A program made the translations under genes and the position numbers. Shown here one piece after another: positions 1 through 64,000 of a DNA stretch of 64,000 bases (its first letter is position 1; each line of letters opens with the position of its first letter). The DNA comes from Candidatus Omnitrophota bacterium (GTDB taxonomy: Bacteria; Omnitrophota; Omnitrophia; Omnitrophales; Aquincolibacteriaceae). The notes beneath the pieces are model-generated. The model saw nothing but the letters and a program-made list of their open reading frames with translations. It searched no databases and had not been told where the DNA came from. Location of the stretch: NCBI GenBank assembly GCA_903856085.1, contig CAIOAT010000016.1, positions 8,581 through 72,580 of the forward strand. The letters run 5' to 3'.

Positions 1-22
1 TCAGCAAGAGAGCTTCGGACAT
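1..22 (-). CDS. 5' end (7 codons, MSEALLL) of the next ABC permease gene, expected to be pstA from gene order; runs off the window
   Basis: ATG at 20-22 (minus) lies 1 nt downstream of the pstC stop codon at 24-26. The canonical order is pstS-pstC-pstA. The fragment is far too short to verify by similarity. Confidence 0.3.
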
Positions 23-23
23 A

Positions 24-965
24 TTACATCCTCAATTTCTGGCGCATTTTATTCAGGACAATCTCGGAAACAAGGTTCAGGACAAACGTAAAAGTAAAAA
101 GCACGGCTCCGACTAGAAAAAGCGCGTAGTAGTGTTCGCTGCCCTGGGCTACGGAACCGAGCTCCGCAGCAATATTGGCGGTCATAGTCCGGACACTTGA
201 AAAAATATTACCTGTTACAAGTGCGGCATTGCCGGTCGCCATAAGCACGATCATCGTTTCCCCGAGCGCTCGCCCGAATCCAAGAATGATCGCCGCCGAG
301 ATCCCCGAAACTGCGGCCGGTACGACCGTTCCCCACACTGTCTGCCACTTCGTGGCACCTAAGGCATACGAGGCGTCCCGCAAGTCTTTGGGTACTGCCC
401 GCATCGCGTCCTCCGCAATGGTAATCATGATCGGCAGAACAGCCAGGGCTACCCCGCAAGCACCGACAAAAGCATTCAAGCGGAACTTGGTATGGAAAGT
501 ATTCTGAATAAAGGTCGCGATAAAAGCCAGCATCACAAATCCGATCACAACCGAGGGGATACCAGCCAAAAGCTCCAGTGTTGGCTTCAGAATTTCACGA
601 ACTTTGGAGGGGGCAAGTTCTGAAAGATAGATTGCACAGCCGAGTCCGAGAACGCCGGCAATGACCGTAGCGGGAAAAGCCACAAGAAGGCTGCCGCAAA
701 TAAGCGGAATGAGGGAATACTTTGGGACTTCGGATATCGATTGCCACATCATCTTGAAAACATAGTGTCCTTCCCAATCGTCGTACACCCATTTCCCAAT
801 CAGGTCAAATGGATTGGCCGTAAAAAAGAACCGCACAGCTTCTTTGAAAAGAAAAACAAAAATCAAGGCCATAATAAGCATCGACGAGATCCCTGCCAAA
901 AGCAAAAGCTTCTGGATCAGCCACTCTGAGAAATTCCCGCTTTTTTTCGTCAGTCGATGTCTCAT
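24..965 (-). CDS. pstC: Phosphate ABC transporter permease PstC
   Basis: 313-aa multi-TM ORF with an ABC-permease EAA-type loop (IAEDAMRAVPKDLRDASYALGATKWQT). It lies directly downstream of pstS on the same strand. Confidence 0.9.
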   Translation of the reverse strand: MRHRLTKKSGNFSEWLIQKLLLLAGISSMLIMALIFVFLFKEAVRFFFTANPFDLIGKWVYDDWEGHYVFKMMWQSISEVPKYSLIPLICGSLLVAFPATVIAGVLGLGCAIYLSELAPSKVREILKPTLELLAGIPSVVIGFVMLAFIATFIQNTFHTKFRLNAFVGACGVALAVLPIMITIAEDAMRAVPKDLRDASYALGATKWQTVWGTVVPAAVSGISAAIILGFGRALGETMIVLMATGNAALVTGNIFSSVRTMTANIAAELGSVAQGSEHYYALFLVGAVLFTFTFVLNLVSEIVLNKMRQKLRM

Positions 966-1048
966 TTTCCCCAGCTCATCTTAAAGGAAACAAGCGCCCC
1001 CAATGCGAGGGCGCCTGTTTCCCTTAATAATTTGGTTTCTTTACGATT

Positions 1049-1924
1049 CTACTTCTTCAGTTTCAATGGAACATACCCGATTTCTTCGACGATCTTCTGA
1101 CCTTCCGGACTCATGATCCAGTCCAGATAAGCTTTGATCTCGCCCTTGGGCTTAAAACCGGTGTACATATACAAATAGCGCCAAATAGGATACGTCCCGC
1201 TCCAGGCTGCTTCATAGTCAAGCGTTCCATCAGCCTTAACCGGGTTGATGGCCGGGGACTTATCATCCCTCTTCACGGAAAGGATCTTCACTCCCGGCTG
1301 CTTAATGTAATAAGCTGCGCCCCCGTAACCAATACCATTGGGATCCTTGGAAACCGCATTGGCAATCGCCGAGGTTCCGGGCATGGTCTGACAATCCGCC
1401 GCATAATCTTTGTTCTTGAGAACTTCTTCTTTGAGGAATGTATAGGTCCCGCTTGACGACTCACGGCAATACCGGAGGATGGGTTGATTGGGCCCGCCAA
1501 TTTCATTCCAGTTATTGATATTACCCATATAGATCCCCTGAATCTGTTTCAAGGAAAGTTCCTTGATAGGATTTGAAGCATTTACCACGATGGCCAAACT
1601 ATCCATCGCGACCTTGAATTCTTCAGGATAGTAACCGGCGGCTTTCGCTTTATCCATCTCGCTGGCCTTGATCTTGCGGCTGGCGTTCGCGATATCGGTA
1701 GTCCCATTGATCAGGGCTGCAATTCCGACACCTGAACCACCTCCGGTCACCTGGATCGCGGCTTCAGGGTGCTTCTGCATGTAGACTTCGGCCCACTTCT
1801 GCCCCATGACCACGATCGTGTCGGAACCCTTGACAGTGATGTTCTTCGCGGCGAAGGCTGACGGAATTATGGCCGCCAAAGCCATCACCAAAACACCCCT
1901 TATAACCCAACGCGTTGTTTTCAT
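1049..1924 (-). CDS. pstS: Phosphate ABC transporter substrate-binding protein PstS
   Basis: PstS-type blocks are present (ITVKGSDTIV, VTGGGSGVGIAALINGTTDIANASR). Signal peptide MKTTRWVIRGVLVMALAAIIPSAFA. SD AAAGGAG lies upstream of ATG 1924. The ORF-track start at 1966 lies upstream of the predicted -10 and adds a non-signal extension. Confidence 0.9.
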   Translation of the reverse strand: MKTTRWVIRGVLVMALAAIIPSAFAAKNITVKGSDTIVVMGQKWAEVYMQKHPEAAIQVTGGGSGVGIAALINGTTDIANASRKIKASEMDKAKAAGYYPEEFKVAMDSLAIVVNASNPIKELSLKQIQGIYMGNINNWNEIGGPNQPILRYCRESSSGTYTFLKEEVLKNKDYAADCQTMPGTSAIANAVSKDPNGIGYGGAAYYIKQPGVKILSVKRDDKSPAINPVKADGTLDYEAAWSGTYPIWRYLYMYTGFKPKGEIKAYLDWIMSPEGQKIVEEIGYVPLKLKK

Positions 1925-1949
1925 TTTAGCTTCTCCTTTTGACGCCTTC

Positions 1950-1994
1950 AGTTTAAATGAAAGCATCCTGGTTAGATGTAAAATTCCTGTAAAC
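1950..1994 (-). promoter_or_regulatory. Pho-box-like direct repeat plus candidate -10 in front of pstS
   Basis: Top strand has TGTAAAA (1977-1983) and TGTAAAC (1988-1994), 11 bp apart. On the gene strand this reads GTTTACA-N4-TTTTACA. A candidate -10, TAAACT (1950-1955), lies 21 nt downstream. The element sits between the porin stop (1997) and pstS. Confidence 0.5.
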
Positions 1995-1996
1995 TC

Positions 1997-3583
1997 TTAG
2001 AACTTATACGTCATATCGAGCTGAAACCGGCGAACCGATTGATCCGTTTGCATACCCGTCGTATAAATGGAGTTTCTCTGAGTGATCGGTCGAACGAGGT
2101 AACACGCGCCATTCACGGTCAGATAATCGGTGAGGTTGTATCCCAACTTGATGACACTGCCATCTTTGTCAGCACCACCATAGTTATACCCGCCAAAGTC
2201 GCTATCATTAAAAGCGCCAGGTACAGAGTTTGCACCGATATACTTGTATTGGTAGCTCGTCTGCCAATCCCCCTTTTTCACGAGCTTCCCGAGCGTGAGA
2301 CCTAGCGACCAGGCATACTCGCCACCCTGCATCGTGTAATTTTGGGCCGCTCCAGTCTGAGCACCAATTCCAGATGTGTTGCTCATATTCCGCGCAAATT
2401 CAGCGAATGGTTTTACGGGAACACCGTAAGGATAGAGATTAACCTCCTGATACAAGCTCAGAACATTAAACTTTCCTGCCGCCAACCTAGATCCGTCAAT
2501 CGGATTTCCATTAGCGAAACTCGTAGCAGGAGTGCTTCCATTATAGGCATTCCAATTGGAGTTCTCGGCGTAATGCTGATAATTGTAAACAGAAAGTGCC
2601 GTAAGCGCATCCACAGGCCTTTCCATTCCGGGAACATAGAAAACGGGATTCAACCCAACTTGATAAGCGAACAGGTTGGCGTCTTTTCCCTGGGAAGGTT
2701 GATTTGCCACGCCATTAGCGGTGGCATAGGTAGCTGTATTCCCATTCTCCTGGAGGATGAATTGGCCCAAGGTAGCGTAGGCTTTAAGATCCAGGTTATC
2801 GGTCTTTAAGAGCCGCGCATCGATCTTTTCATAGGCACCTTCCGGTTTCAGGTCCCGGTCCCAGATCATATCGGTAGAACCTTTTTCGAAAGGATTGTTG
2901 AATTTACCGCCAGTAACCTCCAAACCCGAGACTGCCAAATCCCCGACGGGATTGATCTTGGCCCATTCCGGAGTGTAGGTTGCGTAAGCCTTTTCGATCC
3001 AGATGTTTTTGAAGGTGAAATCATTACCAAGGGTTTGATTCGTAGAGATGGGGTCGGTGTTACCGTTGGCCGAAGTCGAACCGCCGCTGGCCATCGAAAA
3101 ACCGACTTTCATTTCCGGATTGAATGTTTTTTCAAATCCATAGCGCAGGCGGATACGAAACCGGTTTCTGTCCGGCTGGTAAGTATTAACGCCCGCAGGA
3201 GCTGTCGTTCCATTCCAGCGATTACCGGTTAGGCCAAACGCCTCATATCTCAAACGAAGATCTCCGCTGAACTTGAGGTCCTTGAGCCACTTGTTGGCAC
3301 CGCCGGTCGAATCGCTCAAGCGCTGATTGAATTCGGCTTCACTCATCGGAGGAGTTGCTTCCACGCCGCTAGGAGCCACAGCGATCTTCCCGCCGTTACC
3401 TGCCTTGAGCGCCTGGATCTCTGATTTCTGCGCCATGACGGTCGACTGCAGATCGTTCATCTGTTTCTGCATGTTCTTGACCATATCCATGAGCTGCGCT
3501 TCATCCGCGAACGCCGCAGACGAAAAAGTCATAAGGCAAACGACTAAAATGCTCGCCAGTTTTGTGAAAGGGTGGTATTTCAT
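1997..3583 (-). CDS. Outer-membrane beta-barrel porin with N-terminal coiled coil (candidate phosphate-regulon porin)
   Basis: SD GGAGGA precedes ATG 3583. Signal peptide MKYHPFTKLASILVVCLMTFSSAAFA. Heptad-like segment QLMDMVKNMQKQMNDLQSTVMAQKSEIQALKA. About 440 aa of G/Y/N-rich alternating strands follow, ending in ...LDMTYKF (terminal Phe typical of OMPs). The ORF-track start at 3784 is rejected because it has no SD and lies upstream of the predicted promoter. Confidence 0.7.
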   Translation of the reverse strand: MKYHPFTKLASILVVCLMTFSSAAFADEAQLMDMVKNMQKQMNDLQSTVMAQKSEIQALKAGNGGKIAVAPSGVEATPPMSEAEFNQRLSDSTGGANKWLKDLKFSGDLRLRYEAFGLTGNRWNGTTAPAGVNTYQPDRNRFRIRLRYGFEKTFNPEMKVGFSMASGGSTSANGNTDPISTNQTLGNDFTFKNIWIEKAYATYTPEWAKINPVGDLAVSGLEVTGGKFNNPFEKGSTDMIWDRDLKPEGAYEKIDARLLKTDNLDLKAYATLGQFILQENGNTATYATANGVANQPSQGKDANLFAYQVGLNPVFYVPGMERPVDALTALSVYNYQHYAENSNWNAYNGSTPATSFANGNPIDGSRLAAGKFNVLSLYQEVNLYPYGVPVKPFAEFARNMSNTSGIGAQTGAAQNYTMQGGEYAWSLGLTLGKLVKKGDWQTSYQYKYIGANSVPGAFNDSDFGGYNYGGADKDGSVIKLGYNLTDYLTVNGACYLVRPITQRNSIYTTGMQTDQSVRRFQLDMTYKF

Positions 3584-3655
3584 AAGATTGGATCTCCTCC
3601 GGTTGAATGGGAATGGGGCAGAATTCTTTTCTGTCCGTTTGATTTTCATGCCGGA

Positions 3656-3710
3656 AGTATAGAAAACCCGTGTCAGGTCTCCATGATGGAAATGTAAAGA
3701 AATTGTAAGG
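3656..3710 (-). promoter_or_regulatory. Four-half-site Pho-box-like array plus -10 upstream of the porin gene
   Basis: Gene-strand half-sites are CCTTACA (3710-3704), CTTTACA (3699-3693), TCCATCA (3690-3684) and CCTGACA (3677-3671), spaced 11, 9 and 13 bp. A 9-nt gap follows, then TATACT (3661-3656). The array lies about 70 nt upstream of ATG 3583. Confidence 0.55.
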
Positions 3711-3790
3711 AAAAAAGTGACGGCTTTCGGATGGAGCAAGGAACAACTTGCTAACAACCTGCTAGGAGCTAACATTGTGGACAAGATTCA

Positions 3791-3819
3791 GAAAAGCTCC
3801 CCCTCCCTGCAGGAAGAGG
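3791..3819 (-). terminator. Candidate rho-independent terminator after ppk2
   Basis: The minus strand reads CCTCTTCC-TGCA-GGGAGGGG, an 8-bp stem with two G-U pairs, followed by GAGCTTTTC. It lies 100 nt downstream of the ppk2 stop and upstream of the porin promoter array. Confidence 0.4.
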
Positions 3820-3918
3820 ACTGGAATGGAGGCGTGGGATCACCTGAAGACTTCCCATTGGTAGCGCAGTTTCACCTCGACGCAATTACTTAGAGGGGAC
3901 CCCGTTTTTCAGGGCTTC

Positions 3919-4776
3919 TTAGTAAACCGCCTGCACAAATCTCTGTTTGTTGAGAGGCGGGCGTTTGTAACCTTTATCTTTCTGGCGCTTTGGAATGACG
4001 AGTTTCTTTTGGGTCACATCTCTATAGGGGATCTGAGCCAATAGATGTGTCATGCAATTCAGGCGGGAACGTTTTTTGTCGTTCGAGTCCACCACATGCC
4101 AGGGAGAATCCTTGGTGTCCGTATGTTCAAACATGACATCCTTGGCTTTTGAATATTCCACCCAGCGAGCGCGGGCTTCTAAATCCATCGGGCTGAGTTT
4201 CCAGCGCCGGGCGGGATCCTTGAGCCTTTCCTGAAAGCGCGCTTCCTGCACGGCATCGCTGACCGAAAACCAGTATTTAATGAGAATAGTTCCGGAACGG
4301 ATCAGTTCTTTCTCGAATTGCGGGCAAAAATCCAAAAAATCCCGGTACTCCGCATCCGTGCAAAAGCCCATCACGCGTTCGACGCCCGCACGGTTGTACC
4401 AACTGCGATCAAAAAGCACCACCTCCCCGGCGGCCGGCAAATACGCGGCATACCGCTGGAAATACCACTGTGTTTTTTCCCGCTCCGTAGGAGTTCCCAA
4501 CGCCGCGATCCGGACAATGCGCGGGTTCGTGAGTCCCGTTATCCGTTTGATCACGCCCCCCTTACCGGCCGCATCACGCCCCTCAAAAAGCACCACGACC
4601 TTGAGCCCCTTAAACTTGACCCACTCTTCCAATTTGACCATCTCGGTTTGCAGCCGCTCGATTTCCCGGTCGTAAATCTTGTTTTTAAGTTTCTTGGGCA
4701 GGCCGTCGAGCTTTCCGGATTTTTTCTTCAGGATCTTCCTTATTTCTTCTTTCACATGTTGATCCTTCTTGCCCAT
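3919..4776 (-). CDS. ppk2: Polyphosphate kinase 2 (single-domain PPK2)
   Basis: 285 aa with a PPK2 P-loop region (VVLFEGRDAAGKGGVIKRI) and the FDRSWYNRAGVERVMGF block. Confidence 0.9.
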   Translation of the reverse strand: MGKKDQHVKEEIRKILKKKSGKLDGLPKKLKNKIYDREIERLQTEMVKLEEWVKFKGLKVVVLFEGRDAAGKGGVIKRITGLTNPRIVRIAALGTPTEREKTQWYFQRYAAYLPAAGEVVLFDRSWYNRAGVERVMGFCTDAEYRDFLDFCPQFEKELIRSGTILIKYWFSVSDAVQEARFQERLKDPARRWKLSPMDLEARARWVEYSKAKDVMFEHTDTKDSPWHVVDSNDKKRSRLNCMTHLLAQIPYRDVTQKKLVIPKRQKDKGYKRPPLNKQRFVQAVY

Positions 4777-4840
4777 AAGAATCCTCCGATCGTCTAAAGC
4801 CTTTTTACTTCTTTGAATGTTCCTGCCGCAAAACAGAGGT

Positions 4841-5398
4841 TCAGATCTTCACTTCGTTGGGGTAAGCGAGTTTCTTAAGCTCTTCTATCATTTGCTCGAC
4901 ATTTTTTGTTTCAGCGCTATCAGGGCCTATTTTTTTCAGACGAATATTCAGCGCCTTGTTGAGAATATCGATGGCGGCCGTGTATTTTTTTTGCATGGCA
5001 TAAGCAACACCAAGGTTAAAATAAATCGCCGCCATTTCCACGCCTTCTTTGTCCAACTTTTTAAGATCGATCAGGACAGCCAGCTTGTAGAGCTGCTCGG
5101 CTTCCGACGCACGCTTCAGGTACAAATAAAGATTTGCCAGATTATTCATGGTATCTGCGGCTTCCAGGCTGTCTTTCCCGTACTCCTCTTTCGCCACCTG
5201 AACGGCTTTTTCTGCGGCTTGAAGCGCTGCCGGCAAGTCCCTCGCTTCATTTGCGGCAACGAGCTGATCGTTCAAAGCTTGTATCTTTGCCGCACCTGCA
5301 CTGTGATCCTTCGCGAGCACAGGCTCCGCCTGCGCAGTAAGACAGATGAGAGCACTCAGAGTAAGCATTGAAATATAGCGGCATTTTTTCATCATCAT
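4841..5398 (-). CDS. Secreted tetratricopeptide-repeat protein
   Basis: Signal peptide MKKCRYISMLTLSALICLTAQA. TPR-like 34-aa repeats are present (ADTMNNLANLYLYLKRASEAEQLY; AAIYFNLGVAYAMQKKYTAAIDIL). SD GGAG lies upstream of a triple ATG (5392/5395/5398). Confidence 0.7.
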   Translation of the reverse strand: MMMKKCRYISMLTLSALICLTAQAEPVLAKDHSAGAAKIQALNDQLVAANEARDLPAALQAAEKAVQVAKEEYGKDSLEAADTMNNLANLYLYLKRASEAEQLYKLAVLIDLKKLDKEGVEMAAIYFNLGVAYAMQKKYTAAIDILNKALNIRLKKIGPDSAETKNVEQMIEELKKLAYPNEVKI

Positions 5399-5497
5399 TT
5401 TAAATCTCCGGATTCCTGAAACTATTTCTCTCCTTAAGACGCAGGATTGTAGTCCTTTGGAAAGCGGAAATCAAATCTTCCGAAGCTTTCTGATAGT

Positions 5498-5537
5498 TTT
5501 TACACATATTTATCATCACCGTCATGGGGTATTTACA
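5498..5537 (+). promoter_or_regulatory. Pho-box-like array on the plus strand (four half-sites)
   Basis: Half-sites are TTTTACA (5498-5504), TTTATCA (5509-5515), ACCGTCA (5518-5524) and ATTTACA (5531-5537). The 11/9/13 spacing is identical to the porin array. It lies 60-100 nt upstream of small ORF 5599 and in the upstream region of the divergent TPR-ppk2 unit. Confidence 0.45.
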
Positions 5538-5598
5538 TAGAAATGCGAGACTTGGGTCAGAATAAAGAATAAAACAAGCTTGCGAAAGGGGATCAACC

Positions 5599-5832
5599 AT
5601 GATCAGCCAATTAGACTGCCTCGAAGACTTGATGGATTGGAATTCTTGCACCGAAATCAAATCGGCGCCTACCGCACGCGTGGGAAAGAGTTTTTTCCCT
5701 GTTTTTATGATCGAGTCCGCAACGACATCACCGGCCGGCAAAGAAATGGACTCGTGGCTTATCCGGTCCGGGCTTTCTCCCCAAGCAAGCCTTGCCTTCA
5801 GCCGGATCGGGATCTACACGGATTTTTCTTAG
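5599..5832 (+). CDS. Orphan small ORF (77 aa), hypothetical
   Basis: ATG is preceded by GAAAGGGGA (SD-like, 7-nt spacer) and sits downstream of the plus-strand Pho-box-like array. I recognise no family. It is the only plausible plus-strand gene in the first 26 kb. Confidence 0.3.
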   Translation: MISQLDCLEDLMDWNSCTEIKSAPTARVGKSFFPVFMIESATTSPAGKEMDSWLIRSGLSPQASLAFSRIGIYTDFS

Positions 5833-5901
5833 CCCTAATCCAAAAAGATCGCGAATCTTGCCTCTTATTTTGAACTTCACGGAACGTTCGGGGATCTGTG
5901 A

Positions 5902-6717
5902 TCAAGAGACGGGAACAAACTGGGCCTGAGCGGCTTCCCAGAGCTGACGGGCCAGATCTTTCCGCTGACCCGCTCTTATCGGCCTGTCGCCAAAAACAAA
6001 ACGCGCCTTGAAGGTCCTCATCCGAAGCAGGTCCTTCAAGTGCGGCATGAATTCCATATCGCCCCACCAGCAAACAGACCGGCTGGCCGGGGTTTCTTCC
6101 CGGGGCGTTCGATAGAAGATCGTAACAAAATGGACAGGATAGAGCCTGTCGGCGGCCGATCTAAAAAGCGCCGCATTAAAAGGAAGGATCCCGCTTCCTG
6201 CGCTGCTGGTTCCTTCCGGAAAAAACAAGACACCTTTCCGTCCCTCGAACGCCTCTTCGATCTCCCGGTTGACGCGGATCGCATCCCGGGCATTGTCCCG
6301 GTCCACAAAGATACAATCGAAAGCTTTGATCACGCTTCCAAGAAAAGGCCATTCCTCGACTTCCCTTTTTGCAATAAAAACAGCGTCAAGCTGGGTCGCT
6401 AGGGCGATGATATCGACATAGCTTAGATGATTGCTAATAATAACATAGGGGGACTCCGGCGGCGTCCCGCGAACAGTGATGCGCATTCCAAGCACGGCAG
6501 CTGAGGCACGGGCCCAGAATCTGAAAACGATCTTCCTCCAGCGCCAGCCGGCCGCAGGAAGAAGGAACCTTCTGAAAAAAATAAGAAGGTAGGTCAATAC
6601 AAGCACCGAAAAAATCAAAAAGATGCGGACCCGGGCTCGGATCGAACCCCGGAGGCTCTCTACGAAACCGGCTATTTCAGTTATGAAAGAAGTCAAAGGT
6701 CTTTTCATCGAGATCAT
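5902..6717 (-). CDS. Lysophospholipid/lyso-aminolipid O-acyltransferase (PlsC/LPLAT family, OlsA-like)
   Basis: HX4D motif NHLSYVDI, FPEGTSS block and an N-terminal TM helix. The start is uncertain (ATG 6717 or 6708). Either start overlaps the 3' end of the upstream N-acyltransferase gene. Confidence 0.8.
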   Translation of the reverse strand: MISMKRPLTSFITEIAGFVESLRGSIRARVRIFLIFSVLVLTYLLIFFRRFLLPAAGWRWRKIVFRFWARASAAVLGMRITVRGTPPESPYVIISNHLSYVDIIALATQLDAVFIAKREVEEWPFLGSVIKAFDCIFVDRDNARDAIRVNREIEEAFEGRKGVLFFPEGTSSAGSGILPFNAALFRSAADRLYPVHFVTIFYRTPREETPASRSVCWWGDMEFMPHLKDLLRMRTFKARFVFGDRPIRAGQRKDLARQLWEAAQAQFVPVS

Positions 6718-7474
6718 CAATGTCGAGAAGTGTAAGAAAATCAATAGTGCCGAACGCGCGGTCCACGGCAGGTTCACTGCAGATCCGCGCCCCAAAATTC
6801 AGATAGGCCTTCAGCAAGCGAGGGATCGTCTTTTTTTTCAAGGGATACGGTGCCTCGAGAGGCTCCCCACATTCAAAATCAGGACAAACGCCAAGAAAAA
6901 TCTCCGGATGCAAATAGCCATGGGTGGATAAATAATCAAACGCATGCCAACCCTCACGGGGGTCCTGTTCCGTCAAAGAGGTGCAGCCGAAGAGGTACCG
7001 CTTCCCTTTCATCTCGAGATATTTCACAAGCCCCTTCCACAAGAGGAAAAGAACTTTGACGTTCCGATGCTCCTTTGCAATGCACGCGCGACCGATCTCG
7101 ATCCCGTTCTTCAAGTATGCGTTCGGGAACCTAGTAAAATCGAATTCCGCGGCAGAATAAAAACCAATATTCGCCTGCGCCATTTCGAAGGTTTGAAGAC
7201 GATAGGTCCCGACGGGCACCCCCGTCCTGTTCTCGCAGATAACAAGATGATCGCAATAGCGGTCAAAACCATCCTCGTCCTTACCGGACAAGTGCGACCG
7301 GAGAAGTCCCTCCTGCAGCTCCAGGTTAAAAACCCGATATCTTAAGCGGAGTACAGCATCCAGATCCGGTGAATCCCCTTTGAGAAAACGAATGTGGAAC
7401 CCTTTGTCCGGAGGAGCAGAGACAAGGTCCGAACGGACCTCCTGGCTTGCGCCTTTTTCCTGAACGGCGCTCAT
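6677..7474 (-). CDS. GNAT-type N-acyltransferase of the OlsB/hemolysin-like family (aminolipid synthesis)
   Basis: Blocks LRLRYRVFNLELQEG, FDRYCDHLVI and IGRACIAKEHR are typical of the Acetyltransf_5/OlsB family. ATG 7474 overlaps the PHP gene stop (ATGA). Confidence 0.75.
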   Translation of the reverse strand: MSAVQEKGASQEVRSDLVSAPPDKGFHIRFLKGDSPDLDAVLRLRYRVFNLELQEGLLRSHLSGKDEDGFDRYCDHLVICENRTGVPVGTYRLQTFEMAQANIGFYSAAEFDFTRFPNAYLKNGIEIGRACIAKEHRNVKVLFLLWKGLVKYLEMKGKRYLFGCTSLTEQDPREGWHAFDYLSTHGYLHPEIFLGVCPDFECGEPLEAPYPLKKKTIPRLLKAYLNFGARICSEPAVDRAFGTIDFLTLLDIDDLDEKTFDFFHN

Positions 7475-9231
7475 AAGCACCTCACCACAGATGGATTTTC
7501 AAAAAGTTCATTCCGCCGCTTAAAAAGAATCTTTTCTTGAGACTCATCCCCGCGATACTCCCCATCTGCGAGGTTGCAGAGATACTTCAGATATTTTTCA
7601 ACAGCCTCAAAAGTACCGTCTTCGGTATCGGGGAGATCGGCGCGGGAAACTTCCGGAGAAAACGTCACAAGACATTTGACATCCAGCATACGGGCCGCAA
7701 TAAACCCAAGCAATCCGATCGGCCCCGGCGTATCGATCACGATACGATCGGGATTCCATTTCTCGATCACCGAGAGCGCCCCGAGAACCGATGGAATCCT
7801 GAGCGAGAAACAACCGAAAAATCGTCTTCGAAGGAGCCCGATCATCGGCAGGTCGAGCGCCCCGGAACAACCCAGCGGCCTTCGCGGACGGGAACAGACA
7901 GCCACTCTGACAGACTGACCTCTGGCGAGGTTCCGCTTGGAGCGGAATTCTTCGAGATCCCTCAGCGACCTTACGGCATCCGAGAACCAGAGACTCCTTT
8001 CCGGGATTTTCGCCGACCTGGCCGGACATTCTTCATGGAACTCAAGGTCTTCCAACAGCCTCTTGTTATGGTTCAACAAACGGAGTGCAGCAAAGAACGG
8101 CGCACCGAGGAATGTGGTCGCAATAATGCCTTTTTTCAGCCAGCGGGCCTTTCCGGCACGCCCCTGCTTCGGCCCAAGAGCCTGGATCATGTTCCGGACG
8201 ATCTCATCGAGCAATATTGTCAGTTGTTTGTAAACAAGATCGATCCTCTGGACGGAGGAGAGGGAGCTATTCGAGGCATACCCTCGGAAAATACCAGAAA
8301 AGAATTTCCCGAGAACCTTATGAAAATTCCGTGGACTTCGTACAAGAAAAAATGAGAGGACGCGAAGTAATCCACCGTGGGATTTATTCCCCCGAAGCAT
8401 CCCGCCAATTTCGCGGGAGATGAACGCGGGGCTCTTTTTCCCAGCGAGATCACCATAAACGTGCCCCCCGATCAAGATAAAGCTCAAAGCCATGGACTTA
8501 TAATCGTGGTTACGGCCAAACCCGAATGTCTTTTTATCACGAAGAGATTGCAGAAAATCTTGCTTTGTCCTGCCAGAGGCCACCGTGAAGGTATCCCCGA
8601 TAAAAAGACCAGCATGATCATCCGACCCGCCTGTCAGTCCCTTAATCCAGCTGTCTTCCGAGAAAGGTTCGATCCGATGCTTGGCATGCAACCGTTCGAT
8701 ATCTTCGTGGGTCAAATGCTCGATGGCCTCGGTCCATTCCTGGTTATGACGGGTGGCATGAGCACCGTTCACACTTTCAAAAACATCGAAAAGCAAAATA
8801 AGCTTTTCAAGGCCGTCGCGATCAATCTTGCGATTCACGCTGAGCGTTGCGTGAGCAACCGAATAGGCGAGCCTTTCTGCACGGATATAATCCCTGAAAG
8901 CATAAATGTTCGAACGGAGCCCCAGGAGCTTCGCGAACTGTTTTTCTGTAAGATCGAAAACAAGGATGTGAACCTTGCAATGGTTCTCCGGGAAAACAAC
9001 CGAAAACTCACAACTAACAAAGGCTTCGGCGGGATACTTGTGGGCCAGACGGAGCGCTCCCTCAATAGAATTGTGGTCGGTCACCGTAACAAAATCCATT
9101 TTCTTGAATTTTGCAACGCGATAAATATGCTCGAGCTCCGTATAGGATTCACGGACCCCGAGCGCTTTCAACGTCCACTCATCTCCATCCAGAGAATACT
9201 TCGAATGCAAATGCAGATCGGCTCTAGCCAT
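7471..9231 (-). CDS. PHP-domain metal-dependent phosphoesterase fused to the N-terminal half of a GT-B (GT4-like) fold
   Basis: PHP motifs: DLHLHSKYSLDG, VTDHNSIEG, GGSDDHAG. The C-terminal ~170 aa resemble a GT4 N-domain (VRVAVCS..., PDRIVIDTPGPIGLLGFIAARML) with no C-half. ATG 9231 has SD GGAAAGGAA. The track start at 9255 is a TTG. Confidence 0.7.
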   Translation of the reverse strand: MARADLHLHSKYSLDGDEWTLKALGVRESYTELEHIYRVAKFKKMDFVTVTDHNSIEGALRLAHKYPAEAFVSCEFSVVFPENHCKVHILVFDLTEKQFAKLLGLRSNIYAFRDYIRAERLAYSVAHATLSVNRKIDRDGLEKLILLFDVFESVNGAHATRHNQEWTEAIEHLTHEDIERLHAKHRIEPFSEDSWIKGLTGGSDDHAGLFIGDTFTVASGRTKQDFLQSLRDKKTFGFGRNHDYKSMALSFILIGGHVYGDLAGKKSPAFISREIGGMLRGNKSHGGLLRVLSFFLVRSPRNFHKVLGKFFSGIFRGYASNSSLSSVQRIDLVYKQLTILLDEIVRNMIQALGPKQGRAGKARWLKKGIIATTFLGAPFFAALRLLNHNKRLLEDLEFHEECPARSAKIPERSLWFSDAVRSLRDLEEFRSKRNLARGQSVRVAVCSRPRRPLGCSGALDLPMIGLLRRRFFGCFSLRIPSVLGALSVIEKWNPDRIVIDTPGPIGLLGFIAARMLDVKCLVTFSPEVSRADLPDTEDGTFEAVEKYLKYLCNLADGEYRGDESQEKILFKRRNELFENPSVVRCL

Positions 9232-9385
9232 AAATGATTCCTTTCCTGGACTCAAGATCTACCCAGAATCATTATCGACGATCAACATGATGGGAGTGTT
9301 TGGCGGAGGAAAATTCCGTGTAAAATCATTTTGAAACGACGTAATCAGCTCTGGGGAAACAGGTTAAAGAAACCCTGCCGAACGC

Positions 9386-11455
9386 TCACTGCAGATTTTT
9401 ATTGGCCTTGGGACGCTGAGGCTTGAGATCAAGGGGAAGCTGTTTGTCATGCAAAGCTTCGTTCTCAAGCGCTTTTTGGCAAAGGTACTCTTGAACACGG
9501 AATTTCTTTTCGCCCGCAGGATCCTTTTTTTGATAGGTCCCATCGGGAGAAAGCCCCCAAGCCTTCTGGTTATCCTTGAAATAATGATGGAGGAGCTGAA
9601 TGAGTTCTTTTTTGTTTTTTCTATCCTCCACAGGAAACATGAGCTCAAGACGCTTATCAAAATTCCTCGGCATCCAATCTGCGCTGGAAAGATAAACTTC
9701 GTCGTCCCCTGCGTTCGAAAAATAAAAAATCCGACTGTGTTCCAGGAACATATCGACAATACTCACCACCTCGATATTTTCACTCAGGCCTTTGACTCCT
9801 GGCCGGAGGCAACAGATCCCGCGAACATTCAGTTTTATCTGAACCCCTTTTTGCGAAGCGCGATAGAGAGCATCAATGATCTCCTTATCCACCAAAGAGT
9901 TCATCTTCGCAATTATGAGGCCGGAGCGTTCGGGGGAACTCTGCGCAGACTCCCGAAAGATCAACCGTAAAAGCTTCCGGCGTAACCCATAGGGTGCCAT
10001 TTCGAGCTTGGAAAAATGACCGGGGCTTGAGAACCCCGTCATGAGATTGAAGAAGGAACTGACATCCGCGGCAAACTCATCATGACTCGTAAAAAGATTA
10101 AGGTCCGAATAGATCTGAGCGGTTTTTTCATTGTAATTCCCGGTTCCAAGATGCAGATACCGCTTGATCCCTGCGGCTTCACGACGAACAACCAAGCAAA
10201 CTTTGGAATGTGTTTTCAGACCAACCACCCCATAAAGGATCGTAGCCCCCGCTCTCTCCAAACGTTTGGCCTCTTCGATATTCCGCTCTTCATCAAAGCG
10301 CGCCTTCAGCTCAACTAAGACGGTAACCTGTTTTCCCTTTTCCACTGCTTTTTCAAGAGCATTAATGACCGGCGAATGATTCCCAGTCCTGTAAAGCGTC
10401 TGTTTGATAGCTAAAACATCCGGATCTTCTGCGGCAGTCGAAACAAACCGAAGAAAAGCACTGAAAGAATCGTAGGGATAATGCACCAACAGATCTTTTT
10501 CCCTGAGCAATCCCCAAAGGTCACCGGCTTCCGTCATTTCCAGAACGGGTCGCGGTATCCATGCGAGCCGCTTGAACCTTTCGAACCCGGGCTGGAATGC
10601 TAGCTGAGAAATGCTTTTAAGATCAAGCCATCCCTCACTTTTAAAGATCTCATGTCCCTCAATGCCCATTTTCTGTTTCAAATGGTCGATCATGTCATCG
10701 GACGCATCGATCTCAAGACGCACGACCCGGCTTTCCTTTCTAGACCGCAGAGCCTCACTCATAAGTTTTGCTAGGTCTTCGTCCTTTTCTTCATCGATCG
10801 TAAATTCCGCGCAACGCGTCACCCTAAGGGACCCCTGACGCCCGATCATAAACCCGAGAAAAAGCTCCTGCGCAAAAAGACCGATCACGTCTTCGATCAG
10901 AATGAACGCATGGCTAGATTCCGAGGGAAGCATGATCATGCGCGGACAATTTTTAGGGATCTCAACCAAGGCGTAACGTGCGGCTGCGAGATTGGTGGAT
11001 TCTGTGAGTTCAAAAATACGGTAAAGACTCAGGTTTGCGAGGCTCGGGAAAGGCTGTTCTTCATGAACCGCGAGCGGTGTGAGGAGCGGCAAGAACTCCG
11101 TCAAAAAAAGGTTTTTAATGAACAGGAACTGTTTCTCGTTCAGGGCTTGCGGAAGGACTCGCACAATACCGTCCCCTTCCATTTCATGGACAAGAAGTTC
11201 CTTGAAATAAAGCTGCTGCTTATGGATCAAGGAAGACGCCTGCTGATAGATCTCCAGCAGAAGTGGGTCTGTTTCAGGGACGCTGGCAACGCGAACCATA
11301 AAAAATTCGTCGAAATTGGAGCTGACGATCCCGACAAACTTCAAGCGCTCCAGAACAGGATTCGAGATATCCATTGCCTCTGCCAGAACGCGGGCATTGA
11401 ACCGAATCCATGATAATTCCCGATCAAAATATTTTTCTTGAGGGATATTTTCCAT
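9386..11455 (-). CDS. ppk: Polyphosphate kinase 1
   Basis: 689 aa with a PPK1 N-terminus (YFDRELSWIRFNARVLAEA) and the conserved blocks GLKTHSKVCLVVRRE and FLEHSRIFYF. Confidence 0.95.
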   Translation of the reverse strand: MENIPQEKYFDRELSWIRFNARVLAEAMDISNPVLERLKFVGIVSSNFDEFFMVRVASVPETDPLLLEIYQQASSLIHKQQLYFKELLVHEMEGDGIVRVLPQALNEKQFLFIKNLFLTEFLPLLTPLAVHEEQPFPSLANLSLYRIFELTESTNLAAARYALVEIPKNCPRMIMLPSESSHAFILIEDVIGLFAQELFLGFMIGRQGSLRVTRCAEFTIDEEKDEDLAKLMSEALRSRKESRVVRLEIDASDDMIDHLKQKMGIEGHEIFKSEGWLDLKSISQLAFQPGFERFKRLAWIPRPVLEMTEAGDLWGLLREKDLLVHYPYDSFSAFLRFVSTAAEDPDVLAIKQTLYRTGNHSPVINALEKAVEKGKQVTVLVELKARFDEERNIEEAKRLERAGATILYGVVGLKTHSKVCLVVRREAAGIKRYLHLGTGNYNEKTAQIYSDLNLFTSHDEFAADVSSFFNLMTGFSSPGHFSKLEMAPYGLRRKLLRLIFRESAQSSPERSGLIIAKMNSLVDKEIIDALYRASQKGVQIKLNVRGICCLRPGVKGLSENIEVVSIVDMFLEHSRIFYFSNAGDDEVYLSSADWMPRNFDKRLELMFPVEDRKNKKELIQLLHHYFKDNQKAWGLSPDGTYQKKDPAGEKKFRVQEYLCQKALENEALHDKQLPLDLKPQRPKANKNLQ

Positions 11456-11467
11456 AGTTTTGAAACT

Positions 11468-13030
11468 CTAAAGCGACGGGCCCGCGCCTTGCTTCAGATC
11501 GAGGGGTGCTCCAAAAACATCGGCGAACATGTCCCCTTTCCGTCGCAGGCTTTCCCGTTCAAGCGAAATATCCCCGATCTCTTTCGGCACCCAGATCGCA
11601 TAAGTGTCTTCCGAACGTTCCAGAGTAAACGACCGGATCTTCTGCTGGTGGCCGGTGTCCAAAGCGTCTGCAATGCGCAGGATGGAAGCAAGTTTTGAGA
11701 CGATTGCCCGGTCCGATTTCGCAAGAGACATGTAAGGTACGTGCGTTTCGCGCGGCGGCACACGGCGATGATACCGGACAACATTAGCGACAATATTCTT
11801 GTCGGTCCTCCTCAGCCCGAAGATCTCGGCGGCATCCACTAAATAATACGAATGCTTGTGGTGTCCCGAAGGAGAAACGTAGGTTCCAATATCATGTAAG
11901 ATACCGGAAACCTCGAGCAAAAGACGCTCGCGGGACCCCATGCCATGATCTCCCGCAAGCAGGTCATAAAGTTTCAATGAGAGTGAGGCCACGCAAACCG
12001 CATGCCCCTTGTCGTACATATATTTTGCCCCAAGGTGGTGGGCGGAATTAAGGACCTGCTTCGAGACGTCCGTTCTTCGGTAACCCGAAAAAAGCTGGGC
12101 CATTTCGAGCAAAAGACCGTCCCGAATACTTAATTTTGGGATAATGACCTCCTCCGCCTTGGTTTCATTTAAAAAATTCAAATAAAAAAGAAGCGCGGGG
12201 TAAAGGGACTCCGCATGCCCATAATCGAGAGAGTATTGCGCGGCAATCTCTTCGGGCGTCATTTTCCCCACCCGCCCCATAAAACTCACAAATTCTTTCT
12301 TTTCAAGAATGGTGAAACGGTCGAGAGTCTCCGGAAGAAGCTGCTGCGATACGAATCGCATATCTCCACCCAGAGCAACGAACGTATCGATCTGCTCCAT
12401 ACGAACTTCACGCGCCACGTTCTGTGCGATATCCCGGATACTCTTCTTCAGAACACGCTGTATGAGTCCCGCATCTTCTTTCCCGGCTACGGCCTGCTCG
12501 GGAAGCCTTACTGATCCTATCGGCAGGGTCCGCGTAACGCTCACCCGACCTTGATCCATGATGATCATTTCCGTACTGCCAGAGCCTACTTCGACGATCA
12601 GGCAATTCTTTTTTTCGAGATCGATCCTCCCCTCCAGCGCATGCTCGACCGCGATCAATTCGAGACGGTTTTCTTCCGGGCCCTCCAAGATCTCCACTTC
12701 GATGCCAGCGCGCACATAGATTTGATCGATGAAATTATCCCGATTCTGGGCCTCCCGGACAGCGCTCGTGGCGATCGCTTGGACTTTTTTGATTCCATAC
12801 GTATCGATCACAGACTTGAAGTCTCGGAGAATGTTCACACCCTGGCGCATGGAAGCACTGCTCAACCTGCCCGTTTTAAAAACATCTTTGCCGAAACGAA
12901 CCGGCTTTTGAAGCTGCTCCAAATAACGAATCTCGTTTTTGGCTCCAACCTCCGCAATCACCATGCGGATTGCAATGGTTCCGATGTCAATAACGGCGGC
13001 GATATGTTTTTGAATTTCTTGTTCAGGCAT
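11468..13030 (-). CDS. ppx: Exopolyphosphatase (Ppx/GppA family) with C-terminal HD domain
   Basis: ASKHA-fold motifs AAVIDIGTIAIRMVIAEV and VEVGSGSTEMI. The C-terminal HD region is ILHDIGTYVSPSGHHKHSYY. It lies 12 nt upstream of ppk1. Confidence 0.9.
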   Translation of the reverse strand: MPEQEIQKHIAAVIDIGTIAIRMVIAEVGAKNEIRYLEQLQKPVRFGKDVFKTGRLSSASMRQGVNILRDFKSVIDTYGIKKVQAIATSAVREAQNRDNFIDQIYVRAGIEVEILEGPEENRLELIAVEHALEGRIDLEKKNCLIVEVGSGSTEMIIMDQGRVSVTRTLPIGSVRLPEQAVAGKEDAGLIQRVLKKSIRDIAQNVAREVRMEQIDTFVALGGDMRFVSQQLLPETLDRFTILEKKEFVSFMGRVGKMTPEEIAAQYSLDYGHAESLYPALLFYLNFLNETKAEEVIIPKLSIRDGLLLEMAQLFSGYRRTDVSKQVLNSAHHLGAKYMYDKGHAVCVASLSLKLYDLLAGDHGMGSRERLLLEVSGILHDIGTYVSPSGHHKHSYYLVDAAEIFGLRRTDKNIVANVVRYHRRVPPRETHVPYMSLAKSDRAIVSKLASILRIADALDTGHQQKIRSFTLERSEDTYAIWVPKEIGDISLERESLRRKGDMFADVFGAPLDLKQGAGPSL

Positions 13031-13038
13031 GCTGTTCC

Positions 13039-14031
13039 CTACTTTTTGGCCGCTTTAAAAACTTCATGGGCCATTTTGGCGGCTCCTAAAATAACCGCAT
13101 TATCCTTCAGTTTGGACGGGACGATTTTCACCACTTTGGCGAGGGGCTTAAGCGCGTAAGCTTCCATCTCACGTCTGACCTCAGGAAGAATGATCTTTCC
13201 CATCGCCTCCATCATTCCTCCTCCCAAGAGGATCAATTCCGGATTCAAAATGTTCACCACATTCGCTAGCGCAACCCCGAGCCACCGGGAACGGCTCCGG
13301 ATCAGCTCCTCTAACGCGATATCCCCCGCTTTGATAGCGCGGGACAAAGCACCGCTGCGGATTTTTTTTACGTTATAACCGATCTCTTCGAGAAGATGCG
13401 GGCACTTCTGCCGCAGCAAGAGGAACCCCGCCTCCGATGCAATAGCATTCCTGCCGACCAAAGCTCCGACTTTTTGGCGCGACGTTTCAAAATCAGAAAA
13501 AGAAGGAAGTGACAGAAATGTCTGGCCGATCTCACCAGCTCCTCCAGAAGCGCCACGGTAAAGATGTCCGTTGATGATGAGCGCCCCGCCGATACCCGTT
13601 CCTAGGAAAACCCCCACGACTTCCCGATAACCCCGCGCTGCGCCGAATTGCTGTTCTCCGAAAAGCCCCGCATTGGCATCGTTTTCAATAAAGACCGGTG
13701 TTTTCAGCTTCGCTTTCAGTTTTTCAGCAAGTGAATAATTCTTAAAAAAAGATACGTTGGAGGAGACTTTGACGATCCCTTTATAGATATCAATGATTCC
13801 AGGACAACCCACACCGATGGTTACAAGATCACTCAGGTCCGACCCGGTTTCTTCCAGAACTTCCTCGATCCCGTCAATGAGCTTGTTGAAAAAGAACCTC
13901 TCGCCGCGATTACCGTCCATCTCAAGTTTGACGGTCTTTTTTAAACTAAATTTCCTGTCAAAAAGACCTATCAGAATCTTGGTCCCGCCCAGATCGATGC
14001 CAAGGATGAACTTCTTTTTCTTGCCCGCCAT
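13039..14031 (-). CDS. ROK-family sugar kinase lacking the zinc CxCGxxGC motif (candidate glucokinase, possibly polyphosphate-dependent)
   Basis: Motifs GIDLGGTKILIG, ENDANAGLFGE and GTGIGGALIING. The only cysteines are in GVGCPG and RQKCPH, so the usual ROK zinc motif is absent. SD GGGGAGAG precedes ATG 14031. The track start at 14061 falls inside the predicted -10. Confidence 0.75.
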   Translation of the reverse strand: MAGKKKKFILGIDLGGTKILIGLFDRKFSLKKTVKLEMDGNRGERFFFNKLIDGIEEVLEETGSDLSDLVTIGVGCPGIIDIYKGIVKVSSNVSFFKNYSLAEKLKAKLKTPVFIENDANAGLFGEQQFGAARGYREVVGVFLGTGIGGALIINGHLYRGASGGAGEIGQTFLSLPSFSDFETSRQKVGALVGRNAIASEAGFLLLRQKCPHLLEEIGYNVKKIRSGALSRAIKAGDIALEELIRSRSRWLGVALANVVNILNPELILLGGGMMEAMGKIILPEVRREMEAYALKPLAKVVKIVPSKLKDNAVILGAAKMAHEVFKAAKK

Positions 14032-14059
14032 AGACTCTCCCCTTTCAAAATTGATTTCC

Positions 14060-14103
14060 ATTATAATGGCTCAGGGAAGTTTTTATGTAAAGCATTTGTA
14101 AAG
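14060..14103 (-). promoter_or_regulatory. Pho-box-like repeat plus consensus -10 for the ROK-ppx-ppk1 operon
   Basis: Top strand has TGTAAAG (14086-14092) and TGTAAAG (14097-14103), exactly 11 bp apart. On the gene strand this reads CTTTACA-AATG-CTTTACA. TATAAT (14065-14060) lies 20 nt downstream, and ATG 14031 follows about 29 nt later. Confidence 0.6.
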
Positions 14104-14279
14104 TCTTGGTGGCTCTATCCATTCAGACCACCTAAAAAGCCCTTCCAGAAATTCCGTAGAGAAATCCACAGGCCCCTATCTTCACACAAAACACAGGGTA
14201 TTCCTCGCGATCTTTTAACGCAAACAAGCCATCACATAAACCTCTGTGCGAATGAACACGTTTTTCACAGGAACTGTTT

Positions 14280-17200
14280 TTATGCCGCTACTTTAACAGC
14301 CTTTGCATTTCTCCAGGAAGCAGCAAGGAACTCTGTGACAAGCATCAAGGCATCTTTCATGCCCCAAAGATCCCGTTTTCTTCCTAGCTCAAAAAGTTGC
14401 CGACTTGTGACAAGATACCAGAGAAGAGAAAAAAGAACCTCCGGGTCAGAGCTCTTCAACTCCTTATCGTAATAAACAAGATTCCCAACGCAACTCTTCA
14501 CCTTTTGGACTTCGCGGCGATCGATTCCGACATAAGCATAATCCAAGCGTTGATATTGAGGTCCGGTGACTAAGGGACGCAGGAATTTCAAAATGGAAGC
14601 ACTAATGCTATCAGATATCTCTACTAGCTGAAAATGTCCGGTAGGAAGCTCCATTTTCTTTATCTTTTGTTCGATTGCCTCTTTCCCGGGAAATCGACTC
14701 CTCTCGAACAGGATAATGACACGGAACGGCAGCCGCGAAAGCAGCAAAAGATGCTCATCGCGAATTCCGATCCTCGCGTCCAGGAAAAGGGTGTTCAAGG
14801 CATTGGCCCGCTGCGGAAGAGCGCGGAACATTCCCATTCCTTTTTGGAAGGCTAAAAAATCGTCCCCTGATAGCGCTAAAAGCTCCTTCAGATCCGGTCC
14901 TGTGCTTTCTGAAAGAAAACTCGCGTCACCCAAAAGAGATTTTAAGCGCGGTAAAAGTTTTACATCCTCCGGTCCTAGGATCCATTCCGTGATCTTGATG
15001 GCAACCAGAAGACGGACTTTCTCCGAAACAACCGGCGTCACGTCTTCTTGCAAGGAAATCTCACGCGTAACCTCTTTGGGATTGAGTTCTAACGCTGGGG
15101 GTTTTTCGGAAGTTCTGTCTTCTCTCAATTCGGAACGCAGCACCCCACCAGGGCCCACAGCAGCCAACGCGGTTGCAATCGCCGAAAAGTGCGTCGTTAG
15201 AATCTTGTAAGTACGCGGCGTAAAGACACCTCGTTTTTCACGCAACATCGTAGAAACATCCTCGGGGGAGAGGGCCACGATCTCAACGGCATCATCTCCC
15301 GGTCTAAATTCTTTCCAATTGAACTCTCCATTGAGCGAAAAATGAAACAACTTTACATCCTCTTTTCTTGTGGTGGGAACTTGCCTTCGCCCCTCATGAT
15401 GAACTTCATAGGAAAGAGGAGGGAGCTCCCGAACTGGTAATGAGGTTAAGGCCGCGGGAAGAGGGCGGCCATCACGGAGTTCTTCAAGGAACCCCCTCTG
15501 GATTGCGGCTTCCGGACTTTCTCCGGGCTCCAGATGCTCAAAAACGGGAAGATCCAATAGACCCGGATTACTGGAAGTTAAATTACTGCGCCGCTGAAAA
15601 ACAACTTTTCCATCCTTGGTCACAAATGCGGCAACCTTTAAGGCCGCCAGACCTCTTGCATGCCCCTGTTTTCTTGGCAAGTGTACGATTTGATCGCCTC
15701 GCGTATCACGAAACATAAAAATCTGCCGATCCGCGAGCAATGAACCTTCCCCCTCCAATCGCTCGACGGCTGTACGGTTCGCCAGCTCCGGAAAAGATAC
15801 CTCGAGGCGCTTCATCCGCTCCAAAATCCCAGCCCGATTGCTCCCAGATATAAAAAAATGATCGGAAGGCGCCGGAACAAAAGCCTCCACTTCAGGAGGC
15901 TTCTGCGCAGTCGCACGAAAGGTCTCCCACAGTTTTTTCCCCATCGTGCTATAAATCTTCGCATATGGATTGGCGGCATCTTGTCCATCCGAAAACGTTT
16001 TTTGATTATGAGCGAGCCTCTGAAGATTAGGCGACACCGAAGTATTCCCTCGAAGCTGAAGATCGAACTCAGCAACCACTCTCGCAAAATCCTCTACGAG
16101 ATCCACCACAAAAGCTCCATATTTTGAGATCAAGCTTTCTGTTTTTTTACGAAATACGTCTATCAATCCTTCCATCTGTTGACGTTCCTCCTCCGTCCTT
16201 GAAACAAGAGCCATGGGCCCTTTGGGAACTGCAAATTGAGGCGTGATCGCATTATCCAATGTCAGACCGGTCCCGAACAAATGCCCATACTGACCTAAGG
16301 CACCTTTCAATTCTTCTGGGCGACGAACCACATGCTCCACATCATGCCTCGGAGAACCGTTACGCCCCAACAACACGGGATGCCGATCTGTTTCAACTTC
16401 TTCCAGAGAAGCAAGCCGTGCGTCAATAACGATCTGACTTCCCTGGTTGTTATAGCTGATCACATTCGAGCTCAGGTCGCCTCCAGGGAAAATGATCTCT
16501 CCATGCTTCACGCCTTGCTCCCTGAAGTCGCCTGCCATCCGCAAAGCTTCGGCAAGATTCATCTTAAAGACCGCCATAGCAACCGCCAAAGGAATACCTG
16601 GCTGCGGGAACCAATAGATCTGTAATTTTTTACCCAACGACTCCGCCAGATCGCGAGCGGCAAAAAATTGTCCGGCATTCCCCGGGAAAAGGCCGTCGGA
16701 TTCCGCTACTTTGAAACGGAAATGTTTCAGAACATGATCCTGCGCTACCATTGTTTCAAAAAAATTCCGATTCTCTCCGTTTTTAGGCGGGAGCAAAATG
16801 ATCACCTCGACGTCCTCCCTCAAATTTTCATCCAAAAGCGCCCGGCTCATCTTTGCCATCATAAGATTTTCTCCGGCGACATCGTCCATCTGGGAAAGGG
16901 CAACTTCCCTCCTGGGTTCTGAGGCCGGTCGTGACATTTCATATTGTTTGTTTCTCATACGTTTCGCGGACGCCCGTAAGGATTGGATCTCACGTTTGAA
17001 AGTCCCGTAACCATTTCCACTAAGATTCCTCAACATCGGCCCCACATGCCTCCAAACTGAGAAAAGGGTCCACAAAACACCAAAGATTGTCGGAACTGTA
17101 ATCAACAACTGGTGCAAACCAAATATAAGGTTCAGGATGGGTACAATAAAAAGAATCGCCACTCCGGCCACCGCCAATGCCCGGCCAAGCCATCGTCCAT

Positions 17201-20200
17201 AAAAATGGTCTAGCTTGTTTCCTTCCAGCTCATCAAGTTCGGCTGTGGGATGGAACGCTTTATGGAGTCCTGCTTTTGCCACGCGCATGGCCTCACGTTC
17301 ATTTTCAAATCCGGATATTCCCAGTTTTTGCATATTGGCCGTCACGCGTCTAAAGCTGTTCAGCGTCACCCACCGATTGATCGCCACCATCAGCGTCACC
17401 CCGAGGCAAAGACGCCATATGGAAAAGGTCCAGAGAACCTTCCGATTGTGCAGGATCTTCTGCCAATCCGAGAACTTCATTCCGTCTTGAAGCAATAACT
17501 TGGGAGGATAAAGATCGATTACCTGGGAAAGGGCAATGAGCCGATTCGACAGATTGAATCCTTCATTAAAATTCTCTGCAAAATCGGCTGATTTTTCAAG
17601 AAACCTCAAAACCTCCTGCTCTTCGATATCATTCCCAGTCCCCCGAGTCGCCTGAAATTGACGGGAAGCCGTCTGAGCGGTCAGGATCGATAAGCGGGCC
17701 AAAATCCCACGGATCTTGACCAGAGAATGCGTGTCGGGTTTCCACATTTCAGAAAGGTCCTCAAAATGTTCCCGGGAAAATCTAAGCAGCGGATGCTGCG
17801 CCAACTCGCTGGCCTTTGTGGTGATCATATCCCTTTCGCCCGAACCCAAGTGCTCATTTTCTAAAAGAAGTCGAGTCCAAGCCTGAAGCGGCTCAACGAT
17901 TTCCTGGAACACCCGCATATCCACGTCATCACCGCGGACCGCTCTTTGTTTATTAGCGTTTCTTTTTAAACGCATCCCGATTTTTCCCGCCTCGTCAAAG
18001 AGAATCTCTAGAGATTCCACGGAATCTCTCCGGAAAAACTTCTCATGCCCTCTTTTTTTCATCAATGCGAAAAAAAGTTTTGGAAGATTCCAGACAAGTA
18101 GAACCAAAGCAAGAACCGGGAAAAAACGCCAACTGATGTAACGAGCCCCAAAAGGGTTCATGAAATACCTCAAGAGAGCCGCTCGCTGCGTGGGATTTTG
18201 TTCTTCCCTTACTAGCTCCAAAAGTCCCAGAACCCCGATCTTTTGTCCGGGATGCATTTGAAATTGTTCCTGAACGGATGCGGGAATCGAATCTATTAAG
18301 CGAAGAGGTGGCGACTTTCTTTCGACAAGATCGCCTTTCTTCTTCGCCCAGGCTGAGGCTTTGGCGGACCCATCGAAAGCAATATCCGCAACACTACCCT
18401 CGCCAAGAATTCCCTCCGTATCGTCGCTGCGGATCACAACTCCCTCCCGTTCACCCAAAAGCCATTGGCTGCTGTTCGCGAGAGGGATCACTGCATACAC
18501 TGTCCCCATCAAAACGCCGCGGGATGTCACGACAGAGACTTTATCTCCTGTTTTAACGCTTCCCGTTTCGACAGGGAGCAGAAAAGGATCCTCATTGGAA
18601 AGACGGCCTGTCCATTCTGCAGAACGGGGGTCAACGCTCGTTCCCAAAAAAACCTCTTTGTTTACAATGCCGGCTTTCGTCACCTGCCCCGCCGCCAACG
18701 TTTGTCCATCTAAAGCAGTAACGCCCAGAACACGACCCCCCACGGGAGCTTTGAGCAGGATGGGCAATCCGCTCCGCTGGATCCCTGCAACGGCCCGCTG
18801 AGCTCTTTTTTCATAGTCCTGGAGAGAGCTTTCGGGAAGAGTCCTAAAGTCCTGGTTCGCCTTACGCATTGTCCGTGCAAGAGTCTCAAGCTGTCTGGCA
18901 ATCTTGAGCTGCCCACCTTGCCCCACAGGGATCCATTCCCCCAAGGAGTCCCCGGCCTTAACCGTTTGTCCATCCCGAACTGTAGCTCGAAAAATTCCGG
19001 CGTCGATCCCGGGAACGGGAGGAACACCGACCGGGATGAACTGTGAAGATGGAATAGTGGTGTGAAATCCGGCATTGTGATGCAATCCTAACGATTCGAC
19101 GCTCGGAGTATTATCTTTTATCAGCTTAATATCATATGCACAACTCGCCCCATGGGCCGGAAGAGATGTGGAAGATGGGAAGCTGAAATGAACTGTTAAA
19201 ATAAATTCGCCGTCCACTCCTTTCGCAAGGTCAAAATGACTTGCTTCCCAATCCAACACATTCACGGAATGCCCATTGACGGAAAGTTCGATATCATCGG
19301 CTCCGGAATATCCCGGAGGAAGAGCAATCTTTATGACCCCCTCATCCAGAGGAACGATCCCCACGGCATAACTACCAGCCGTTGCCGGCCCCTGATCCAG
19401 TGTTTGAACGATTGCCGGGCGGGGCGAAACCAGGATGTCGGCTTCTGCTTCCGCCTTCAGTTGAGCGAGCTCCAGTTGATGTTCGATCCTCTCAAATTGA
19501 TATTGAAATATTGTGTCCCGGTCGAGAGTCCCCGCATCTTTTTCTCCTCTGGCCACCAACCCGCCAAGTTCTCGGATCCTATCTTCCAGAAATTGAGTCC
19601 TGTTATCGCGTTCTGTATCCTCTCCTCTCGCAAGCAGGTCGCCTTTTTTGACAACATCTCCAGGTTTAACGGCATAAGTCATCTTATCTGCCGTCAATGG
19701 GGCTTTGAGCATGACCGCACCGGGAGGATTCACGATTGCTTGTCCTTTGCCTGTATACAAGACAGTTGCTGTGTTTGCGACAGAGTGTTGCTCTTCAAAC
19801 ACTGGTTTGACCTCTGTCCTATCAGAAACAAGGGAGGCTGATGCGACGGAAGACGGCTCTTTCACGGAAGCCTCCTCGTTCGTGACATTCAAAGCATTGG
19901 CAGTCCCGGCTGGGCTTTGAAATGGTATCCCGGAAAAATCTTTCTTCGTGAGTTTCTCCTTTGCGCCTGACGAAGTCATTACCTGTTCTCCTTGAGAAAC
20001 CGCATCGGCCAAGGTTTCGCGCCCATCCACGTTGCCTACACCAAGAATTTCGATGACGGAACTATCCGGAGAGACCGATTGGGGGTTGGATGTCGCATGA
20101 TCGGCTTCAGAAATTTTTGGGCTCTCCGCGGTGGTTGGAAGTGCGGAAGATGGCCCATCCGCAGAAACCCTGTCGGAGAGGACCGATGATGCCGCTGCAA

Positions 20201-23200
20201 CCGGAGAAATATACGCTCTCGATACTTTTGAAGAATGCCCGTTCTCTGGAACGGAAGACGCTCCCTCCAAAGAAACAATTCGGAAATAGCCTTGGTGTTG
20301 GGGCACCACCACGAATGTTGCTTCATAAGGATTCTTGGTTTCCTTGCGTAATGTCCAGATCCCCTTTCTTTCCGTTTTAAGAAATTTCGCACCCTGCAGG
20401 TCTTTTCCTAAAAAAGTCACTGTAGAGGAGGGAACGCCCCGCTGCATTAAAAGCTGCGCTCCTTTCATGTTTTCGGTGATCATTTGTTTGCCCACCAATT
20501 TCTGAATCGCCAATTCATTGGTTTGAGCCAAGGCTGACGAAGCCATGAGAAAAGCCCCCAGCAAAAATCCTCCCATTATTTTTAACAAGAAATGGATTCC
20601 CAGCTTTCGGCGAACTTCTGAACGCTGTGGTGCAATTCCTAGCCCGAAGAAATTTGCCCCGGTGATAACATTCAAAGGTTCTACCCACGTTTCGGATGCG
20701 CGCAGATCTGTAAAACCCTTCGTAGTCCATACTTTTTCGGATACAACTTGAGCATTCAACCAATCTCTTAGTTCGTCCGGGATAGTTTTTGATCCCACCA
20801 GTCTCCACGAGAAAACCTTCCGGGAAAAACCTAAGACGATTTGGATATCAGCAATGGGTGGGGCGTTTTGATTCGTCTTCACGTGAAATAGGGTGCCATT
20901 TATGCCAAGCTTGTGCCCTCGTCTTAAAAATCCCTGCAATTCTGGAGACATCTCCAAAACAATTTTGCCAAGATCAACCCTGTAAACCAACCCCGCAACC
21001 TTTGTCTCTGGCCCAAAAGCTTCAATGTGCTTCGCCGAAAGAGAGGCTGCGCTCCGCATTTCGAATCTTGTCACACCCTTCTTGAAAGACCGATAAGCCT
21101 GCATCAAAAGGCCTGCGGCGATTGCTGACGCTTCCTCTTTTTCTTCAGCCCTTAGCTTTGATTCCCGCGTGTTCAATTCGATATATTCACGAATTCGAAC
21201 GTTAAGTCCAGATAGCGCAGAGGAGGTAAAATTCATCTCGAAAGATTCGATCGCTTTAGCGGCTAGCGCGTAAGGAACCAAGGTATCCGGCAGATCCTTG
21301 GCCTGTCCAAGATCGTTTCTAACCGATTCCAAATCGGCAAAAGTAACCCCGCCATTCCGTTCTTTTCCATAAATGAGTCCCCACGCAAGCGCCCAAGCCG
21401 CCATCGCCTGCTCAGCAGGGATTCGAATGGCCCCCTTAGCCGACGTCATAAGCTCGAGTGACACGGCGAGCATAGACGTCGGGATCATTGCATCCGCATC
21501 ATCCAACAACCCGCCATCGATCAAGCTCACGATCGCATGATGGGCAAGAGCACGCACGGTTCCGCAATCACTGAGATTAAGTTGCAAAAGCACTTCTGCA
21601 CGCTTCAAAGCTTCCCCAAGGATTTCCTTATTCATAACGGGATCAAGATAATTTGAACGCGCCTCCGAACGAACGACGATTTGCGCTTTCACCGATCCCG
21701 GTTCAGAACGGCCAGACGCTGCCTTTTCGCGAGAAAACCGATGGCGAGAGAGTTTCGAATCAACATTGGAACGCCGAAAGGCCTCTGAAATCAAAACACC
21801 CAGATGAATTTTTTTAATCATTTTCAAAGCCACCCAGGAAAAGGCAATATCCCCCGTAAGGATGACGAGCTCTGAAAGGTAGGGGCTTACAAGCTTGTTG
21901 ATAATCATCGCCATCCCCTCAACAGGAAGGAACCATAACAACAATTGACGGCGACTCTCCTTAAAAGATCCGTGGCTTTTGAAGAGTCGTAGAGATTCGA
22001 AGTTATTTTCAGGATAGATGTTTGTATAATATTTCCAGAGCATAAGTGGATAAAAAATATAAAAATTGATCAAAGCATCCCCCATGGTTTTAAGGACGAT
22101 CTCAGACCACACATCAAGCCATGGGGAAAGATTTAATTTCCCGATTAAGGCATAATAAACGGTAAAAAATAAAGCGAACAAGCTAGCTGGAGCTGCGGCT
22201 TTCCTGGAGTCTTTCCAGAATGTTTTCATGAACACTCCTCGAAAGCCATGGCGAAGATAATCCTGCATCCAGACACAATATGCCGCAATCATGCCAGCCC
22301 AGGCGATACTCACGCCAAGTGAAAGAACTAAAGAATGCCATGACGCGTTCTGAAGATGCGGTTTAAGGATAAACGCCAGCCCCAGAGTGGCGGCTGAAAA
22401 TCCAGCTGTCCCCATCGCGGCAGGTGTGATTTGTTTGAGATGAGCGAGTTTGGATCTCTGGTTCCTTATTTCGGACCGGCCGAGCAAGACTTGGGGCAAT
22501 CCCTTTACGTCCCGAGTAAGCACTTGCAGCTCTTTGGCTGCCAATGTGGCCGCCTTGCGAGAGAATAGGATTTGGATCTGATTACTGGGGATCTTTAAAG
22601 CGTCCACAATAAGCCGGTCCTCGGTAACGCCAGCCCCACGAGCCTTTTTCAGATAGCCATCAATCCTTGCATTCTCGGCCTCCGCAATCCGTATCGTCTC
22701 ATTTTCAGCCACAATCGTTTGAAGAAGACCTGCAATCTTCTCTTCGATTTTGTCATGAACTGTCAAGAGCTCGGCTTCCGCTACACGAGTCTCCAGAAGA
22801 GCTATTTCCCGATTGGCTCGCTCAGCGCCCCCGAAAGTCACCTTCCCGCCGAGACCTACGGCCTGCTGATCCTCCGTGCGTTGTTTTGCCTCCGGAACAA
22901 CTCTTGTATTGAACACATCCGGAACTTTTGTCCCATAGGAATCGAAATAGTTGAATCCCTTAAGACCGATCGAGTAACCGTTCTCTCTTGCAGCCAATCT
23001 CGCGGCCGTTGCGGCAGTCAAACGGGCCTCATAAGCCAACGCAAGTTCACGGTTTGCCGGAAGTTTGACGCCTTCTTTGGAGGTTGCTTTAAGACCAAGC
23101 GCTATTCGTTGATCGGTTGTGATCGTCCACCCTTCCGGAAATCGCACATAATTCAAGGCATTGGAAAAAGTCGCACATCCTAAGATGTTTTGGCCATAGA

Positions 23201-25985
23201 GTGTCCTCAAAGGCAATGCCGCCTTCTCCAACTTGGAACGATGCTCATTAAGACGTAAAAGCCACTCCGCCTTAAGATCTCCGATCGCCTGGCGTTTTGC
23301 GGCTGTTGACTGCGAGTTCTTGCCGGCGACTTCGCTAGCATGATCGATCGCCTCAAGGGCTGCTTCAATAATTGGGCCTTGTGATTCAAGCGTTTTCATT
23401 TCGTAGGCGGCCCCCAAGAAATCGAGGTATCGTTCACCCGCCACCTGCTGAAGTTCCAGTCCGGCTGTTTCAACCATCTGCTGCGCCAGTTCTCGCGCCA
23501 GGATATCCTGACCTTTCCAGTATTTGCTAATCTCCGCTGCAAGGGATAACACCGCACTGGCCGCCGAATCCAAACCGATCCCCGTTAATTGTATCTGCCC
23601 AAGATTCGGCAAAGTTCCTTCGACGCCAAGCCCAAGCACCGGTTTCCCATCTGCGAGACCTAGGGTAGGCATGAGAGAAATGCTCCCGGACAAACTTCTT
23701 TTTTTGGATTCCCGGATACTCACCTCAAAACGGTGTCTCAGAATGACCGGATCGCGAGTAACCAATGCTTCAGCCAGGGAGCTTTCATTCACCAGAATCG
23801 GACCGGACAGAGAAATTTCTTTTTGCGGCAAAATGTACTGACGATCCGATTCGATCTGTTGTCTCGCATGGTCACGGCCCAAATTCGCACAACCGCTGAG
23901 AATGCCTGCCATTACAACCCAAAGAACCGCCTTCATGAACGAGGAGGGCTTCCATCGGATCTCGGCGCGCGAGAACAAATTGTTTTTTCCCTGGATCGCG
24001 TCGGGGAGCAATGCCAAAAGTCCCTTCTCCGCCCCGGGAGATAGCAAGGGAGTCGGATCTAAAATGAATCCGACATGGGTATTCATTCTCTGAAATAAGA
24101 AGCTCAAAACGTGTTGCTCTAATGCTTGACGAACTTCATGCATCCCTTTGTAAAATTTCTCCGGAATGGCTGCGAATATCCGTTGTCCCTCCCCATCCAT
24201 GAATGCCGACTTTCCCGTCTGGGATCTTTGGGCCAACACGCTGTGTTCTCCCTCGGAAACATCGACCACCGCCACTTGATGTTTTTTAAGTGATCTTTCG
24301 ATCTGTCCCATAGCCGCTTCAAAATGGTCAAATGCTGGCTCTCCGACCATCTGCCTCGCCTCGGAGTGTTCCATCACGGGGAGCTGCGCGGGAGCGATCG
24401 TAGACGTCCCGGGATACCGCCCCATCAAGAGATCACTATAGGGAAGCATCTTTTCTTCCGGGTTGAAATACGGCGTCACAAGATTGAACGGTATCCCAAG
24501 CGCTTCTGTTCGCCTGAGTAGTCCTTCCTTATGGTAGCCTCCGGCAACAATCACAATGTTTCTGGTTTTATTCCCCTGTCCATTCAAAAAAAGAGGATCT
24601 TGAATCCTTTTTTTGATGATATCAAAAAAAACATCTTCGCGAGCTTCTGCCTGAGCATAAAAATCCAAAACAAGGTCGACAAGGGGCGCTATCGTCTCTT
24701 CGTGAGGGAGTGATGGCTCCCGGAGAAAGCGCTTGTAAGCCTGCACCCAGTTCTTGCGAAAATGGTCGCGAAACCGGGCCACGCACTCCCTTTTAAGTTC
24801 AAGGGAAAGCGCCTGTTTCAGGAGGAAAAAATCCTGGTAAAAGGCAAGCCATCGTCCAGCTACCGGATCACTGCGACGGAGGGTCTCATACAACCTGTTC
24901 TCGAGCGTCTGGATTTCGTCAAAAAGTCTTTCGGCTATAAGTTCGCTTTCAAATACCTGCAAAGCAAGAAACTTCCGAATCATCGGATAACGTCCCCAAG
25001 AAAGCTCCCGTGCCAAAAATTTCTCCATGATGCGTTCCGCCATAACGCGAGAAGTCACGCTTCCAGTCTGAAGTGCGCGTGACCGGAAAGTTGCATTCGA
25101 AGCGGCGCTCTCGAGCCATTCGATTTCCGATCGAGAATCCGGACCAAGCACCCGTTTAAGCTGTCCGATTTCTTTCGTGACTGCGCTACAATCCGGTGCT
25201 GTTTCCGTATTCAAAACACGGAAAAACCGAACTAGCTGAGGCCAATCTTTTTGCGTCGAAAGATCCCGCCAATCGATTCCCAAATGCTTCGAAGAGCAAT
25301 CAAAAAGAAACTTCATGTACTCGCTTAAATCATTTTGGCTTTCCTGATGAGATCTCCACATTTTCAAGAAATGGAATACCTGCGGATCAATAACTTTTTT
25401 GATATCTTGAATTAATGATGCCTCCACCTGATCAAGAAACTCTCGAATCTCACCATGGTTGCGCATAACGGCCCGGTAAGTTTCGAGGTTCTTTCGGTAA
25501 AGCCCTGCCTCCTCAATCCCGTACACGCGTATGCCGGAGTGATTTGCAAAGAATTGAGTGGCGCCATTAACGAATCCCGCTTGGAAAAGGCTTCCCAAAA
25601 AGATCCTGTTCTTTTCATCATCCTGGAAAGGCTTCAGAGCCTCGGGAGACAGAGGGCCTGATGCACCTTCAATAAAAAGCATATCGAGTTTCTTTTGCTC
25701 TAGAAGGGACTCTAGTATCTTCGTAATATTCTTTTGAGCCTCTTCCGAAGCATGCGCATCTTGGATATGGTAGAAACTGAAAGGCACGGACCTTTCCGGG
25801 GGCGGGGACTTTTCAAGGCTTCCTACTTTGGGGGATAAAAAAACGGGGGCTTCGGCAACAGCGCCGGTATAAAAATATGCCGTCACAGCACGCACTTCTT
25901 GGGAAGGAAAAATGGTTTCAAAAACAAAAATGGCCACAACAGCAAATGCTACGATCCGGATCAATTTGCTTTTCTTGGCTTTCAT
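14280..25985 (-). CDS. Giant multi-module envelope protein or polyprotein (3,901 aa from ATG 25985; the frame is open from TTG 26015 = 3,911 aa)
   Basis: A single uninterrupted frame of 11.7 kb. The N-terminus is MKAKKSKLIRIVAFAVVAIFVFETIFPSQEVRA (signal anchor). The modules are listed as separate features below. Confidence 0.8.
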   Translation of the reverse strand: MKAKKSKLIRIVAFAVVAIFVFETIFPSQEVRAVTAYFYTGAVAEAPVFLSPKVGSLEKSPPPERSVPFSFYHIQDAHASEEAQKNITKILESLLEQKKLDMLFIEGASGPLSPEALKPFQDDEKNRIFLGSLFQAGFVNGATQFFANHSGIRVYGIEEAGLYRKNLETYRAVMRNHGEIREFLDQVEASLIQDIKKVIDPQVFHFLKMWRSHQESQNDLSEYMKFLFDCSSKHLGIDWRDLSTQKDWPQLVRFFRVLNTETAPDCSAVTKEIGQLKRVLGPDSRSEIEWLESAASNATFRSRALQTGSVTSRVMAERIMEKFLARELSWGRYPMIRKFLALQVFESELIAERLFDEIQTLENRLYETLRRSDPVAGRWLAFYQDFFLLKQALSLELKRECVARFRDHFRKNWVQAYKRFLREPSLPHEETIAPLVDLVLDFYAQAEAREDVFFDIIKKRIQDPLFLNGQGNKTRNIVIVAGGYHKEGLLRRTEALGIPFNLVTPYFNPEEKMLPYSDLLMGRYPGTSTIAPAQLPVMEHSEARQMVGEPAFDHFEAAMGQIERSLKKHQVAVVDVSEGEHSVLAQRSQTGKSAFMDGEGQRIFAAIPEKFYKGMHEVRQALEQHVLSFLFQRMNTHVGFILDPTPLLSPGAEKGLLALLPDAIQGKNNLFSRAEIRWKPSSFMKAVLWVVMAGILSGCANLGRDHARQQIESDRQYILPQKEISLSGPILVNESSLAEALVTRDPVILRHRFEVSIRESKKRSLSGSISLMPTLGLADGKPVLGLGVEGTLPNLGQIQLTGIGLDSAASAVLSLAAEISKYWKGQDILARELAQQMVETAGLELQQVAGERYLDFLGAAYEMKTLESQGPIIEAALEAIDHASEVAGKNSQSTAAKRQAIGDLKAEWLLRLNEHRSKLEKAALPLRTLYGQNILGCATFSNALNYVRFPEGWTITTDQRIALGLKATSKEGVKLPANRELALAYEARLTAATAARLAARENGYSIGLKGFNYFDSYGTKVPDVFNTRVVPEAKQRTEDQQAVGLGGKVTFGGAERANREIALLETRVAEAELLTVHDKIEEKIAGLLQTIVAENETIRIAEAENARIDGYLKKARGAGVTEDRLIVDALKIPSNQIQILFSRKAATLAAKELQVLTRDVKGLPQVLLGRSEIRNQRSKLAHLKQITPAAMGTAGFSAATLGLAFILKPHLQNASWHSLVLSLGVSIAWAGMIAAYCVWMQDYLRHGFRGVFMKTFWKDSRKAAAPASLFALFFTVYYALIGKLNLSPWLDVWSEIVLKTMGDALINFYIFYPLMLWKYYTNIYPENNFESLRLFKSHGSFKESRRQLLLWFLPVEGMAMIINKLVSPYLSELVILTGDIAFSWVALKMIKKIHLGVLISEAFRRSNVDSKLSRHRFSREKAASGRSEPGSVKAQIVVRSEARSNYLDPVMNKEILGEALKRAEVLLQLNLSDCGTVRALAHHAIVSLIDGGLLDDADAMIPTSMLAVSLELMTSAKGAIRIPAEQAMAAWALAWGLIYGKERNGGVTFADLESVRNDLGQAKDLPDTLVPYALAAKAIESFEMNFTSSALSGLNVRIREYIELNTRESKLRAEEKEEASAIAAGLLMQAYRSFKKGVTRFEMRSAASLSAKHIEAFGPETKVAGLVYRVDLGKIVLEMSPELQGFLRRGHKLGINGTLFHVKTNQNAPPIADIQIVLGFSRKVFSWRLVGSKTIPDELRDWLNAQVVSEKVWTTKGFTDLRASETWVEPLNVITGANFFGLGIAPQRSEVRRKLGIHFLLKIMGGFLLGAFLMASSALAQTNELAIQKLVGKQMITENMKGAQLLMQRGVPSSTVTFLGKDLQGAKFLKTERKGIWTLRKETKNPYEATFVVVPQHQGYFRIVSLEGASSVPENGHSSKVSRAYISPVAAASSVLSDRVSADGPSSALPTTAESPKISEADHATSNPQSVSPDSSVIEILGVGNVDGRETLADAVSQGEQVMTSSGAKEKLTKKDFSGIPFQSPAGTANALNVTNEEASVKEPSSVASASLVSDRTEVKPVFEEQHSVANTATVLYTGKGQAIVNPPGAVMLKAPLTADKMTYAVKPGDVVKKGDLLARGEDTERDNRTQFLEDRIRELGGLVARGEKDAGTLDRDTIFQYQFERIEHQLELAQLKAEAEADILVSPRPAIVQTLDQGPATAGSYAVGIVPLDEGVIKIALPPGYSGADDIELSVNGHSVNVLDWEASHFDLAKGVDGEFILTVHFSFPSSTSLPAHGASCAYDIKLIKDNTPSVESLGLHHNAGFHTTIPSSQFIPVGVPPVPGIDAGIFRATVRDGQTVKAGDSLGEWIPVGQGGQLKIARQLETLARTMRKANQDFRTLPESSLQDYEKRAQRAVAGIQRSGLPILLKAPVGGRVLGVTALDGQTLAAGQVTKAGIVNKEVFLGTSVDPRSAEWTGRLSNEDPFLLPVETGSVKTGDKVSVVTSRGVLMGTVYAVIPLANSSQWLLGEREGVVIRSDDTEGILGEGSVADIAFDGSAKASAWAKKKGDLVERKSPPLRLIDSIPASVQEQFQMHPGQKIGVLGLLELVREEQNPTQRAALLRYFMNPFGARYISWRFFPVLALVLLVWNLPKLFFALMKKRGHEKFFRRDSVESLEILFDEAGKIGMRLKRNANKQRAVRGDDVDMRVFQEIVEPLQAWTRLLLENEHLGSGERDMITTKASELAQHPLLRFSREHFEDLSEMWKPDTHSLVKIRGILARLSILTAQTASRQFQATRGTGNDIEEQEVLRFLEKSADFAENFNEGFNLSNRLIALSQVIDLYPPKLLLQDGMKFSDWQKILHNRKVLWTFSIWRLCLGVTLMVAINRWVTLNSFRRVTANMQKLGISGFENEREAMRVAKAGLHKAFHPTAELDELEGNKLDHFYGRWLGRALAVAGVAILFIVPILNLIFGLHQLLITVPTIFGVLWTLFSVWRHVGPMLRNLSGNGYGTFKREIQSLRASAKRMRNKQYEMSRPASEPRREVALSQMDDVAGENLMMAKMSRALLDENLREDVEVIILLPPKNGENRNFFETMVAQDHVLKHFRFKVAESDGLFPGNAGQFFAARDLAESLGKKLQIYWFPQPGIPLAVAMAVFKMNLAEALRMAGDFREQGVKHGEIIFPGGDLSSNVISYNNQGSQIVIDARLASLEEVETDRHPVLLGRNGSPRHDVEHVVRRPEELKGALGQYGHLFGTGLTLDNAITPQFAVPKGPMALVSRTEEERQQMEGLIDVFRKKTESLISKYGAFVVDLVEDFARVVAEFDLQLRGNTSVSPNLQRLAHNQKTFSDGQDAANPYAKIYSTMGKKLWETFRATAQKPPEVEAFVPAPSDHFFISGSNRAGILERMKRLEVSFPELANRTAVERLEGEGSLLADRQIFMFRDTRGDQIVHLPRKQGHARGLAALKVAAFVTKDGKVVFQRRSNLTSSNPGLLDLPVFEHLEPGESPEAAIQRGFLEELRDGRPLPAALTSLPVRELPPLSYEVHHEGRRQVPTTRKEDVKLFHFSLNGEFNWKEFRPGDDAVEIVALSPEDVSTMLREKRGVFTPRTYKILTTHFSAIATALAAVGPGGVLRSELREDRTSEKPPALELNPKEVTREISLQEDVTPVVSEKVRLLVAIKITEWILGPEDVKLLPRLKSLLGDASFLSESTGPDLKELLALSGDDFLAFQKGMGMFRALPQRANALNTLFLDARIGIRDEHLLLLSRLPFRVIILFERSRFPGKEAIEQKIKKMELPTGHFQLVEISDSISASILKFLRPLVTGPQYQRLDYAYVGIDRREVQKVKSCVGNLVYYDKELKSSDPEVLFSLLWYLVTSRQLFELGRKRDLWGMKDALMLVTEFLAASWRNAKAVKVAA
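15156..15665 (-). other. Giant ORF Nudix-hydrolase module (aa ~3451-3620) with a variant Nudix box
   Basis: LKVAAFVTKDGKVVFQRR...LDLPVFEHLEPGESPEAAIQRGFLEELR fits GX5EX7REUXEEXGU, except that RE is replaced by RG. The box is at nt 15477-15554. Confidence 0.6.
18336..19763 (-). other. Giant ORF module E (aa ~2085-2560): HlyD/membrane-fusion-protein-like periplasmic adaptor segments
   Basis: Lipoyl-like hairpin motifs YAVKPGDVVKKGDLLARGE and ATVRDGQTVKAGDSLGEW. Coiled-coil stretch FERIEHQLELAQLKAEAEA. Beta-barrel-like segments LKAPVGGRVLGVTALDGQTLAAGQ and VKTGDKVSVVTSRGVLMGTVYAVIP. Confidence 0.5.
19791..20213 (-). other. Ser/Pro/Ala-rich low-complexity linker (aa ~1935-2075)
   Basis: Sequence SPVAAASSVLSDRVSADGPSSALPTTAESPKISEADHATSNPQSVSPDSS...EPSSVASASLVS. 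Confidence 0.6.
20526..20609 (-). other. Internal Sec-type signal peptide (aa 1803-1830: RKLGIHFLLKIMGGFLLGAFLMASSALA|QT)
   Basis: A basic n-region, a hydrophobic core and an A-L-A cleavage motif, starting immediately after RSEVR. Confidence 0.55.
21672..22463 (-). other. Giant ORF module C (aa 1185-1448): roughly six-helix integral membrane module, unknown family
   Basis: Hydrophobic stretches occur near aa 1201-1217, 1226-1249, 1275-1293, 1305-1327, 1356-1376 and 1381-1400. The module is bounded by RSEIR and RSEAR. Confidence 0.5.
22479..23888 (-). other. Giant ORF module B (aa 710-1179): TolC/OEP-like outer-membrane factor
   Basis: About 470 aa, the typical OMF size, with a two-fold internal organisation. 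N-terminal block SLAEALVTRDPVILRHRFEVSIRE...MPTLGL; second half LALAYEARLTAATAARLAARENGYSIGLKG. Long Ala/Glu/Leu-rich helices are present, and a lipobox precedes it as in NodT-type OMFs. Confidence 0.5.
23889..23936 (-). other. Internal lipoprotein-type signal peptide with lipobox (aa 694-709: MKAVLWVVMAGILSG|C)
   Basis: A hydrophobic core is followed by I-L-S-G-C, which matches the L-[AS]-[GA]-C lipobox. The Cys709 codon (tgt) is at 23889-23891. The signal starts 7 residues after RAEIR. Confidence 0.6.
24456..25784 (-). other. Giant ORF module A (aa ~78-520): candidate Tiki/TraB/ChaN-superfamily fold
   Basis: FYHIQDAHASEEAQKNITKILESLLEQKKLDMLFIEGASG resembles the GExH...H...E pattern. The late block RNIVIVAGGYHKEGLLRRTEALGIPF resembles the G..H block of ChaN/TraB proteins. 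This is pattern memory only. Confidence 0.35.
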
Positions 25986-26096
25986 TTTTTGCCCTTTTCC
26001 AATGGTGGAAGACAACTCTTTAAGGTTTTATAAAAGTTTTTCCTTCTGATCTCACGGAAAGCTTAACTTCGTTGTGAAAACTCTGCATCACATCCC

Positions 26097-26114
26097 GGTA
26101 AAGATAATGTAAAA
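26097..26114 (-). promoter_or_regulatory. Pho-box-like repeat 85-130 nt upstream of the giant ORF start
   Basis: Top strand has GGTAAAG (26097-26103) and TGTAAAA (26108-26114), 11 bp apart. On the gene strand this reads TTTTACA-TTAT-CTTTACC. No convincing -10 was found at the expected distance. Confidence 0.4.
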
Positions 26115-26283
26115 ACAATATTTCCGGGGGGTTAGGACCTTTTATCGTTTGATAGCTTTTGCTATCCCCCGGGAAATCCTTAACGACGAAATGCTCGAAC
26201 AGGAATCTGGGGCGCAAAGTCTGAATCTCTCTATTTGCTCTTCACTGTGCTTTTGAAATGCTCGCAGCAAGGCACATCTCTCC

Positions 26284-26337
26284 ATTTCAAAAATTTCTTG
26301 GAAACCTTCCTTTCAGAAGTGTAAAGAGTTGGTAAAG
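26284..26337 (-). promoter_or_regulatory. Pho-box-like repeat plus candidate -10 in the giant-ORF/phoB divergent region
   Basis: Top strand has TGTAAAG (26320-26326) and GGTAAAG (26331-26337), 11 bp apart. A weaker in-phase site, GTTTCCA, is at 26305-26299. A 9-nt gap follows, then TGAAAT (26289-26284) on the minus strand. The repeat is also about 100 nt upstream of phoB. Confidence 0.45.
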
Positions 26338-26390
26338 CTTCTATCTGTTACGCTGAAACAGGTTATGTCCGATTTGAAACTCCTCCGATT

Positions 26391-26419
26391 TTTCAACCTG
26401 TAACGAACTGTGGTACAAT
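26391..26419 (+). promoter_or_regulatory. Candidate sigma70-type promoter of phoB
   Basis: TTTCAA (26391-26396), a 17-nt spacer, then TACAAT (26414-26419). SD GGAG is at 26431-26434 and ATG at 26440. Confidence 0.4.
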
Positions 26420-26439
26420 GAACTAACTTTGGAGTTCAT

Positions 26440-27129
26440 ATGGCAAGCGAAACGATTCTCCTCATTGAAGACGAAAAGAACATCCTTGAGCTTGTGAAAT
26501 ACAACCTCGAGCAGGAGGGTTTTCGCGTCCTCACCGCGACCAAAGGCAACGCAGGTCTTGAGACAGCGCTTAAAGAAAAACCAGCCCTTGTGCTCCTCGA
26601 CCTCATGCTCCCGGAAATCAATGGCCTCGAGATTTGCAAAACCCTAAAACAGACCGAAAAAACACGCAGGATCCCTATCATCATGCTTACGGCCAAAGGC
26701 ACCGAGTCCGATAAAGTCGTCGGCCTCGAACTCGGCGCCGATGATTACATCACCAAACCTTTCAGCCCCCGGGAACTCGTAGCTCGCATCAAAGCCGTCC
26801 TTAGACGCTCTCAGGAAAAAGCCCCGGAAGAGATCTTGAGATCCGGAACGATCGAGCTTGACGTGACAAAGCATGAGCTGCGATTAAAAGGAAAGCCCGC
26901 CGAAATTACCGCCAAAGAATTCGAACTCTTGCGCGTACTCATGAGTTCCAAGGAACGGGTCCTGACGCGCGAGGTTCTCTTATCAAAAGTTTGGGGTTAT
27001 GAGAATTCTGTGAATATCGAAACGCGGACTGTCGACATGCACGTCGGACAGCTACGAAAAAAACTTGGCAAAGAAGCGGATCGGATCGTCACGGTTAAAA
27101 GCGTCGGCTACCGTTTCGACGGAGAATAA
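26440..27129 (+). CDS. phoB: OmpR/PhoB-family response regulator (phosphate regulon regulator)
   Basis: Receiver domain (ILLIEDEKNILELV, LVLLDLMLPE, MLTAKG) plus a winged-helix C-terminus (TRTVDMHVGQLRKKL, VKSVGYRF). It is adjacent to a PhoR-like kinase and to the pst/ppk genes. Confidence 0.8.
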   Translation: MASETILLIEDEKNILELVKYNLEQEGFRVLTATKGNAGLETALKEKPALVLLDLMLPEINGLEICKTLKQTEKTRRIPIIMLTAKGTESDKVVGLELGADDYITKPFSPRELVARIKAVLRRSQEKAPEEILRSGTIELDVTKHELRLKGKPAEITAKEFELLRVLMSSKERVLTREVLLSKVWGYENSVNIETRTVDMHVGQLRKKLGKEADRIVTVKSVGYRFDGE

Positions 27130-27130
27130 G

Positions 27131-28903
27131 ATGGGCTTTCCAAAGATCGGTTTCGCCAAACGTCTCCTCGTGCTGTATGGCATTATTTTCATCCTCGTCC
27201 TGCTCGTAACCGATTGGACGCTTTCTCATTTCCTCCAAAAGCGTGACCTCCAACAGCTTCAGAGCTCTCTTTCGCGTCAGTCGACCCTGATCCGCGAGAT
27301 TGCGACTCCTCTATTAAAGGAGGCTCCCAAGCTCCAATCCAAAGTCAAAAAGCTAGCCGAGGGGACCGATCTTCGCATCACGATCATCGATCCCGAAGGC
27401 GCGATCCTTGCCGATTCCAGTGAAACCAGCGAGGCTCTCGCGAAAATGGACAATCACGCGACCCGGCCCGAGGTTGCGTCCGCACTGAGAAAAGAAACGG
27501 GCATGAGCATCCGTTACAGCATGACTGTTCAGACCAAAATGCTTTATATCGCTATCCCCATCCTGGAACACTCCCAGATCCTAGGGGTCGTTCGCACCGC
27601 GATGCCGATCACACGCGTCGATGAGATCCTGGCCTCGGTCCGCCGACCCGTGATGCTCGCAGCGGTCCTCGGCATTTTGATCGTCCTCGTTGCCGGCATT
27701 CTCTTCGGCGGTCGCCTCACCCAACGCATAGGACGCATCACCTCCGTAGCCGAACGTTATGCCCGCGAGGACTGGTCTGAAAAAATCCTGATGGACGGCC
27801 GCGACGAGCTCAAAATGCTCGCAGATACCATGAATCAAATGGCCACATCCCTGCGCTCAAGGATCGAAGACCTGGAAAGTGAGAAAGGTAAGATTTCCGT
27901 CATTTTGAGCAATATGAACGAAGGGGTGATCGCGATTAGCCGGCGCAAACAGTTTGTTATGGCAAATCCCGCAGCGGAAAAAATCTTTGGATTCACTGCC
28001 GCCCATACGCAGGAGAAAAGTCTGATCGAAATCACACGCCACCCTCAACTCGAAAGGATCGTGGACCACGCCTTCCAGGAGCAAAAAAACGCCTCCTCCG
28101 AAATCCAGATCTCCGGCAAGATAAAAAAGACACTTCTTGCAAATGTGATCGTTCTCGATGCCCACGCCCGCGATATCGGCGGCATCCTTGTTTTTCATGA
28201 CATGACGGAGCTCCGTCGACTCGAGAATATCCGGAAGGAATTCGTAGCCAATGTTTCCCACGAACTCCGCACGCCCCTCACCTCGATTAAGGGATTCATT
28301 GAAACGTTGCTGGGCGGCGCCTTAAAAGATCCCCCGACCAGCGAACGGTTCCTGAAAATTGTTTCGGAGGAGACGGATCGACTCGGAAGGCTGGTGGAAG
28401 ATATTCTGACGCTTGGCGAGATCGAACAGGGCGCGGCTCTGGTCAGGAAAGAAAAGATCGATCTTGCCTCTGAACTCCCGGCCATCCTGGAACGATTTAA
28501 GACCCAGCTCCAAGAAAAAAAGATCGCGGTCGAAAACCGCATCTCCGGGAAACCTCTCCCGCTATCTGGAGACAGGGACAAAGTCCATCAGGTCTTCGTC
28601 AATCTCATCGACAATGCGATCAAATTCAATAAGCCTGAAGGGATGATCGTCCTGTCTGCCGATCAAAGTCCGAAAGGCGTGGTGATTACCATCGAGGATA
28701 CGGGGATCGGTATTCCTGAAGAGTCCCTAGGACGGATTTTTGAGCGGTTCTTTCGTGTGGATAAAGCACGTTCAAAGGAGCTTGGAGGAACCGGATTGGG
28801 CCTAGCCATCGTTAAACACATCATGGAAGCGCATGGCGGCCACGCCACATGCCAAAGCACCCCCGGCCAGGGTTCCCGCTTTTCGGTTTTTTTTCCCGCC
28901 TGA
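27131..28903 (+). CDS. phoR: Sensor histidine kinase, PhoR-like
   Basis: Two TM helices flank a ~150-aa loop. PAS segment NMNEGVIAISRRKQFVMANPAAEKIFG, H-box FVANVSHELRTPLTSIKG, N/G boxes NLIDNAIKFN, DTGIGIP and GGTGLGLAIVKHI. ATG 27131 is separated from the phoB stop by a single nt. The track start at 27065 is rejected. Confidence 0.8.
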   Translation: MGFPKIGFAKRLLVLYGIIFILVLLVTDWTLSHFLQKRDLQQLQSSLSRQSTLIREIATPLLKEAPKLQSKVKKLAEGTDLRITIIDPEGAILADSSETSEALAKMDNHATRPEVASALRKETGMSIRYSMTVQTKMLYIAIPILEHSQILGVVRTAMPITRVDEILASVRRPVMLAAVLGILIVLVAGILFGGRLTQRIGRITSVAERYAREDWSEKILMDGRDELKMLADTMNQMATSLRSRIEDLESEKGKISVILSNMNEGVIAISRRKQFVMANPAAEKIFGFTAAHTQEKSLIEITRHPQLERIVDHAFQEQKNASSEIQISGKIKKTLLANVIVLDAHARDIGGILVFHDMTELRRLENIRKEFVANVSHELRTPLTSIKGFIETLLGGALKDPPTSERFLKIVSEETDRLGRLVEDILTLGEIEQGAALVRKEKIDLASELPAILERFKTQLQEKKIAVENRISGKPLPLSGDRDKVHQVFVNLIDNAIKFNKPEGMIVLSADQSPKGVVITIEDTGIGIPEESLGRIFERFFRVDKARSKELGGTGLGLAIVKHIMEAHGGHATCQSTPGQGSRFSVFFPA

Positions 28904-28918
28904 TCCACCCTTACGTTT

Positions 28919-30373
28919 CTAGTTAAAATTGAGAACGATGGCCTTGCAACGCGTCATAGCCTCGATCGAATAGCGGATCCCCTGGGTCCCCATTCCTGAA
29001 CTTTTAACCCCGATGAACGGAAAATGATCCGGGCCGCGTTCTGTTTTTCCATTGACCTGAATCGTCCCTACCTCTAGACGCGCCGCAACTCTGAATGCCT
29101 CATCCATGCTCTTCGTGAAGACGGAAGCTTGCAGGCCATATTCGGAATCGTTTGTAATCTTGATCGCTTCGTCGATCGTTTTCACGCGCAAGATCGGGAG
29201 TACCGGCCCAAAAGGCTCTTCCCAAGCAATTCGCATATCCACCGTCACCCGGTCAAAGAGGGTCGGGAAAATAATATTCTTTTCGCGTTTATTTCCGGTC
29301 AAAAGTTTGGCGCCTTTTTGGACTGCATCATCGATAAGCTCCTGAACAAAATCCGCGGCTTCTTTTGAGATCAGCGGGGTAATATCCGCATCATCCTCCG
29401 GTAAACCCACGCTCAATTTTTGCACAAGCGGCAAAATCTTTTCGATCAGTTTGTCGGCCACGGACTCCAACACGAGGATCCGTTTCACCGCTGTACACCG
29501 CTGTCCGGAAAAAGAGAAGGCCCCGCCGACGATATGTTGGGCGGCTAACGAAAGATCGGCATCTTCCAAAACGATCGCCGCATCCTTGCCGCCGAGCTCC
29601 AAAAGTAGCGGCTTCATACCGACAAGAGAAGCGATATGTTTTCCGACCTTGCTGCTTCCCGTAAAGGCGACCATGTTGACGAGCGGATGGCTGACCAAAT
29701 AATCCCCGATCGCACGGCCTTGCCCCGTAATGACATTAAGAACGCCCGCCGGCAGCCCTGCTTCGCAGAAGACACGCGCCAAATAAAGGGCGCTGATGGC
29801 TCCCTGCGTCGGAGGTTTGAAGACCACCGAGTTTCCCGCCACAAGAGCCGGCGTGATCTTGGAAGCGGCTAGATTGATGGGATAATTGAATGGAGCGATC
29901 GCAAGCACGACCCCCAGCGGAACACGATTTACGATCGAAAGTTTCGTTTCATGAAAGCCGGGGAACGCTCCCGACGAAAGACTTTCGCCCGTGACGCGCT
30001 TCCCTTCTTCCGCCGTAAAATGGATCAGGTCCGCAGTCCGGGTCACCTCGGAAAGAGAGGATTTTTTATTCTTGGCGATCTCGCGCATCAGGACATCTGC
30101 GATCGCATCCTTCTCGCGAACAAGGATCTCGGCCGCCTTGTGGAGAACGGCGGCACGCTCGCTCACCGGGACCGCGGCCCAGGACTTTTGCGCCGCAGCC
30201 GAACATTTTAAAAATTCATCGGCCTCTTCTTGGCTCATCGCGGGCACTTCCCCGACAAGCGACCCGTCGGTGGGTGAGAAAATCTTATCCCGCTTCCCGG
30301 AGCGCGAAGTCACCCATTGACCATTAAGAAGATTCTTATATTTTTGCCCTTCACTAAAAATACAACGGAACAT
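28919..30373 (-). CDS. gapN: Non-phosphorylating NADP-dependent glyceraldehyde-3-phosphate dehydrogenase
   Basis: 484 aa. It is collinear throughout with GapN-type ALDHs (KYKNLLNGQW..., PFNYPINLAASKI, ELGGKDAAIVLEDADL, FSFSGQRCTAVKR, EEPFGPVLPILRV). Confidence 0.9.
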   Translation of the reverse strand: MFRCIFSEGQKYKNLLNGQWVTSRSGKRDKIFSPTDGSLVGEVPAMSQEEADEFLKCSAAAQKSWAAVPVSERAAVLHKAAEILVREKDAIADVLMREIAKNKKSSLSEVTRTADLIHFTAEEGKRVTGESLSSGAFPGFHETKLSIVNRVPLGVVLAIAPFNYPINLAASKITPALVAGNSVVFKPPTQGAISALYLARVFCEAGLPAGVLNVITGQGRAIGDYLVSHPLVNMVAFTGSSKVGKHIASLVGMKPLLLELGGKDAAIVLEDADLSLAAQHIVGGAFSFSGQRCTAVKRILVLESVADKLIEKILPLVQKLSVGLPEDDADITPLISKEAADFVQELIDDAVQKGAKLLTGNKREKNIIFPTLFDRVTVDMRIAWEEPFGPVLPILRVKTIDEAIKITNDSEYGLQASVFTKSMDEAFRVAARLEVGTIQVNGKTERGPDHFPFIGVKSSGMGTQGIRYSIEAMTRCKAIVLNFN

Positions 30374-30397
30374 TTTGACCTGCCCTTTCGTGGAACT

Positions 30398-30850
30398 TTA
30401 TTTACTTCGCTTTTTTGTCGCGGCTTTTTGGGTGAGAGGAACACGCTCGTGGGCTTTTTTCCCAAGCGGACGGTAATAACAAACACTGGGCTCACCGAGC
30501 TGCCAGGAAAAATAAACCTCCTGGCCCTCATGTGTACCAAAGAATTCGACATGGCCTTTTTCGATATTACGGAGAAGACAGCCCCTCGCAAAGATCGCTT
30601 CAATATCTTTGGCCAGGTCCTCGATCGCATCTTCAAGCGCGTGAATGCCGTCTTCCAGATCATCTTTTTCTTCTAAAAGCCCGTGTGTCCGCTCGGCCGT
30701 GCAAACAAGCTCATGCATAAAAAGAAGATCGTGAGTGCGGCTGTAGGCTTCTTTCTTGGTCTGGAGAAGTTTAAGGCATTTTTCAAGTTCGGGAAGTAAA
30801 GCATCGGCTTCTTCTTTCGAAAAAATGCGTTTCTTCTTCAAAGGCTTCAC
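30398..30850 (-). CDS. DUF2203-family protein
   Basis: 150 aa. FSKEEADALLPELEKCLKLL... and ...GCLLRNIEKGHVEFFGTHEGQEVYFSWQLGEPSVCYY match my memory of the DUF2203 pattern. Confidence 0.55.
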   Translation of the reverse strand: MKPLKKKRIFSKEEADALLPELEKCLKLLQTKKEAYSRTHDLLFMHELVCTAERTHGLLEEKDDLEDGIHALEDAIEDLAKDIEAIFARGCLLRNIEKGHVEFFGTHEGQEVYFSWQLGEPSVCYYRPLGKKAHERVPLTQKAATKKRSK

Positions 30851-30902
30851 AGTCTCCTCCGGGTCACAAGTTTCATTAAGCTACACCTCGCTTGCTTCCA
30901 CT

Positions 30903-32267
30903 TCAAGCTCCAAAATGCTCCGGTGCGACATCCGACCAAAGGGCGGGCATCAGACCGCCGCCCGTCGCCACATTGATCACGCTCTCATCGCTCAAACGGA
31001 CAAACCCTCCGGCGTATTTTCCTCCAAACACCAGCATATTGAAATTGTATTTCTTGTAAATAAAGTCCAGCTTCTGGTTCACAACATCGGGAACGGTCAT
31101 CGCCGGGACCGAAACTTGTTCCTGAATCACCCAATCTTCTTCTTTAAGCGCTTTATCCACCACCGCATTCCAGTCGCCATCCGGCGTCTCGCGGCCAATA
31201 TGAACCCGCCGGGCACCGTGGCTTGAGCCCGAGGGTTTTAGAACGATGGTATCCTTCTCATCTTTCAAAAAATCGATCAGAAAGACCTTCCGGTGACCGT
31301 AGAAATCTTCGGCGTCCGAAAGGCATCGCGTCCACGGAAGGTGCTGACGCTTCATCGCGTTTTCGTTCTCCGTAAAGAAACGATCAAACTCCGGGGTGGT
31401 CAAAAGCGAGAAGATCGATTTGCTTGCGGCAAGCCTTGAACGCAACGGATTGACGACGCAGACGGCTTTGTCCTTATAGGCTCGCAGCAGGTCCTGAACC
31501 TCATCGAGCCGTTCCAGCAACTCATCAAAGATCACGCGCCGGTAAATCAGGTGTACGCGAAAACCTTTGTGATAAAGTTTGCCGCCTTTGTACTGAAGTT
31601 CACGCGGATCGGCGATCGTGGTTTTATAGCCCTTGGACTCGAAATGACTTTTCATGTGTTCGAATTCCGCGGCAGTCCTCGCATGCCGCCAATCTACGAT
31701 CGCGATCTGAGGCGTTTCATAGCCCCCGAACTCTTCATAGACCGAAAGGAGCGTTGAGAGAATGCTTTGAACGCGTTCGCTGGCGGCCAAATGGTGCTCC
31801 TCAGCAAACGGCCAGACAAGTTCTTCGGAAAGGAATGCGGCCTCCATCTGATCCGCGTAGGCGGCGCCGGCCGGAGCATCGCAATTAAACTCCAAAAGCT
31901 TCAGGCTCTCGCCTTCCAGAAGCGCGTCGAAGCGGCTGAAGACGACATGCTGGGAATAACCCGGATCGATCTGCACGAGCTCTTCGGCTTCGGGAGAAAG
32001 GCGGAAATGGGACCTCAGCTGCGTTTCTTCAAAATAAAGACGTGCGGTCTTGTTGAGAATCTGGGAAAAAGTCGCGGCAGCACGCTTGAGAAGATGCTGC
32101 TGCTTGGGGGTGACAAAATAAGCTTTGTAGAAAGCCGGGACTGTGAAGCGGCCGTACGCGAACGATGAGTTTTTGAGCTTTTCCTTGAACCGGCCAATGG
32201 CGGGAACAGCGCGGGCCTCATGGATCTTCAGGTATTGGTCGTACGCGTAATCAAGATTCGCGGCCAT
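30903..32267 (-). CDS. ATP-grasp-fold protein (glutathionylspermidine-synthase-like/circularly permuted type), function unknown
   Basis: 454 aa with the blocks FSRFDALLEGESLKLLEFNCDAPAGAAY and IVLKPSGSSHGARRVHIG...NFNMLVFGGKYAGGFVRLS. Confidence 0.4.
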   Translation of the reverse strand: MAANLDYAYDQYLKIHEARAVPAIGRFKEKLKNSSFAYGRFTVPAFYKAYFVTPKQQHLLKRAAATFSQILNKTARLYFEETQLRSHFRLSPEAEELVQIDPGYSQHVVFSRFDALLEGESLKLLEFNCDAPAGAAYADQMEAAFLSEELVWPFAEEHHLAASERVQSILSTLLSVYEEFGGYETPQIAIVDWRHARTAAEFEHMKSHFESKGYKTTIADPRELQYKGGKLYHKGFRVHLIYRRVIFDELLERLDEVQDLLRAYKDKAVCVVNPLRSRLAASKSIFSLLTTPEFDRFFTENENAMKRQHLPWTRCLSDAEDFYGHRKVFLIDFLKDEKDTIVLKPSGSSHGARRVHIGRETPDGDWNAVVDKALKEEDWVIQEQVSVPAMTVPDVVNQKLDFIYKKYNFNMLVFGGKYAGGFVRLSDESVINVATGGGLMPALWSDVAPEHFGA

Positions 32268-32350
32268 GAACCGTCCAAACTTTTGACTTTATTTCTTCAA
32301 AGGTAGCCAGTGCTGCCAGGTTGCCGATGACAACAAAAAACGCTCTCGAA

Positions 32351-33505
32351 TTACTTACGCTCTTCGTGCGGAATGTAATACTGTTCCTGCGGACCGATGT
32401 ATTCAGCGAGCGGCCGTATAAGACGGTTGTCCAACTGCTGCTCGATGATGTGACCACTCCAGCCAGCGACGCGACTTGCCGCAAAAACAGTTGTGAAAAA
32501 ATCCGGAGGGAATCCGAGCACATAAAGCACGGGGGCTGAGAAAAAATCCACATTGCAGGGGATCTTTTTTCTTTCCATCATCACTTTCTCGACATGCGTC
32601 CCGATCTCCAACCAGTCCATTTTTCCCGCTTTGATGCATAGGTCATGCGCGATCTGGCGAAACGCTTCGGCGCGCGGGTCGCGGGTCTTATAAATCCGGT
32701 GCCCGAAACCCATAACCTTCTTTTTCTCGTCCAAGAGTTTATTCACATAAGCAACCGCGTTCGCAGGCGTTCCGATCTCCAGGATCATTTCCATCGCATA
32801 CTGGTTCGCCGCGCCGTGGAGTTCGCCGGCTAAGGTCCCGACCGCGGAAGTGACCGCCGAATAAAGGTTCGACAAAGTCCCCGTCGTGACACGCGCCGCA
32901 AAAGTCGAGGCATTGAGCCCGTGGTCCGCCAGGAGGATCAGGTACGCGTCTAGCGCCTTCTCCATTTCCGGCGTCGGTTTCTTGCCGCTCATCATATAAA
33001 GAAAATTCGCCGCGTGGGAAAGGCTCATGTCAGGCTGAAGGGGCTCTTTGCCTTCGCGAAGCCTGTGAAAAGCCGCAATAATGGTCGGAAAAACACCCGT
33101 CAGATGATAGGCCTTCCGCTGGGATTCCTCGGGATTGACGATGTGGGCCCTGGGATCCAGACTCCCCATGAGCGAACACATGGTTCGGAGAGCGCTCATA
33201 GGATGGGTGGTGGTCGGAATAAGCCTGAGAACCGCAAGCGCCAGCTCGGAGAGAGGTCTCTGCGCCTTCAAAGTTTCTTTGAAAGTCTTGAGTTCTTCCG
33301 TGTTGGGAAGTTTCGCGTACCAAAGATGATAGGTCACTTCTTCAAAATGGGATTTTTCAACAAGCTCGCTGATCGGAATGCCGCGATAAAAAAGCCGTCC
33401 GTTCTCACCATCCACATCACTTAGAGACGTCTGAGCGGCGACGACGCCTTCCAAGCCCTTGATCAGTTTTGATGCGCTTGAAGGTTCCTTTTTCCTGTTG
33501 GGCAT
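32351..33505 (-). CDS. gltA: Citrate synthase
   Basis: 384 aa with LILLADHGLNASTFAARV, GELHGAANQ and GFGHRIYKTRDPRA. Confidence 0.9.
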   Translation of the reverse strand: MPNRKKEPSSASKLIKGLEGVVAAQTSLSDVDGENGRLFYRGIPISELVEKSHFEEVTYHLWYAKLPNTEELKTFKETLKAQRPLSELALAVLRLIPTTTHPMSALRTMCSLMGSLDPRAHIVNPEESQRKAYHLTGVFPTIIAAFHRLREGKEPLQPDMSLSHAANFLYMMSGKKPTPEMEKALDAYLILLADHGLNASTFAARVTTGTLSNLYSAVTSAVGTLAGELHGAANQYAMEMILEIGTPANAVAYVNKLLDEKKKVMGFGHRIYKTRDPRAEAFRQIAHDLCIKAGKMDWLEIGTHVEKVMMERKKIPCNVDFFSAPVLYVLGFPPDFFTTVFAASRVAGWSGHIIEQQLDNRLIRPLAEYIGPQEQYYIPHEERK

Positions 33506-33647
33506 TTTCTGTCATCTCCTTTAAAGAAATTCACAAAGCAGGGTTATTATACTCAAAGCCGTAAAAACAGGAACTGCTCTTTTGAGAAAATCCTACCAAA
33601 CATACGGTCTGAGGCAGAACTCAGATTTTTTCGCTCCTTCGACCCGC

Positions 33648-34346
33648 TTAGACGGGTTTTGTGATCTTCCAAAGCCGGATCAGAAATATCCGGCGAGGAT
33701 CAATCAGCCGGTCGACGAGAAGCTGCGCATCCCTTTCAAAGAATGCTCTGGCATCCGGGTCCGCGAAATCCTTCATTCTTAGTTTCAGGGAAGAAAATAA
33801 AAAATTGGTCTTATAAGACACGATCCCGAGCCTCCTCACCCGTTCCTCAAAATAGCGAACGTTGATGTCCTTTTCATCCGGCGAATCGGTCTTTTCAAAA
33901 GCAATGATGAAAAAGGCTTCGCGAAAAAACCCGGTGTTTTCCTTATAAATCGTTTCTCCAGGCTTGTCAAAATAAACGGAGGCGGGCATGCTCAAGTAGC
34001 GGGAACCGTCCTGTTCGTGCAAGATCTTATAAAGCGTCACGCGCATCCCCGGCAAAGGCGCCGACAGTTCGAGCCGAAGATCCTCCCCTTCGCGCGCTCC
34101 GAGGGCATAAACCTGGATGCGTTCATCACCATGCGCCCGGTTATTCCTTTCAACCAACAACCGCAACGGCCGGGTGCCAAAGCCCGATAAATCCTGAATC
34201 GTCAGAGCTATCGGTTTGCCGTTCAAATAAAACTTGGGCAATGGGGGGACGCCCTCTTCCGCCCTGAGCGGGCTCGAGAACAAGCCGGATTGAGAAAGAA
34301 GGAATGCTACCGCGAATACGATTAAAACGCGTCTCATTGGTTTCAT
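33648..34346 (-). CDS. Secreted hypothetical protein
   Basis: Signal peptide MKPMRRVLIVFAVAFLLSQSGLFSSPLRA starts from ATG 34346 (alternatives 34358 and 34337). The long track ORF start at 34535 would overlap the upstream gene. Confidence 0.5.
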   Translation of the reverse strand: MKPMRRVLIVFAVAFLLSQSGLFSSPLRAEEGVPPLPKFYLNGKPIALTIQDLSGFGTRPLRLLVERNNRAHGDERIQVYALGAREGEDLRLELSAPLPGMRVTLYKILHEQDGSRYLSMPASVYFDKPGETIYKENTGFFREAFFIIAFEKTDSPDEKDINVRYFEERVRRLGIVSYKTNFLFSSLKLRMKDFADPDARAFFERDAQLLVDRLIDPRRIFLIRLWKITKPV

Positions 34347-34351
34347 TTTTG

Positions 34352-34642
34352 TCAGCATTTCTGCCAAAATTTTGGTATAAAAAACGGCGTCTTTTTTTTG
34401 TAATCGCAATAGGCATCCCCGAAGCGTTGCTTGAGCTCTTTTTCCTCGATAAGCTTGATCTCGAGAATGAGAAGGATCATCAGGATAACAGCTCCCTTTT
34501 CCCCGAGTCCTAAAATCCAGACTAGCACTGGCCATCCAGCGATAAAAAGTATCACGCCAAGCACCGTTGCCACCGTCCTGTAGCCCGCGGAGTATTCCTG
34601 GCCCACCCTCGCTACCAAATATCCGATTAATTGATCGAACAT
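34352..34642 (-). CDS. Short ICMT/PEMT-like membrane methyltransferase fragment (96 aa)
   Basis: The C-terminal block EEKELKQRFGDAYCDYKKKTPFFIP is typical of the isoprenylcysteine carboxyl methyltransferase family. Only about 2 TM helices are present, with no clear RHPxY block. It may be a truncated or minimal form. Confidence 0.4.
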   Translation of the reverse strand: MFDQLIGYLVARVGQEYSAGYRTVATVLGVILFIAGWPVLVWILGLGEKGAVILMILLILEIKLIEEKELKQRFGDAYCDYKKKTPFFIPKFWQKC

Positions 34643-34713
34643 AAATTCCTCCTCATTTCAAAAACCACCGGACCAGCGCCAATAATGACCGCTCTTTTTT
34701 TGCTCAGAGCGGC

Positions 34714-36279
34714 CTATCCCCCTCCGTCATCGACCTTGATATGCTGCTCCCGAACAAGCTGTCCCCGATTGTTAAAAGCCATGAGAACACCCCTCTTGGC
34801 CCCTGTCCGCTTTAGAAATTTCAGAGCGTCCAGCTTACTCTTCCAGAGAGCGATATTCCTATGGGCGTAAAAAACAATCTGAGGGAGGATCAACGCGCCC
34901 GGACGCTCCGGCTTGAGGAAGATCACCTCTCCTTTATCCGCCACCCGGGCGATCTCTTTGCCGACGGCCTCGAAGTTCCCCGCGACAATATCTTTATTGG
35001 CTTCTAAATAGCCGCCTACGGACAATACCGTCATGAAACAAAAGCAGAGAATCAATCCCCCCGTTCTTAAAACTTGAGAAAGGCCCGAACCCCATTTTTG
35101 AAAAAAATAACCATCGATCTTCGAATAGATCAGGCCTGTAAGAAGCGCTATCAAAAAGCCGGTTTTCAGAACCGAGAAATCATGGAGAGTCGTGAAATCC
35201 CATAAAACCAGGTGGTGCATAAGAACGGGCCAAAGACACAAGAAAAGCAGGATTCTTTCAAGCCTTCCGTTTCGGCTCTCCTCCACAAAACATTTTTTGA
35301 TGAAATAAATATATATTAGATTTATAAAGAACCCCCCATAACCCAGAATATAATAATTCGTGATGGCCTGCCATGCCGTCAGATCCCAGATGTTTTGTCC
35401 TGGATGAATTTTTTGAAAAACCCCAGATCTCTCAAGATATTTTTCAGACAATGTCCGCATCAAGCTCTGAACCCCGGCTATCTGGGAATAGTGCCAAAGG
35501 AGCAGCGCAAGCGCGACCAACGAAGAAACGCTCACGACTCCAAAAACAATCCTCATCGATCTTTTTCGGAAATTGAATAGGCAATAAATGAGCAGCGTTA
35601 AAGAAAAGAATGCCCCGAGCCACTCAGTAAAAATCATCAAAAAGACCGAAAGCCCAAGAAGTGCATAGTAAATGCCTTTGTGAGACGCGGTCATCAATCT
35701 CAAAAAGACATAGACCCCGGCGATAAAGAACACCTGGACAAACATTTCGCTGAAATAAACATTGGAGTGGTTCCATAATGCGACGGGTGAGAATAAATAG
35801 ACGGCAAGTCCCATCAAGGCCGGAATGTTCGAACGGCCCCGGCAATTTTTCCGGGTCAATGCGGAAACGATCAGGTAGACAAGCAGACAGCAGGAAAAAT
35901 GTACCGCCAATCCAAAGATCTGGAGGGCTGTGACATCGGGGTAAACGTGGAGGGCCTTAAAGATTAAATAGGGGACCATGTGGGCAAGCGGCCCGTAGCT
36001 CACATAATAATAATTCCCCTCCTGATCTTTGATCCGTCCTTGATTTTTAATGTTTTTATCATTTGGATTGTCATAGGTCATGATCGGTAAAAATTTATGG
36101 TTTAAAGCGCCGCCCTCATACCAGATCTGCTGAATGCGGAGAGTGTGTGCCGTCAAGTACTCATGCCCCTCTCCCAGGGGCCTGCTCATATAAGACAATC
36201 GGATGCCAGTACTTAAAGCGAACAATGCGACAATAATCAGCGCGCTCTTCAACTGATGGGATGCCAAGCTGCTACGCAA
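34714..36279 (-). CDS. Polytopic membrane protein, GT-C/ArnT(GT39)-like glycosyltransferase candidate
   Basis: 521 aa with about 11 hydrophobic helices and then a ~100-aa soluble C-terminal domain. The N-terminus is SALIIVALFALSTGIRLSYMSRPLGEGHEYLTAHTLR. It lies next to other glycan genes. Confidence 0.4.
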   Translation of the reverse strand: MRSSLASHQLKSALIIVALFALSTGIRLSYMSRPLGEGHEYLTAHTLRIQQIWYEGGALNHKFLPIMTYDNPNDKNIKNQGRIKDQEGNYYYVSYGPLAHMVPYLIFKALHVYPDVTALQIFGLAVHFSCCLLVYLIVSALTRKNCRGRSNIPALMGLAVYLFSPVALWNHSNVYFSEMFVQVFFIAGVYVFLRLMTASHKGIYYALLGLSVFLMIFTEWLGAFFSLTLLIYCLFNFRKRSMRIVFGVVSVSSLVALALLLWHYSQIAGVQSLMRTLSEKYLERSGVFQKIHPGQNIWDLTAWQAITNYYILGYGGFFINLIYIYFIKKCFVEESRNGRLERILLFLCLWPVLMHHLVLWDFTTLHDFSVLKTGFLIALLTGLIYSKIDGYFFQKWGSGLSQVLRTGGLILCFCFMTVLSVGGYLEANKDIVAGNFEAVGKEIARVADKGEVIFLKPERPGALILPQIVFYAHRNIALWKSKLDALKFLKRTGAKRGVLMAFNNRGQLVREQHIKVDDGGG

Positions 36280-36392
36280 CGCTCTTCCTCCCTTTTGTTA
36301 GACACCCAGGACTGCCTTGCAACCGATTTTGCGGGTTCGCAGTACTGCTGAAGTCTTTATTTTTATTCAGAGGATCGAGGAACATTTTTCTA

Positions 36393-36575
36393 TTATCTTT
36401 GTTTTCTCTTCCAATGTTTGCAGCCTTTTTCCACCAAGGTGGGAGGAATGCCCTTATTCGGACCTTTCCCGTGAGCCTCGAACCAAACGCAAACACCCAG
36501 AAAAGAATCCCCGAGGTCCCTGCGAAAGTCACAATCCCAGCAAGCGGTCATCACTGCCTTTTTTGAATCAGTCAT
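36393..36575 (-). CDS. Small Cys-rich protein (60 aa), hypothetical
   Basis: A strong SD (AAGGAG) lies 7 nt upstream of ATG 36575. The pattern C-W-D-C ... G-V-C ... C-K-H-W suggests a 4-Cys metal site. Confidence 0.45.
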   Translation of the reverse strand: MTDSKKAVMTACWDCDFRRDLGDSFLGVCVWFEAHGKGPNKGIPPTLVEKGCKHWKRKQR

Positions 36576-36663
36576 TTTGCAACTCCTTATTTTCTACTGT
36601 CCGGCCGTTGACCGCTCCTGCGTTCGATGAGAAGCGCAAAAGCCGCGCCCCTCTAACAACAAT

Positions 36664-37884
36664 TTACCCCTTCATTTCCAAAGCCTTATACTTATGCCAA
36701 ATAGCTTTTTCTTTGCGCTCGGAAAGAACGGTTTTCTCAAAACCCAAGTCAGGAAACCATTCCTTGCCGAAAGCTGAATAATACTCAAAGAGCCTCTGCT
36801 TCACCCACTCATCACTTCGATGTGTTATTCCCAGCTTAACTTCCAGATCACGATATAAAAAATAAGCTGCGAGCATATTGGCGTATTCATTCCAATGGCC
36901 TTCATGTTGGAATCTCAAACGGGACGGGGGAAAAAGGTGGGAACCGCTAAAGAGTTTGTAAAGATTAAGAGAGTCGATCCCCTCAGGGATTAAAGACTCG
37001 TCCTTCCCTTCGGTATGAAAAGGAAGAAGAACAACAGAAAATCGAGCGTTCTGAGCAGCCGCCCGCTTCGACCATGCCTGAAGTATCGTTTGATAGACTT
37101 TGATGGTCTGATCAACTTCAGGGGAAGGTTTTCCTGATAAATGATCGTTTTGAAAACGCTTGACCGCTGACGAATGGCGCTCTTTGTGAAAATGTTTTTT
37201 GGGCTGCAGATTAAGCCAAGAAACGAATTTTGTTTTGGCGTCTAAAAATAAGTAGGTTATGTAAAACCTAGAAACGACTCTGTTCCAAAAGGAAGAACCT
37301 TTCTTTTTTCGGGGAAAAATTAAGTGTCCCTCTCTATCCACGGAAATCAGCTTGTTTTCATAAATATTCATAAGATCATTGTCGCAATAAACATAAAACA
37401 CAAACTGCAGACCCCTGGCCACGGGCCGCTCAAGAAAGGACAAATAGGCATCATCCGTTCCATAACCATTCATCCCAAAATTAATTACTTCAAACTTGTC
37501 TTTGTTACTGTTAAGCAAATAATCGAGAACATTCACAAAGCCGTATTCGATGCTCAAGCCCGTATTTTCCACGAAAGAATCCCCGAAGAAACCGATGCGG
37601 AGCCGGCGAGCACTGGACGCCCGATCAACATCCCAACTCTGTCGCAAACCGAGATTATTATAAACCGCTAAATGCTGCTTCCCTGTATCCGGATGCTTTC
37701 GAAGAGAGCGGGTATTGGGAACCCGCTTAAGAAAATCCTCACGCGTTAATCTAGACTCAGCAGCTTCCTGGTATTTTGGAAGAAAGATTCTAAGACCTAT
37801 CTCTGCGATCATCAGCGAAATGAATACCGCGCCCAATACCAAAAGACCCTTTTGGATAAATTCTTTTGTATTTTGTTTCAGCAT
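36664..37884 (-). CDS. SGNH/GDSL-family hydrolase or acyltransferase with N-terminal membrane anchor
   Basis: N-terminal TM helix LLVLGAVFISLMIAEIGL, GDS block IGFFGDSFVENTG and a late block HEGHWNEYANML. It is adjacent to an MBOAT remnant, an AlgI/AlgJ-like pairing. Confidence 0.6.
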   Translation of the reverse strand: MLKQNTKEFIQKGLLVLGAVFISLMIAEIGLRIFLPKYQEAAESRLTREDFLKRVPNTRSLRKHPDTGKQHLAVYNNLGLRQSWDVDRASSARRLRIGFFGDSFVENTGLSIEYGFVNVLDYLLNSNKDKFEVINFGMNGYGTDDAYLSFLERPVARGLQFVFYVYCDNDLMNIYENKLISVDREGHLIFPRKKKGSSFWNRVVSRFYITYLFLDAKTKFVSWLNLQPKKHFHKERHSSAVKRFQNDHLSGKPSPEVDQTIKVYQTILQAWSKRAAAQNARFSVVLLPFHTEGKDESLIPEGIDSLNLYKLFSGSHLFPPSRLRFQHEGHWNEYANMLAAYFLYRDLEVKLGITHRSDEWVKQRLFEYYSAFGKEWFPDLGFEKTVLSERKEKAIWHKYKALEMKG

Positions 37885-37992
37885 GATTTCAACACATCCT
37901 TAGGCGCTTGGAAAATCCTAGGTTCGCTAGAACAAACGAAAGAAAATGGACGCGATAACAACAACGGTCGGCCCCGACAACGGAAAGTGACA

Positions 37993-38630
37993 TTATTTAA
38001 TCAGCCCCGCATCATAAATCGCTTCTGCCAAAAGCGCTGAATGGATTTCCCTTCCCCGCCTATTGTTGTGCATCTTATCACTGTAGAGCAACCCGTCATT
38101 TAATTCTTCAAACTGATTCATGTCCAGAACCCTCACCCCTTTCAGCCGAACATAGTTTGTAAATTCATTATAGGTAGGCATTCCTTTTCAGGCTCGATTT
38201 CGCCCCGATAGACATCCACCACACAACTTATCGCTTGAAAGGTATGAAAAGACATCCCGATAGGAAGAATAATGGATAGATGAAGGCTGTCGACACTGAC
38301 ATGCAACGGGCTGAGAAGCGCGTTTAAGCTGCCTAGGAAAAAACCAAAGTATTTGAAAAATCCAAGAATAACCAAGTTGACGCTTATGCTTAGAATAAGA
38401 AGTGCTTTTCTATATTTTGGATCCTTCGACCGAGTGATGGCCTTGGCCGAGAAAAAATCTATAGAGGTCGAAGAAAGGATGAGAAAAAGAAATCTCCAAT
38501 TCCAGCTACCATAAAAAAACAGGCTAGCCACCAGAAGGATGCGATTCTGTGTGTTTTTTGGAGAAATCCAATAGAGGGATGTTACGACGAACAAAAAAGC
38601 GATGTATTGCCAAGAGTTAAAAAGGATCAT
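37993..38630 (-). pseudogene. Deletion remnant: MBOAT (AlgI/DltB-like) N-terminal 150 aa joined out of frame to the C-terminal ~60 aa of an SGNH-type protein
   Basis: ORF 38142-38630 has the MBOAT start (MILFNSWQYIAFLFVV...FYGSWNWRF...VVDVYRGEIEPEK) but stops at 162 aa, against about 470 expected. Overlapping ORF 37993-38181 carries a DxxH-type SGNH end (YSDKMHNNRRGREIHSALLAEAI). Confidence 0.55.
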
Positions 38631-38640
38631 TTTTTGGATT

Positions 38641-41580
38641 TTATCTTACGCAAATGGATCGAAAAAGTTCCTTATATTTACCCCCGATAGCACTGATACC
38701 ATACTCGCCAAGGATTTTATCGCGATCGCAAAGACCGACCTGCTGGCGCACCTTGACATCTCTGAGCGCGAGGAGGGCCTCGACCCATTCATCAACGGTC
38801 CTGGCCAAATAGGCATTCCTCCGGTGATCGATCAGTTTTTCATACGAAGGGATAGGAGAACATACCATCGGAATCCCAAGCGACTTGAACAGGGTGAACC
38901 GATTGGTCGATTTCCCGAGATGCTGTGAAGAGTCCATATTAAACGGAACGACCGCTATATCGCTGGCAAGAATTTCTTTCCACACAGCCTTCAGGTCCCA
39001 TTTGACGGCCTTATCGTTTTTTGTGATCGCGGTCAGACGATAATTTTTCAACGCGGGAGTCCGCAGGGCTTTCTCAACAAGCGTAAGGTTCGTTAAACTA
39101 TCGGGGTTCCCAACACAAATAATGCGAATATCCGTCTTTTCGACGTTCACGTCATAATGCTTACACAGACTGGGAGGTGTTTCGATGGCATCATCAATCA
39201 CGCTAACACGTAAAGGATCTATGCCGCAGATAATCAGCTCTTCCGCCAAACGTTCAGAAACGACCACCAGGTGATCATAGGTTTCCGACATCCTTAATTC
39301 ATCCTTACTCCTCGGGAGATCGGCCAATAACAAGACCGTCTTGATGCCCTTTGCCCTGCACTTTTTAGAAAGACTGGGAGCGCCCCCCCAATAGACTTTC
39401 TGAAAAATTAGAATATCCAACCCGGAATGAAGGATAATCCAACGGAAGAACCTTGAGAGCAACAACCGGGGGGAATAGACCAAAGGCTTATAAAGAATGA
39501 CCGAATGCCACCCTTCGCCTTTCAAATAGGAATGGATGTTGATGCCCTGAATGCGACTGCTGGCATTGTTCTCATCGCCAAAAAGTACCCACCCAACGGA
39601 CGGTCGTTTAGCGGAAAAAAATCGCTTTAAAAAAAAAGCTCCTAGATTCCCTATTTTAAAAGTTCCTGATGGAAATCGAAATTTCTTTTTGGCCTCTTTT
39701 TTCATCAGGGTATTTCCAAGGGTTTTGGAACGAAAATAAGAGGGGCGATTCACGTCCCGATGGTTAACCCACTTGAAGTAAGGGTTGATCCTATAGTTTC
39801 CGGGAATCACTGCACATTTCACACGGTTCCTATAAAGAACGGGGGTTAAACTGACCTGGTCCCGCCAGCTATTTTCTTGAAACTCTCGCCACCAATCCTC
39901 CATGGCCTTGATAACAACGCTTTCGTGATGCTTCCGCAAAAGAATAGCGCCGGCAAACAAACCATTTCCGGCAGGATACCGCTCCGCTTGATACTTTTCG
40001 ATCTGTTTCTGAATGATCGCGACATCATCGAGCTCACTTTGAATGCATTTATCCGCTTCTTGGTAAATGCAATTCCTTTCCGGATGCTGAAAGCAAGCCA
40101 TGTCATCATTCGCCAGGTTTTCAGTTAAAAACCTGGATATGCTTCCAATGGGATGATAGGTGGCATCTACCCAAATGCTTTGCTCGTGGTGCGGGAAGAG
40201 CTTATGCGGGTTCATTTTGTAATAACGGGAGGTCAGAATCGGATTATCGTCGATCAGGCCGACTTTTCTGATCTGCCACGCCGGAGAAAAAGGAATGTCC
40301 TTATTTGTAAAACACACATAATCCACATCCGCCTCAAGCGCCAGCGCGGAGGGAGCTTTGAGTGTATCGGTCCCCCCGAAGATTGCCGTATAAACCACGA
40401 TCTTCCTTTGCCGCTTCGAGTTTCTCTGCCACGCATACCACAAGGAGGCCAGGAGATCACTGAGAGGATTCAGGCTAGCCTTCCTCGGGAGACGGCGCCA
40501 TAAACGCCCCTCCTTCCATCCGCTATTCCTCCAGTGCCTTATTGCGGCCTTCTCATCCTTGACCCCTTTTTCCAAAAGATCCGGATACTTGGCGAGATAG
40601 TATTCCCAATCAAAATCAGCTGGCGTTTTCTGTATCACCCAGCCCACTTTGTAGCTCCGACATTCTTTTTTCCCATAAATGACCCAATGACGCTTGGCCG
40701 CCGCTTCGGTCACGATGCCGGCACGCGAAAGATCCGGATGCTTGGCAAGATAATATTTCCAATCAAAATCCAAAGGGACATCCGAAAAAGACACCTGCCC
40801 CACCGACCTGCTCGGCACATTCCTCCGACAGGACTTCACGGCATCCTTCACTCGTGGAACATACTTCAGCATTTCCGTATCTTCTACCGCATTCGAGGGA
40901 AGATTCCTCATGGACCAAACCTCTTTCAGTTTTTTCAACCGGATGTCCGCCATTTTCCCCATCGAATCGCCCCGGTCTACACGCCCCATAAAAGTTTGAT
41001 AAGAGCGGGCAAAATAATGATTCACATGAGCTTTTTCAGAACTCACCCACTGCGTCTCTCCGGAAACACGGAATTGATGAGGAGACGGGATATCGATAAC
41101 TTTGGCAGGCCTGACAATCGCCTTCGTTTGGTTGAACCATTTTTCCGTGACCGCATCGTGATCAGCTCGCCTCGTAAGCTTTTCTAATATGAACTCGGGA
41201 TCTTGGATATGCCCATTATTCCCAAAAACGCGCCAATTCAGCATAATTTGCGAGTACGGCTCATAGTTTTTCAAGAAAGCCTTAACATCGTCATGCTCTT
41301 TTAAAACGATAAATTCATCGCCATCCACGAAGGCCATCCATTCGCACTGTCTGAATTCCTGGCAAAGGTGACGATACGCCTTAATTTGCAACGGCTGTCC
41401 CTTGCTATCAGGCCAATTGATGACGGTCACGTAATCCAAATGGCCGAAGATCTTGCGCAAAGGTAAAGCCGGATCGTTGTCGCACAAAAAGAAATGATCG
41501 AACCCGATCATCCTGTGATAAGCCAACCACTCCCTGACAAAGCGATCCTCTTCCTTCAACATCGCCGCTAAAGCAATCAT
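38641..41580 (-). CDS. Multi-domain glycosyltransferase (GT92/GT2-like + two PDL-repeats + DUF616-like + C-terminal GT-B-like), 979 aa
   Basis: N-terminus: FVREWLAYHRMIGFDHFFLCDND...FVDGDEF. Middle: KIVVYTAIFGGTDTLK...CFTNKD...LTSRYYKMNPHKLFP...WVDA (DUF616-like). C-terminus: HLVVVSERLAEELIICGIDPLRVSVIDD. There is a 4-nt start/stop overlap with the sulfotransferase gene. Confidence 0.65.
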   Translation of the reverse strand: MIALAAMLKEEDRFVREWLAYHRMIGFDHFFLCDNDPALPLRKIFGHLDYVTVINWPDSKGQPLQIKAYRHLCQEFRQCEWMAFVDGDEFIVLKEHDDVKAFLKNYEPYSQIMLNWRVFGNNGHIQDPEFILEKLTRRADHDAVTEKWFNQTKAIVRPAKVIDIPSPHQFRVSGETQWVSSEKAHVNHYFARSYQTFMGRVDRGDSMGKMADIRLKKLKEVWSMRNLPSNAVEDTEMLKYVPRVKDAVKSCRRNVPSRSVGQVSFSDVPLDFDWKYYLAKHPDLSRAGIVTEAAAKRHWVIYGKKECRSYKVGWVIQKTPADFDWEYYLAKYPDLLEKGVKDEKAAIRHWRNSGWKEGRLWRRLPRKASLNPLSDLLASLWYAWQRNSKRQRKIVVYTAIFGGTDTLKAPSALALEADVDYVCFTNKDIPFSPAWQIRKVGLIDDNPILTSRYYKMNPHKLFPHHEQSIWVDATYHPIGSISRFLTENLANDDMACFQHPERNCIYQEADKCIQSELDDVAIIQKQIEKYQAERYPAGNGLFAGAILLRKHHESVVIKAMEDWWREFQENSWRDQVSLTPVLYRNRVKCAVIPGNYRINPYFKWVNHRDVNRPSYFRSKTLGNTLMKKEAKKKFRFPSGTFKIGNLGAFFLKRFFSAKRPSVGWVLFGDENNASSRIQGINIHSYLKGEGWHSVILYKPLVYSPRLLLSRFFRWIILHSGLDILIFQKVYWGGAPSLSKKCRAKGIKTVLLLADLPRSKDELRMSETYDHLVVVSERLAEELIICGIDPLRVSVIDDAIETPPSLCKHYDVNVEKTDIRIICVGNPDSLTNLTLVEKALRTPALKNYRLTAITKNDKAVKWDLKAVWKEILASDIAVVPFNMDSSQHLGKSTNRFTLFKSLGIPMVCSPIPSYEKLIDHRRNAYLARTVDEWVEALLALRDVKVRQQVGLCDRDKILGEYGISAIGGKYKELFRSICVR
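40498..40770 (-). repeat. Tandem ~40-aa protein repeat inside the glycosyltransferase
   Basis: DFDWKYYLAKHPDLSRAGIVTEAAAKRHWVIYGKKECRSY (aa 271-310) and DFDWEYYLAKYPDLLEKGVKDEKAAIRHWRNSGWKEGRLW (aa 322-361). Confidence 0.8.
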
Positions 41581-42218
41581 GAGCCATATTCCTTCGTGGT
41601 TTTCCGAAGGATCGTATCCGGTTTTATATATTTTGTATAAAGCGGTATGCCCGACTTTGGGAGTCCTAAAAAAGATAGAATGCGAACCTGGATATCCTGA
41701 TCCAGGATGGAGATGCTTCTCCCCGGATGCACAAAATCCTCATAATGCAACTCCAGATGAGGGACCCCTTTCAACACTTCTTTGTATTTCACCTGCTCTT
41801 GTTCGATAGAGCGCGCCAGATCCTCTAGGCCCGACAGATCGGGAATTCCTCCTTGAGGCAAAGTTTCGCCTTCATAATAATGAGCCCGATACTGTTTTCT
41901 AAGAACCTTTTTGTCCGCTTGTACCTGCAATCGACTTTGGGCAACGGCCTTCGGGTCTCTCAATAAATGGATGATCTTCTGTTGCAAGAGAGTCCCCCCC
42001 AAGCTTTCCATGGTAAGAACTTGGTTGTACATCAGTATCCCCATATTTAATTTTCCGGGGATGTTCTCCGTGATTGTTCCCGTTCTTTCATACCGGAGGA
42101 ACGCCTCTCCTCGGACATGGATCTGGGGGTGCTGCTCGAAAAAGGATGCCAACAAATGCGTCCCGCTTCTTTGCGTGCTAAAGATCAAAACCTGCGGAAT
42201 AATATCCTTCATTTCCAT
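41577..42218 (-). CDS. Sulfotransferase-family protein
   Basis: 213 aa. A PAPS-binding 5'-PSB-like loop (IFSTQRSGTHLLASFF) and a later block IHLLRDPKAVAQS. The stop overlaps the downstream GT start (ATGA). Confidence 0.65.
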   Translation of the reverse strand: MEMKDIIPQVLIFSTQRSGTHLLASFFEQHPQIHVRGEAFLRYERTGTITENIPGKLNMGILMYNQVLTMESLGGTLLQQKIIHLLRDPKAVAQSRLQVQADKKVLRKQYRAHYYEGETLPQGGIPDLSGLEDLARSIEQEQVKYKEVLKGVPHLELHYEDFVHPGRSISILDQDIQVRILSFLGLPKSGIPLYTKYIKPDTILRKTTKEYGS

Positions 42219-42317
42219 AACCCCTCACTCTCACTCCCTAAAAAACATTAACTCTCTTAGAACATTAAAAAATTTCCGCGATACGTTTTGAGATACGGGT
42301 TCTCTTAATATCCTTGC

Positions 42318-43067
42318 CTAGATTATGAACTGCTGCTCCGTATTTAAGAATGAATCGAAACAGCGCGGGATCGCCGAAGTAAATTTTACAAGCTCTTCCG
42401 TCCAAGGATGACGAAATTGTAATCGGGATGCATGCAAAAGAAGACGTTCGGCCTTCACGATGGGCCGCATCTCCTCCAGCCATCCCTCGTGGATGTAACG
42501 TTCGAAGATCCGCGGATCAATGTAGATCTTGTCGCCCACGATGGGATGTCCCAAAAAGGAGAGGTGTGCGCGAATCTGATGCGTGCGGCCTGTCCGCGGC
42601 ATCACCTTTAAAAGCGAATACTCTCCTGCGTTGCTTAAAACCTGATAATCCGTTTGGGCCTTCTCTCCGTGGGGATCTGATGTGCGGATATTGTGACCAC
42701 TTTGAATGTCGAGCCCAAGCGATTCCGAGATCGTCCCCTCTTGAGCCTTAGGCGCTCCAAAGACAATAGCGTGATATTCTTTCGTCACCTGTCTGTTTTC
42801 AAAAAGGATCCCGAGCTTCCCGGCCGCCAGGGCCGATTTCGCAACCAGCACGATCCCGCTTGTCTCCGAATCAAGCCGGTTCACGATCCGGAGTCCCTCG
42901 GAACCCGAACCTACGTCCCGGATCAAAAGACTCAGCAGGTTTTTTTCCTTGAAGCGCCCCACGGGATGGACCGGAAGCGGGGCCGGCTTATCCACCACGA
43001 GAAAAAACTCATCCTCGTAAAGGATCTTGTAGTCTGTCTCCACATAAAGATCTTCTTCGGCGCGCAT
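42318..43067 (-). CDS. RluA-family pseudouridine synthase
   Basis: Blocks VDKPAPLPVHP, the catalytic NRLDSETSGIVLVAK and GRTHQIRAHL. ATG 43067 is preferred over GTG 43082. Confidence 0.85.
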   Translation of the reverse strand: MRAEEDLYVETDYKILYEDEFFLVVDKPAPLPVHPVGRFKEKNLLSLLIRDVGSGSEGLRIVNRLDSETSGIVLVAKSALAAGKLGILFENRQVTKEYHAIVFGAPKAQEGTISESLGLDIQSGHNIRTSDPHGEKAQTDYQVLSNAGEYSLLKVMPRTGRTHQIRAHLSFLGHPIVGDKIYIDPRIFERYIHEGWLEEMRPIVKAERLLLHASRLQFRHPWTEELVKFTSAIPRCFDSFLNTEQQFII

Positions 43068-43138
43068 GGAACAACCTTCCACTTTTTATAAAAAAAGTTT
43101 GCTTGATTGCCGCCCACTGGCTTTTTGCAGGATTCTCA

Positions 43139-45829
43139 TTATTTCAATAACTGTCGCAGGACGTAGTGCAGGATACCGCTATGGCGGTAGTATTCGATTT
43201 CGACGGGAGTGTCAATGCGGCAAACCGCTTCAAAGACCTTGGTTTTCCCCGCGCCCAAGGCCTTGACTGTGAGGATCTTGCCAGGCTTCAACCCCTTGGC
43301 GACCCCTTCGATCGCGTAGACCTCTTCACCGGTCAGTTTGAACGAAGCGGCGTTCTGACCTTGGAAGAATTGCAGCGGCAAAATACCCATCCCGATCAAA
43401 TTGCTGCGATGGATCCTTTCATAGCTTTCCGCGATCACGGCACGGACCCCTAGAAGCGCGGGACCTTTGGCTGCCCAGTCGCGCGAAGACCCGGAACCGT
43501 ATTCTTTCCCAGCAAGGATCACAAGCGGCCGGTTCTCTTCGCCATACTTCATAGCGGCGTCAAAGATCGGCATCGCCACGCTCTTTCCCTTTTCTGAAAA
43601 ATACTTCGTCATCCCACCTTCCACGCCCGGAACCAGCAAGTTTTTCAGGCGAATGTTCGCGAACGTGCCGCGCATCATCACTTCGTGATTACCGCGCCGC
43701 GCTCCGTAAGAATTAAAATCCTTGGGTTCGATCCCCTGTTCAATCAGATATTTCCCGGCAGGACTCGCCGGCGCGATGGAGCCCGCAGGAGAAATATGGT
43801 CGGTCGTGATCGAATCCCCGAGCACGGCCAACACGCGGGCGTTCTTGATATCCTTAAGGTCGGAGGGGAAAGCCGGCATTCTCTTGAAATAGGGCGGAGA
43901 TTTTACATAAAGAGACTTTTTATCCCAAACGAAGGTGTCGCCCCCTGGAGCGTTCAACGCGCGCCATGACTCGTTCCCCTCAAAAACATTTTTATAGCGA
44001 TTTCTGAACATCGACGGGTCCACACTCTTCAAAGCTTCCCGGATCTCCGCGGAGCTTGGCCAGATATCCCGCAGATAAACGGGTTTACCGTTTTTTCCGA
44101 GTCCAAGAGGATCCTTTTCAAGGTCGATCATGACGGTTCCCGCGATCGCGTAGGCAACGACCAGCGGCGGAGACGCGAGATAATTCGCGCGAACCTGCGA
44201 ATGTACCCGCCCTTCGAAATTCCGGTTCCCGGAAAGAACAGACGCCACGACCAGGTCTTTTTCCTTGATCGCTTTGGACACGGGTTCCGGCAATGGCCCC
44301 GAGTTCCCAATACATGTCATGCATCCATACCCCACAAGATTGAATTTCAACACTTCAAGGCAGGACAGAAGTCCGCTTGCCGCAAGATAATCCGTCACGA
44401 CCTGAGAGCCGGGCGCAAGACTCGTTTTTACCCAGGGCTTCACGGTCAGACCTTTTTGAAGCGCTTTTTTTGCGAGGATCCCGGCCGCCAGCATCACGGA
44501 AGGGCTGGAGGTGTTAGTGCAACTTGTGATAGACGCGATCACGACTGCCCCTTGCTGTAAGTCGCATTTTTCGCCCGCGATCTCGATTACGGCTTTTTTC
44601 GCAAGATCGGCCTTGTTTTTCACCGTCTCCGCGAGGGCCTTCTTGAAGGAAAGCTTTACTTCCTTGAGCGCGACTCGGTCTTGAGGCCGCTTCGGGCCGG
44701 CAAGGCTCGGAACTACGCTGGCAAGATCGAGCTCCAGAGTTTCGGAATAAACGATTTTTTCCTCCCCGCCTTCGCGGAAAAGGCCCTGCTCTTTCAGATA
44801 AGTTTCTGCGAGCTTGATCTGCTCCTCACTCCTTCCGGTCAGCCTGAGAAAATATAGCGTTTCCTGGTCGACCGGGAAAAATCCGGCCGTAGCGCCGTAC
44901 TCGGGAGCCATATTCGCGACCACCGCTCGGTCCGCGAGCGATAATTCGCTGACACCGTGTCCAAAAAATTCCACGAATTTTCCGACCACACCCTTTTTAC
45001 GAAGCATTTGTGTTGCAGTCAGCACCAAGTCTGTGGCCGTCACACCTTCGGATAATTTTCCGGAGAACTTAAAACCCACCACCTCAGGGATCAACATGGA
45101 GATCGGCTGACCAAGCATCGCGGCCTCCGCCTCAATCCCTCCAACCCCCCAGCCCAGCACCCCGAGACCGTTGATCATGGTGGTGTGTGAGTCCGTTCCG
45201 ACCAGCGTATCCGGATAAAGGAAGGTCTTCCCACCTTCTTTTCTGCTGAAGATCACGGGGGAAAGGTATTCAAGGTTCACTTGGTGGATGATCCCCGTAG
45301 CGGGAGGGACGACGCGGAAATTATGGAAAGCCTGCTGGCCCCATTTGAGGAATTGATAGCGTTCCTGATTGCGCTCGAATTCTTTCGCGATATTTTTCGC
45401 GAAGGCCTCGGAGGTCCCCGAAAAATCCGTTTGCACCGAGTGGTCGATGACGAGATCCACGGGCTGAAGCGGATTGATCTTCTTGGGATCGCCGCCCATC
45501 TTGACCATGGCTTCACGCATGGCCGCAAGATCCACAACCGCCGGAACGCCTGTAAAATCTTGCAACAAAACACGCGCCGGCGTGAAAGCGATCTCGTGCT
45601 CGCCTTTCCGCGTCGGGTCCCAGGTCGCAAGCCTCTCGATGTCTTTCCGCGTGACGTTCTTGCCGTCTTCATTGCGAAGCAGGTTCTCAAGAAGCACCCG
45701 TATGGAATAGGGAAGCTTCAGGACCTTGGCAATGCCGCATTCCTGAAGCGCGCGCAGCCGGTAGATCGTGTAGTCCTTGCCCGCAATCTTGAGCGTGACC
45801 TTACTTCCAAAGCTGTTCAAAAGACTCAT
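43139..45829 (-). CDS. acnA: Aconitate hydratase A
   Basis: 896 aa with blocks typical of AcnA/IRP-type aconitases: [65 protein letters not shown] and [16 protein letters not shown]. Confidence 0.95.
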
Positions 45830-46236
45830 CAGCGAATCCCTTTTTCATTCAGAAACGCGCTATATTCCTTGTCGACAGTTAAGATGTGATGACTGAGCCA
45901 GCTCATCAAGAAATGCACTATATCGATAGAAAGCGTTGTCTTGTCTTTTTCAAGATCTCGTTGAAAAATCGCGACCTTGGACCTGAAGACTTCGTGTTCT
46001 TTTTTGTGCTGTTCGTAGCCGGGGAAATAATACTCACTCAGAAGCAGTTCTTCCGCGTCAAAGTGCCCCGTGGCATAGCGAGCAAGCTCCCACACATCCA
46101 CACCGAGGGCCTCTCGATCGTCTTTTTTTCCCATTCTGTCAAAAATATTCCCAAAAATCTCGAAAAGCCTTTTATGCTGTTCGTCGATCATCTTGATATT
46201 CACGCTGTATTTTTCTTCCCAGATGATATGCGGCAC
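45829..46236 (-). CDS. Hemerythrin-like (bacteriohemerythrin) protein 1
   Basis: From GTG 46236, with a G-rich SD 5 nt upstream, the protein reads [28 protein letters not shown]...HFDAEELLL...HKKEHEVF...[13 protein letters not shown]. The stop overlaps the acnA ATG (TGATG). The track start at 46326 would overlap paralog 2. Confidence 0.8.
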
Positions 46237-46253
46237 GACACCCCCCCGTCTTA

Positions 46254-46661
46254 TTAGAAAACCCCGCGTGCGTTCAGGAAAGGGGCGTATTTTTTGTCCG
46301 CTTTCATCACATGCTCTGCGATCCAATGTGTCATGAACTGGACGACGTCACCGGTAAGCGTCTCCCTGCCTTCCTGAAAATTCTTCTGAAACCCCAGGAT
46401 CTTGTTACGAAAGACCTCGTGCTCCTTATGATGTTCTCCGAACTCTGGATAGTGATGCTTGATCATCAGCTGCTCTTCGGCATCGAAGTGATAGCCTGCA
46501 TACGCGACTAATTCCCGCAAGATCTCGGAAAGCGCGCTTTGCGGACGCCCCGCTTCGATGGCTTCAAAGAGCATGTCGAGCATAGCCGTGAACTTTTGAT
46601 GTTGCTGGTCAATCTCAGCAATATGAACGCTGTAGGTCTCGTCCCAAATAATGTCTAACAC
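46254..46661 (-). CDS. Hemerythrin-like (bacteriohemerythrin) protein 2
   Basis: GTG start with SD GGAGG 5 nt upstream. The sequence is MLDIIWDETYSVHIAEIDQQHQKF...HFDAEEQLM...HHKEHEVF...WIAEHVMKADKKY, a tandem paralog of 45829-46236. Confidence 0.85.
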   Translation of the reverse strand: MLDIIWDETYSVHIAEIDQQHQKFTAMLDMLFEAIEAGRPQSALSEILRELVAYAGYHFDAEEQLMIKHHYPEFGEHHKEHEVFRNKILGFQKNFQEGRETLTGDVVQFMTHWIAEHVMKADKKYAPFLNARGVF

Positions 46662-46726
46662 AAAACCTCCGCGGAAAACGTTTCTCGGGGAACGAAAAAC
46701 AGAAAAGGTTTTTCGCTCATTTACCG

Positions 46727-47824
46727 TTAACGGCCGCCCGTAACCCGCAGCTTTCTAATGATCGCCTCGCCCATTTCCCGGGTCCCAACAGCCGTGGGAT
46801 CGTTGCGGTCTTCTTTTAGATCGTAAGTCACATCTTTGCCTTCACGGATCACATCAGCCACAGCTTTTTCTAAACGCTTCGCGGCCTCGTTCTCTCCGAG
46901 ATGCTGAAGCATCAGAACACCCGAGAGGATCATCGCGACGGGATTCACTTTATTGAGTCCTTTATACTTCGGGGCAGAACCATGGGTCGCTTCGAAAAGA
47001 GCGCCATTCATTCCGATGTTGGCACCGGGTGCCACGCCCAGCCCGCCGACAAGTCCCGCGCAAAGATCCGAGAGAATATCGCCATACAGGTTCGGAAGGA
47101 CCAGCACGTCATAAAGCTCGGGCTTTTGCACAAGCTGCATGCACATATTATCCACGATGCGGTCCTCGAATTGGATGTCGGGATACTTTTTCGCCACTTC
47201 GCGCGCAACCTCGAGGAAAAGCCCGTCTGAGAATTTCATGATATTGGCCTTATGGACGGCCGTAACTTTTTTCCGTTTGTACTTCCGCGCATAATCGAAC
47301 GCGAATTTTACAATGCGTTCGCTTCCGGTCACAGAGATCGGCTTGATGCTCACGCCGGAATCCGGGCGGATTTTTTTTTGGGAAAGTCTTTCGATGTGAG
47401 CGATCAATTCCGTCACCTCGGGCGTCCCTTTCTGGAACTCAATGCCGGCATAAAGGTCTTCGGTGTTCTCACGCACAATCACAAGATCGATATGCTTGTA
47501 GCGGGAACGGACGCCGTCGTAGGATTTGCAGGGCCGGAGACATGCGTAAAGATCGAGCTCCTTACGAAGCGCCACATTCACAGAACGAAATCCTGTGCCA
47601 ACGGGTGTCGTCAGAGGGGCTTTGATGGCGACCTTGTTCTTGCGAATGGACTCCAAGACACGCTCCGGGAGCGGCGTTCCTTCGCTTGCCATAACATCCA
47701 TTCCGGCGGTCTGGATGTCCCAGTCAAATGGAACGCCTGTAGCTTCAAGACACGCCTTGGTTGCTTCCGCCAGTTCAGGTCCGACTCCGTCGCCGGGAAT
47801 AAGTGTCACGCGATAGGATTTCAT
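46727..47824 (-). CDS. icd: Isocitrate dehydrogenase (NAD-IDH/isopropylmalate-dehydrogenase family)
   Basis: 365 aa with [42 protein letters not shown] and [10 protein letters not shown]. It is upstream of the hemerythrin-hemerythrin-acnA string. Confidence 0.8.
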
Positions 47825-47936
47825 GAAATTCCTCGTTTTTTAGGGTTTTCGCGTTCCCGTGAGAACGCTGCGGTCCAAAACGCCTCCGGCTATCCTTGTC
47901 TATGCTTTGATTTCTAAATAGTGACAAGGACAGCCC

Positions 47937-47959
47937 CAATTTCAACTTCGTTGAAATTG
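47937..47959. promoter_or_regulatory. Perfect 10-bp inverted repeat (CAATTTCAAC-ttc-GTTGAAATTG) in the icd/suhB divergent region
   Basis: Read directly from the sequence. A second 7-bp inverted repeat, CCTTGTC (47894-47900) / GACAAGG (47923-47929), lies just upstream. Confidence 0.5.
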
Positions 47960-48026
47960 ATAGGTATTGGGACTAGAATGCTTCGTTCCAAAAAGACCAG
48001 CCTCATCAAAAGAGTCCATATTTTAT

Positions 48027-48827
48027 ATGAAGAACACTAAAATTAAAAGAACGCTCTTGGATGCCCTTGCGACGGCCGGAAAGATCATCCGTTCGAATTT
48101 CGGCAAGGAACAGACGATCACAAAAAAAGGCCGGTTCAACCTTGTAACCGAGATCGATAAAGCCTCGGAAAAAGCCGTGGTCGGGCTTATTTTGAAACGT
48201 TTTCCGGATCATTCGATCCTGGCCGAGGAATCCCCTGCCATACTGGGCTCCGAATACCGCTGGATCATCGATCCAATCGACGGCACCACGAACTTCGCGC
48301 ACGGCTTCCCGATCGTTTCAGTCTCGATCGGGCTGGAGAGGGATGGCCGACTTGAAATGGGCGGCGTTTTCGATCCCTTTCGTAAGGAGCTTTTTTTCGC
48401 TGAGCGCAGCCAAGGTGCAACCCTGAACGGCAAGCGCATCCATGTCTCCAAAGCAAAAACCCTCGAGGACTCGCTCCTTGCGACCGGTTTCCCCTACGAT
48501 CGCAACATAAAGCCGGATGATTATCTCGGAATGCTCCGCGTCTTTCTGCCCCGGATCCAGGGCATACGCCGCGGCGGATCTGCAGCGATCGATCTTTGCT
48601 ACGTAGCCTGCGGCCGTTTTGACGGTTATTATGAAATGAAACTCGCGCCGTGGGACAAGGCGGCAGGCATGATGATCGTCGAGGAAGCAGGCGGAAGGCT
48701 TACGGATTTTTCAGGAGCTTCTTTAACTCTTGAGGGATTGCAGAATCTCGCCACCAATGGTTTGATTCATGCCGAAATGCTGGCGGCCCTTGAACCGTTC
48801 AAACATCTGGGGCGATCTTTTTCTTAG
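48027..48827 (+). CDS. suhB: Inositol monophosphatase family protein (SuhB-like)
   Basis: Blocks LAEESP, WIIDPIDGTTNFAHG and GSAAIDLCYVACGRFDGYYE. ATG 48027 is preferred over the TTG at 47967. Confidence 0.8.
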   Translation: MKNTKIKRTLLDALATAGKIIRSNFGKEQTITKKGRFNLVTEIDKASEKAVVGLILKRFPDHSILAEESPAILGSEYRWIIDPIDGTTNFAHGFPIVSVSIGLERDGRLEMGGVFDPFRKELFFAERSQGATLNGKRIHVSKAKTLEDSLLATGFPYDRNIKPDDYLGMLRVFLPRIQGIRRGGSAAIDLCYVACGRFDGYYEMKLAPWDKAAGMMIVEEAGGRLTDFSGASLTLEGLQNLATNGLIHAEMLAALEPFKHLGRSFS

Positions 48828-49004
48828 GAAAAGTTTGAATGCCACAGAAAAAAATCTCGAAGACCCCCAGGCCTCGTCACGGCTGGACCATCCATCCCAA
48901 AACACGCCTTAAACCTTCGGAGAAAAGTTGCCCCCGGAAAACCGCGAAAAAGGCTGAAAAGCATTGGGTGGACGAACTTTTTGATTGAGCAGACAGGCGC
49001 TAAA

Positions 49005-49045
49005 AACAAAAAGCGCCGGGTTTTGAGGCCCGGCGCTTTTGAAAA
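49005..49045 (-). terminator. Rho-independent terminator (bidirectional shape) downstream of small gene 49059-49400
   Basis: Stem AGCGCCGGG (49011-49019) / CCCGGCGCT (49028-49036). It is flanked by AAAAACAAAA on the left, which is the U-run on the minus strand, and TTTTG on the right. Confidence 0.75.
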
Positions 49046-49058
49046 TCCGAAATTCTTT

Positions 49059-49400
49059 TTACTTCTTTGCTCCGCCGCTGAGATCCACACCATTTTGCGG
49101 GAGCGGAAGATCCGCAGGAATCGGGAAGGTAACGAGCTGGAGCGCGCCGCCGACCGTATCCACAGTTGCTTCAACTAAGCCCTGACCAATGCCGGACCAA
49201 ACATTCTTTCCTGCGCTGGCATATTGGTTAGGAACAGCGAAGAGCTGAATCCAGCCGAGCAGCGTGTTCTGGAGACCGAACACCAGCTTGCCGGTAACCC
49301 TGTCACCGTATGTTTTCTCTTCCGTCCACGGACTCGCCGCGAAAGCCAACGGTGCGAGAATCATGGAAAGTATCACTACGAGACTCATGATCTTCTTCAT
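49059..49400 (-). CDS. Small secreted protein, paralog family 1 of 3 (resembles the exosortase-associated TIGR04073 family)
   Basis: SD GGGAGGA precedes ATG 49400. Signal peptide MKKIMSLVVILSMILAPLAFA. Core KLVFGLQNTLLGWIQL...GIGQGLVEATVDTVGGALQLVTFPIP. Confidence 0.6.
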   Translation of the reverse strand: MKKIMSLVVILSMILAPLAFAASPWTEEKTYGDRVTGKLVFGLQNTLLGWIQLFAVPNQYASAGKNVWSGIGQGLVEATVDTVGGALQLVTFPIPADLPLPQNGVDLSGGAKK

Positions 49401-49590
49401 TGTATTTCCTCCCTTGGTTTTTAAAGCCTTGGTATGGCACCACCTTCGAATTTTATTCTGCCACAACTTGGCAACCTCTACAACCTTAATATTCCCAAAA
49501 GTTATCGTCCTCCCACGCATTTCCTTTATCTTTTTTATCACCTTTTATCCTCCCCTTGTCGACCCGCCCCTGACCCGATATGATACTCCC

Positions 49591-50706
49591 ATGCATAAAA
49601 TTCACTTTCCGCCAGAAAAACTCCGCCGAACGCTTCTTCGGTGGTATTCCCTGCATAAAAGGAACCTTCCTTGGCGCCATACTTGCGATCCTTACAAGAT
49701 CTGGGTTTCTGAGATCATGCTGCAGCAGACTCAGGTCGCGACGGTCATTCCATACTATGAACGCTGGTTCAAAAGCTTCCCTTCTCTCTCCGCGCTGGCG
49801 GAGGCTCCTTTGTCAAAGACTTTAGAGCTTTGGGCTGGCTTGGGTTATTACAGACGGGTCCGAATGCTCCATCAAGCCGCATGCTACATTCAAGAAAAGC
49901 TTCAGGGAAAGATTCCCGAGACTGCGGAAGAGTTGAGAAAACTACCCGGAATCGGCCGCTATACCGCCGGCGCGATCGCCAGCATCGCGTGGGGCGAAAA
50001 AACGCCGGTCCTGGACGGGAATGTGATCCGCATTTTCACAAGGATCTTCGCTGTCGCGCAAAGCGTAGATCGACCCGCGACCCTGGAAAGACTTTGGTCG
50101 ATCGCGGCTTCGTTCGTCGCGGGCAAAAACCCCGGCGACCTTAATCAAGCACTTATGGAATTGGGCGCAACAGTATGCTTCCCCTCAAATCCGCACTGCG
50201 CTCGCTGTCCGGTGAAAAAAAGTTGCGCGGCCCATCGAAAAGGAAGAGAACTCTTTTATCCCGTTCGTTCTCAAAAAGACCGCTATGAAAAACTAACGAC
50301 AGCAGCGCTAGTATTGAAAAACAAGAAAAATGAGGTCTGGCTAGAAAAACAACCTGAGCAGGGCCGTTGGGGCGGGCTTTGGATGTTCCCGTTTTGGACA
50401 CATAAAAAAGAGATGCTGGAAGAGCTCTCGCCTTCCTGCTCAAAACCCGTCCTTTTTTTAATCGTCCCACACGCTTTTACAAAATACAGGATCACCCTTG
50501 AGGTTTTTGGATCGTTGGCTAAAACGAGAGTGTCTTGGAAGCGGCCATGCGGAAGATGGTTTCCGATTGGGAAATTGGCCCGGATCGCTTTCCCATCTCC
50601 ACACAGGAAAATTGCTCAAGCGCTTATAGCTCGAAATGGGCTGTTAAATCCTCTTTTCCCCGGAAGAGGCCTTGCAGAAAGAAAACCCAGGGCCCGACGC
50701 ACCTAA
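49591..50706 (+). CDS. mutY: A/G-specific adenine DNA glycosylase MutY
   Basis: From ATG 49591: LLRWYSLHKRNLPWRHTCDPYKIWVSEIMLQQTQV, an HhH-GPD block LPGIGRYTAGAIASIA, an Fe-S loop CFPSNPHCARCPVKKSC and a C-terminal Nudix-like domain. Confidence 0.9.
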   Translation: MHKIHFPPEKLRRTLLRWYSLHKRNLPWRHTCDPYKIWVSEIMLQQTQVATVIPYYERWFKSFPSLSALAEAPLSKTLELWAGLGYYRRVRMLHQAACYIQEKLQGKIPETAEELRKLPGIGRYTAGAIASIAWGEKTPVLDGNVIRIFTRIFAVAQSVDRPATLERLWSIAASFVAGKNPGDLNQALMELGATVCFPSNPHCARCPVKKSCAAHRKGRELFYPVRSQKDRYEKLTTAALVLKNKKNEVWLEKQPEQGRWGGLWMFPFWTHKKEMLEELSPSCSKPVLFLIVPHAFTKYRITLEVFGSLAKTRVSWKRPCGRWFPIGKLARIAFPSPHRKIAQALIARNGLLNPLFPGRGLAERKPRARRT

Positions 50707-50749
50707 AAATCGTTATCGTAATGATAGCCGTCGTAAGCCCGGGAATTCC

Positions 50750-50971
50750 TTATTGGGTCATGCGGTCGGTCAACCAAGCATCCAGGACGTCTTTTTTGAA
50801 ACGCCACTGCCCGCCGATCTTCGTCGCCGGAACTTCACCCTTCTTCAGCAAGCGATAGATCGTCACGAGATGGAATCCAAGATATTTCGCCGCTTCCTTT
50901 GGCGTCATAATCTGGGTTCGCTCTTTCCTGGGATATTGGAATTCTGGCCCCTGCTCTTTTGTTTGTTCCAT
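50750..50971 (-). CDS. Excisionase-family (MerR-superfamily) helix-turn-helix DNA-binding protein, 73 aa
   Basis: MTPKEAAKYLGFHLVTIYRLLKKGEVPATKIGGQWRFKKDVLDAWL. A strong SD (AAGGAGAA) precedes ATG 50971. Confidence 0.75.
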   Translation of the reverse strand: MEQTKEQGPEFQYPRKERTQIMTPKEAAKYLGFHLVTIYRLLKKGEVPATKIGGQWRFKKDVLDAWLTDRMTQ

Positions 50972-50992
50972 TTTGGTTCTCCTTGTACAGCA

Positions 50993-51090
50993 TTGCTACT
51001 TTTGATTTTACTATAGCTATATGCTACAACATAACCTATCCTACATACTATAAATTGTCAACAGTTGCTAGTTTTTACGCTTTTTGCTAC
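50993..51090. repeat. Dispersed TTGCTAC motif copies in an AT-rich 350-bp intergenic region
   Basis: TTGCTAC at 50993-50999, TGCTAC at 51022-51027, TTGCTAG at 51065-51071 and TTGCTAC at 51084-51090. An 8-bp inverted repeat, GTACCGTT (51215-51222) / AACGGTAC (51245-51252), lies further downstream. Confidence 0.5.
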
Positions 51091-51326
51091 TTCTTGTAAC
51101 CTATTGTCGTGACTCCTCTTACAAAAAATCAGCCTCAAAAATAAAAATATTATTGCTTGTTATTTTTATTCATTGTAGTATCTGTGCCTGTCCGCTTCTC
51201 AGGAAATGTTTCTAGTACCGTTTTCCATTTGATTCTAAGGGGTTAACGGTACAGTACTGCAAACCAATAACAGCAGTGCTAGCCTGTCAGCCATTTTCAA
51301 AAAATCATTAAAAAGGGAGGTTGTTC

Positions 51327-51842
51327 ATGAAGAAAGCAAAGGTATTGCTAGCTCTTGTGGTCTGCGCTTTTTTGCTGGTCCCGATGAGCTTCGCGAAAGA
51401 TGTTTGGGAAATGGCTAAATCGGATGTCTATAAGGAAAAGACCGGCGGAATGTTGGGTCGCGGTCTCGTAAACGCGGCGACAAGCCCCGTTGATATCTTT
51501 GTCCAAACCGTCAACAAAACGAAGACGGAAACTCCCTTGATCGGAACTCTGACTGGTATGGCGGGCGGTCTCGGTTGCACAGCGCTTCGCGCCGGCTCGG
51601 GCATTGTAGACGTTGCTCTCTTCTGGGTCCCAGGATTTAACGGCTTCCCCGTGTCACGTTCTTATGACAACTGCTTGGAAGAATCTTCCGAGGTCGCACA
51701 ACCCATCCAAGCGCCCGTTCAGCCGGTTGCTGTGGCAAGCGCGCCTCAAGAGCCCCTCGTAACGGTCACGGAAGCACAACCTGCTGCTGTCCACAAACAT
51801 GTGATCAAAAAACATAACGCTTACGATTACGTGAAGAAATAA
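51327..51842 (+). CDS. Small secreted protein, paralog family 2 of 3, with Pro/Ala/Val-rich C-terminal tail
   Basis: SD AAGGGAGG lies 6 nt upstream of ATG 51327. Signal peptide MKKAKVLLALVVCAFLLVPMSFA. Core MLGRGLVNAATSPVDI...LTGMAGGLGCTALRAGSGIVDVALFWVP. Confidence 0.6.
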   Translation: MKKAKVLLALVVCAFLLVPMSFAKDVWEMAKSDVYKEKTGGMLGRGLVNAATSPVDIFVQTVNKTKTETPLIGTLTGMAGGLGCTALRAGSGIVDVALFWVPGFNGFPVSRSYDNCLEESSEVAQPIQAPVQPVAVASAPQEPLVTVTEAQPAAVHKHVIKKHNAYDYVKK

Positions 51843-51864
51843 AATAGACTTTCGGAACGGAAAA

Positions 51865-51906
51865 TAAAAAAAGCGCAGGACGGGTTATCGTCTTGCGCTT
51901 TTTTTA
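51865..51906. terminator. Bidirectional rho-independent terminator between 51327-51842 (+) and pyrE (-)
   Basis: 12-bp stem AAGCGCAGGACG (51871-51882) / CGTCTTGCGCTT (51889-51900) with one G-U pair and the loop GGTTAT. It is flanked by an A-run and a T-run. Confidence 0.85.
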
Positions 51907-51918
51907 TTGTTTGAAGGA

Positions 51919-52464
51919 TTACAGTCCCAAATCGCTCAGCGTGAAAATCGGTGCGTAGTGGTAACTGGCGAGCATTTCCGAAGCCCCTTCGTTGCGATCC
52001 ACGAGACAAATTGTTTTAACGATTTTTGCCCCGAGTGCTTCCACCTCCTTGATCGCCTTCAGAACTGAACCTCCGGTTGTGATCACATCTTCAAGCATGA
52101 CCACTTTGTCGCCCGGCGCCAGGGCAGGCCCTTCGATCATTTTCTGCATCCCGTGATCTTTAGCCTCTTTGCGAACGATAAACGCCTTGAGAGGCTTCCC
52201 GCTCTGAGAACTCAAAACTGACACGGCGGCTGCGAGAGGATCCGCACCAAGCGTTGGTCCGCCCACAGCATCGGCTCCTACCGCTTGAGCCATGTGAAGA
52301 ATCACCTTCGCCGCAAGAAAGAGTCCTTGCGCATCCAGTGTCACCTGCTTGCCATCGATGTAGTACTGCGAGATCTTCCCGGAGGCCAGCTTCCGCTCCC
52401 CGCGAACCACAGCCTTCTCTTGGATCTGCTTCAACAGTTCTTGTTTCAGCGCTTGTTCATCCAT
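51919..52464 (-). CDS. pyrE: Orotate phosphoribosyltransferase
   Basis: 181 aa with the PRPP-binding block VVMLEDVITTGGS and the N-terminal block SGKISQYYIDG. Confidence 0.9.
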   Translation of the reverse strand: MDEQALKQELLKQIQEKAVVRGERKLASGKISQYYIDGKQVTLDAQGLFLAAKVILHMAQAVGADAVGGPTLGADPLAAAVSVLSSQSGKPLKAFIVRKEAKDHGMQKMIEGPALAPGDKVVMLEDVITTGGSVLKAIKEVEALGAKIVKTICLVDRNEGASEMLASYHYAPIFTLSDLGL

Positions 52465-52595
52465 GATCTTATGACTCCTTTTGAGTTATTCTATGCTGTA
52501 TGGCTCCGGAAAACACCTCGCTAGCGGCCCAGCGCCCTTTTCGAGATTATACTCCACAGGGACCGCTGAAGAAACTTGCATAAAAAATCAAACCT

Positions 52596-53363
52596 TTAAC
52601 CGGGCGAGCCCATCTTTTCTCGAATCTTTCGTGAAAGACCTTTGATCATTTGTGCTTCAGGCTCCAAAAGCCCGCTTCGTTTGATGAGCCCCCGCAGAGT
52701 CCGAAGGATTCTCGGCAAAAGATCCGCCCCGCCTTTTTTGTATCCCAACGCCTTCAGAGCTTTCTCAAAATGTTCGATCGTGACCTCAATCTCTTTTTTA
52801 TCCAAAACTCTCGCATGCACGGCCGCTTCTTTTGCGCTTGGGTCTTCACACCGATCAAGCGGAGCGCGACAGGAACTTGAACCATCCCAGGAAAGAGCAA
52901 ACAGCGTGACCATCACGGCTTGCGCCAGATTAAGCGACGGATAGGAAGGCCCCGTGGGAATCGTCACCAAGTGATCGCATAAGGCACTGTCCTCATTTTC
53001 AAGGCCTTTGGATTCGCGGCCAAAAACAATCCCGATCTTCTGCTGGCGTGAACTCCCTCGAATCTTTGCAACCGTCTTATCGAAAGAAAGAAAAGTCCCC
53101 CGATGCCCGCCCAAGCGCCGCGTCGTCCCGATCACAACCCCCAAGTCCTGGATCGCGTCCTGAAGAGAAGCGTAAGCCTTCCCTTTTTTCAGGATGTCCG
53201 ATGCCGACATGGCCATCTTTTTGGCTTTCGCCCGCCAGGCTCTCGGCGGGCTCACAAGACGCAGATCCGCGAACCCCATGTTCTTGACAGCTCGGGCTAC
53301 CGCTCCGATATTGTCCGGGTTTTCAGGAGAAACAAGAATGATCGCTATCTTTTCTTTTTTCAT
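52596..53363 (-). CDS. trmJ: SpoU/TrmH-class tRNA 2'-O-methyltransferase (TrmJ-like)
   Basis: Blocks IAIILVSPENPDNIGAVARAVKNMGF, FGRESKGLENE and PSLNLAQAV. Confidence 0.8.
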   Translation of the reverse strand: MKKEKIAIILVSPENPDNIGAVARAVKNMGFADLRLVSPPRAWRAKAKKMAMSASDILKKGKAYASLQDAIQDLGVVIGTTRRLGGHRGTFLSFDKTVAKIRGSSRQQKIGIVFGRESKGLENEDSALCDHLVTIPTGPSYPSLNLAQAVMVTLFALSWDGSSSCRAPLDRCEDPSAKEAAVHARVLDKKEIEVTIEHFEKALKALGYKKGGADLLPRILRTLRGLIKRSGLLEPEAQMIKGLSRKIREKMGSPG

Positions 53364-53397
53364 CGAAAGAGTTTTTCAGCTGCAGAATGCCGCGTGT

Positions 53398-53760
53398 CTA
53401 TTCTTTTTGCCAGACATAATCCGGCAGATCGAATTGCCGCGTCAGAGGCGCAGCGTCACTCCCCACCGCATACCAGGGGAGAACAAAAACATCATTCACG
53501 CTGGATCCCCACCGTACCGCGGTATCCGTAAAGACACGCGGGATATAGGTTAACGGCCAGGCTCTGGGATGGTCTTTTCTTTCTTCTTTAAATGCATACA
53601 CGACTTCCCCGGGCGAAGTGAGAAAGCTCACCCACCCGCGCTTCTCGATGGAAACGATCTGTTTCAAAGCGCTTTCTTTTTTTCCGGTTTCCATCGCGAA
53701 AAGAGAGCTTGTCCCAAGCAATAAAACCCCGGCAAGCATCCACGCTATCTTTTTTTCCAT
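53398..53760 (-). CDS. Small secreted protein, paralog family 3 of 3 (more divergent)
   Basis: Signal peptide MEKKIAWMLAGVLLLGTSSLFA. Core IEKRGWVSFLTSPGEVVY...TDTAVRWGSSVNDVFVLPW. It overlaps the rsmB 3' end by 16 nt. Confidence 0.5.
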   Translation of the reverse strand: MEKKIAWMLAGVLLLGTSSLFAMETGKKESALKQIVSIEKRGWVSFLTSPGEVVYAFKEERKDHPRAWPLTYIPRVFTDTAVRWGSSVNDVFVLPWYAVGSDAAPLTRQFDLPDYVWQKE

Positions 53761-55076
53761 GTTTTTTTCCCTTCCGTTGGGCCTTCATTGATTTTTTTAA
53801 AAACTGCAAGAAAAAAACCATCCGTCCCACTCTCCGGCGGCCATAGCTTGAAGAATGTCGCCCCCGCTTCCCCGCAAGGGACAATCTCCAACTCGGGATG
53901 CGCCACGAGGAACGTCTTGACCACATTTTCGTTCTCCGCAGCCTCTACCGAACAAGTCGCGTAATAGAGCCTGCCGTTTTCCGCAAGATAAGGTAATGTT
54001 TTTTCCAGGATCGCGAGCTGCTCTTTCGGAAGCGCTTCGAACCAGGATGGCGCGAGCTTCCATTTCGCGTCGGGGTTCCGGCCAAGCGTCCCGGTCCCGG
54101 AACACGGCGCGTCCACCAAAATCCTGTCAAATCCTCTCTGCGCAAGCTTAAGGTCTGCCATGCGGTCCAACTCCGCCGGAAAAATATTAAAAACCCCGGC
54201 CCGCTTGGCTCTCTTTTTAAGTTCCTCCAGCTTATAGGATCGCAGGTCTGTTGCTACGATTCGCCCTTTATTCTCCATCATCGCCGCCAAAAGCAAACTT
54301 TTCCCGCCGCCGCCCGCGCAAACGTCCCAAATGCTTTCTCCGGGCTGGGGATCCATTTTTTGACAGACCATTTGACTGCCTTCATCCTGAACCTCGAACC
54401 ATCCGTCGCGAAAGGCTGGCGTATCGAATACATTGCGCCGCTCCTGAAGGATCAAGCCGAAATAAGACATCACGGTCTGGTTGGCCTCGACGCCGAAGCG
54501 CCGGAACATATCCACGAGCTTTTTGCGGCTGATCTTAAGCGTATTGGCGCGCAGCACAAGAAGCGGCCTCTGCTGGAAGAATGCCACCAAGCGTTCTGTT
54601 TCATGCACGCCAAACATCTCAGCCCATCGCTGGATAAGCCACAAGGGGAAGGAATAAAGGAGCGCCATCATTTCTTCTTTGGATTTCGGGCCTTCTCCTT
54701 CAGGGAGAAGATGTTCCTGCAGGGCGGCATAGACCCTTTCGCTTTGCTTGAAAAATTCGCGAAAATCTTCTTTGCTGACAAGTCCTTCCTTTGCGGCAGC
54801 ATAAAGGCAAAGGCATTCTGCCTTTTCGAGAGCGCTCATGATCGGTCGCGGTTTGGCCTTTTCGACCCAAGCCTCCAGGAAACTTTTGTGACGAAAGATC
54901 GCAAAGATCGTTTCGGAGAGGAACTTGCGATCGCGGGAACCGACTTTTTTCCGGTTTTGATAAAAGTAGCGCGCGAGCCAACGGTCCGACGGCATCGGGT
55001 CTTTCTCAACGCCTTGCCAAACCTCCGTGACCATGCGAAGCTGCGAAAAAATGAGCCTTCTTTGACTGTCTTTCAT
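53745..55076 (-). CDS. rsmB: 16S rRNA (cytosine-C5)-methyltransferase RsmB/Sun
   Basis: NusB-like N-terminus, SAM motif DVCAGGGGKS and catalytic motif DAPCSGTGTLGRNPD. Confidence 0.85.
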   Translation of the reverse strand: MKDSQRRLIFSQLRMVTEVWQGVEKDPMPSDRWLARYFYQNRKKVGSRDRKFLSETIFAIFRHKSFLEAWVEKAKPRPIMSALEKAECLCLYAAAKEGLVSKEDFREFFKQSERVYAALQEHLLPEGEGPKSKEEMMALLYSFPLWLIQRWAEMFGVHETERLVAFFQQRPLLVLRANTLKISRKKLVDMFRRFGVEANQTVMSYFGLILQERRNVFDTPAFRDGWFEVQDEGSQMVCQKMDPQPGESIWDVCAGGGGKSLLLAAMMENKGRIVATDLRSYKLEELKKRAKRAGVFNIFPAELDRMADLKLAQRGFDRILVDAPCSGTGTLGRNPDAKWKLAPSWFEALPKEQLAILEKTLPYLAENGRLYYATCSVEAAENENVVKTFLVAHPELEIVPCGEAGATFFKLWPPESGTDGFFLAVFKKINEGPTEGKKTWKKR

Positions 55077-55243
55077 GAAATCCTTTGGGTTAGAAAAAAA
55101 AGGCCTGATCGCATGGACCAGGCCTGTCCGAACATCAAAAAATCAAAGAGCAACTTTGTTAATTCCGCCCAAGCCTTCCTTTTTATTTCTTTTATGCGAC
55201 TTGGACTGCCCTGATTCCCCTTTGATTTTCGAATGAATGAGAA

Positions 55244-55684
55244 TCAGGACTGTTCGCCTGCGTTCAGGATCCTCTGGCGAATATCGGATTCCCGGTCAAA
55301 ACGGTTCTGCCGGGACACGTCCAGGGTCCTTTGCGCCGAAGAAAGTTGCTGCTGGATATACGGATCGTTGTTGTTGCCGCTACGTGCCGTCTTGAAAGCG
55401 TCCGTGGCACTCCACGCATGGTTGGCAATAAGGGGCCCCAGACCGACCCAAAAAAGACCTCCGGTGGTCAATGTAGCAAGAAGGATTGTGGTAGTCACGG
55501 CGGCTACTTCAATACCTGCCATGATCTTGGTTTTGGTGGCCCCGATCTCGCCGTTCATGGCCTGACCCGTGGTCGGCAAAAGCAGCGAAGCTCCAAATTG
55601 CTTGCCGCCCATTGCAAAAGCCGAAGGAGACAAGGACGCGAAAATCATCAAAAAAACAATAAGATAAGAGAGTGTTTTTTTCAT
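55244..55684 (-). CDS. Small membrane/secreted hypothetical protein (146 aa)
   Basis: SD AAGGAG precedes ATG 55684. Signal peptide MKKTLSYLIVFLMIFASLSPSAFA. Two further hydrophobic segments and a polar Q/N/R-rich tail follow. Confidence 0.5.
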   Translation of the reverse strand: MKKTLSYLIVFLMIFASLSPSAFAMGGKQFGASLLLPTTGQAMNGEIGATKTKIMAGIEVAAVTTTILLATLTTGGLFWVGLGPLIANHAWSATDAFKTARSGNNNDPYIQQQLSSAQRTLDVSRQNRFDRESDIRQRILNAGEQS

Positions 55685-55757
55685 AGGCGTTCTCCTTAAA
55701 TTGGTAATTCTCTCACCCGTAATCAACGGCTTCCCGAGGAAAATCTTTACCTTTTCC

Positions 55758-57281
55758 CTACTTCTTGGAAACGTTCCCGGAGCTCCAGTTCGAAAGAACT
55801 TCGGTAAAAAGCCGCACGCCAAAACCGTTCGCGCCTTTCGGACAATCGAAACGATTCGCCGTACAGTTCGCAGTTCCCGCGATATCTAAATGTACCCAGG
55901 GTGTTTTTTCCGGCACGAATTCTTTAAGGAACATCGCTGCCGTGATCGTCCCGGCATAGCCATCGCCTACATTCTGAAGGTCCGAGTGATGTGACTTGAT
56001 GCACTCTCCGTATTCTTCCCAGAGCGGAAGCTGCCAGCATCGTTCGCCGACCGTTTCTCCAGCTTTTTGAACAGCTTCGATCAATTTTTGATCCGTCCCA
56101 AGGATCCCGCAGGTCTTGTCCCCAAAGGTGTGGTGACACATCCCCGTCAGCGTGGCTGCATCGATAATAGCCATCGGTTTAAACTCCGCACAATAAGACA
56201 AAGCATCCGCAAGGATAAGGCGTCCTTCGGCGTCAGTATTCATCACTTCCACCGTCTTTCCATTGTACATCCGGATGATATCCCCGGGACGTTGGGGGTC
56301 TGCAGCGACATTATTTTCTACGGAAGGCGCAAGACCGACAATATGAAGCGGCAGTTTCAGATCCGCCACAAGCCCCATTGTTGCGATCACTGCGATCGCG
56401 CCGGATTTGTCATATTTCATTTCTTCCATCCCTTTCGAAGGCTTGATGGAAATACCTCCCGTGTCGAAAGTCACGCCCTTACCGACAAGGCAAACGGTTC
56501 CTTGGTCTTTGTATTCTTTTCCGTATTCCAGGATGATCAGGGCCGGAGGCGTTACGCTCCCCTGGTTCACGGCCAGGATCCCGTTCATGCCCATTTTCTT
56601 GAGTTCGTTAAGCCCAAAAACCTTACACTCGAGTTTCTTTTCAGCCGCAAGTTTCTTGGCCTCGCTGGCAAGCCGCGGCGCGTTCATCACATTTCCAGGC
56701 TCATTGTTAAGATCCCGGGCAAAAAGAACAGCACGGGCGATCTTCTCGGAACGAACCAGGGCCGGCCGGAGAGAAGAAACCCACTCCTTTTTTTCCGTAA
56801 CAAGTTCTACGGATTCCGGAGCTTTCGGCGGATCGTCTTTTTTCTTCGTTTTATACTGCGTAAAACGGTAGGCTGCCAAAAAAGATATCTCTGTGAAGAT
56901 CTTCACCGCTTCTCCGGCGGGAACAGTTTCCGTCAGGAAAGAATCGAAAGCGATGCGAACCTTCATGGCTTTGCGCCCGTTCGCAAGTCCGATCAAAGCT
57001 CCGATGGATTTTCTTAAAGAAGCGGGTTTAAGATCTTTTTTTTCGCCCAGCCCTAAAAGTATCATTTCCGGCGCTTGGCGGTATCCGGCCTGGTAGGAGC
57101 TAAAAGTTTCGCCCGCTTTTCCCGCAAAGCGTTTTTTTGAAATGGCCGCTTCTGCTGTTTTCGCGAACGCAGGATCGATCCTCTTAAGCGCTTTCAGATC
57201 CTTTTCGCCTTTAAAAAAACCCGCCACAAAAAGATCCGCCTTGGCCCCAGATCTTTTTACTCCCGCTAATGAGACTTTCAT
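55758..57281 (-). CDS. pepA: Leucyl aminopeptidase (M17)
   Basis: 507 aa with VGKGVTFDTGGISIKP and the M17 signature NTDAEGRLILADAL. Confidence 0.9.
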   Translation of the reverse strand: MKVSLAGVKRSGAKADLFVAGFFKGEKDLKALKRIDPAFAKTAEAAISKKRFAGKAGETFSSYQAGYRQAPEMILLGLGEKKDLKPASLRKSIGALIGLANGRKAMKVRIAFDSFLTETVPAGEAVKIFTEISFLAAYRFTQYKTKKKDDPPKAPESVELVTEKKEWVSSLRPALVRSEKIARAVLFARDLNNEPGNVMNAPRLASEAKKLAAEKKLECKVFGLNELKKMGMNGILAVNQGSVTPPALIILEYGKEYKDQGTVCLVGKGVTFDTGGISIKPSKGMEEMKYDKSGAIAVIATMGLVADLKLPLHIVGLAPSVENNVAADPQRPGDIIRMYNGKTVEVMNTDAEGRLILADALSYCAEFKPMAIIDAATLTGMCHHTFGDKTCGILGTDQKLIEAVQKAGETVGERCWQLPLWEEYGECIKSHHSDLQNVGDGYAGTITAAMFLKEFVPEKTPWVHLDIAGTANCTANRFDCPKGANGFGVRLFTEVLSNWSSGNVSKK

Positions 57282-57508
57282 GGATTCCTCCTTTGAGATA
57301 TTAAGATTGCTTGAAGAAAACGCGTTTGAGTGACATCTGGGTCCCGCGCCAAATACCCATCATGCTAAAAATTCAAGAAACTACCGCCGCTCTTGCTCAA
57401 TCCATAGCTTTTCTCTGGCGGAAAGAGTAAAGCATCCAGAGCACGGCAAAAGCAAACTGCCTTCTCTGCACGCGCCTCCGCATGTCTGGCGTCGTACGTA
57501 TCAGTGTT

Positions 57509-57922
57509 TCAGTGTCCCGCGTGATCGAGCGCCAGATTCACGAGCCGGTCAACATGCTTGATCTTCGGATGCTCACGCGGCACGTGAAAATAAGTGACGC
57601 GCTTGAATTTCTTCTCGAGATCTTTGACCTGGATAAAGAACGGCTTGAGATGCTCGGCCTTGAGCCTATAAATGCCGGAGAGTTGGCGCGCAACAAGCTC
57701 GCTGTCTAAAAAATAATCCGCTTCGGAGATGCCAAGCTCTGCGGCGAGCGTCAGCCCTCGGACCACGGCCGTATATTCCGCTACGTTGTTGGTGGTCTCG
57801 CCGATCGTTTCGCCATGATCGGCCAGTTTATTGTCCTTCTCGTCACAAACCAACACACCGATCGCCGCAGGCCCCGGGTTTCCGCGAGCTCCGCCGTCCG
57901 AATAGATTTTGGCTTTTTTCAT
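57509..57922 (-). CDS. rnhA: Ribonuclease HI
   Basis: From ATG 57922: MKKAKIYSDGGARGNPGPAAIG...TNNVAEYTAVVRGL...DSELVARQ. The track start at 58117 would overlap cysE. Confidence 0.8.
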   Translation of the reverse strand: MKKAKIYSDGGARGNPGPAAIGVLVCDEKDNKLADHGETIGETTNNVAEYTAVVRGLTLAAELGISEADYFLDSELVARQLSGIYRLKAEHLKPFFIQVKDLEKKFKRVTYFHVPREHPKIKHVDRLVNLALDHAGH

Positions 57923-57941
57923 AAAACCAGCTAGGCGAACG

Positions 57942-58616
57942 CTAGTCCTTTTTAAGGTTCTGACCCTTGTGATGAGCTTCGAGGGATTCGACTTCTTTTT
58001 GAAGTTCGCGAACGCGATTTTTGAGCTCTCGGACCGGATCCGGAAGATCCCCATGATCGAGATCGACCTCTTCGATTTTTTTTCCGTCAATGCGAACGAT
58101 CTCGGCCGGTACGCCAACCACGGTGCAATGATCCGGCACAGAGTGGATCACGACCGATCCGCCGCCGATCTTCACGTGATCCCCGATCTTGATATTTCCG
58201 AGCACCTTCGCCCCCACGCCGACCACCACATTATGTCCGAGTGTCGGATGCCGCTTCCCTCGTTCTTTCCCCGTTCCGCCGAGCGTCACACCCTGATAGA
58301 TCGTTACATTCTCCCCGATCTCAGTCGTTTCCCCGATTACCACGCCCATGCCGTGGTCAATGAAAAATCCGGGCGCGATCTGCGCGCCGGGATGGATCTC
58401 GACGCCCGTCAGAAATCGCGCGATCTGGGAAATAAGTCGCGGGACAAAAGGAATACGCCATGTGTAAAGAATGTGCGCGAAACGATAGAAAAGTACGGCG
58501 TGAAGTCCCGAGTAGAGAAAAATGACCTCGAGCGCGCCAAACGGCGTGCGCGCAGCCGGATCACGCTCAAAACAGGCCTTGAAGTCCCGATAAATGGAAT
58601 AGAAGGGGTTTCTCAT
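57942..58616 (-). CDS. cysE: Serine O-acetyltransferase with C-terminal coiled-coil tail
   Basis: ERDPAARTPFGALEVIFLYSGLHAV, the hexapeptide region GVEIHPGAQIAPGFFIDHGMGVVIGETTEIGENVTIYQGVTLGG, and the tail RELKNRVRELQKEVESLE. Confidence 0.9.
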   Translation of the reverse strand: MRNPFYSIYRDFKACFERDPAARTPFGALEVIFLYSGLHAVLFYRFAHILYTWRIPFVPRLISQIARFLTGVEIHPGAQIAPGFFIDHGMGVVIGETTEIGENVTIYQGVTLGGTGKERGKRHPTLGHNVVVGVGAKVLGNIKIGDHVKIGGGSVVIHSVPDHCTVVGVPAEIVRIDGKKIEEVDLDHGDLPDPVRELKNRVRELQKEVESLEAHHKGQNLKKD

Positions 58617-58637
58617 GGGAGCATTATATACGGGAAA

Positions 58638-58718
58638 TGGAGAACGTGGAACGGGGAACGCAAAATTTTTTGCACAAACATCGGGCGTTCGTTTGCCGTT
58701 CCCTGAGAAATGTTCCCC
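58638..58718. repeat. GGAACG repeat array: three tandem direct copies and three inverted copies (interrupted hairpin) in the ychF-cysE spacer
   Basis: GGAGAACG (58638-58645), TGGAACG (58646-58652) and GGGAACG (58653-58659) face CGTTCG (58685-58690), CGTTCCC (58696-58702) and GTTCCCCG (58711-58718). Confidence 0.6.
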
Positions 58719-58729
58719 GATTTTTCGCT

Positions 58730-59824
58730 TTAGACGCTGAACCTGAAAAGCATGACGTCGCCGTCCTGGGTCACGTATTCCTTGCCTTCAGAGCGAAGCA
58801 GGCCTTTTTCCCTGACGGCGAGTTGGGAACCATATTTCATAAGATCTTCGTAGCGCATGACTTCGGCACGAATGAACCCGCGTTCAAAATCCGAATGGAT
58901 CACGCCCGCGGCCTGCGGCGCCTTGGATCCTTTGCGAACGGTCCAGGCGCGGACTTCTTTTTCGCCCGCCGTGAAGTAGGTGATGAGCTGAAGGGCCTTA
59001 TAGCCGGTCCGGATCAGCGAATTGAGGCCCGGTTCTTCCAGGCCTAGGTCTTTAAGAAAAACCTGCTGATCCTCTTCCGAAAGATCGATAAGTTCGGATT
59101 CCACCTTGCCAGAGATCACCACGACTTCAGCGCCTTCTTTGGCTGCACGCTGACGCAAAAGATCAACAAAAGGCCCACCGCCCGGTAAATCCTTTTCCGC
59201 TACGTTCGCACAATAAAGCACGGTCTTAAGCGTAAGGAACGCCATATCCTTCACAAGCAGCCGCTCTTCTTCCGTGAGCCCGATATTGCGAAGAGGCGTG
59301 CCCTCTTCAAGCGCTTTTTTCACTTTTTCATAGACCGGCATTCTTTCCTTGGATTCTTTATCGCCGGTTTTTGAAAGTTTTTCGGTCTTACTGTAGCGCG
59401 TATTAATGGTGTCAAGATCCTTAAGGCAAAGCTCGGTGTCAATCACGTCAATATCTCGCGCAGGATCAATCGTTCCCGACACATGAACAATATTCGAATC
59501 CTCAAAGCAACGAACCACATGAAGAATGGCTTCGACTTCTTTGATGTGTCCGAGAAATTGGTTGCCGAGCCCTTCGCCTTTGGATGCTCCGGCGACAAGA
59601 CCGGCGATATCATAGAATTCGACCGTGGTCGGTGTTGTTTTCTGAGGATTATAAAGCTTACTCAGTTCCCAGAGCCGCGGATCGGGCACAGGGACCATGC
59701 CCACATTCGGCTCGATCGTGCAGAAGGGATAGTTTGACGCCGCGGCGTGCGCCTTGGCGATCGCGTTGAAAATGGTGGATTTGCCTACATTCGGCAGGCC
59801 AACGATACCGCATTTGAAACCCAT
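58730..59824 (-). CDS. ychF: Ribosome-binding ATPase YchF
   Basis: MGFKCGIVGLPNVGKSTIFNAI and FYDIAGLV, plus the C-terminal TGS-like block IHSDFERGFIRAEV. Confidence 0.95.
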   Translation of the reverse strand: MGFKCGIVGLPNVGKSTIFNAIAKAHAAASNYPFCTIEPNVGMVPVPDPRLWELSKLYNPQKTTPTTVEFYDIAGLVAGASKGEGLGNQFLGHIKEVEAILHVVRCFEDSNIVHVSGTIDPARDIDVIDTELCLKDLDTINTRYSKTEKLSKTGDKESKERMPVYEKVKKALEEGTPLRNIGLTEEERLLVKDMAFLTLKTVLYCANVAEKDLPGGGPFVDLLRQRAAKEGAEVVVISGKVESELIDLSEEDQQVFLKDLGLEEPGLNSLIRTGYKALQLITYFTAGEKEVRAWTVRKGSKAPQAAGVIHSDFERGFIRAEVMRYEDLMKYGSQLAVREKGLLRSEGKEYVTQDGDVMLFRFSV

Positions 59825-59888
59825 AGTTCTAATGCCTTTCCATTTTTACAGGCGGTCCCAGTACTTTTCAATTATCGCAAAGCGTTAA

Positions 59889-59903
59889 TTGGGACCGTCC
59901 CAA
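59889..59903. promoter_or_regulatory. 15-bp palindrome TTGGGAC-C-GTCCCAA with symmetric outlying half-sites
   Basis: Palindrome at 59889-59903. GTCCCA at 59855-59860 and TTGGGAC at 59931-59937 are equidistant from the palindrome centre (59896). It lies in the ychF / 60207 divergent region. Confidence 0.55.
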
Positions 59904-60145
59904 CTACCCTGTCGTGAACAAAATTTTAAGTTGGGACAGTGTGCGGCACTATATCAAAAAAGCTCTCCCCGCACAATGTGAACCTCCGCCTCAGGCAACG
60001 AACACTAAGAAACAGTTGTTCCCAAAGGCTTAAGTAGCCATCCCCGGACTTTTAAAATGGTTATTTTTAGACCTTATTGGGCTACTAAGCGATCAGCTAA
60101 AGTTCTTTTCTTCCCTGCAGATTATTAAAAAACAGCAACTGGGTA

Positions 60146-60174
60146 TTGACTTATTTGAATAATATGAATATATT
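60146..60174 (+). promoter_or_regulatory. Sigma70-type promoter of gene 60207
   Basis: TTGACT (60146-60151), a 17-nt spacer, then TATATT (60169-60174). SD AAGGAGG precedes ATG 60207. Confidence 0.6.
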
Positions 60175-60206
60175 ATATGATAATAGTTAATATTAAGGAG
60201 GTTCCC

Positions 60207-61898
60207 ATGTTAAAAACGAATAAGAAAGTAGCGGGAATATTTGCGGCGCTTTTACTTTGCTGCGTTCTAGGCTTCCAATTACCGGCTCCGGCTGAATGGC
60301 AACGGCCTATTCAGCCCTCGCTGGTAGGCGGAGCCCTCACCTGCCTTGCTTCCCATCCGCTCGACGGAACTAAGTTCCTGGTTGCTTCCGGACAACAGGT
60401 TTTCGAGGCCGGAAAAGAAAGCGCCTGGCAGCCACTCTGGTCCCAAGCCGACGCGAGCGCGCCGATCAAGCGGTTATTTTCCTTCGGTGTGTTGCCGGAC
60501 ATTATTTTCGCGATCACCAACCGAAGCGTTTTTATGGGAAACTTGAAAGACCGTTCCTGGCACGTGGTCTACAAAGACTCGGAAAAAACGCCTCTCTCTT
60601 TCGCGATCGACCCCAAAGATCCCAACCGCTGGTTCCTGGGAACCCAAAAAGGTCTTTTGGAAACAGAAGATGCCGGAAAAACATGGTCGCCCTCCAGGAT
60701 CTTTGGCGGCTCTGGTGCCGTGCCCCTTATTTTTTTTGTTGAGAACCGGCTATTTGTCGGAAGCGAAAATGCTCTTTTCCTTTCGCTTGCTGGAGGCGCC
60801 GCACAGCAGGTCTTTACCCTTCCCGGAACCGAAGGCGAACCCGCGGAAGCGACAAGTGACGATGCGCCCAGCGACGCGTCTTCTTATCTTTTCAAGCTCC
60901 ACGATTTGATCGCCTCGAAGCGCAACCCGCAAGAGCTGTTCCTCGGAACCACAAACGGCGTCTTCCAAAGCCATGACGGCGGGCACCGCTGGGAACCTTT
61001 ATCCAAAAGTGGTCTTCAAAGCACAACGGTGTTTCAGCTGGCTTATTCGTCAAAAGGAAACCGTCTTTATGCGGCAACACCCCGCGGTGTTTATGCGTAT
61101 GATCCTCACTCGCAGCGGTGGACCGGTCTTTTTGAAGGGTTGGCCCGTGATCGTGCGCAGAGCATCGCGGTACTTAATGAGGAAAAATTGCTCGCGATCA
61201 CGGAAGAAGGTTTCGTTCAATACCCGCTGGGACCTTTCACGCCGGAGGCTGGACCCGCGCTGACGATCTATCAGCCGCAGGAGGAAACACTTACTCTTTT
61301 AAAAGAATTGATTGCTCGGGAGCCTTCCGCCCGCGAAATTCATAAACGCGTCATTCAATACGCCGACGTCGCAAACGGCAAGATCAAGCGATGGCAAGCG
61401 TTGTCTCGGATCGCCGGAGCCCTTCCAACCTTTTCGTTTGGCAAAAACCTGGATCGAGGCACTTCTATCAGCACCTACAGCGGCAAGTACATTACGGGCC
61501 CTGAAGATGTAAGCAAAGGATGGGATGCAGATGTTAGTTGGGATTTTGGCGACATGCTCTACAGCTCCGACCAAACCTCGATCGATTCGAGAGAAAAAAT
61601 GATGGTGGAACTTCGAAACGATCTGCTGTCGGAGGCCACACGTATCTACTATGAGCGGCGGCGGCTCCAGATCGCACTCGTCTTCACGCCGCCCGTCTCG
61701 GAACAAGAACATCTTGAAAACCTCTTGCGCATGGACGAGCTCACCGCGCTTCTGGACGGAATGACAGACGGATTCTTTTCGAAGCGATTAGAACGGATTT
61801 ATGAGGATCGGCCGGAGTTTAATAAGTTGTGGGGTTTTAACCCGGAAAGTGTGCGGAGCGCGGCGTACGGCAACAGCCCACAAGAAAAGGGGGAATAA
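60207..61898 (+). CDS. Secreted protein with Asp-box (BNR) beta-propeller repeats and an unknown C-terminal domain
   Basis: Signal peptide MLKTNKKVAGIFAALLLCCVLGFQLPAPA. Asp-box motifs TEDAGKTWSPS and SHDGGHRWEPL. The C-terminal ~200 aa are helical with no recognised family. Confidence 0.6.
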   Translation: MLKTNKKVAGIFAALLLCCVLGFQLPAPAEWQRPIQPSLVGGALTCLASHPLDGTKFLVASGQQVFEAGKESAWQPLWSQADASAPIKRLFSFGVLPDIIFAITNRSVFMGNLKDRSWHVVYKDSEKTPLSFAIDPKDPNRWFLGTQKGLLETEDAGKTWSPSRIFGGSGAVPLIFFVENRLFVGSENALFLSLAGGAAQQVFTLPGTEGEPAEATSDDAPSDASSYLFKLHDLIASKRNPQELFLGTTNGVFQSHDGGHRWEPLSKSGLQSTTVFQLAYSSKGNRLYAATPRGVYAYDPHSQRWTGLFEGLARDRAQSIAVLNEEKLLAITEEGFVQYPLGPFTPEAGPALTIYQPQEETLTLLKELIAREPSAREIHKRVIQYADVANGKIKRWQALSRIAGALPTFSFGKNLDRGTSISTYSGKYITGPEDVSKGWDADVSWDFGDMLYSSDQTSIDSREKMMVELRNDLLSEATRIYYERRRLQIALVFTPPVSEQEHLENLLRMDELTALLDGMTDGFFSKRLERIYEDRPEFNKLWGFNPESVRSAAYGNSPQEKGE

Positions 61899-61952
61899 CA
61901 TGAACGCTCAAAAATGTTTCCGCCCCACAAGCCAGGGGCCACGCCCCACGAA

Positions 61953-63065
61953 TCAGTCTTGCCGCCTCATTCGGTCAAGCCTGAGCTGCCCGCACGCCGC
62001 ATCGATTTCCCGGCCCTCAGTCCGGCGGAGCGTGACCCGGAGACCGCGCCGTTCGAGCTGGTCACAAAAGCGTTCCGTTGCTTCAGGCGTGGGTGCTTTG
62101 TGCGGAAACTCTGCGATCGGGTTGTAAGGAATGACATTGATCTTGGCCCGGAGCGGTTTTGCGATCATGGAAACACCCTCGGCTTCCTCTTCCGAATCGT
62201 TCACGCCGGCGATCAACGTATATTCAAACGTGATCTCTCGCTTCAGGTCCTGATTGATCTTCCTCAGGGCGCTCACAAGCTCTTTAAGCGGGTAACGGCG
62301 GTTGATCGGAACAAGGCTGCTGCGAACCTCATCGATCGAGGAGTGGAGCGACACGGAAAGCCGGACGCGTCCGTCCACGGCTTTTACAAATTCCAGGATC
62401 TTCGGGGTGATCCCGGAAGTCGAGATCGTCACTCTTCGCGCCCCAAAGGCGAAACCCCAAGGTTCGATCAAAATACGGACCGCCTTCAGAGTGGCGTCAT
62501 AATTATCGAGCGGTTCTCCCATCCCCATAAAAACAACGTTCGTGATCTTTTTTCCCGTCATGCGGCTGATCCGCGCAACTTGCTCGACGATCTCGCCGGC
62601 CGTAAGATTGCGTGTGAATTTCCCCTGCCCGCTCGCGCAAAACGCACATTGGATCTTGCATCCCAACTGCGTCGAAACACATACTGTTTCTCGCCGTCCC
62701 CGGATGTTTACGTCCTCGCCCTCCTCGTCCTCAATGGAATCCTTTTGCGAAATGAGAACGCTTTCAAGAAAATGTCCGTCTGCGGTTTTGAAAAGGAACT
62801 TTGTCGGCCCCCCGGTCACAGCTTTTTTTTCCTCACCGGGTTCAAGTGCGGTAAGGCGGATCTCCCCGGAAAGTTTTTGGAGCATGTCTTGGGCCAGGTT
62901 CCTGATCTCTTCCCAAGCGAGAACATTCTTTTGATAGATCCAATCCAGGAGTTGGGCCGCACGATATTTGGGAAGGCCTTGGGCCGTGACAAAATTCTCT
63001 ATTTCTTCAGGAGTGGAGCCATAGAGGGTTTTCATGGGCTGTTTTTTGTCCGTCTCTGCGCTCAT
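61953..63065 (-). CDS. rlmN: Radical-SAM 23S rRNA/tRNA (adenine-C2)-methyltransferase RlmN
   Basis: CVSTQLGCKIQCAFCASG (CX3CX2C), NVVFMGMGEPLDN and the C-terminal DAACGQL. The start is ambiguous (63065 or ATG 63035). Confidence 0.9.
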   Translation of the reverse strand: MSAETDKKQPMKTLYGSTPEEIENFVTAQGLPKYRAAQLLDWIYQKNVLAWEEIRNLAQDMLQKLSGEIRLTALEPGEEKKAVTGGPTKFLFKTADGHFLESVLISQKDSIEDEEGEDVNIRGRRETVCVSTQLGCKIQCAFCASGQGKFTRNLTAGEIVEQVARISRMTGKKITNVVFMGMGEPLDNYDATLKAVRILIEPWGFAFGARRVTISTSGITPKILEFVKAVDGRVRLSVSLHSSIDEVRSSLVPINRRYPLKELVSALRKINQDLKREITFEYTLIAGVNDSEEEAEGVSMIAKPLRAKINVIPYNPIAEFPHKAPTPEATERFCDQLERRGLRVTLRRTEGREIDAACGQLRLDRMRRQD

Positions 63066-63087
63066 AGCGCCGTACGCCTTGTAACCA

Positions 63088-64000
63088 TTAGATCCATTTC
63101 TTGAACTTCATCCAGACAAGCGTGGCCAAAGAGGAAAGCACGCAAAGGCCGATGGCGAACGGATAGCCCATCGCCCATTCCAATTCGGGAAAATGCTTGA
63201 AGTTCATTCCGTAAATGCTTGCGATGATGACAGGCGGCATGGTAACCGTGGCCAGGACTGTAAGATGTTTTAGAACTTCGTTCAGCTTGAAAGAGGAGTA
63301 GGAAAAATAGACCTGGAGAATGTTGTTCAGATTCTCATGATATGCTTCGGCCATACCATAGATCCTGAAAAGGTGATCATAGATATCACGAAAATACATC
63401 AGATGCTCTGCCTTGATAAAGACGCTGGAATCACGGGTCAGAGAATAAAGCGTGTCGCGTTGGGGGCCGACAATCCGCCGCAGATGAAAAACGTCTTGTT
63501 TGAGCTGCAACAGGGTTTTTAGAAAATCCTTCGAGGTGTGACGGAACATTTCTTTTTCAAGGGCGTCGATTTTCTCGTCATATTTATCCAACACAGGAAG
63601 ATACCGATCCACCAAATGATCCAGCAGAGAATGCGCGAGCATATCGGAACCGCTTGCCATTAGCGTCGAGGTCTTCCTTTGCACAAGCTCGCGAACCTGG
63701 GTTACGCTCCCCAGCGGTTCTTTATGAACCGTCACGACAAAATTCTCCCCCATGAAAAGATTAAGCTCTATGGTTCGAAGTTCTCTTTTCGAACCCTTTT
63801 CGCGCAGGGTCATCGCATGGACGACCATGAAAAGATACTCTCCGTAGTCGTCAAGCTTGGGTTGCGATTGGTCGGTCATACAGTCTTCGACTGCCAGAGG
63901 ATGAAAGTTAAAGATCTCTACCAACAAATCGCTCTCAGATTCGGTGGGCTCTTCGAGATCAACCCATAGAAGACCGTCTTTTTCGTCCAAAACGGAAAGA
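63088..64000 (-). CDS. corA: Magnesium/cobalt transporter CorA (5' end probably beyond the window)
   Basis: The YGMNF signature lies before two C-terminal TM helices. The frame stays open to nt 64000, and the track start at 63990 is a TTG. Confidence 0.85.
   Translation of the reverse strand, partial: LSVLDEKDGLLWVDLEEPTESESDLLVEIFNFHPLAVEDCMTDQSQPKLDDYGEYLFMVVHAMTLREKGSKRELRTIELNLFMGENFVVTVHKEPLGSVTQVRELVQRKTSTLMASGSDMLAHSLLDHLVDRYLPVLDKYDEKIDALEKEMFRHTSKDFLKTLLQLKQDVFHLRRIVGPQRDTLYSLTRDSSVFIKAEHLMYFRDIYDHLFRIYGMAEAYHENLNNILQVYFSYSSFKLNEVLKHLTVLATVTMPPVIIASIYGMNFKHFPELEWAMGYPFAIGLCVLSSLATLVWMKFKKWI

Follow-up and report, generated by a model that had tools for sequence, protein, structure and literature searches.

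We found that the minus strand of the analysed DNA (the window, 64,000 nucleotides in all) encodes a giant ORF that carries an internal lipoprotein signal followed by a TolC-like module. The ORF rather probably specifies a bacterial polyprotein in which the pentapeptide R-[S/A]-E-x-R forms the inter-module junctions, most likely as an endoproteolytic site. If this is true, the outer-membrane factor (OMF) and periplasmic adaptor (MFP) parts of an envelope-spanning machine come from one reading frame, not from an operon. The place of the lipoprotein signal directly after such a junction suggests a likeness to viral polyproteins, which are cut into separate proteins; here, a giant bacterial protein would yield separately targeted products.

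The ORF is uninterrupted over 3,911 codons (14280..26015), and residues were numbered from TTG 26015, where the frame opens. The start is likely the ATG at 25985 (residue 11), which gives a protein of 3,901 aa. The modules are listed in Table 1. The identical protein was present on 14 contigs from several sources, and 18 contigs were read in a separate look-up. Orthologues of 3,329-4,000 aa (31-53% identity) with matching synteny were found in other species. A frame of 3,300-3,900 codons has thus been kept open in syntenic orthologues at ~31% and ~53% identity, which strengthens the one-frame polyprotein reading. A joining of separate genes through assembly or sequencing errors, for which no supporting point was found, was rejected because of the multiple contigs and the long syntenic orthologues; its probability is negligible.

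Table 1 Features of the giant ORF (window coordinates; residues counted from TTG 26015).
Feature	Coordinates	Strand	Residues	Remarks
Giant ORF, putative polyprotein	14283..25985	-		3,901 aa from ATG 25985; stop 14280-14282
Sec-type signal peptide of head, MKAKKSKLIRIVAFAVVAIFVFETIFPSQEVRA	25887..25985	-	11-43	
Head domain	24405..25838	-	60-537	TIKI/EreA/ChaN/TraB-like alpha/beta core, ~300-residue helical insertion
Degenerate junction HSEAR	24354..24368	-	550-554	directly after head; low-pLDDT linker in head model
Linker module	23970..24353	-	555-682	no detectable relatives
Junction motif RAEIR	23955..23969	-	683-687	
Lipoprotein (SPII-type) signal WKPSSFMKAVLWVVMAGILSG↓C	23889..23954	-	688-709	lipobox L-S-G-C, Cys709
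TolC-like outer-membrane-factor (OMF) module	22479..23891	-	709-1179	AF2 model, Foldseek
Junction motif RSEIR	22464..22478	-	1180-1184	R-x-E-x-R invariant here, 9/9 orthologues
Membrane module S3	21672..22463	-	1185-1448	~4 hydrophobic helices; also in P0005, P0007, P0008
Junction motif RSEAR	21657..21671	-	1449-1453	
Soluble module S4	20625..21656	-	1454-1797	found in no other homologue; motif at both ends
Junction motif RSEVR	20610..20624	-	1798-1802	
Sec-type signal/signal anchor RKLGIHFLLKIMGGFLLGAFLMASSALA↓QT	20520..20609	-	1803-1832	directly after RSEVR
Periplasmic adaptor (MFP/HlyD-like) module	18126..20519	-	1833-2630	profile vs PDB
Membrane-anchored and cytoplasmic part of adaptor segment	15138..18125	-	2631-3626	
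NUDIX domain	15225-15635	-	3461-3597	
Junction motif RSELR	15123..15137	-	3627-3631	
C-terminal module S6	14283..15122	-	3632-3911	C-terminal in all 9 relatives

Positions 23889-23969 encode RAEIR-WKPSSFMKAVLWVVMAGILSGC (residues 683-709), with the Cys709 codon at 23889-23891 and the Met694 codon (ATG) at 23934-23936. The preliminary description had located a lipoprotein signal ~700 residues inside the ORF, directly after RAEIR, and all of its coordinates agreed with ours. We implemented a PROSITE PS51257-type lipobox rule, {DERK}(6)-[LIVMFWSTAG](2)-[LIVMFYSTAGCQ]-[AGS]-C, with K/R within the first seven residues and Cys at position 15-35. The rule matched with the chain beginning at W688, which puts Cys at 22, or at M694, which puts it at 16, and at no other place in the 3,911 residues, which bears out both the canonical SPII-type signal and the good stand-alone signal from Met694 claimed earlier. 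Shuffled homologues gave four matches in 294,283 residues, so that a protein of this size would have ~0.05 by chance. The lipobox Cys was invariant, in an L-[ST]-G-C-like context, in all nine aligned orthologues (21-55% identity), and an exhaustive search recovered the signal in P0088, P0090, P0091, P0092, P0095, and P0098. Judged by this conservation and recurrence, the signal is not due to chance. In P0004, P0005, P0008, and P0009, it occurs without the motif immediately before it, the nearest copy lying ~20-50 residues upstream.

The module after the signal (~470 residues) is of OMF size. Its AF2 model (pLDDT 71.8) was compared with the PDB using Foldseek, and the top 44 matches were all OMFs (E down to 1.7e-12; TM 0.55-0.67), in agreement with the TolC-like assignment made beforehand; Pfam OEP scored 20.3 bits, under the cut-off of 22. 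The proposal that the module was formerly an independent lipoprotein gene found no support among living relatives: in an exhaustive HMMER search of 1.84 billion representatives, this OMF subfamily occurred almost only within large proteins, and the two OMF-sized proteins were both weak, partial matches. For the adaptor module, the profile search against the PDB matched the MFP 4l8j at 3.3e-7 and MacA and EmrA at ~2e-3, and Pfam HlyD_3 and HlyD_D23 matched four and three of nine members, respectively. The rest of this segment has hydrophobic helices near residues 2634, 2861, and 2947-2988, a 450-residue region, and the NUDIX domain.

No hydrophobic segment was found between the N-terminal signal (18-36) and residue 694. 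The lipobox would therefore be wrongly oriented under single-chain insertion, in line with the orientation conflict foreseen for an exported upstream part. An unlikely reading is that the ORF encodes one giant polytopic membrane protein without junction cleavage, in which the lipobox segment is a transmembrane helix or internal signal-anchor and R[SA]ExR is its cytoplasmic 'positive-inside' flank. The segment might then be clipped periplasmically by LspA or signal peptidase, as flavivirus polyproteins are clipped by host signal peptidase. Internal signal-anchors can start translocation in polytopic proteins and viral polyproteins, the basic motif would favour an N-in orientation of the next helix, the N-terminal signal suggests synthesis of the chain at the membrane, and no cytoplasmic protease was found in or beside the ORF. 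However, with the head exported and no helix in 36-694 to return the chain to the cytoplasm, the lipobox helix would take an N-out/C-in orientation, and the TolC-like module would end up in the cytoplasm. In addition, 87% of motif copies precede soluble cytoplasmic units without a hydrophobic segment, and others precede twin-arginine signals, whose substrates are precursors folded in the cytoplasm. From OMF architecture, an outer-membrane trimeric channel would not be able to stay tied covalently to inner-membrane helices on both sides.

The ORF contains five copies of R[SA]ExR and, as a sixth, the degenerate HSEAR, where orthologue P0004 has RSEAR. No copy was detected elsewhere in the 64-kb window among ORF fragments of at least 150 aa in six frames. 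The copies differ synonymously in their codons, indicating that selection acts on the peptide. In 76 giant homologues, 264 copies were counted where shuffling predicts ~20, and single proteins had as many as 19; the preferred identity of x differs by lineage. RAEIR is one copy of this inter-module motif, which recurs both in this ORF and in giant homologues by the dozen, and that comparison strongly supports the polyprotein proposed in the preliminary description.

In this ORF, motif copies always lay between non-homologous modules; copies fell in low-confidence linkers of the structure models, and homology blocks between orthologues stopped at them (e.g., residue 1174 of P0001). The inter-motif fragments of homologues were mostly 100-400 aa, and each of eight that we scanned was made up of a complete Pfam unit or a pair of them (HPr, receiver, kinase, methyltransferase, PP2C). 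The first unit matched from profile position 1-5 in seven of these, within 3-33 residues of where the fragment starts; in the eighth, the PP2C match began at profile position 36. A hydrophobic signal followed 13.4% of motifs compared with 4.7% of random positions, and a Sec, lipoprotein or twin-arginine signal often came right after the motif. In all nine orthologues, the lipobox signal stood ahead of the TolC-like module. Twin-arginine S-R-R-x-F-L signals followed it in P0007, P0021, P0025, P0087, P0092, and P0099. Sec signals stood between it and the MFP-like module, signals equivalent to residues 1803-1832 followed the motif in P0002-P0008, and a near-C-terminal copy positioned similarly to RSELR was present in P0002, P0003, P0005, P0006, P0008, and P0009. 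Other lineages have different pentapeptides (GARLA, AxSLG) placed likewise: AASLG, a Tat-lipobox and a TolC-like module in P0090; GARLA, a lipobox and a TolC-like module in P0098; and 13 G[AS]RL[AS] copies, two before Tat signals, in P0058. A crude search of 74 family members detected no recurrent pentapeptide in 37 of them, and of 120 loci taken from species-representative genomes only 19 carried R[SAP]ExR; thus, by these sequence counts, the junction rule is supported for a clade rather than for the whole family.

We infer cleavage of the motif, and recurrent linker motifs occur in other multidomain proteins; the motif might accordingly be a conserved non-proteolytic linker (a structural cap, or a site where a chaperone, targeting factor or kinase docks), with the internal signals as non-functional relics of gene fusion. 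This is quite improbable, since relic signals would decay, whereas the lipobox Cys and h-region persist in orthologues of as little as 21% identity, between linkers that diverge. Three motif 'dialects' retain the motif-signal-module arrangement, and position 2 of the motif may be S, A or P and is thus not a phospho-acceptor for a kinase.

Cleavage could also be irrelevant to export if ribosomes began at Met694 on the long mRNA and made the pro-lipoprotein independently, although we give this little credence. The product would start with a textbook stand-alone signal, MKAVLWVVMAGILSGC, and in P0003, P0006, and the window an ATG or TTG lies at the same offset of 11 codons, counted from where the motif starts. 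Such start-like codons tell little, however, because any signal peptide can be expected to contain Leu, Val and Met codons. The sequence upstream of Met694 (...GATGGAAGCCCTCCTCGTTC) has no Shine-Dalgarno-like element at usable spacing, as reported before, and no promoter-like site was found there; the element is likewise missing at usable spacing in P0003 and P0006, but ~40% of ordinary window genes also lack one. The product would run on for ~3,200 residues unless cut at RSEIR, so cleavage would still be required. Internal initiation also leaves the recurrent motif unexplained, including copies before cytoplasmic modules and before signals without Met between motif and h-region (RSEVR-RKLGIHFLL...).

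In the polyprotein that we favour, the motif would be cut on the cytoplasmic side, while the chain is being translated or shortly afterwards. Cleavage at RAEIR or HSEAR would release a precursor headed by the lipoprotein signal. Ordinary Sec export could follow, with diacylglyceryl transfer to Cys709 by Lgt and signal removal by LspA. Because residue +2 is Ala, Lol transport to the outer membrane is predicted, and this route would end in a TolC-like channel that carries a lipid. A free N-terminus for Lgt/LspA is a reasonable expectation rather than an established rule; in viral polyproteins, internal signals do get processed. The remaining cuts would give the head with its signal, a membrane protein of ~4 helices, a soluble module, an HlyD-like adaptor that has a signal anchor and is joined to membrane and NUDIX parts, and the C-terminal module.

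The leading candidate for the junction protease, though an unproven one, is the head, which is a TIKI-superfamily hydrolase; no other candidate was found in the ORF or beside it. If it is the protease, the NLFSRAEIRWKPS peptide is its predicted substrate. There is a problem of location: the head should be exported, as every head has a canonical Sec signal peptide of N-in orientation at its start, but the junctions must be cut in the cytoplasm because they precede cytoplasmic enzymes and cytoplasm-dependent Tat, Sec and SPII signals. The catalytic set D86-x-H88...E116...R459...H495 is intact; H88, E116, R459, G492-G493, and H495 are invariant across the family, and D86 is nearly so (at least 90%). 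The head is the sole module common to all homologues, and essentially all complete N-termini in the family carry an equivalent signal. The stand-alone heads P0085 and P0086 end approximately where the first junction sits in the polyproteins, and the gene after each begins with its own signal peptide.

The preliminary description had placed a lipoprotein signal about 700 residues inside a giant ORF, immediately behind the pentapeptide RAEIR. We scanned the ORF with a rule of the PROSITE PS51257 type (an n-region with K/R, an uncharged h-region and the lipobox [LVI][ASTVI][GAS]C). The stretch WKPSSFMKAVLWVVMAGILSG followed by Cys matched the rule both from W688 and from M694 at exactly the coordinates first reported, and it was the sole match in the giant ORF; the background rate, estimated with shuffled homologues, was about 0.05 matches per protein of such size. 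The Cys does not lie within about the first 35 residues, as N-terminal placement would have it, but is residue 709 of the ORF and residue 699 from the ATG at 25985 (residue 11), which is the probable start of the giant ORF and is preceded by an SD-like AAAGGG. Thus, it would come near a chain N-terminus only after cleavage at the junction or internal initiation. Lgt, LspA and Lol genes were absent from the 64-kb window.

Table Positions of the giant ORF, its modules and signals, and its neighbourhood in the window (residues counted from TTG 26015).
Feature	Window position	Strand	Residues	Remark
Giant ORF	14280-26015	minus		3,911 codons, counted from TTG
Signal peptide and head			11-549
Linker module			555-682
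Junction motif RAEIR	23955-23969	minus	683-687
Lipoprotein signal	23889-23954	minus	688-709	683-709 read RAEIR-WKPSSFMKAVLWVVMAGILSGC
Met694	23934-23936	minus	694
Lipobox Cys709	23889-23891	minus	709
Lipoprotein signal and TolC-like module			688-1179
S3 module			1185-1448	about four hydrophobic helices
S4 module	20625-21656	minus	1454-1797	soluble
Adaptor segment			1803-3626	Sec-type signal RKLGIHFLLKIMGGFLLGAFLMASSALA followed by QT; HlyD/MacA/EmrA-like periplasmic region; membrane helices; further region; NUDIX domain
C-terminal module (S6)			3632-3911
Neighbourhood	1-14061 and 26440-33505

The TolC-like module behind this signal was shared by 8 of the 76 relatives of the giant protein. In all nine sequences carrying the module (21–55% identity), the invariant lipobox Cys lay in a box of the L-[ST]-G-C type, and R-x-E-x-R formed the end of the module. 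An AlphaFold model based on the nine-sequence alignment (pLDDT 71.8, with low confidence in the beta-strand parts) showed alternating long helices and paired strands, as in the protomer of an outer-membrane factor (OMF). When the model was compared with the PDB using Foldseek, the best 44 hits were all OMFs (E 1.7e-12 to 1.4e-2, TM 0.55–0.67, 450–510 columns), among them ST50, TolC, OprM, CusC, CmeC, MtrE, VceC and NodT. By sequence, the module scored 20.3 bits with Pfam OEP (PF02321), below the cut-off of 22 and with one repeat only, and the family profile reached no OMF among solved structures. The TolC-like assignment, first made from the sequence, is thus upheld by the fold, and the TolC-like lipoprotein module is real and conserved. 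The suggestion that it was formerly an independent gene gained no support from comparison with stand-alone proteins: among 1.84 billion representative proteins, searched exhaustively with HMMER, there were 29 relatives of the module and no close free-standing one, as nearly all were internal segments of 840–4,060-aa proteins and the two of OMF size were weak partial matches.

The module resembles the NodT/OprM-type OMF lipoproteins of tripartite efflux and type I secretion in its fold (a long alpha-barrel and four beta-strands per protomer, with an internal repeat), its size, its N-terminal L-x-G-C lipobox and the accompanying HlyD/MacA-like adaptor module. Unlike those proteins, it lies inside a 3,911-codon ORF instead of being an operon gene, and its sequence is highly divergent. 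For residues 1833–2630 of the adaptor segment, the family profile matched a periplasmic adaptor protein (MFP) structure, 4l8j, in the PDB (3.3e-7), followed by MacA and EmrA (about 2e-3). HlyD_3 and HlyD_D23 matched four and three, respectively, of the nine members of the adaptor-module alignment, and the window's own copy matched only Biotin_lipoyl_2 (4e-4). Profiles of residues 3001–3450 and of the C-terminal module found no informative relative among solved structures, the giant ORF showed no recognisable pump domain of the inner membrane (RND, ABC or MFS), and an NCBIfam scan gave nothing useful for any ORF segment. The S4 module, bracketed by RSEAR and RSEVR, had no counterpart in any homologue, the 53%-identical ones included; it resembles a cassette that was acquired between two junctions.

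Other arrangements of the same modules were also observed. A group of separate 1,800–3,200-aa proteins (P0096–P0106), having neither the N-terminal domain of the giant ORF nor the junction motif, carry an MFP-like and then a TolC-like module in one chain, with no signal before the TolC-like part; they are a different fusion architecture of the same modules. In the genome of one orthologue, P0009, a conventional OEP-MFP-ACR_tran (RND) operon (locus L128, 1–5720) lies about 2 kb upstream of the polyprotein gene, with three small genes between the two. Thus, operon-encoded and polyprotein-encoded OMF/MFP pairs coexist in that genome.

It had been objected at the outset that the internal signal cannot be processed as such if the residues before it are already exported through the N-terminal anchor. 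This objection is supported on topological grounds: residues 36–694 contain no hydrophobic segment, and without a cut the TolC-like module would end up in the cytoplasm. The same topology speaks against an uncut polytopic protein with internal signal-anchors, as do the many motif copies before soluble units; we regard such a protein as unlikely. Translation could also start internally at Met694. We found neither an SD-like element nor a promoter-like site upstream of this codon, in agreement with the earlier remark that a Shine-Dalgarno sequence is missing there. Many genes in the window likewise have no SD, which leaves internal initiation some room, but it would neither terminate the product nor account for the motif and appears improbable. 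Cutting at the junctions, by comparison, resolves the topological objection.

The junction pentapeptide R[AS]ExR was found five times in the giant ORF (RAEIR 683, RSEIR 1180, RSEAR 1449, RSEVR 1798 and RSELR 3627). A degenerate copy, HSEAR, is located at residue 550, where the orthologue P0004 has RSEAR. A six-frame scan of ORF fragments of at least 150 aa detected no R[AS]ExR elsewhere in the 64 kb. The five copies differ in synonymous codons, indicating that the constraint is on the peptide, and a signal at the nucleotide level was rejected on the same variation. Counts of internal promoters and terminators at the module borders were at or below shuffle expectation and thus give no support to such elements there. 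In the giant ORF, the motif copies separate non-homologous parts.

We searched for relatives with the whole protein and obtained 76, all of them giant (2,170–6,482 aa); the named sources were MAGs of Omnitrophota, Auribacterota, Elusimicrobia or Endomicrobiaceae, mostly Omnitrophota. These homologues contained 264 copies of R[ASP]ExR against about 20 expected, with up to 19 in one protein and with lineage preferences such as RSELR, RAEVR, RSEAR or RSESR. The fragments between motifs were mostly 100–400 aa long. Each of eight fragments scanned corresponded to one complete Pfam unit or to two (HPr, receiver, protein kinase, methyltransferase or PP2C), and in seven of them the first unit began at profile position 1–5, 3–33 residues from the fragment start; the exception was a PP2C match beginning at profile position 36. 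Homology blocks between orthologues stopped at the motifs, and in the two models, of the N-terminal domain and of the TolC-like module, the motifs lay in low-confidence linkers. Thus, a short motif is enriched between independent folding units, as is characteristic of polyproteins. An assembly artefact was excluded, as the identical protein is recorded on 14 contigs (18 contigs were read) and the ORF is open in syntenic orthologues of about 31% and 53% identity.

Targeting signals were found right behind copies of the motif. In the orthologues, the TolC-like module has its lipoprotein signal in this place and the adaptor-like module its Sec signal; in four orthologues, the nearest motif precedes the lipobox signal by about 20–50 residues instead. 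Twin-arginine signals (S-R-R-x-F-L) occur in P0007, P0021, P0025, P0087, P0092 and P0099, for example. A hydrophobic signal-like stretch followed 13.4% of the motif copies and 4.7% of random positions. The best explanation for signals of the N-terminal type at these sites, among them Tat signals, which act on precursors already folded in the cytoplasm, is that the junctions turn into new cytoplasmic N-termini. The motif could instead be a linker with a non-proteolytic role, but this leaves the intactness of the signals unexplained, and we give it little credence.

Lineages without R[SA]ExR have other recurrent pentapeptides in the same places, that is, dialects of the junction: G[AS]RL[AS] 13 times in P0058, twice before Tat signals; AARLS five times in P0036; and A.SLG 6–10 times in P0022, P0030 and P0026. 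In relatives from the exhaustive search, the lipobox signal of the TolC-like module is preceded by the protein's own dialect, which is AASLG in P0090, GARLA in P0098 and RSExR in P0088, P0091, P0092 and P0095. A simple search detected no recurrent pentapeptide in 37 of 74 family members. The recurrent pentapeptides between modules in these other lineages (P0058, P0036, P0022, P0026, P0030, P0090 and P0098; loci L009, L057 and L013) also include RASSAG; the first copy again comes directly behind the N-terminal domain, and P0058 and P0026 end a few residues past their last copy.

Judged from the targeting signals behind the motifs, the junctions are probably proteolytic sites that free the lipoprotein precursor. 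The recurrent motif and these signals also support the earlier proposal that the lipoprotein is expressed from within a polyprotein. In the proposed pathway, the chain would be cut at the junctions on the cytoplasmic side. A cut at RAEIR (or HSEAR) would yield a pro-lipoprotein with a free N-terminal SPII signal, which would undergo Sec export, lipidation at Cys709 and trimming by LspA and would be sent to the outer membrane, a destination suggested by the Ala at residue +2. A cut at RSEVR would yield a signal-anchored adaptor, and the other pieces would remain membrane-bound or cytoplasmic. Provided that the junctions are cut, a multi-compartment envelope machine with a lipoprotein channel, an adaptor, and membrane and cytoplasmic parts would come from a single reading frame, and its components would be co-produced stoichiometrically by proteolysis, not through an operon.

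Lineage-specific dialects imply a dedicated, co-evolving protease. We examined the head, the N-terminal domain of the giant ORF (residues 60–537); the N-terminal 450–500 residues are the only part common to all 76 homologues. In 40 aligned heads, H88, E116, G166, R459, G492, G493 and H495 were invariant and Q85, D86 and A87 nearly so (...HIQDAH...EG...R...GGxH...). The head has an alpha/beta core with a parallel beta-sheet, as do TIKI, TraB, EreA and ChaN proteins. The structure of RRSP revealed a 2His/2Glu catalytic set, E3900-x-H3902, E3930 and H4030, with R4001, that is common to TIKI enzymes (PMC6254334). By order and spacing, this set is matched in the head by D86-x-H88, E116 (28 residues on, the same spacing), R459 and H495, so that the catalytic set of the TIKI superfamily, with its conserved basic residue, is represented. 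In Pfam scans, 11 of the 40 heads weakly matched PF04187 (best E 2.5e-4), single heads hit Erythro_esteras and DUF5694, and the window's own head hit no family. Foldseek gave no significant hit for the head, and its sequence profiles reached no solved superfamily member in the PDB. We assign the head to the TIKI-like superfamily with moderate confidence.

The distribution of heads was surveyed in one genome per species using a back-translated HIQDAH-27-EG DNA pattern. Among the matches listed, the pattern was present in at least 120 loci, nearly all in Omnitrophota MAGs and more than one in several genomes. It was located 1–192 residues from the ORF start in 120/120 of the loci listed, the ORF ran beyond the 8-kb locus in 97 of these, and 19 of the 120 contained R[SAP]ExR. 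A genome-contig search with the window's single head recovered no relative, and a protein search with the head profile returned two proteins among the matches listed.

The head is the obvious protease candidate, as it is universal, always comes first and belongs to a superfamily with site-specific endopeptidases; as a protease, it would cut junction peptides such as NLFSRAEIRWKPS. Every complete head, on the other hand, begins with a canonical N-in Sec signal peptide, which predicts a periplasmic location, but cutting of the junctions has to take place in the cytoplasm. This predicted location argues against cutting of the junctions by the head. Either another, cytoplasmic protease would cut and the head would be the first exported product, or the head would act before or without export. 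No other protease candidate was found in the giant ORF or among the neighbouring genes, iterative HMM searches revealed no second family-wide module as an alternative protease, and comparison of the head phylogeny with the junction dialects was not discriminating. We propose the head only tentatively as the putative junction protease. It is equally tentative to extend these observations to a general mode of polyprotein expression in Omnitrophota and their relatives, in which a head endopeptidase co-evolving with the pentapeptide of its lineage would convert giant chains into separately targeted proteins, namely lipoproteins, Tat and Sec substrates, membrane proteins and cytoplasmic enzymes. 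If this mode exists, a single ORF would encode an entire envelope machine or pathway, in a cellular counterpart of viral polyprotein processing.

We compared this arrangement with known systems. Flaviviridae polyproteins, which have dedicated site-specific proteases, likewise comprise one ORF with embedded signal peptides, products for different compartments and short recurrent junction motifs. In contrast to viral polyproteins, the giant ORF is a gene on a cell's chromosome, its housekeeping neighbourhood is conserved, its candidate protease is TIKI-like instead of chymotrypsin- or papain-like, and the signals include bacterial SPII and Tat types. MARTX toxins, which are autoprocessing and carry several effectors, are processed by a cysteine protease domain after delivery into the host cell, with their TIKI-family effector RRSP as cargo and not as the processing enzyme, whereas the modules described here resemble envelope and metabolic proteins of the cell itself and bear the targeting signals of that cell.

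Giant 'multi-enzyme' proteins of Omnitrophota have been described (West-Roberts et al. 2023, bioRxiv 10.1101/2023.11.21.568195; 2026 preprint 10.64898/2026.06.07.730766). Both preprints suspect post-translational cleavage and propose C39/S8 peptidase domains for it; they state that the cleavage points are unknown, which they name as an obstacle to analysis, and they are likewise puzzled by 'cytoplasmic' enzymes whose predicted place is outside the membrane. Those proteins are similar in phylogenetic setting and in mixed enzyme content, NUDIX included, and are far larger (at least 10–30 kaa) than that of the window (3.9 kaa). A recurrent junction motif is mentioned in neither preprint, and the same holds for internal lipoprotein and Tat signals and for an N-terminal domain of the TIKI type; nor did our literature searches yield a description of such a motif or of a comparable bacterial polyprotein. 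Polyprotein processing and giant Omnitrophota proteins were known before. The new elements are the junction motif, including its dialects, the targeting signals that systematically stand behind it and a TIKI-like head.

The motif makes the question of the cleavage points directly testable, and the general mode, if true, would supply the missing points. It offers a simple rule for giant Omnitrophota proteins, namely to split them at R[SA]ExR or at whichever pentapeptide the lineage uses. With this rule, thousands of 'dark' giant ORFs would be better annotated, and their localisation and structure would be better predicted. The work also points to a new specificity class in the TIKI protease superfamily and raises the cell-biological question of where giant chains are processed.

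The giant gene lies in ordinary chromosomal surroundings of normal-sized genes. Upstream is a divergent PhoR/PhoB-like pair (a HAMP-PAS histidine kinase and an OmpR-type regulator), downstream are genes for a ROK kinase, Ppx/GppA and PPK1 and then PPK2, a Porin_5 porin, and PstS-like and PstC-like proteins, and TCA-cycle genes are located on the other side of the giant gene. Two other species (loci L126 and L127) keep the core order Aldedh, HK/RR, giant gene, ROK, Ppx, PPK1; their polyproteins share about 31% and 53% identity with that of the window. Given this phosphate/polyphosphate neighbourhood, the NUDIX-bearing machine may be connected with phosphate metabolism or Pho regulation.

No tRNA genes, and no Rfam families at the gathering threshold, were detected in the 64-kb window. 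Two minus-strand ORFs of 521 and 406 aa (34714–37884) stand among housekeeping genes and had no Pfam match at E ≤ 1e-5. At another place, ORFs of 396 aa (61914–63104, plus strand) and 370 aa (61953–63065, minus strand) overlap almost completely; the plus-strand ORF had no Pfam hit.

Free-standing heads also occur (P0085, 480 aa; P0086, 440 aa). They end at about the position that the first junction has in the polyproteins, and a separate signal peptide opens the product of the gene that follows. Beside them (L001, 11460–17550; L004, 7134–12250) are unusually long enzyme-containing proteins, a DeoC-type aldolase (788 aa), an FBPase (1,208 aa) and a triose-phosphate isomerase (923 aa), each with an N-terminal Sec-type signal, so that 'cytoplasmic' sugar enzymes bear export signals there. 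The aldolase and FBPase proteins of L001 and a 303-aa protein of L004, but not the isomerase protein, end in ...SGV*, and two share VDDLRARRP just behind the signal.

Follow-up and report, generated by a model that had tools for sequence, protein, structure and literature searches.

A very divergent Tiki-fold head module as candidate built-in junction peptidase of giant putative polyproteins in Candidatus Omnitrophota

The window analyzed here, i.e., the whole stretch of 64,000 nucleotides, carries a giant ORF (window positions 14280..25985, minus strand, as for all features below) encoding a putative polyprotein precursor of 3,901 aa from its ATG. Judging from the structure model, residues ~60-535 (24411..25838) are a hydrolase domain of the Tiki/TraB/ChaN/erythromycin-esterase fold, representing a new and very divergent family. 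Our favored, still tentative, reading is that this predicted exported head module is a built-in peptidase for the junctions of the precursor.

A TTG-extended form of the ORF spans 14280..26015 (minus strand; 3,911 codons), and residues are numbered here from this TTG at 26015 (ATG numbering is obtained by subtracting 10). The true start is likely the ATG at 25985 (residue 11) and not the TTG; a Shine-Dalgarno-like AAGGG run precedes the ATG by 6 nt, and an identical 3,901-residue protein with the ATG start is recorded on at least 14 public contigs. Residues 11-43 (25887..25985) form a signal peptide or signal anchor, consisting of MKAKKSK, a hydrophobic core, and an end in ..VRA ahead of VT, with a hydropathy maximum at residues 18-36. 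This feature is also present in 105/147 homologues of the head module, and the head domain should be exported, with a periplasmic location predicted from the Sec-type signal.

The first-pass annotation had noted a resemblance to Tiki/TraB/ChaN proteins at 24456-25784, and the folded domain is somewhat wider than this. The paired blocks FYHIQDAHASEEAQKNITKILESLLEQKKLDMLFIEGASG (residues 81-120; 25656-25775) and RNIVIVAGGYHKEGLLRRTEALGIPF (residues 485-510; 24486-24563) both fall within that interval, and their assignment was right, with DAH in place of GExH, IEG providing the Glu, and GGYH as the second GxxH. In the model, the N-terminal half of an alpha/beta core occupies 25512..25781, and there strand 79-86 is followed by D86-A-H88, strand 112-115 by E116, and strand 163-167 by E168. 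In the alignment, D86-A87-H88 (25752..25760) is the counterpart of the superfamily (G/E)xxH motif, and the invariant E116 (25668..25670) ends strand 2. Model and alignment together place an all-helical insertion of ~310 residues (170-478; 24582..25508) in the core, where the invariant R263, E358, and E367 are located. The invariant R459 (24639..24641; alignment) lies in an FY..A..RE helix preceding the second His strand, ahead of the second GxxH as in TraB and RRSP, and G492-G493-Y494-H495 (24531..24542; alignment and model) follows strand 485-492. The parallel beta-sheet core, broken by the helical insertion, would present D86-x-H88, E116, R459, and GG-x-H495. A structural search with the head model, a check set beforehand, returned Tiki/TraB/ChaN/Ere proteins as all of its top seven matches and bears out the resemblance. 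Sequence profile methods gave no significant match of the head module to TraB/YbaP or PDB; ChaN matches were recurrent but sub-threshold, and every Pfam match was under the curated threshold.

Conservation was assessed in a head alignment of 139 sequences with <50% mutual identity (mean ~28%). H88, E116, G492, G493, and H495 are invariant in this alignment, H88, E116, and E168 are each invariant or found in 138/139 sequences, and the whole set of H88, E116, E168, R263, E358, E367, R459, G492, G493, and H495 is invariant or nearly so, while residue 86 varies (D in 111 sequences, N in 16, T in 8). The His and Glu residues proposed earlier are therefore invariant as expected of them, while their label of "metal ligands" is an assumption, because metal independence is documented for at least one protease of the Tiki fold, RRSP (PMC6254334). 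In the predicted structure the conserved set sits at the C-terminal ends of the core strands, placed like the 2His/2Glu plus Arg set of RRSP and Ere (PMC6254334), and the head domain is probably catalytically active.

A search of 1.84 billion cluster representatives with the head region yielded 5,606 homologues at E<=1e-3 (206 at E<=1e-30), almost exclusively from Candidatus Omnitrophota. At least 557 head loci occur in GTDB species genomes, several per genome; among the best 80 of these at least 557 loci, most are named Candidatus Omnitrophota/Omnitrophica and the rest "uncultured bacterium". The module always starts near residue 13-190, in host proteins of up to 7,700 aa. It is the sole segment common to all 150 homologous proteins compared, the other cargo being variable, so that no other protease is common to these proteins. 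No published description of this family was found in the literature.

Five R[SA]ExR motifs occur in the giant ORF against 0.20 expected (P=2e-6; equaled in 0/20,000 shuffles), and none in the other ORFs >=150 aa of the window, which substantiates the RSExR motif of the first-pass annotation. The first, RAEIR (residues 683-687; 23955..23969), stands right before a lipoprotein-type signal peptide (23889..23954) with the lipobox WKPSSFMKAVLWVVMAGILSG ahead of C, which is conserved at the matching place in homologues P0001, P0009, and P0006. It is followed by RSEIR (1180-1184; 22464..22478), RSEAR (1449-1453; 21657..21671), RSEVR (1798-1802; 20610..20624), the last of these with a Sec-type signal peptide behind it (..ASSALA ahead of QT), and RSELR (3627-3631; 15123..15137). 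RSEIR is aligned to a motif in 6/6 giant homologues, which reads RPEIR in P0001 and RSExR in the other five, and RSELR to R[SA]ExR in 5/6. In addition, homologue alignment reveals a degenerate motif, HSEAR (550-554; 24354..24368), directly after the head module, whose aligned counterparts are RSEAR in P0002 and RSELR in P0029; the segment holding it turns confidently helical in a longer structure model.

The same motifs mark the family. In the 150 homologues, RSExR was found 358 times vs 9 expected and RAExR 106 times vs 12.5 expected, while RTExR, RGExR, RSDxR, RSExK, and RESxR showed no enrichment and stayed at expectation; in head-bearing giants R-[SA]-E-x-R is about 40-fold over expectation. 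Motif density downstream of the head is 1.83 per 1,000 aa vs 0.16 in neighboring ORFs of the same loci, where 24/37 occurrences fall in giant ORFs truncated at the locus edge. Among the loci examined, two or more motifs in a complete ORF were never seen without the head module. Motif positions are kept between homologues of 20-35% identity, with indel-rich flanks and variable linkers. Some genomes have [AG]-x-S-L-G in place of R-[SA]-E-x-R, the motif type being uniform within each genome. From these sequence statistics we infer cleavage at the junctions.

The precursor would consist of the head and variable cargo, separated by five-residue junction motifs at which the head would cut, or at a minimum at the first junction, so that the head is freed from the cargo. 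Among Tiki-fold enzymes are sequence-specific endopeptidases such as Tiki and RRSP, as well as PrgY, a putative pheromone peptidase (PMC6254334, PMC7117660). The first motif lies just after the head, predicted on the same membrane side in about 95% of cases. That the head itself cuts the junctions is supported by the co-occurrence of head and motif across the family, and the head is a possible candidate for this enzyme, a proposal we make with rather more reserve. The earlier claim of a processing protease accordingly stood in part: its structural side is borne out by the fold and the invariant residues, and for the cutting of the junctions co-occurrence across the family speaks strongly, if circumstantially, while topology and the lack of specificity covariation speak against it. 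The signal peptides after junctions 1 and 4 have to insert into the membrane from the cytoplasmic side as free N-termini, which is the topological objection to a periplasmic head as the cutter; NUDIX-type cargo, normally cytoplasmic, is present in the precursor, some junctions flank cargo of cytoplasmic type, and by a crude TM-parity count the later junctions fall on both membrane sides. The AF2 model gave no sign of RAEIR-683 docking on the head (pLDDT about 30).

In a somewhat doubtful, yet serious alternative, the head would be a Tiki-fold hydrolase exported for another task, e.g., to trim or degrade peptides of the envelope or of prey, or to mature or export cargo, and the junctions would be cut before separate targeting of the pieces, by co-translational events or by an unrelated, probably cytoplasmic, genome-encoded trans-acting protease. 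Such a cutter would suit the lipoprotein and Sec signals directly behind junctions, the conserved lipobox, and junctions predicted on both membrane sides. Because motif type belongs to the genome and not to the individual polyprotein, and no head position switches cleanly between the RSExR and [AG]xSLG types (largest frequency difference 0.57), leaving the head without class-specific residues, a separate enzyme fits at least as well in this respect; C39 or S8 peptidase domains have been proposed for processing Omnitrophota giants (10.1101/2023.11.21.568195). Against it stand the head as the only domain common to the 150 motif-bearing proteins, its very tight co-occurrence with the motif, the junction directly behind it in most members, small two-part precursors included, and the finding of no recognizable protease in the giant ORF outside the head. 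It is improbable that the head is a first cargo with no processing role, acting as an esterase like Ere or hydrolyzing some other small molecule, which leaves unexplained its universality and N-terminal place amid varying cargo and the junction just behind it. A non-catalytic ChaN-type binder of haem or a cofactor, or a structural anchor, is if anything a shade more improbable, since invariance of the His/Glu/Arg/His set at this divergence is typical of an active enzyme, and the same residues are gone from inactive proteins of the Tiki fold, e.g., the PMT C1/C2 domains (PMC6254334). A chance likeness, in which His and Glu would sit by accident in an ordinary Rossmann-like alpha/beta sandwich, is very improbable; with 5,606 homologues and invariant key residues, the paired blocks are real.

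The superfamily of the head fold also holds esterases and a haem-binding protein, a point noted against a protease role. ChaN (Campylobacter jejuni Cj0177; PF04187 Cofac_haem_bdg) is a stand-alone 255-residue haem-binding lipoprotein of the Tiki superfamily, with 9% identity to the head and neither the 310-residue helical insert nor a precursor context. Compared with the TraB/PrgY/GumN/Tiki proteins (PF01963; E. coli YbaP, E. faecalis PrgY, vertebrate Tiki1/2), where profile similarity to the YbaP family is not significant, the head has Q-D-A-H instead of G-T/S-x-H as its first motif, carries the large helical insertion, and is fused before kilobases of unrelated cargo. EreA/B/C and Bacillus BcR135/BcR136 are cytoplasmic stand-alone macrolide esterases without signal peptide or polyprotein context. 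RRSP (DUF5) of MARTX toxins acts on host Ras, and MARTX processing is due to a separate cysteine protease domain, whereas in the giant ORF the N-terminal Tiki-fold domain itself is the candidate processing enzyme. Polyprotein leader or embedded proteases (viral P1, HC-Pro, Lpro, and 3C; Porphyromonas gingipain precursors) combine a single ORF, variable cargo, a short recurring junction site, and an in-chain protease that frees itself first; the head is unrelated to them in fold and catalytic type, cleavage here is only putative, and enzyme and sites may be in separate compartments.

Earlier papers on Omnitrophota giants, "Archaeovorins" among them, concern the phylum and the phenomenon to which the head-bearing giants belong and ask whether giants undergo cleavage; they make no mention of the Tiki-fold head, RSExR, or [AG]xSLG (10.1101/2023.11.21.568195; PMC10066038; 10.64898/2026.06.07.730766).

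The candidate protease module at the N-terminus of the giant protein (residues ~60-535, hereafter the head) sits at the 5' end of one single minus-strand ORF of 3,911 codons counted from TTG (window 14280..26015), and residue numbers follow this count (10 lower from the ATG). The ATG at 25985, which has the purine-rich sequence AAGGG 6 nt upstream, is the likely start of the giant ORF. At least 14 public contigs carry the 3,901-residue product of this start without any sequence difference, indicating that the giant ORF is not an accident of assembly. Residues 11-43 (MKAKKSK-LIRIVAFAVVAIFVFETIF..VRA/VT), a basic start followed by a hydrophobic stretch, are read as a putative Sec signal peptide or signal anchor. 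The genes flanking the giant ORF are ordinary bacterial ones. A separate ROK-family kinase gene (13039-14061, minus strand) lies 219 nt downstream, followed by Ppx and polyphosphate kinase; ROK kinases are among the domains frequent inside Omnitrophota giant proteins (2026 preprint, 10.64898/2026.06.07.730766). A response regulator and histidine kinase pair (26440-28903, plus strand) is encoded divergently upstream.

The first-pass annotation had proposed, from two peptide blocks, that the head resembles the Tiki/TraB/ChaN superfamily. Both blocks exist, at residues 81-120 (window 25656-25775) and 485-510 (24486-24563), behind the putative export signal, and the resemblance is borne out by structural search and residue conservation. 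In an alignment of 139 representatives sharing <50% identity with one another, the proposed His and Glu residues H88, E116, and H495 are each invariant (139/139). The catalytic candidates that are invariant or nearly so comprise these three together with R459, G492, and G493, and the same degree of conservation is found at the polar or charged residues E168, R263, E358, and E367, as well as at G117, G151, G166, Y173, P259, Y453, P515, and Y526. H88, which directly follows strand 79-86, represents the counterpart of the first (G/E)xxH motif with Gln at the Gly/Glu position, and the acidic position ahead of it, D86, holds Asp in 111 of the 139 sequences, with Asn in 16 and Thr in 8. E116, at the end of strand 112-115, is followed by G117 (137/139), and the second GxxH is represented by the invariant G492, G493, and H495 after strand 485-492. 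The superfamily has a conserved basic residue adjoining the active site, Arg-4001 in RRSP; the invariant R459 lies in the helix preceding the second His strand, and its place in the sequence matches that of the Arg in the H-Q-R-N motif of Escherichia coli YbaP. Judged by conservation, the catalytic set of the head is intact.

The Tiki superfamily has an alpha/beta fold in which helices flank a core of parallel beta-sheet (PMC6254334), and the same arrangement is found in the AlphaFold2 model of residues 60-560, which was built with 24 homologues as input and is confident (mean pLDDT 85.3, pTM 0.81). The core strands of the model are 79-86, 112-115, 163-167, 485-492, and 510-515, with a helical insert of ~310 residues (170-478) between the third and fourth, and the invariant His, Glu, and His stand directly at the C-terminal ends of strands 1, 2, and 4. 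The structural search matched the head to ChaN (2g5g, score 9.3), a TraB-family protein (8bqs_DQ, 8.9), BcR136 (2qgm, 8.8), EreC (6xcq, 8.6), BcR135 (2rad, 8.4), HopBA1 (5t09, 8.2), RRSP (5w6l, 8.1), and, at rank 11, the PMT C1/C2 domains (2ebf), proteins that the paper on RRSP lists among the structures of the Tiki superfamily (PMC6254334). With Foldseek, the best PDB match was BcR135, at a non-significant E of 0.05. The superfamily assignment is thus supported by structure and residue conservation, and we consider the assignment of fold and active site very probably right.

Sequence methods did not reach a significant match to PF01963, PF04187, or PF05139. Pfam and NCBIfam gave no match for the module of the window protein, phmmer and hmmsearch against PDB sequences gave no significant match with or without the helical insert, and hhalign against an alignment of E. 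coli YbaP (TraB/GumN), a shallow template (Neff 2.3), gave P=0.09-0.3 for the full length and the core only. Sub-threshold matches to PF04187 (ChaN, 'Tiki superfamily') were obtained for one full module out of 25 and, once the insert had been removed, for 8 out of 22 (best E=0.0024), and among the insert-free sequences no other family was matched by more than two members. The divergence of the head family exceeds what ordinary profile methods can bridge, and no curated model exists for it.

Exhaustive HMMER against 1.84 billion cluster representatives detected 5,606 homologues at E<=1e-3; tightening the threshold to E<=1e-10 left 2,375, and to E<=1e-30, 206. Word-indexed searches with the module or its alignment returned nothing or five proteins and missed the query's own cluster, which in view of the exhaustive result is attributable to the index. 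In every host protein the module begins within approximately the first 190 residues; most of these proteins are 2,000-7,700 residues long, and the named sources are Candidatus Omnitrophota plus one Elusimicrobia MAG. Scanning one genome for each GTDB species confirmed at least 557 loci, often several per genome; among the best 80 of these, most are named Candidatus Omnitrophota/Omnitrophica and the rest 'uncultured bacterium.' The closest homologue, P0001, is labelled 'signal transduction histidine kinase' by its JGI source, probably because of its cargo domains, that is, those in the variable segments downstream of the head. When the window protein was tiled against the 150 best homologues, residues 1-600 were common to 147-150 of them and everything downstream to at most six, so that the module is a universal head on variable cargo. 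Small two-part relatives, encoded by minus-strand ORFs of 714-793 aa (L009, L019, L047, L053, L056, L057, L062, and L064), adjoin giant genes of ~3.9 kaa on the opposite strand; in these the head is followed by (R/L)SELRN and a conserved C-terminal domain of ~250 residues, for which no matching part was found in the window protein.

The segments behind the head are separated by a recurrent pentapeptide, R[SA]ExR, of which the window ORF has five copies where 0.20 are expected (P=2e-6; none of 20,000 shuffles had as many) and the other long ORFs of the window have none. A DNA-level repeat as the source of the motifs is rejected, codon usage differing site by site. Across 150 homologues, RSExR occurs 358 times against 9 expected (~40-fold) and RAExR 106 times against 12.5 expected (8.5-fold), while the control patterns RTExR, RGExR, RSDxR, RSExK, and RESxR are at expectation. 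At the variable residue of RSExR, Leu, Val, Ala, and Met predominate; the flanks hold almost no information beyond small residues, and the median spacing of the motifs is 299 residues. In homologues with at least four motifs, the fourth residue tends to be homogeneous within a protein (same-residue pairs 0.376 vs 0.183 after shuffling), P0045 having nearly all RSELR, and P0083 and P0119 nearly all RSEQR. Among the 80 loci, the stretch downstream of the module holds 1.83 motifs per 1,000 residues against 0.16 in other ORFs, 24 of the 37 occurrences in the latter being in giant ORFs truncated by the locus edge, and no complete ORF has two or more motifs without the module. The candidate protease and its candidate sites are hence encoded in the same chain and co-occur, in a sample in which all sequences had been selected for having the module.

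The positions of the junctions are conserved even among distant members. Six giant homologues with 20-35% identity were aligned to the window protein. Each of them has a motif opposite the site at residue 1180 (RSExR in five, RPEIR in P0001), five have R[SA]ExR opposite the site at residue 3627, and the linkers around these positions were indel-rich. Such junctions bear the mark of selection on a short linear site between independently evolving parts. Directly behind the module lies a degenerate junction, HSEAR (residues 550-554; window 24354-24368, minus strand), which aligns with RSEAR and RSELR of close relatives. HSEAR-550 and RAEIR-683 are candidate cleavage sites for the head, and VLLGRSEIRNQR is a candidate substrate peptide.

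A second class of site was found in 15 giant homologues with zero or one RSExR, which carry [AG]-x-S-L-G instead (157 in total vs 26 expected, up to 17 per protein). This second motif takes the place of RSExR in a subset of genomes; examples are the proteins P0070, P0085, P0133, P0138, and P0147 and the loci L011, L045, L046, L051, L070, and L072. The two classes differ sharply in chemistry and are mutually exclusive, since none of the 60 RSExR-type and 15 SLG-type proteins has three or more of both, and all copies within one genome are of the same class. SLG-type modules have an SLG-type nearest neighbor in 14 of 15 cases, which could be explained by genome relatedness, and fall into about four groups in a neighbor-joining tree. 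A comparison of the modules of the two types for specificity-determining columns revealed none that separates the classes; the best partial column is position 454, which is acidic in 54% of RSExR-type and 18% of SLG-type modules.

The cargo of the window protein contains further predicted export signals. Right after the first full junction, RAEIR-683, there is a predicted lipoprotein signal peptide with a lipobox (MKAVLWVVMAGILSG/C, ending ..AGILSG/C; residues 688-709, window 23889-23954, minus strand), and this lipobox is conserved in P0001, P0009, and P0006. Because the head itself would be exported, an uncut chain would put the lipoprotein signal in the wrong orientation, and the predicted lipobox behind an apparently exported head is a topological paradox. 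The fourth junction, RSEVR, is followed by a putative classical Sec signal peptide (RKLGIHFLLKIMGGFLLGAFLMASSALA/QT, ending ..SSALA/QT; together residues 1798-1833, window 20517-20624, minus strand), beyond which a weak HlyD/biotin-lipoyl-like match was found at residues 2116-2130. A weak outer-membrane-efflux (OEP) match lies at residues 993-1114, and components of an export system that spans the envelope may be part of the cargo. Pfam gave a single significant match across all 3,911 residues of the ORF, a NUDIX hydrolase domain (residues 3461-3597, window 15225-15635, minus strand; E=1.3e-5), inside a signal-peptide-led precursor; NUDIX enzymes are normally cytoplasmic. Signal peptides act as free N-termini entering from the cytoplasm, and their presence after junctions argues for cleavage before export.

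The simplest model for the head is a leader protease, which would be made first, would then fold, and would cleave the junction motifs in the chain, starting at the motif that follows the head. This is the role foreseen in the first-pass annotation, where the module was taken as a natural agent for the RSExR cleavages; the suggestion is strengthened by the family-wide co-occurrence of head and motif, and it is one that we still infer, against specific counter-evidence. In its favor are the intact catalytic set, the presence of sequence-specific endopeptidases in the superfamily, the status of the head as the only shared domain, and the position, in most members, of a junction directly behind the head, a feature that the two-part relatives of 730-790 residues share. 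The predicted topology also favors it for the first junction, which by a crude estimate is on the same membrane side as the head in ~95% of cases. By the same estimate the junctions past the first fall on both sides (~50:50), which counts against a leader protease, as do an exported head whose first junction nevertheless precedes a lipoprotein signal and whose fourth precedes a Sec signal, a cargo that includes the NUDIX domain, and the chemically distinct site classes that no module column separates. A longer AlphaFold2 model through the first full junction, in which residues ~542-579 including HSEAR are confidently helical (pLDDT 84-89), shows no sign of RAEIR-683 docking on the module, which also speaks against the model, albeit at an uninformative pLDDT of ~30. 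The main rival explanation, which these observations leave credible if rather doubtful, is that the head is an exported hydrolase with another substrate and that the junctions are cut by a separate enzyme. On balance we tentatively prefer the head as the junction protease, which seems to us a real possibility rather than a probability.

By fold and active site the head belongs with the Tiki/TraB/ChaN/Ere superfamily, and it fails the usual sequence test. It differs from that superfamily in its Q-D-A-H first motif, in the 310-residue helical insert, and in its position heading a giant precursor. Tiki is Wnt-inactivating, PrgY is pheromone-controlling, and RRSP is a Ras-cleaving toxin. Tiki and RRSP are sequence-specific endopeptidases and PrgY is a putative pheromone peptidase (PMC6254334, PMC7117660). 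Within the superfamily, RRSP offers the closest functional parallel, being an endopeptidase of Tiki fold that forms part of a giant autoprocessed toxin, although processing of that toxin is done by a different domain, unlike in the role proposed for the head. Outside the superfamily, the leader proteases of viral polyproteins offer an analogy. We regard the head as a novel and highly divergent form of a known enzyme fold, placed in a new setting, and it adds to the Tiki superfamily a large, very divergent branch without a Pfam or NCBIfam model.

Giant ORFs are a hallmark of Omnitrophota, and the question is whether their products are single chains or are cut into parts. In the main preprint on these ORFs, domain-wise analysis was blocked, the cleavage points not being known (10.1101/2023.11.21.568195). 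Their N-terminal regions are described in one paper as generally without identifiable domains, the papers on the giant ORFs that were read make no mention of this head or of these junction motifs, and a literature search on the motif strings, Omnitrophota polyproteins, and cleavage sites found nothing relevant. Two handles are now available, namely a head of Tiki fold, catalytically intact by conservation, on thousands of giants, and two pentapeptide junction motifs, mutually exclusive, which divide the chains into pieces the size of a protein (median spacing ~300 residues). Together they make the cleavage question testable and allow the giants to be segmented for structure prediction. With somewhat more reserve than for the protease role of the head, we propose that Omnitrophota might produce a large part of their envelope, secretion, and accessory machinery in the form of operon-like single-ORF polyproteins, each headed by a Tiki-fold leader protease cutting a lineage-specific pentapeptide (RSExR or [AG]xSLG). 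If this polyprotein reading is true, it would represent a bacterial counterpart of viral polyprotein expression and would provide the first cleavage map for the giant proteins of the phylum.

Follow-up and report, generated by a model that had tools for sequence, protein, structure and literature searches.

Pho promoters comparable with those described here are known from Firmicutes, E. coli and Salmonella. The core of a PhoP-activated promoter consists of four repeats on the coding strand, which extend from about -60 to -20, and it has no -35 element (PMC11870197). The rule for B. subtilis PhoP is four TT(A/T/C)ACA repeats with an 11-bp period, and in the pstS Pho box of Lacticaseibacillus paracasei the successive half-sites are strong, strong, weak, and strong (PMC11870197). 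The Pho box published for S. pneumoniae PnpR is TTTACACAATCTTTACA, and the E. coli PhoB regulon includes the phoBR operon itself (PMC4913102). For Salmonella PhoP, a promoter arrangement termed architecture V has been reported, in which a reversed activating box is found 30-58 nt upstream of the -10 element, with cases at 37, 47, and 48 nt (PMC3335776). [quoted passage not shown]

The window, i.e., the whole 64-kb stretch of Candidatus Omnitrophota DNA analyzed in this work, carries a phosphate cluster on its minus strand that comprises, in this order, pstC, pstS, a Porin_5 porin, PPK2, acyltransferases, a PHP-domain protein, PPK1, Ppx, a ROK kinase, and a giant ORF. The acyltransferase and the GNAT-type acyltransferase of this cluster are olsA/olsB-like. 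The longest reading of the giant ORF has 3,911 codons (14280-26015, minus strand). Its start is most likely ATG 25985, which is kept in the orthologs, is preceded by a Shine-Dalgarno-like AAGGG and is identical to the start of database protein P0001; counted from this conserved ATG, the ORF occupies 14280-25985 and encodes 3,901 aa. Divergent from it, on the plus strand, are phoB (26440-27129) and a gene for a phoR/pnpS-like histidine kinase that ends at 28903, so that the pair covers 26440-28903 (Pfam assignments). In the NCBIfam comparison, the kinase scored 413 bits against PnpS (NF046044) and exceeded the cutoff of 400, and the best family for the regulator was PhoB (TIGR02154), at 265 bits, which is under the cutoff of 296. 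The region between phoB and the giant ORF measures 454 nt from ATG 25985 to the phoB ATG at 26440, or 424 bp if counted to a TTG.

To our knowledge, neither the function nor the regulation of the giant proteins of Omnitrophota is known, and the organisms are not genetically tractable. The published examples are very long, membrane-anchored, multi-domain proteins, some of them with a NUDIX domain (10.1101/2023.11.21.568195; 10.64898/2026.06.07.730766). The protein encoded in the window comes from the same phylum and has a NUDIX domain as well, and its 3.9 kaa place it at the small end of what is called giant. In a text search, PhoB and polyphosphate were found in neither 10.1101/2023.11.21.568195 (West-Roberts et al., 2023) nor 10.64898/2026.06.07.730766, and the word "promoter" was not found in the former preprint of 2023.

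Orthologs of the giant protein were found in metagenomes and in Candidatus Omnitrophota MAGs. They match it at both ends, and over the N-terminal part the identity is 28-73%. The giant ORF was divergent from phoBR in all 16 orthologous loci that have upstream context (the window, L001, L003, L004, L006, L008-L011, L013, L028-L031, and the P0004 and P0201 contigs). The last two contigs were available as gene tables without DNA; all counts at the DNA level are therefore given out of 14. The neighboring phoB is 75-92% identical, and ROK-ppx-ppk1 is located 3' of the giant ORF in several of these loci. Two contexts retrieved for phoB orthologs, P0201 (already among the 16) and P0199, both carry the giant ORF. 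Paralogous giants have only the N-terminal module of ∼450 aa in common with it and no phoB neighbor. With a weight matrix made from the window boxes, the phoB-giant spacers of the orthologous loci all contained a site that scored 16 or more; in the paralog loci (295 kb) this matrix detected no box above 16.1. The link between the giant ORF and phoBR is thus conserved and specific to the orthologs; the loci share descent, so that counts of the 14/14 type overstate independence, the set representing three clades and ∼11 non-redundant sequences.

Two Pho boxes are located in the phoB-giant intergenic region, at the positions and in the orientation given in a preliminary description of this DNA, as we confirmed by sequence, pattern, and matrix. 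Read on the minus strand, the distal box (26337-26320) is CTTTACC-AACT-CTTTACA and the proximal box (26114-26097) is TTTTACA-TTAT-CTTTACC; both are oriented toward the giant ORF, and both are variants of CTTTACA-N4-CTTTACA, i.e., direct repeats with 11-bp spacing. We ran the degenerate pattern KGTAAAR-N4-KGTAAAR over the window with at most one mismatch. Six matches were found vs. 0.22 expected, a number reached in none of 100 shuffles. All six are on the plus strand in the pattern as written, an orientation that corresponds to the direction of the minus-strand genes. A weight matrix was also made from 23 boxes of other genomes only and was used to score both strands of the window. Its best match in the 64 kb was the distal box, with a score of 24.2, and the next four were the sites upstream of ROK (19.9) and of the porin gene (19.1), the proximal box (18.6), and the site upstream of pstS (18.0). 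In shuffled sequence, the same matrix gave a mean best score of 13.9 and on average 0.53 matches above 14. A further box-like site at 36946-36963 was dismissed as a chance match, since it lies within an ORF and its score of 13.9 equals the mean best score of the shuffles.

The three boxes outside the intergenic region are all aligned with the direction of their gene on the minus strand. The box of the ROK-ppx-ppk1 operon, CTTTACAAATGCTTTACA (14086-14103), is followed after 20 nt by TATAAT, and the pstS box, GTTTACAGGAATTTTACA (1977-1994), after 21 nt by TAAACT. The porin box, CCTTACAATTTCTTTACA (3693-3710), is part of a site with four half-sites, followed by 9 nt and TATACT, which is the geometry of the predicted giant ORF promoter. 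The ROK box downstream of the giant ORF is kept in L001, L003, L004, L006, and L013, and the PHP boxes are likewise conserved in these five loci. The window motif matches the PnpR box TTTACACAATCTTTACA and fits the repeat rule of B. subtilis PhoP. On the enrichment, the matrix ranking, the published motifs, and the PnpS/PhoB-like neighbors, we accept the two intergenic boxes as predicted Firmicutes-type Pho boxes.

The proximal box was present in 14/14 loci with DNA, in constant orientation. In the window it ends 111 nt before ATG 25985. The corresponding distance is 92-111 nt wherever the start codon is secure (13 loci) and 147 nt in L028, where the start codon is uncertain. We aligned the 14 spacers by anchoring on this box. 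The alignment revealed four half-sites in 11-bp register: half-sites 1 and 2, which form the proximal box (26097-26114), are strong; the third, TGTGATG (26086-26092), is weak and its columns are partly conserved; the fourth, GTTTTCA (26075-26081), is good, reads GnTTTCA, AATTACA, or GTTACG in nearly all loci and ends 9 nt before a predicted -10 hexamer, TAAGCT (26060-26065). In 14/14 loci there is a hexamer of the form TAnnnT whose offset, counted from where the proximal box starts, is exactly +49 nt (TAAGCT, TAGTCT, TAGACT, TAAACT, TACACT, TAATAT, and TAGGAT). In the set of 11 non-redundant loci, the columns without any variation are those of the half-site cores and of T1, A2, and T6 of the hexamer; the mean identity of the 31-nt stretch between the proximal box and the hexamer is 47%. 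The hexamer is followed by the start codon after 56-74 nt in the 13 secure-start loci and after 110 nt in L028. No -35-like hexamer is present 17 nt upstream of TAAGCT, where the sequence is ATGCAG. With TAAGCT taken as positions -12 to -7, the repeats would reach from about -61 to -22.

The proximal site thus shows, relative to its predicted start, the anatomy of a PhoP-activated core: four in-phase repeats and a -10 element ∼10 nt further on, with no -35. This indicates that the giant ORF has an activator-dependent promoter of the PhoP type, and on these sequence features it is highly probable that the gene is under direct Pho control via the proximal box. The -10 hexamer places the predicted transcription start near 26053 (G26053/A26052), which would make the leader ∼68 nt long (predicted 5' UTR 25986-26053). 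The preliminary description had placed the start near 26277, with a leader of ∼290 nt; nothing is conserved 3' of the distal box that would correspond to it, and we regard the start near 26053 as the probable one. The predicted 5' UTR contains a conserved A/T-rich element, GGAAAAACTTTTATAAAAC (26043-26025), in addition to the Shine-Dalgarno-like AAGGG.

The half-site, the 11-bp period, and the four coding-strand repeats without a -35 element are shared with the B. subtilis PhoP and S. pneumoniae PnpR systems. The PnpR box is nearly identical to the boxes of L001 and L009, the half-site strengths of the L. paracasei pstS site follow the same pattern as those of the giant ORF promoter, and the kinase is PnpS-like as in the Firmicutes systems. 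In contrast to the Firmicutes, the Omnitrophota are diderm, the gene under predicted control encodes a multi-module envelope protein of 3,901 aa and not a transporter or phosphatase, and the regulatory region, with its putative binding and induction, is shared with the divergent phoBR operon. The logic is also that of E. coli PhoB, whose 18-bp site (two 7-bp repeats and a 4-bp spacer) is located ∼10 nt before the -10 and replaces the -35, but the E. coli half-site is CTGTCAT vs. CTTTACA here.

The distal box (26320-26337, minus strand) is near-consensus and has only two half-sites. It was found in 13 of the 14 loci, and in all 13 it is oriented toward the giant ORF. An alignment anchored on this box showed no conserved column downstream of it on the giant ORF side; in that direction the site lacks a conserved third or fourth half-site and a conserved -10, and so departs from the PhoP core. 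The distances between the starts of the two boxes are 67, 74-75, 82, 85-86, 139, 184, and 216-223 nt, and no helical phasing between the two boxes was detected across the loci. Locus L001 has one box only (inter-box length 0), and this single box fits the two spacings at once: it is 47 nt from the phoB -10, and the giant ORF -10 follows at +49.

On the phoB side, a promoter scan predicted a promoter at 26390-26419 (plus strand), with a -35-like TTTTCA, an 18-nt spacer, and the extended -10 TGgTACAAT (26411-26419), from which transcription would start at ∼26426. The extended -10 of phoB, TGnTAnnAT, is conserved in 14/14 loci, and the box is reversed relative to phoB in all 14. Between the distal box and the phoB -10 there are 47 nt in six loci, 48 nt in one, and 37 nt in three, whereas the window and the three loci most closely related to it have 75-76 nt; inside each clade the spacing is exact within 1 nt. 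The phoB leader varies in length from 9 to 25 nt, and the identity of the 47-nt spacer averages only 52%. The clade-fixed spacing, the lack of a conserved column downstream of the box, and the reversed-box precedent of PhoP lead us to assign the distal box provisionally to phoBR. It would most likely serve the autoregulation of phoBR, and we put the chance that it acts mainly on phoB at a little better than even. The preliminary description named an action of the boxes on phoB only as a refutation of its proposal; this appears to apply to the distal box and not to the proximal one.

In E. coli, the phoB box is direct and takes the -35 position, whereas the box found here has the opposite orientation and precedes the phoB -10 by 37-76 nt. 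The distance of 37, 47, or 48 nt in 10/14 loci is among those listed for Salmonella architecture V. In promoters of that architecture a further box lies close to the -10 or downstream of it; none is seen at phoB, and both regulator and signal differ. The 75-76 nt of the window clade are outside the 30-58 nt Salmonella range, and their phase differs by ∼3 bp from that of the 37/47 class. The link between the distal box and phoB is weakest exactly in the window's own clade.

We propose, with a probability of roughly 60%, that the 454-nt region contains one promoter for each direction, both equipped with a PhoB site of their own, the proximal site serving the giant ORF and the distal site phoBR. 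Under phosphate limitation, phosphorylated PhoB would bind the four TTTACA-like half-sites at 26114-26075 (strong, strong, weak, good), which would stand in for a -35 element and recruit RNA polymerase, with activation rather than repression as the expected outcome. Transcription would proceed from near 26053 and produce the short leader of ∼68 nt. The giant ORF would be induced together with pstS, the porin, and ROK-ppx-ppk1, because the same box is found upstream of each. The phoBR operon would be transcribed from its self-sufficient extended -10 promoter (TGgTACAAT), and the reversed distal box upstream would provide autoregulation; the sign of this distal effect on phoB is one that we infer. 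The placement of the giant ORF in the Pho regulon with the pst, porin, and polyphosphate (ppk) genes, already put forward in the preliminary description, is well supported by inference from the synteny (16/16) and the promoter anatomy (14/14), and the check that it suggested, whether orthologous giant ORFs adjoin phoBR, is answered by the 16 divergent pairs and by the paralogs without a phoB neighbor. The idea that the giant ORF is wired into the regulon through both boxes is not supported by the comparison, given the variable inter-box length, the single box of L001, and the tie of the distal box to phoB.

The two-promoter reading has to be weighed against an arrangement of tandem Pho promoters or a regulatory leader, in which the distal box would drive the giant ORF through TGAAAT (26284-26289, minus strand) as -10, with a start at ∼26277 and a leader of ∼290 nt that runs through the proximal box. 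The distal box does face the giant ORF in 13/13 loci and has the top score of the window (24.2), and the letters described earlier, an in-phase weak site (TTTCCA), 9 nt, and TGAAAT, are present in roughly the right geometry. Their promoter role is not supported: TGAAAT has G and not A at position 2, is 1 nt off the +49 register held by 14/14 proximal promoters and is not conserved, and we rejected it as a -10. At the corresponding position, L004, L006, and all ten short-spacer loci have no hexamer that resembles a -10 element. At +48 from the distal box the sequences are TTGGAA (L004), TTGAGG (L006), and TGAATA (L028), and at +49 they are TGGAAA, TGAGGA, and GAATAT, respectively, so that L028 alone has a TAnnnT-like hexamer at +49; a weak clade-specific upstream promoter of this kind is conceivable. 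In the short-spacer loci, a start ∼25-35 nt past the distal box would lie ∼15-45 nt upstream of the proximal box (∼85 nt in L013), and the inter-box distance itself varies from 67 to 223 nt with no second box in L001. The window clade does keep certain stretches between the boxes, AATGGAGA and ATAGCAAAAnCTAnCAA...CTAACCC, the latter immediately upstream of the proximal box, and another factor might bind at these stretches. A comparison of both strands of 25800-26600 with Rfam gave no match at E ≤ 1, and the inter-box RNAs of the window, L004, L006, and L028 folded no better than shuffles (z from -0.43 to +0.32). Only the window has the GC-rich hairpin at 26120-26177. The 65-codon TTG ORF noted previously is present in the window and is crossed by the proximal box, and a 47-codon ATG ORF is present as well; both are unconserved in L004 and L006, and a small leader protein was therefore dropped as a candidate. 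A regulatory long leader of the riboswitch or attenuator type was likewise discarded, with a length of 0-223 nt, no Rfam match, no unusual fold, and no conserved ORF. Altogether we consider transcription of the giant ORF from the distal box unlikely.

A role for the distal box as an auxiliary upstream site of the giant ORF promoter, where it would help PhoB recruitment or cooperativity and its fixed distance to phoB would reflect tight packing only, is equally doubtful. Such a modulatory upstream box is documented in PhoP two-box promoters of architectures II and IV (PMC3335776), the orientation of the distal box is the same as that of the proximal box in every locus, and its predicted affinity is higher. 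A helper site of this kind is difficult to reconcile with a box-to-box distance that is neither constant nor helically phased, with a phoB -10 spacing held within 1 nt per clade despite 52% identity and a varying phoB leader, and with the one box that suffices in L001. We see very little chance that the boxes are not PhoB sites at all and that the giant ORF is not phosphate-regulated, the boxes being either chance -35-like TTTACA sequences or targets of another, KdpE-like member of the OmpR family. TTTACA is one mismatch from the -35 consensus, the regulator scores under the trusted cutoff for PhoB, and KdpE is reported to bind TTTACA-type direct repeats too (PMC3264566). Yet the tandem 11-bp repeats are ∼27-fold enriched, the boxes are confined to the upstream regions of pstS, porin, polyphosphate genes, and the giant ORF, and the orthologous box positions are kept across ∼30-90% protein divergence. 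The promoter-proximal half-site is 9 nt from the giant ORF -10, which is not a -35 position, and the adjacent two-component system is PhoB/PnpS-like.

The giant protein begins with an N-terminal signal anchor, followed by a module at ∼aa 70-525. This N-terminal module (∼450 aa) is common to more than 70 giants of 2,200-6,500 aa from Omnitrophota, Elusimicrobia, and Auribacterota, which carry very different enzyme domains. The motif R-[SA]-E-[IVLAM]-R occurs in 2-5 copies per ortholog, and in several cases an internal lipobox or a Sec-type signal peptide comes after it; the lipobox sequence, LSGC, does not vary among the orthologs. Predicted cleavage signals in the window protein include the lipobox Cys699 and an ALA|QT site near residue 1822. 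After the first copy of the motif, the module at aa 673-1169 gave a Pfam match to OEP (E = 5e-4) at 20.3 bits, below the cutoff of 22. The AlphaFold (AF2) model of this module is poor (pLDDT 47), and with this model as query the best 37 Foldseek matches in the PDB were all TolC/OprM/CusC, with E down to 1.5e-6 and TM of 0.3-0.45. The first 1,200 aa gave no match when compared with PDB sequences. A later module has HlyD-like biotin-lipoyl signatures, membrane modules are also present, and the NUDIX domain is found in the C-terminal part. The modules, the internal signals, and the TolC-/HlyD-like parts make "envelope polyprotein" a reasonable description, with the processing being putative.

Taken further, the giant ORF could encode a true polyprotein under Pho control. 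The R-[SA]-E-[IVLAM]-R motif would mark the borders between modules, each copy with an internal lipoprotein or Sec-type signal peptide after it. Signal peptidases would free the modules, and the TolC-like lipoprotein, the HlyD-like adaptor, and the membrane modules, with NUDIX among the other parts, would assemble into a trans-envelope machine that is deployed only under phosphate starvation. We regard this as a speculative reading with a small chance of being correct. If it is true, the machine might serve, for example, to withdraw phosphorus compounds from the cell of a host or prey, and the phoBR-giant-polyphosphate cluster would be an "attack or scavenging" module for phosphate starvation.

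The predicted promoter of the giant ORF is of a well-known class, here in a phylum that is new for the class and in front of an unusual target gene, and it would extend the Firmicutes-type Pho box to a distant diderm phylum. The mechanism suggested earlier is corrected to a short leader and one box per promoter. A conserved family of giant envelope proteins is always found beside phoBR, behind a predicted Pho promoter of textbook type, with polyphosphate genes adjoining in several loci, and phosphate limitation may thus offer a concrete and testable physiological context for the giant protein.

An A/T-rich near-palindrome, AAAAACTTTTATAAAAC (26025-26043, minus strand), lies inside the predicted 5' UTR of the giant ORF, ∼35-55 nt upstream of the start codon. 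It is conserved at the same position in the loci of related genomes L001, L003, L008-L011 and L029-L031, and it reads AAAAGTTTTTAGAAAG in other clades. This element could act as a translation enhancer or as the site of a second regulator. Farther upstream, the proximal Pho box of the giant ORF promoter is abutted on its upstream side by a patch, ATAGCAAAAnCTAnCAA…CTAACCC (26120-26185, minus strand), which shows conservation across the clade to which the window belongs (L004, L006, and L028, in the aligned segments). The patch contains GATAGCAAAAGCTATC, a perfect palindrome in the window, and could be bound by another DNA-binding protein. On the phoB side, the short-spacer clades (L003, L009, L011, and L013) carry an inverted repeat, GGAAAAAG-N8-10-CTTTTTCC, that separates the distal box from the -10 of phoB and extends over the -35 region of this gene; a possible function is that of an operator for a dimeric regulator.

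The longest-ORF start codons of pstS (ATG at 1966; region 1922-1966, minus strand) and ROK (ATG at 14061; region 14020-14061, minus strand) fall inside the predicted promoters of these genes, and the ROK ATG overlaps TATAAT. The true starts are probably the downstream ATGs, after AAGGAG for pstS (about 1924) and after GGGGAG for ROK. Upstream of the PHP-domain gene we found a weak box, TTTTACA-CGGA-ATTTTCC (9308-9325, minus strand); better boxes are present at the equivalent position in L001 (20593) and L003 (27752). The cluster that holds the PHP-domain gene also carries olsA/olsB-like acyltransferase genes (5902-7480, minus strand) for phosphorus-free ornithine lipid. In one relative, L050 (contig PLLJ01000047.1), a second giant ORF encoding 3,276 aa (8609-12672, minus strand) was detected directly 3' of phoR and convergent with it; thus phoBR is flanked there by giant genes on both sides.

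The N-terminal module of the giant protein (∼450 aa, residues ∼70-525; 24411-25775, minus strand) carries the motifs F-Y-H-I-Q-D-A-H and A-G-G-Y-H-K-E-G. Over 70 giant proteins, 2,200-6,500 aa in length, have this module in common; they come from Omnitrophota, Elusimicrobia, and Auribacterota (loci L014-L027 and L032-L047). Comparison of the module sequence with Pfam and PDB gave no match. Outside this module, the enzyme domains of the proteins that share it are unrelated (PTS EI/HPr, glycogen phosphorylase, phosphoglucomutase, kinases, and helicases).

Five copies of the motif R-[SA]-E-[IVLAM]-R are present in the giant protein (14280-25985, minus strand), at residues 673, 1170, 1439, 1788, and 3617, vs. 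∼0.05 occurrences expected by chance from composition; the orthologs contain 2-5 copies each. Within the 10-30 residues after several of these copies comes either an internal lipobox (…AGILSGC) or a Sec-type signal peptide (…SSALA|QT), a sequence arrangement that suggests module borders of a polyprotein. In the internal module at residues 673-1169 (22479-23969, minus strand), the lipobox is invariant, and a match to OEP falls below the threshold. With a low-confidence AF2 model of this module, the best 37 PDB fold matches were all TolC, OprM, or CusC outer-membrane factors. Such a putative outer-membrane channel inside a 3,901-aa ORF would be unusual.
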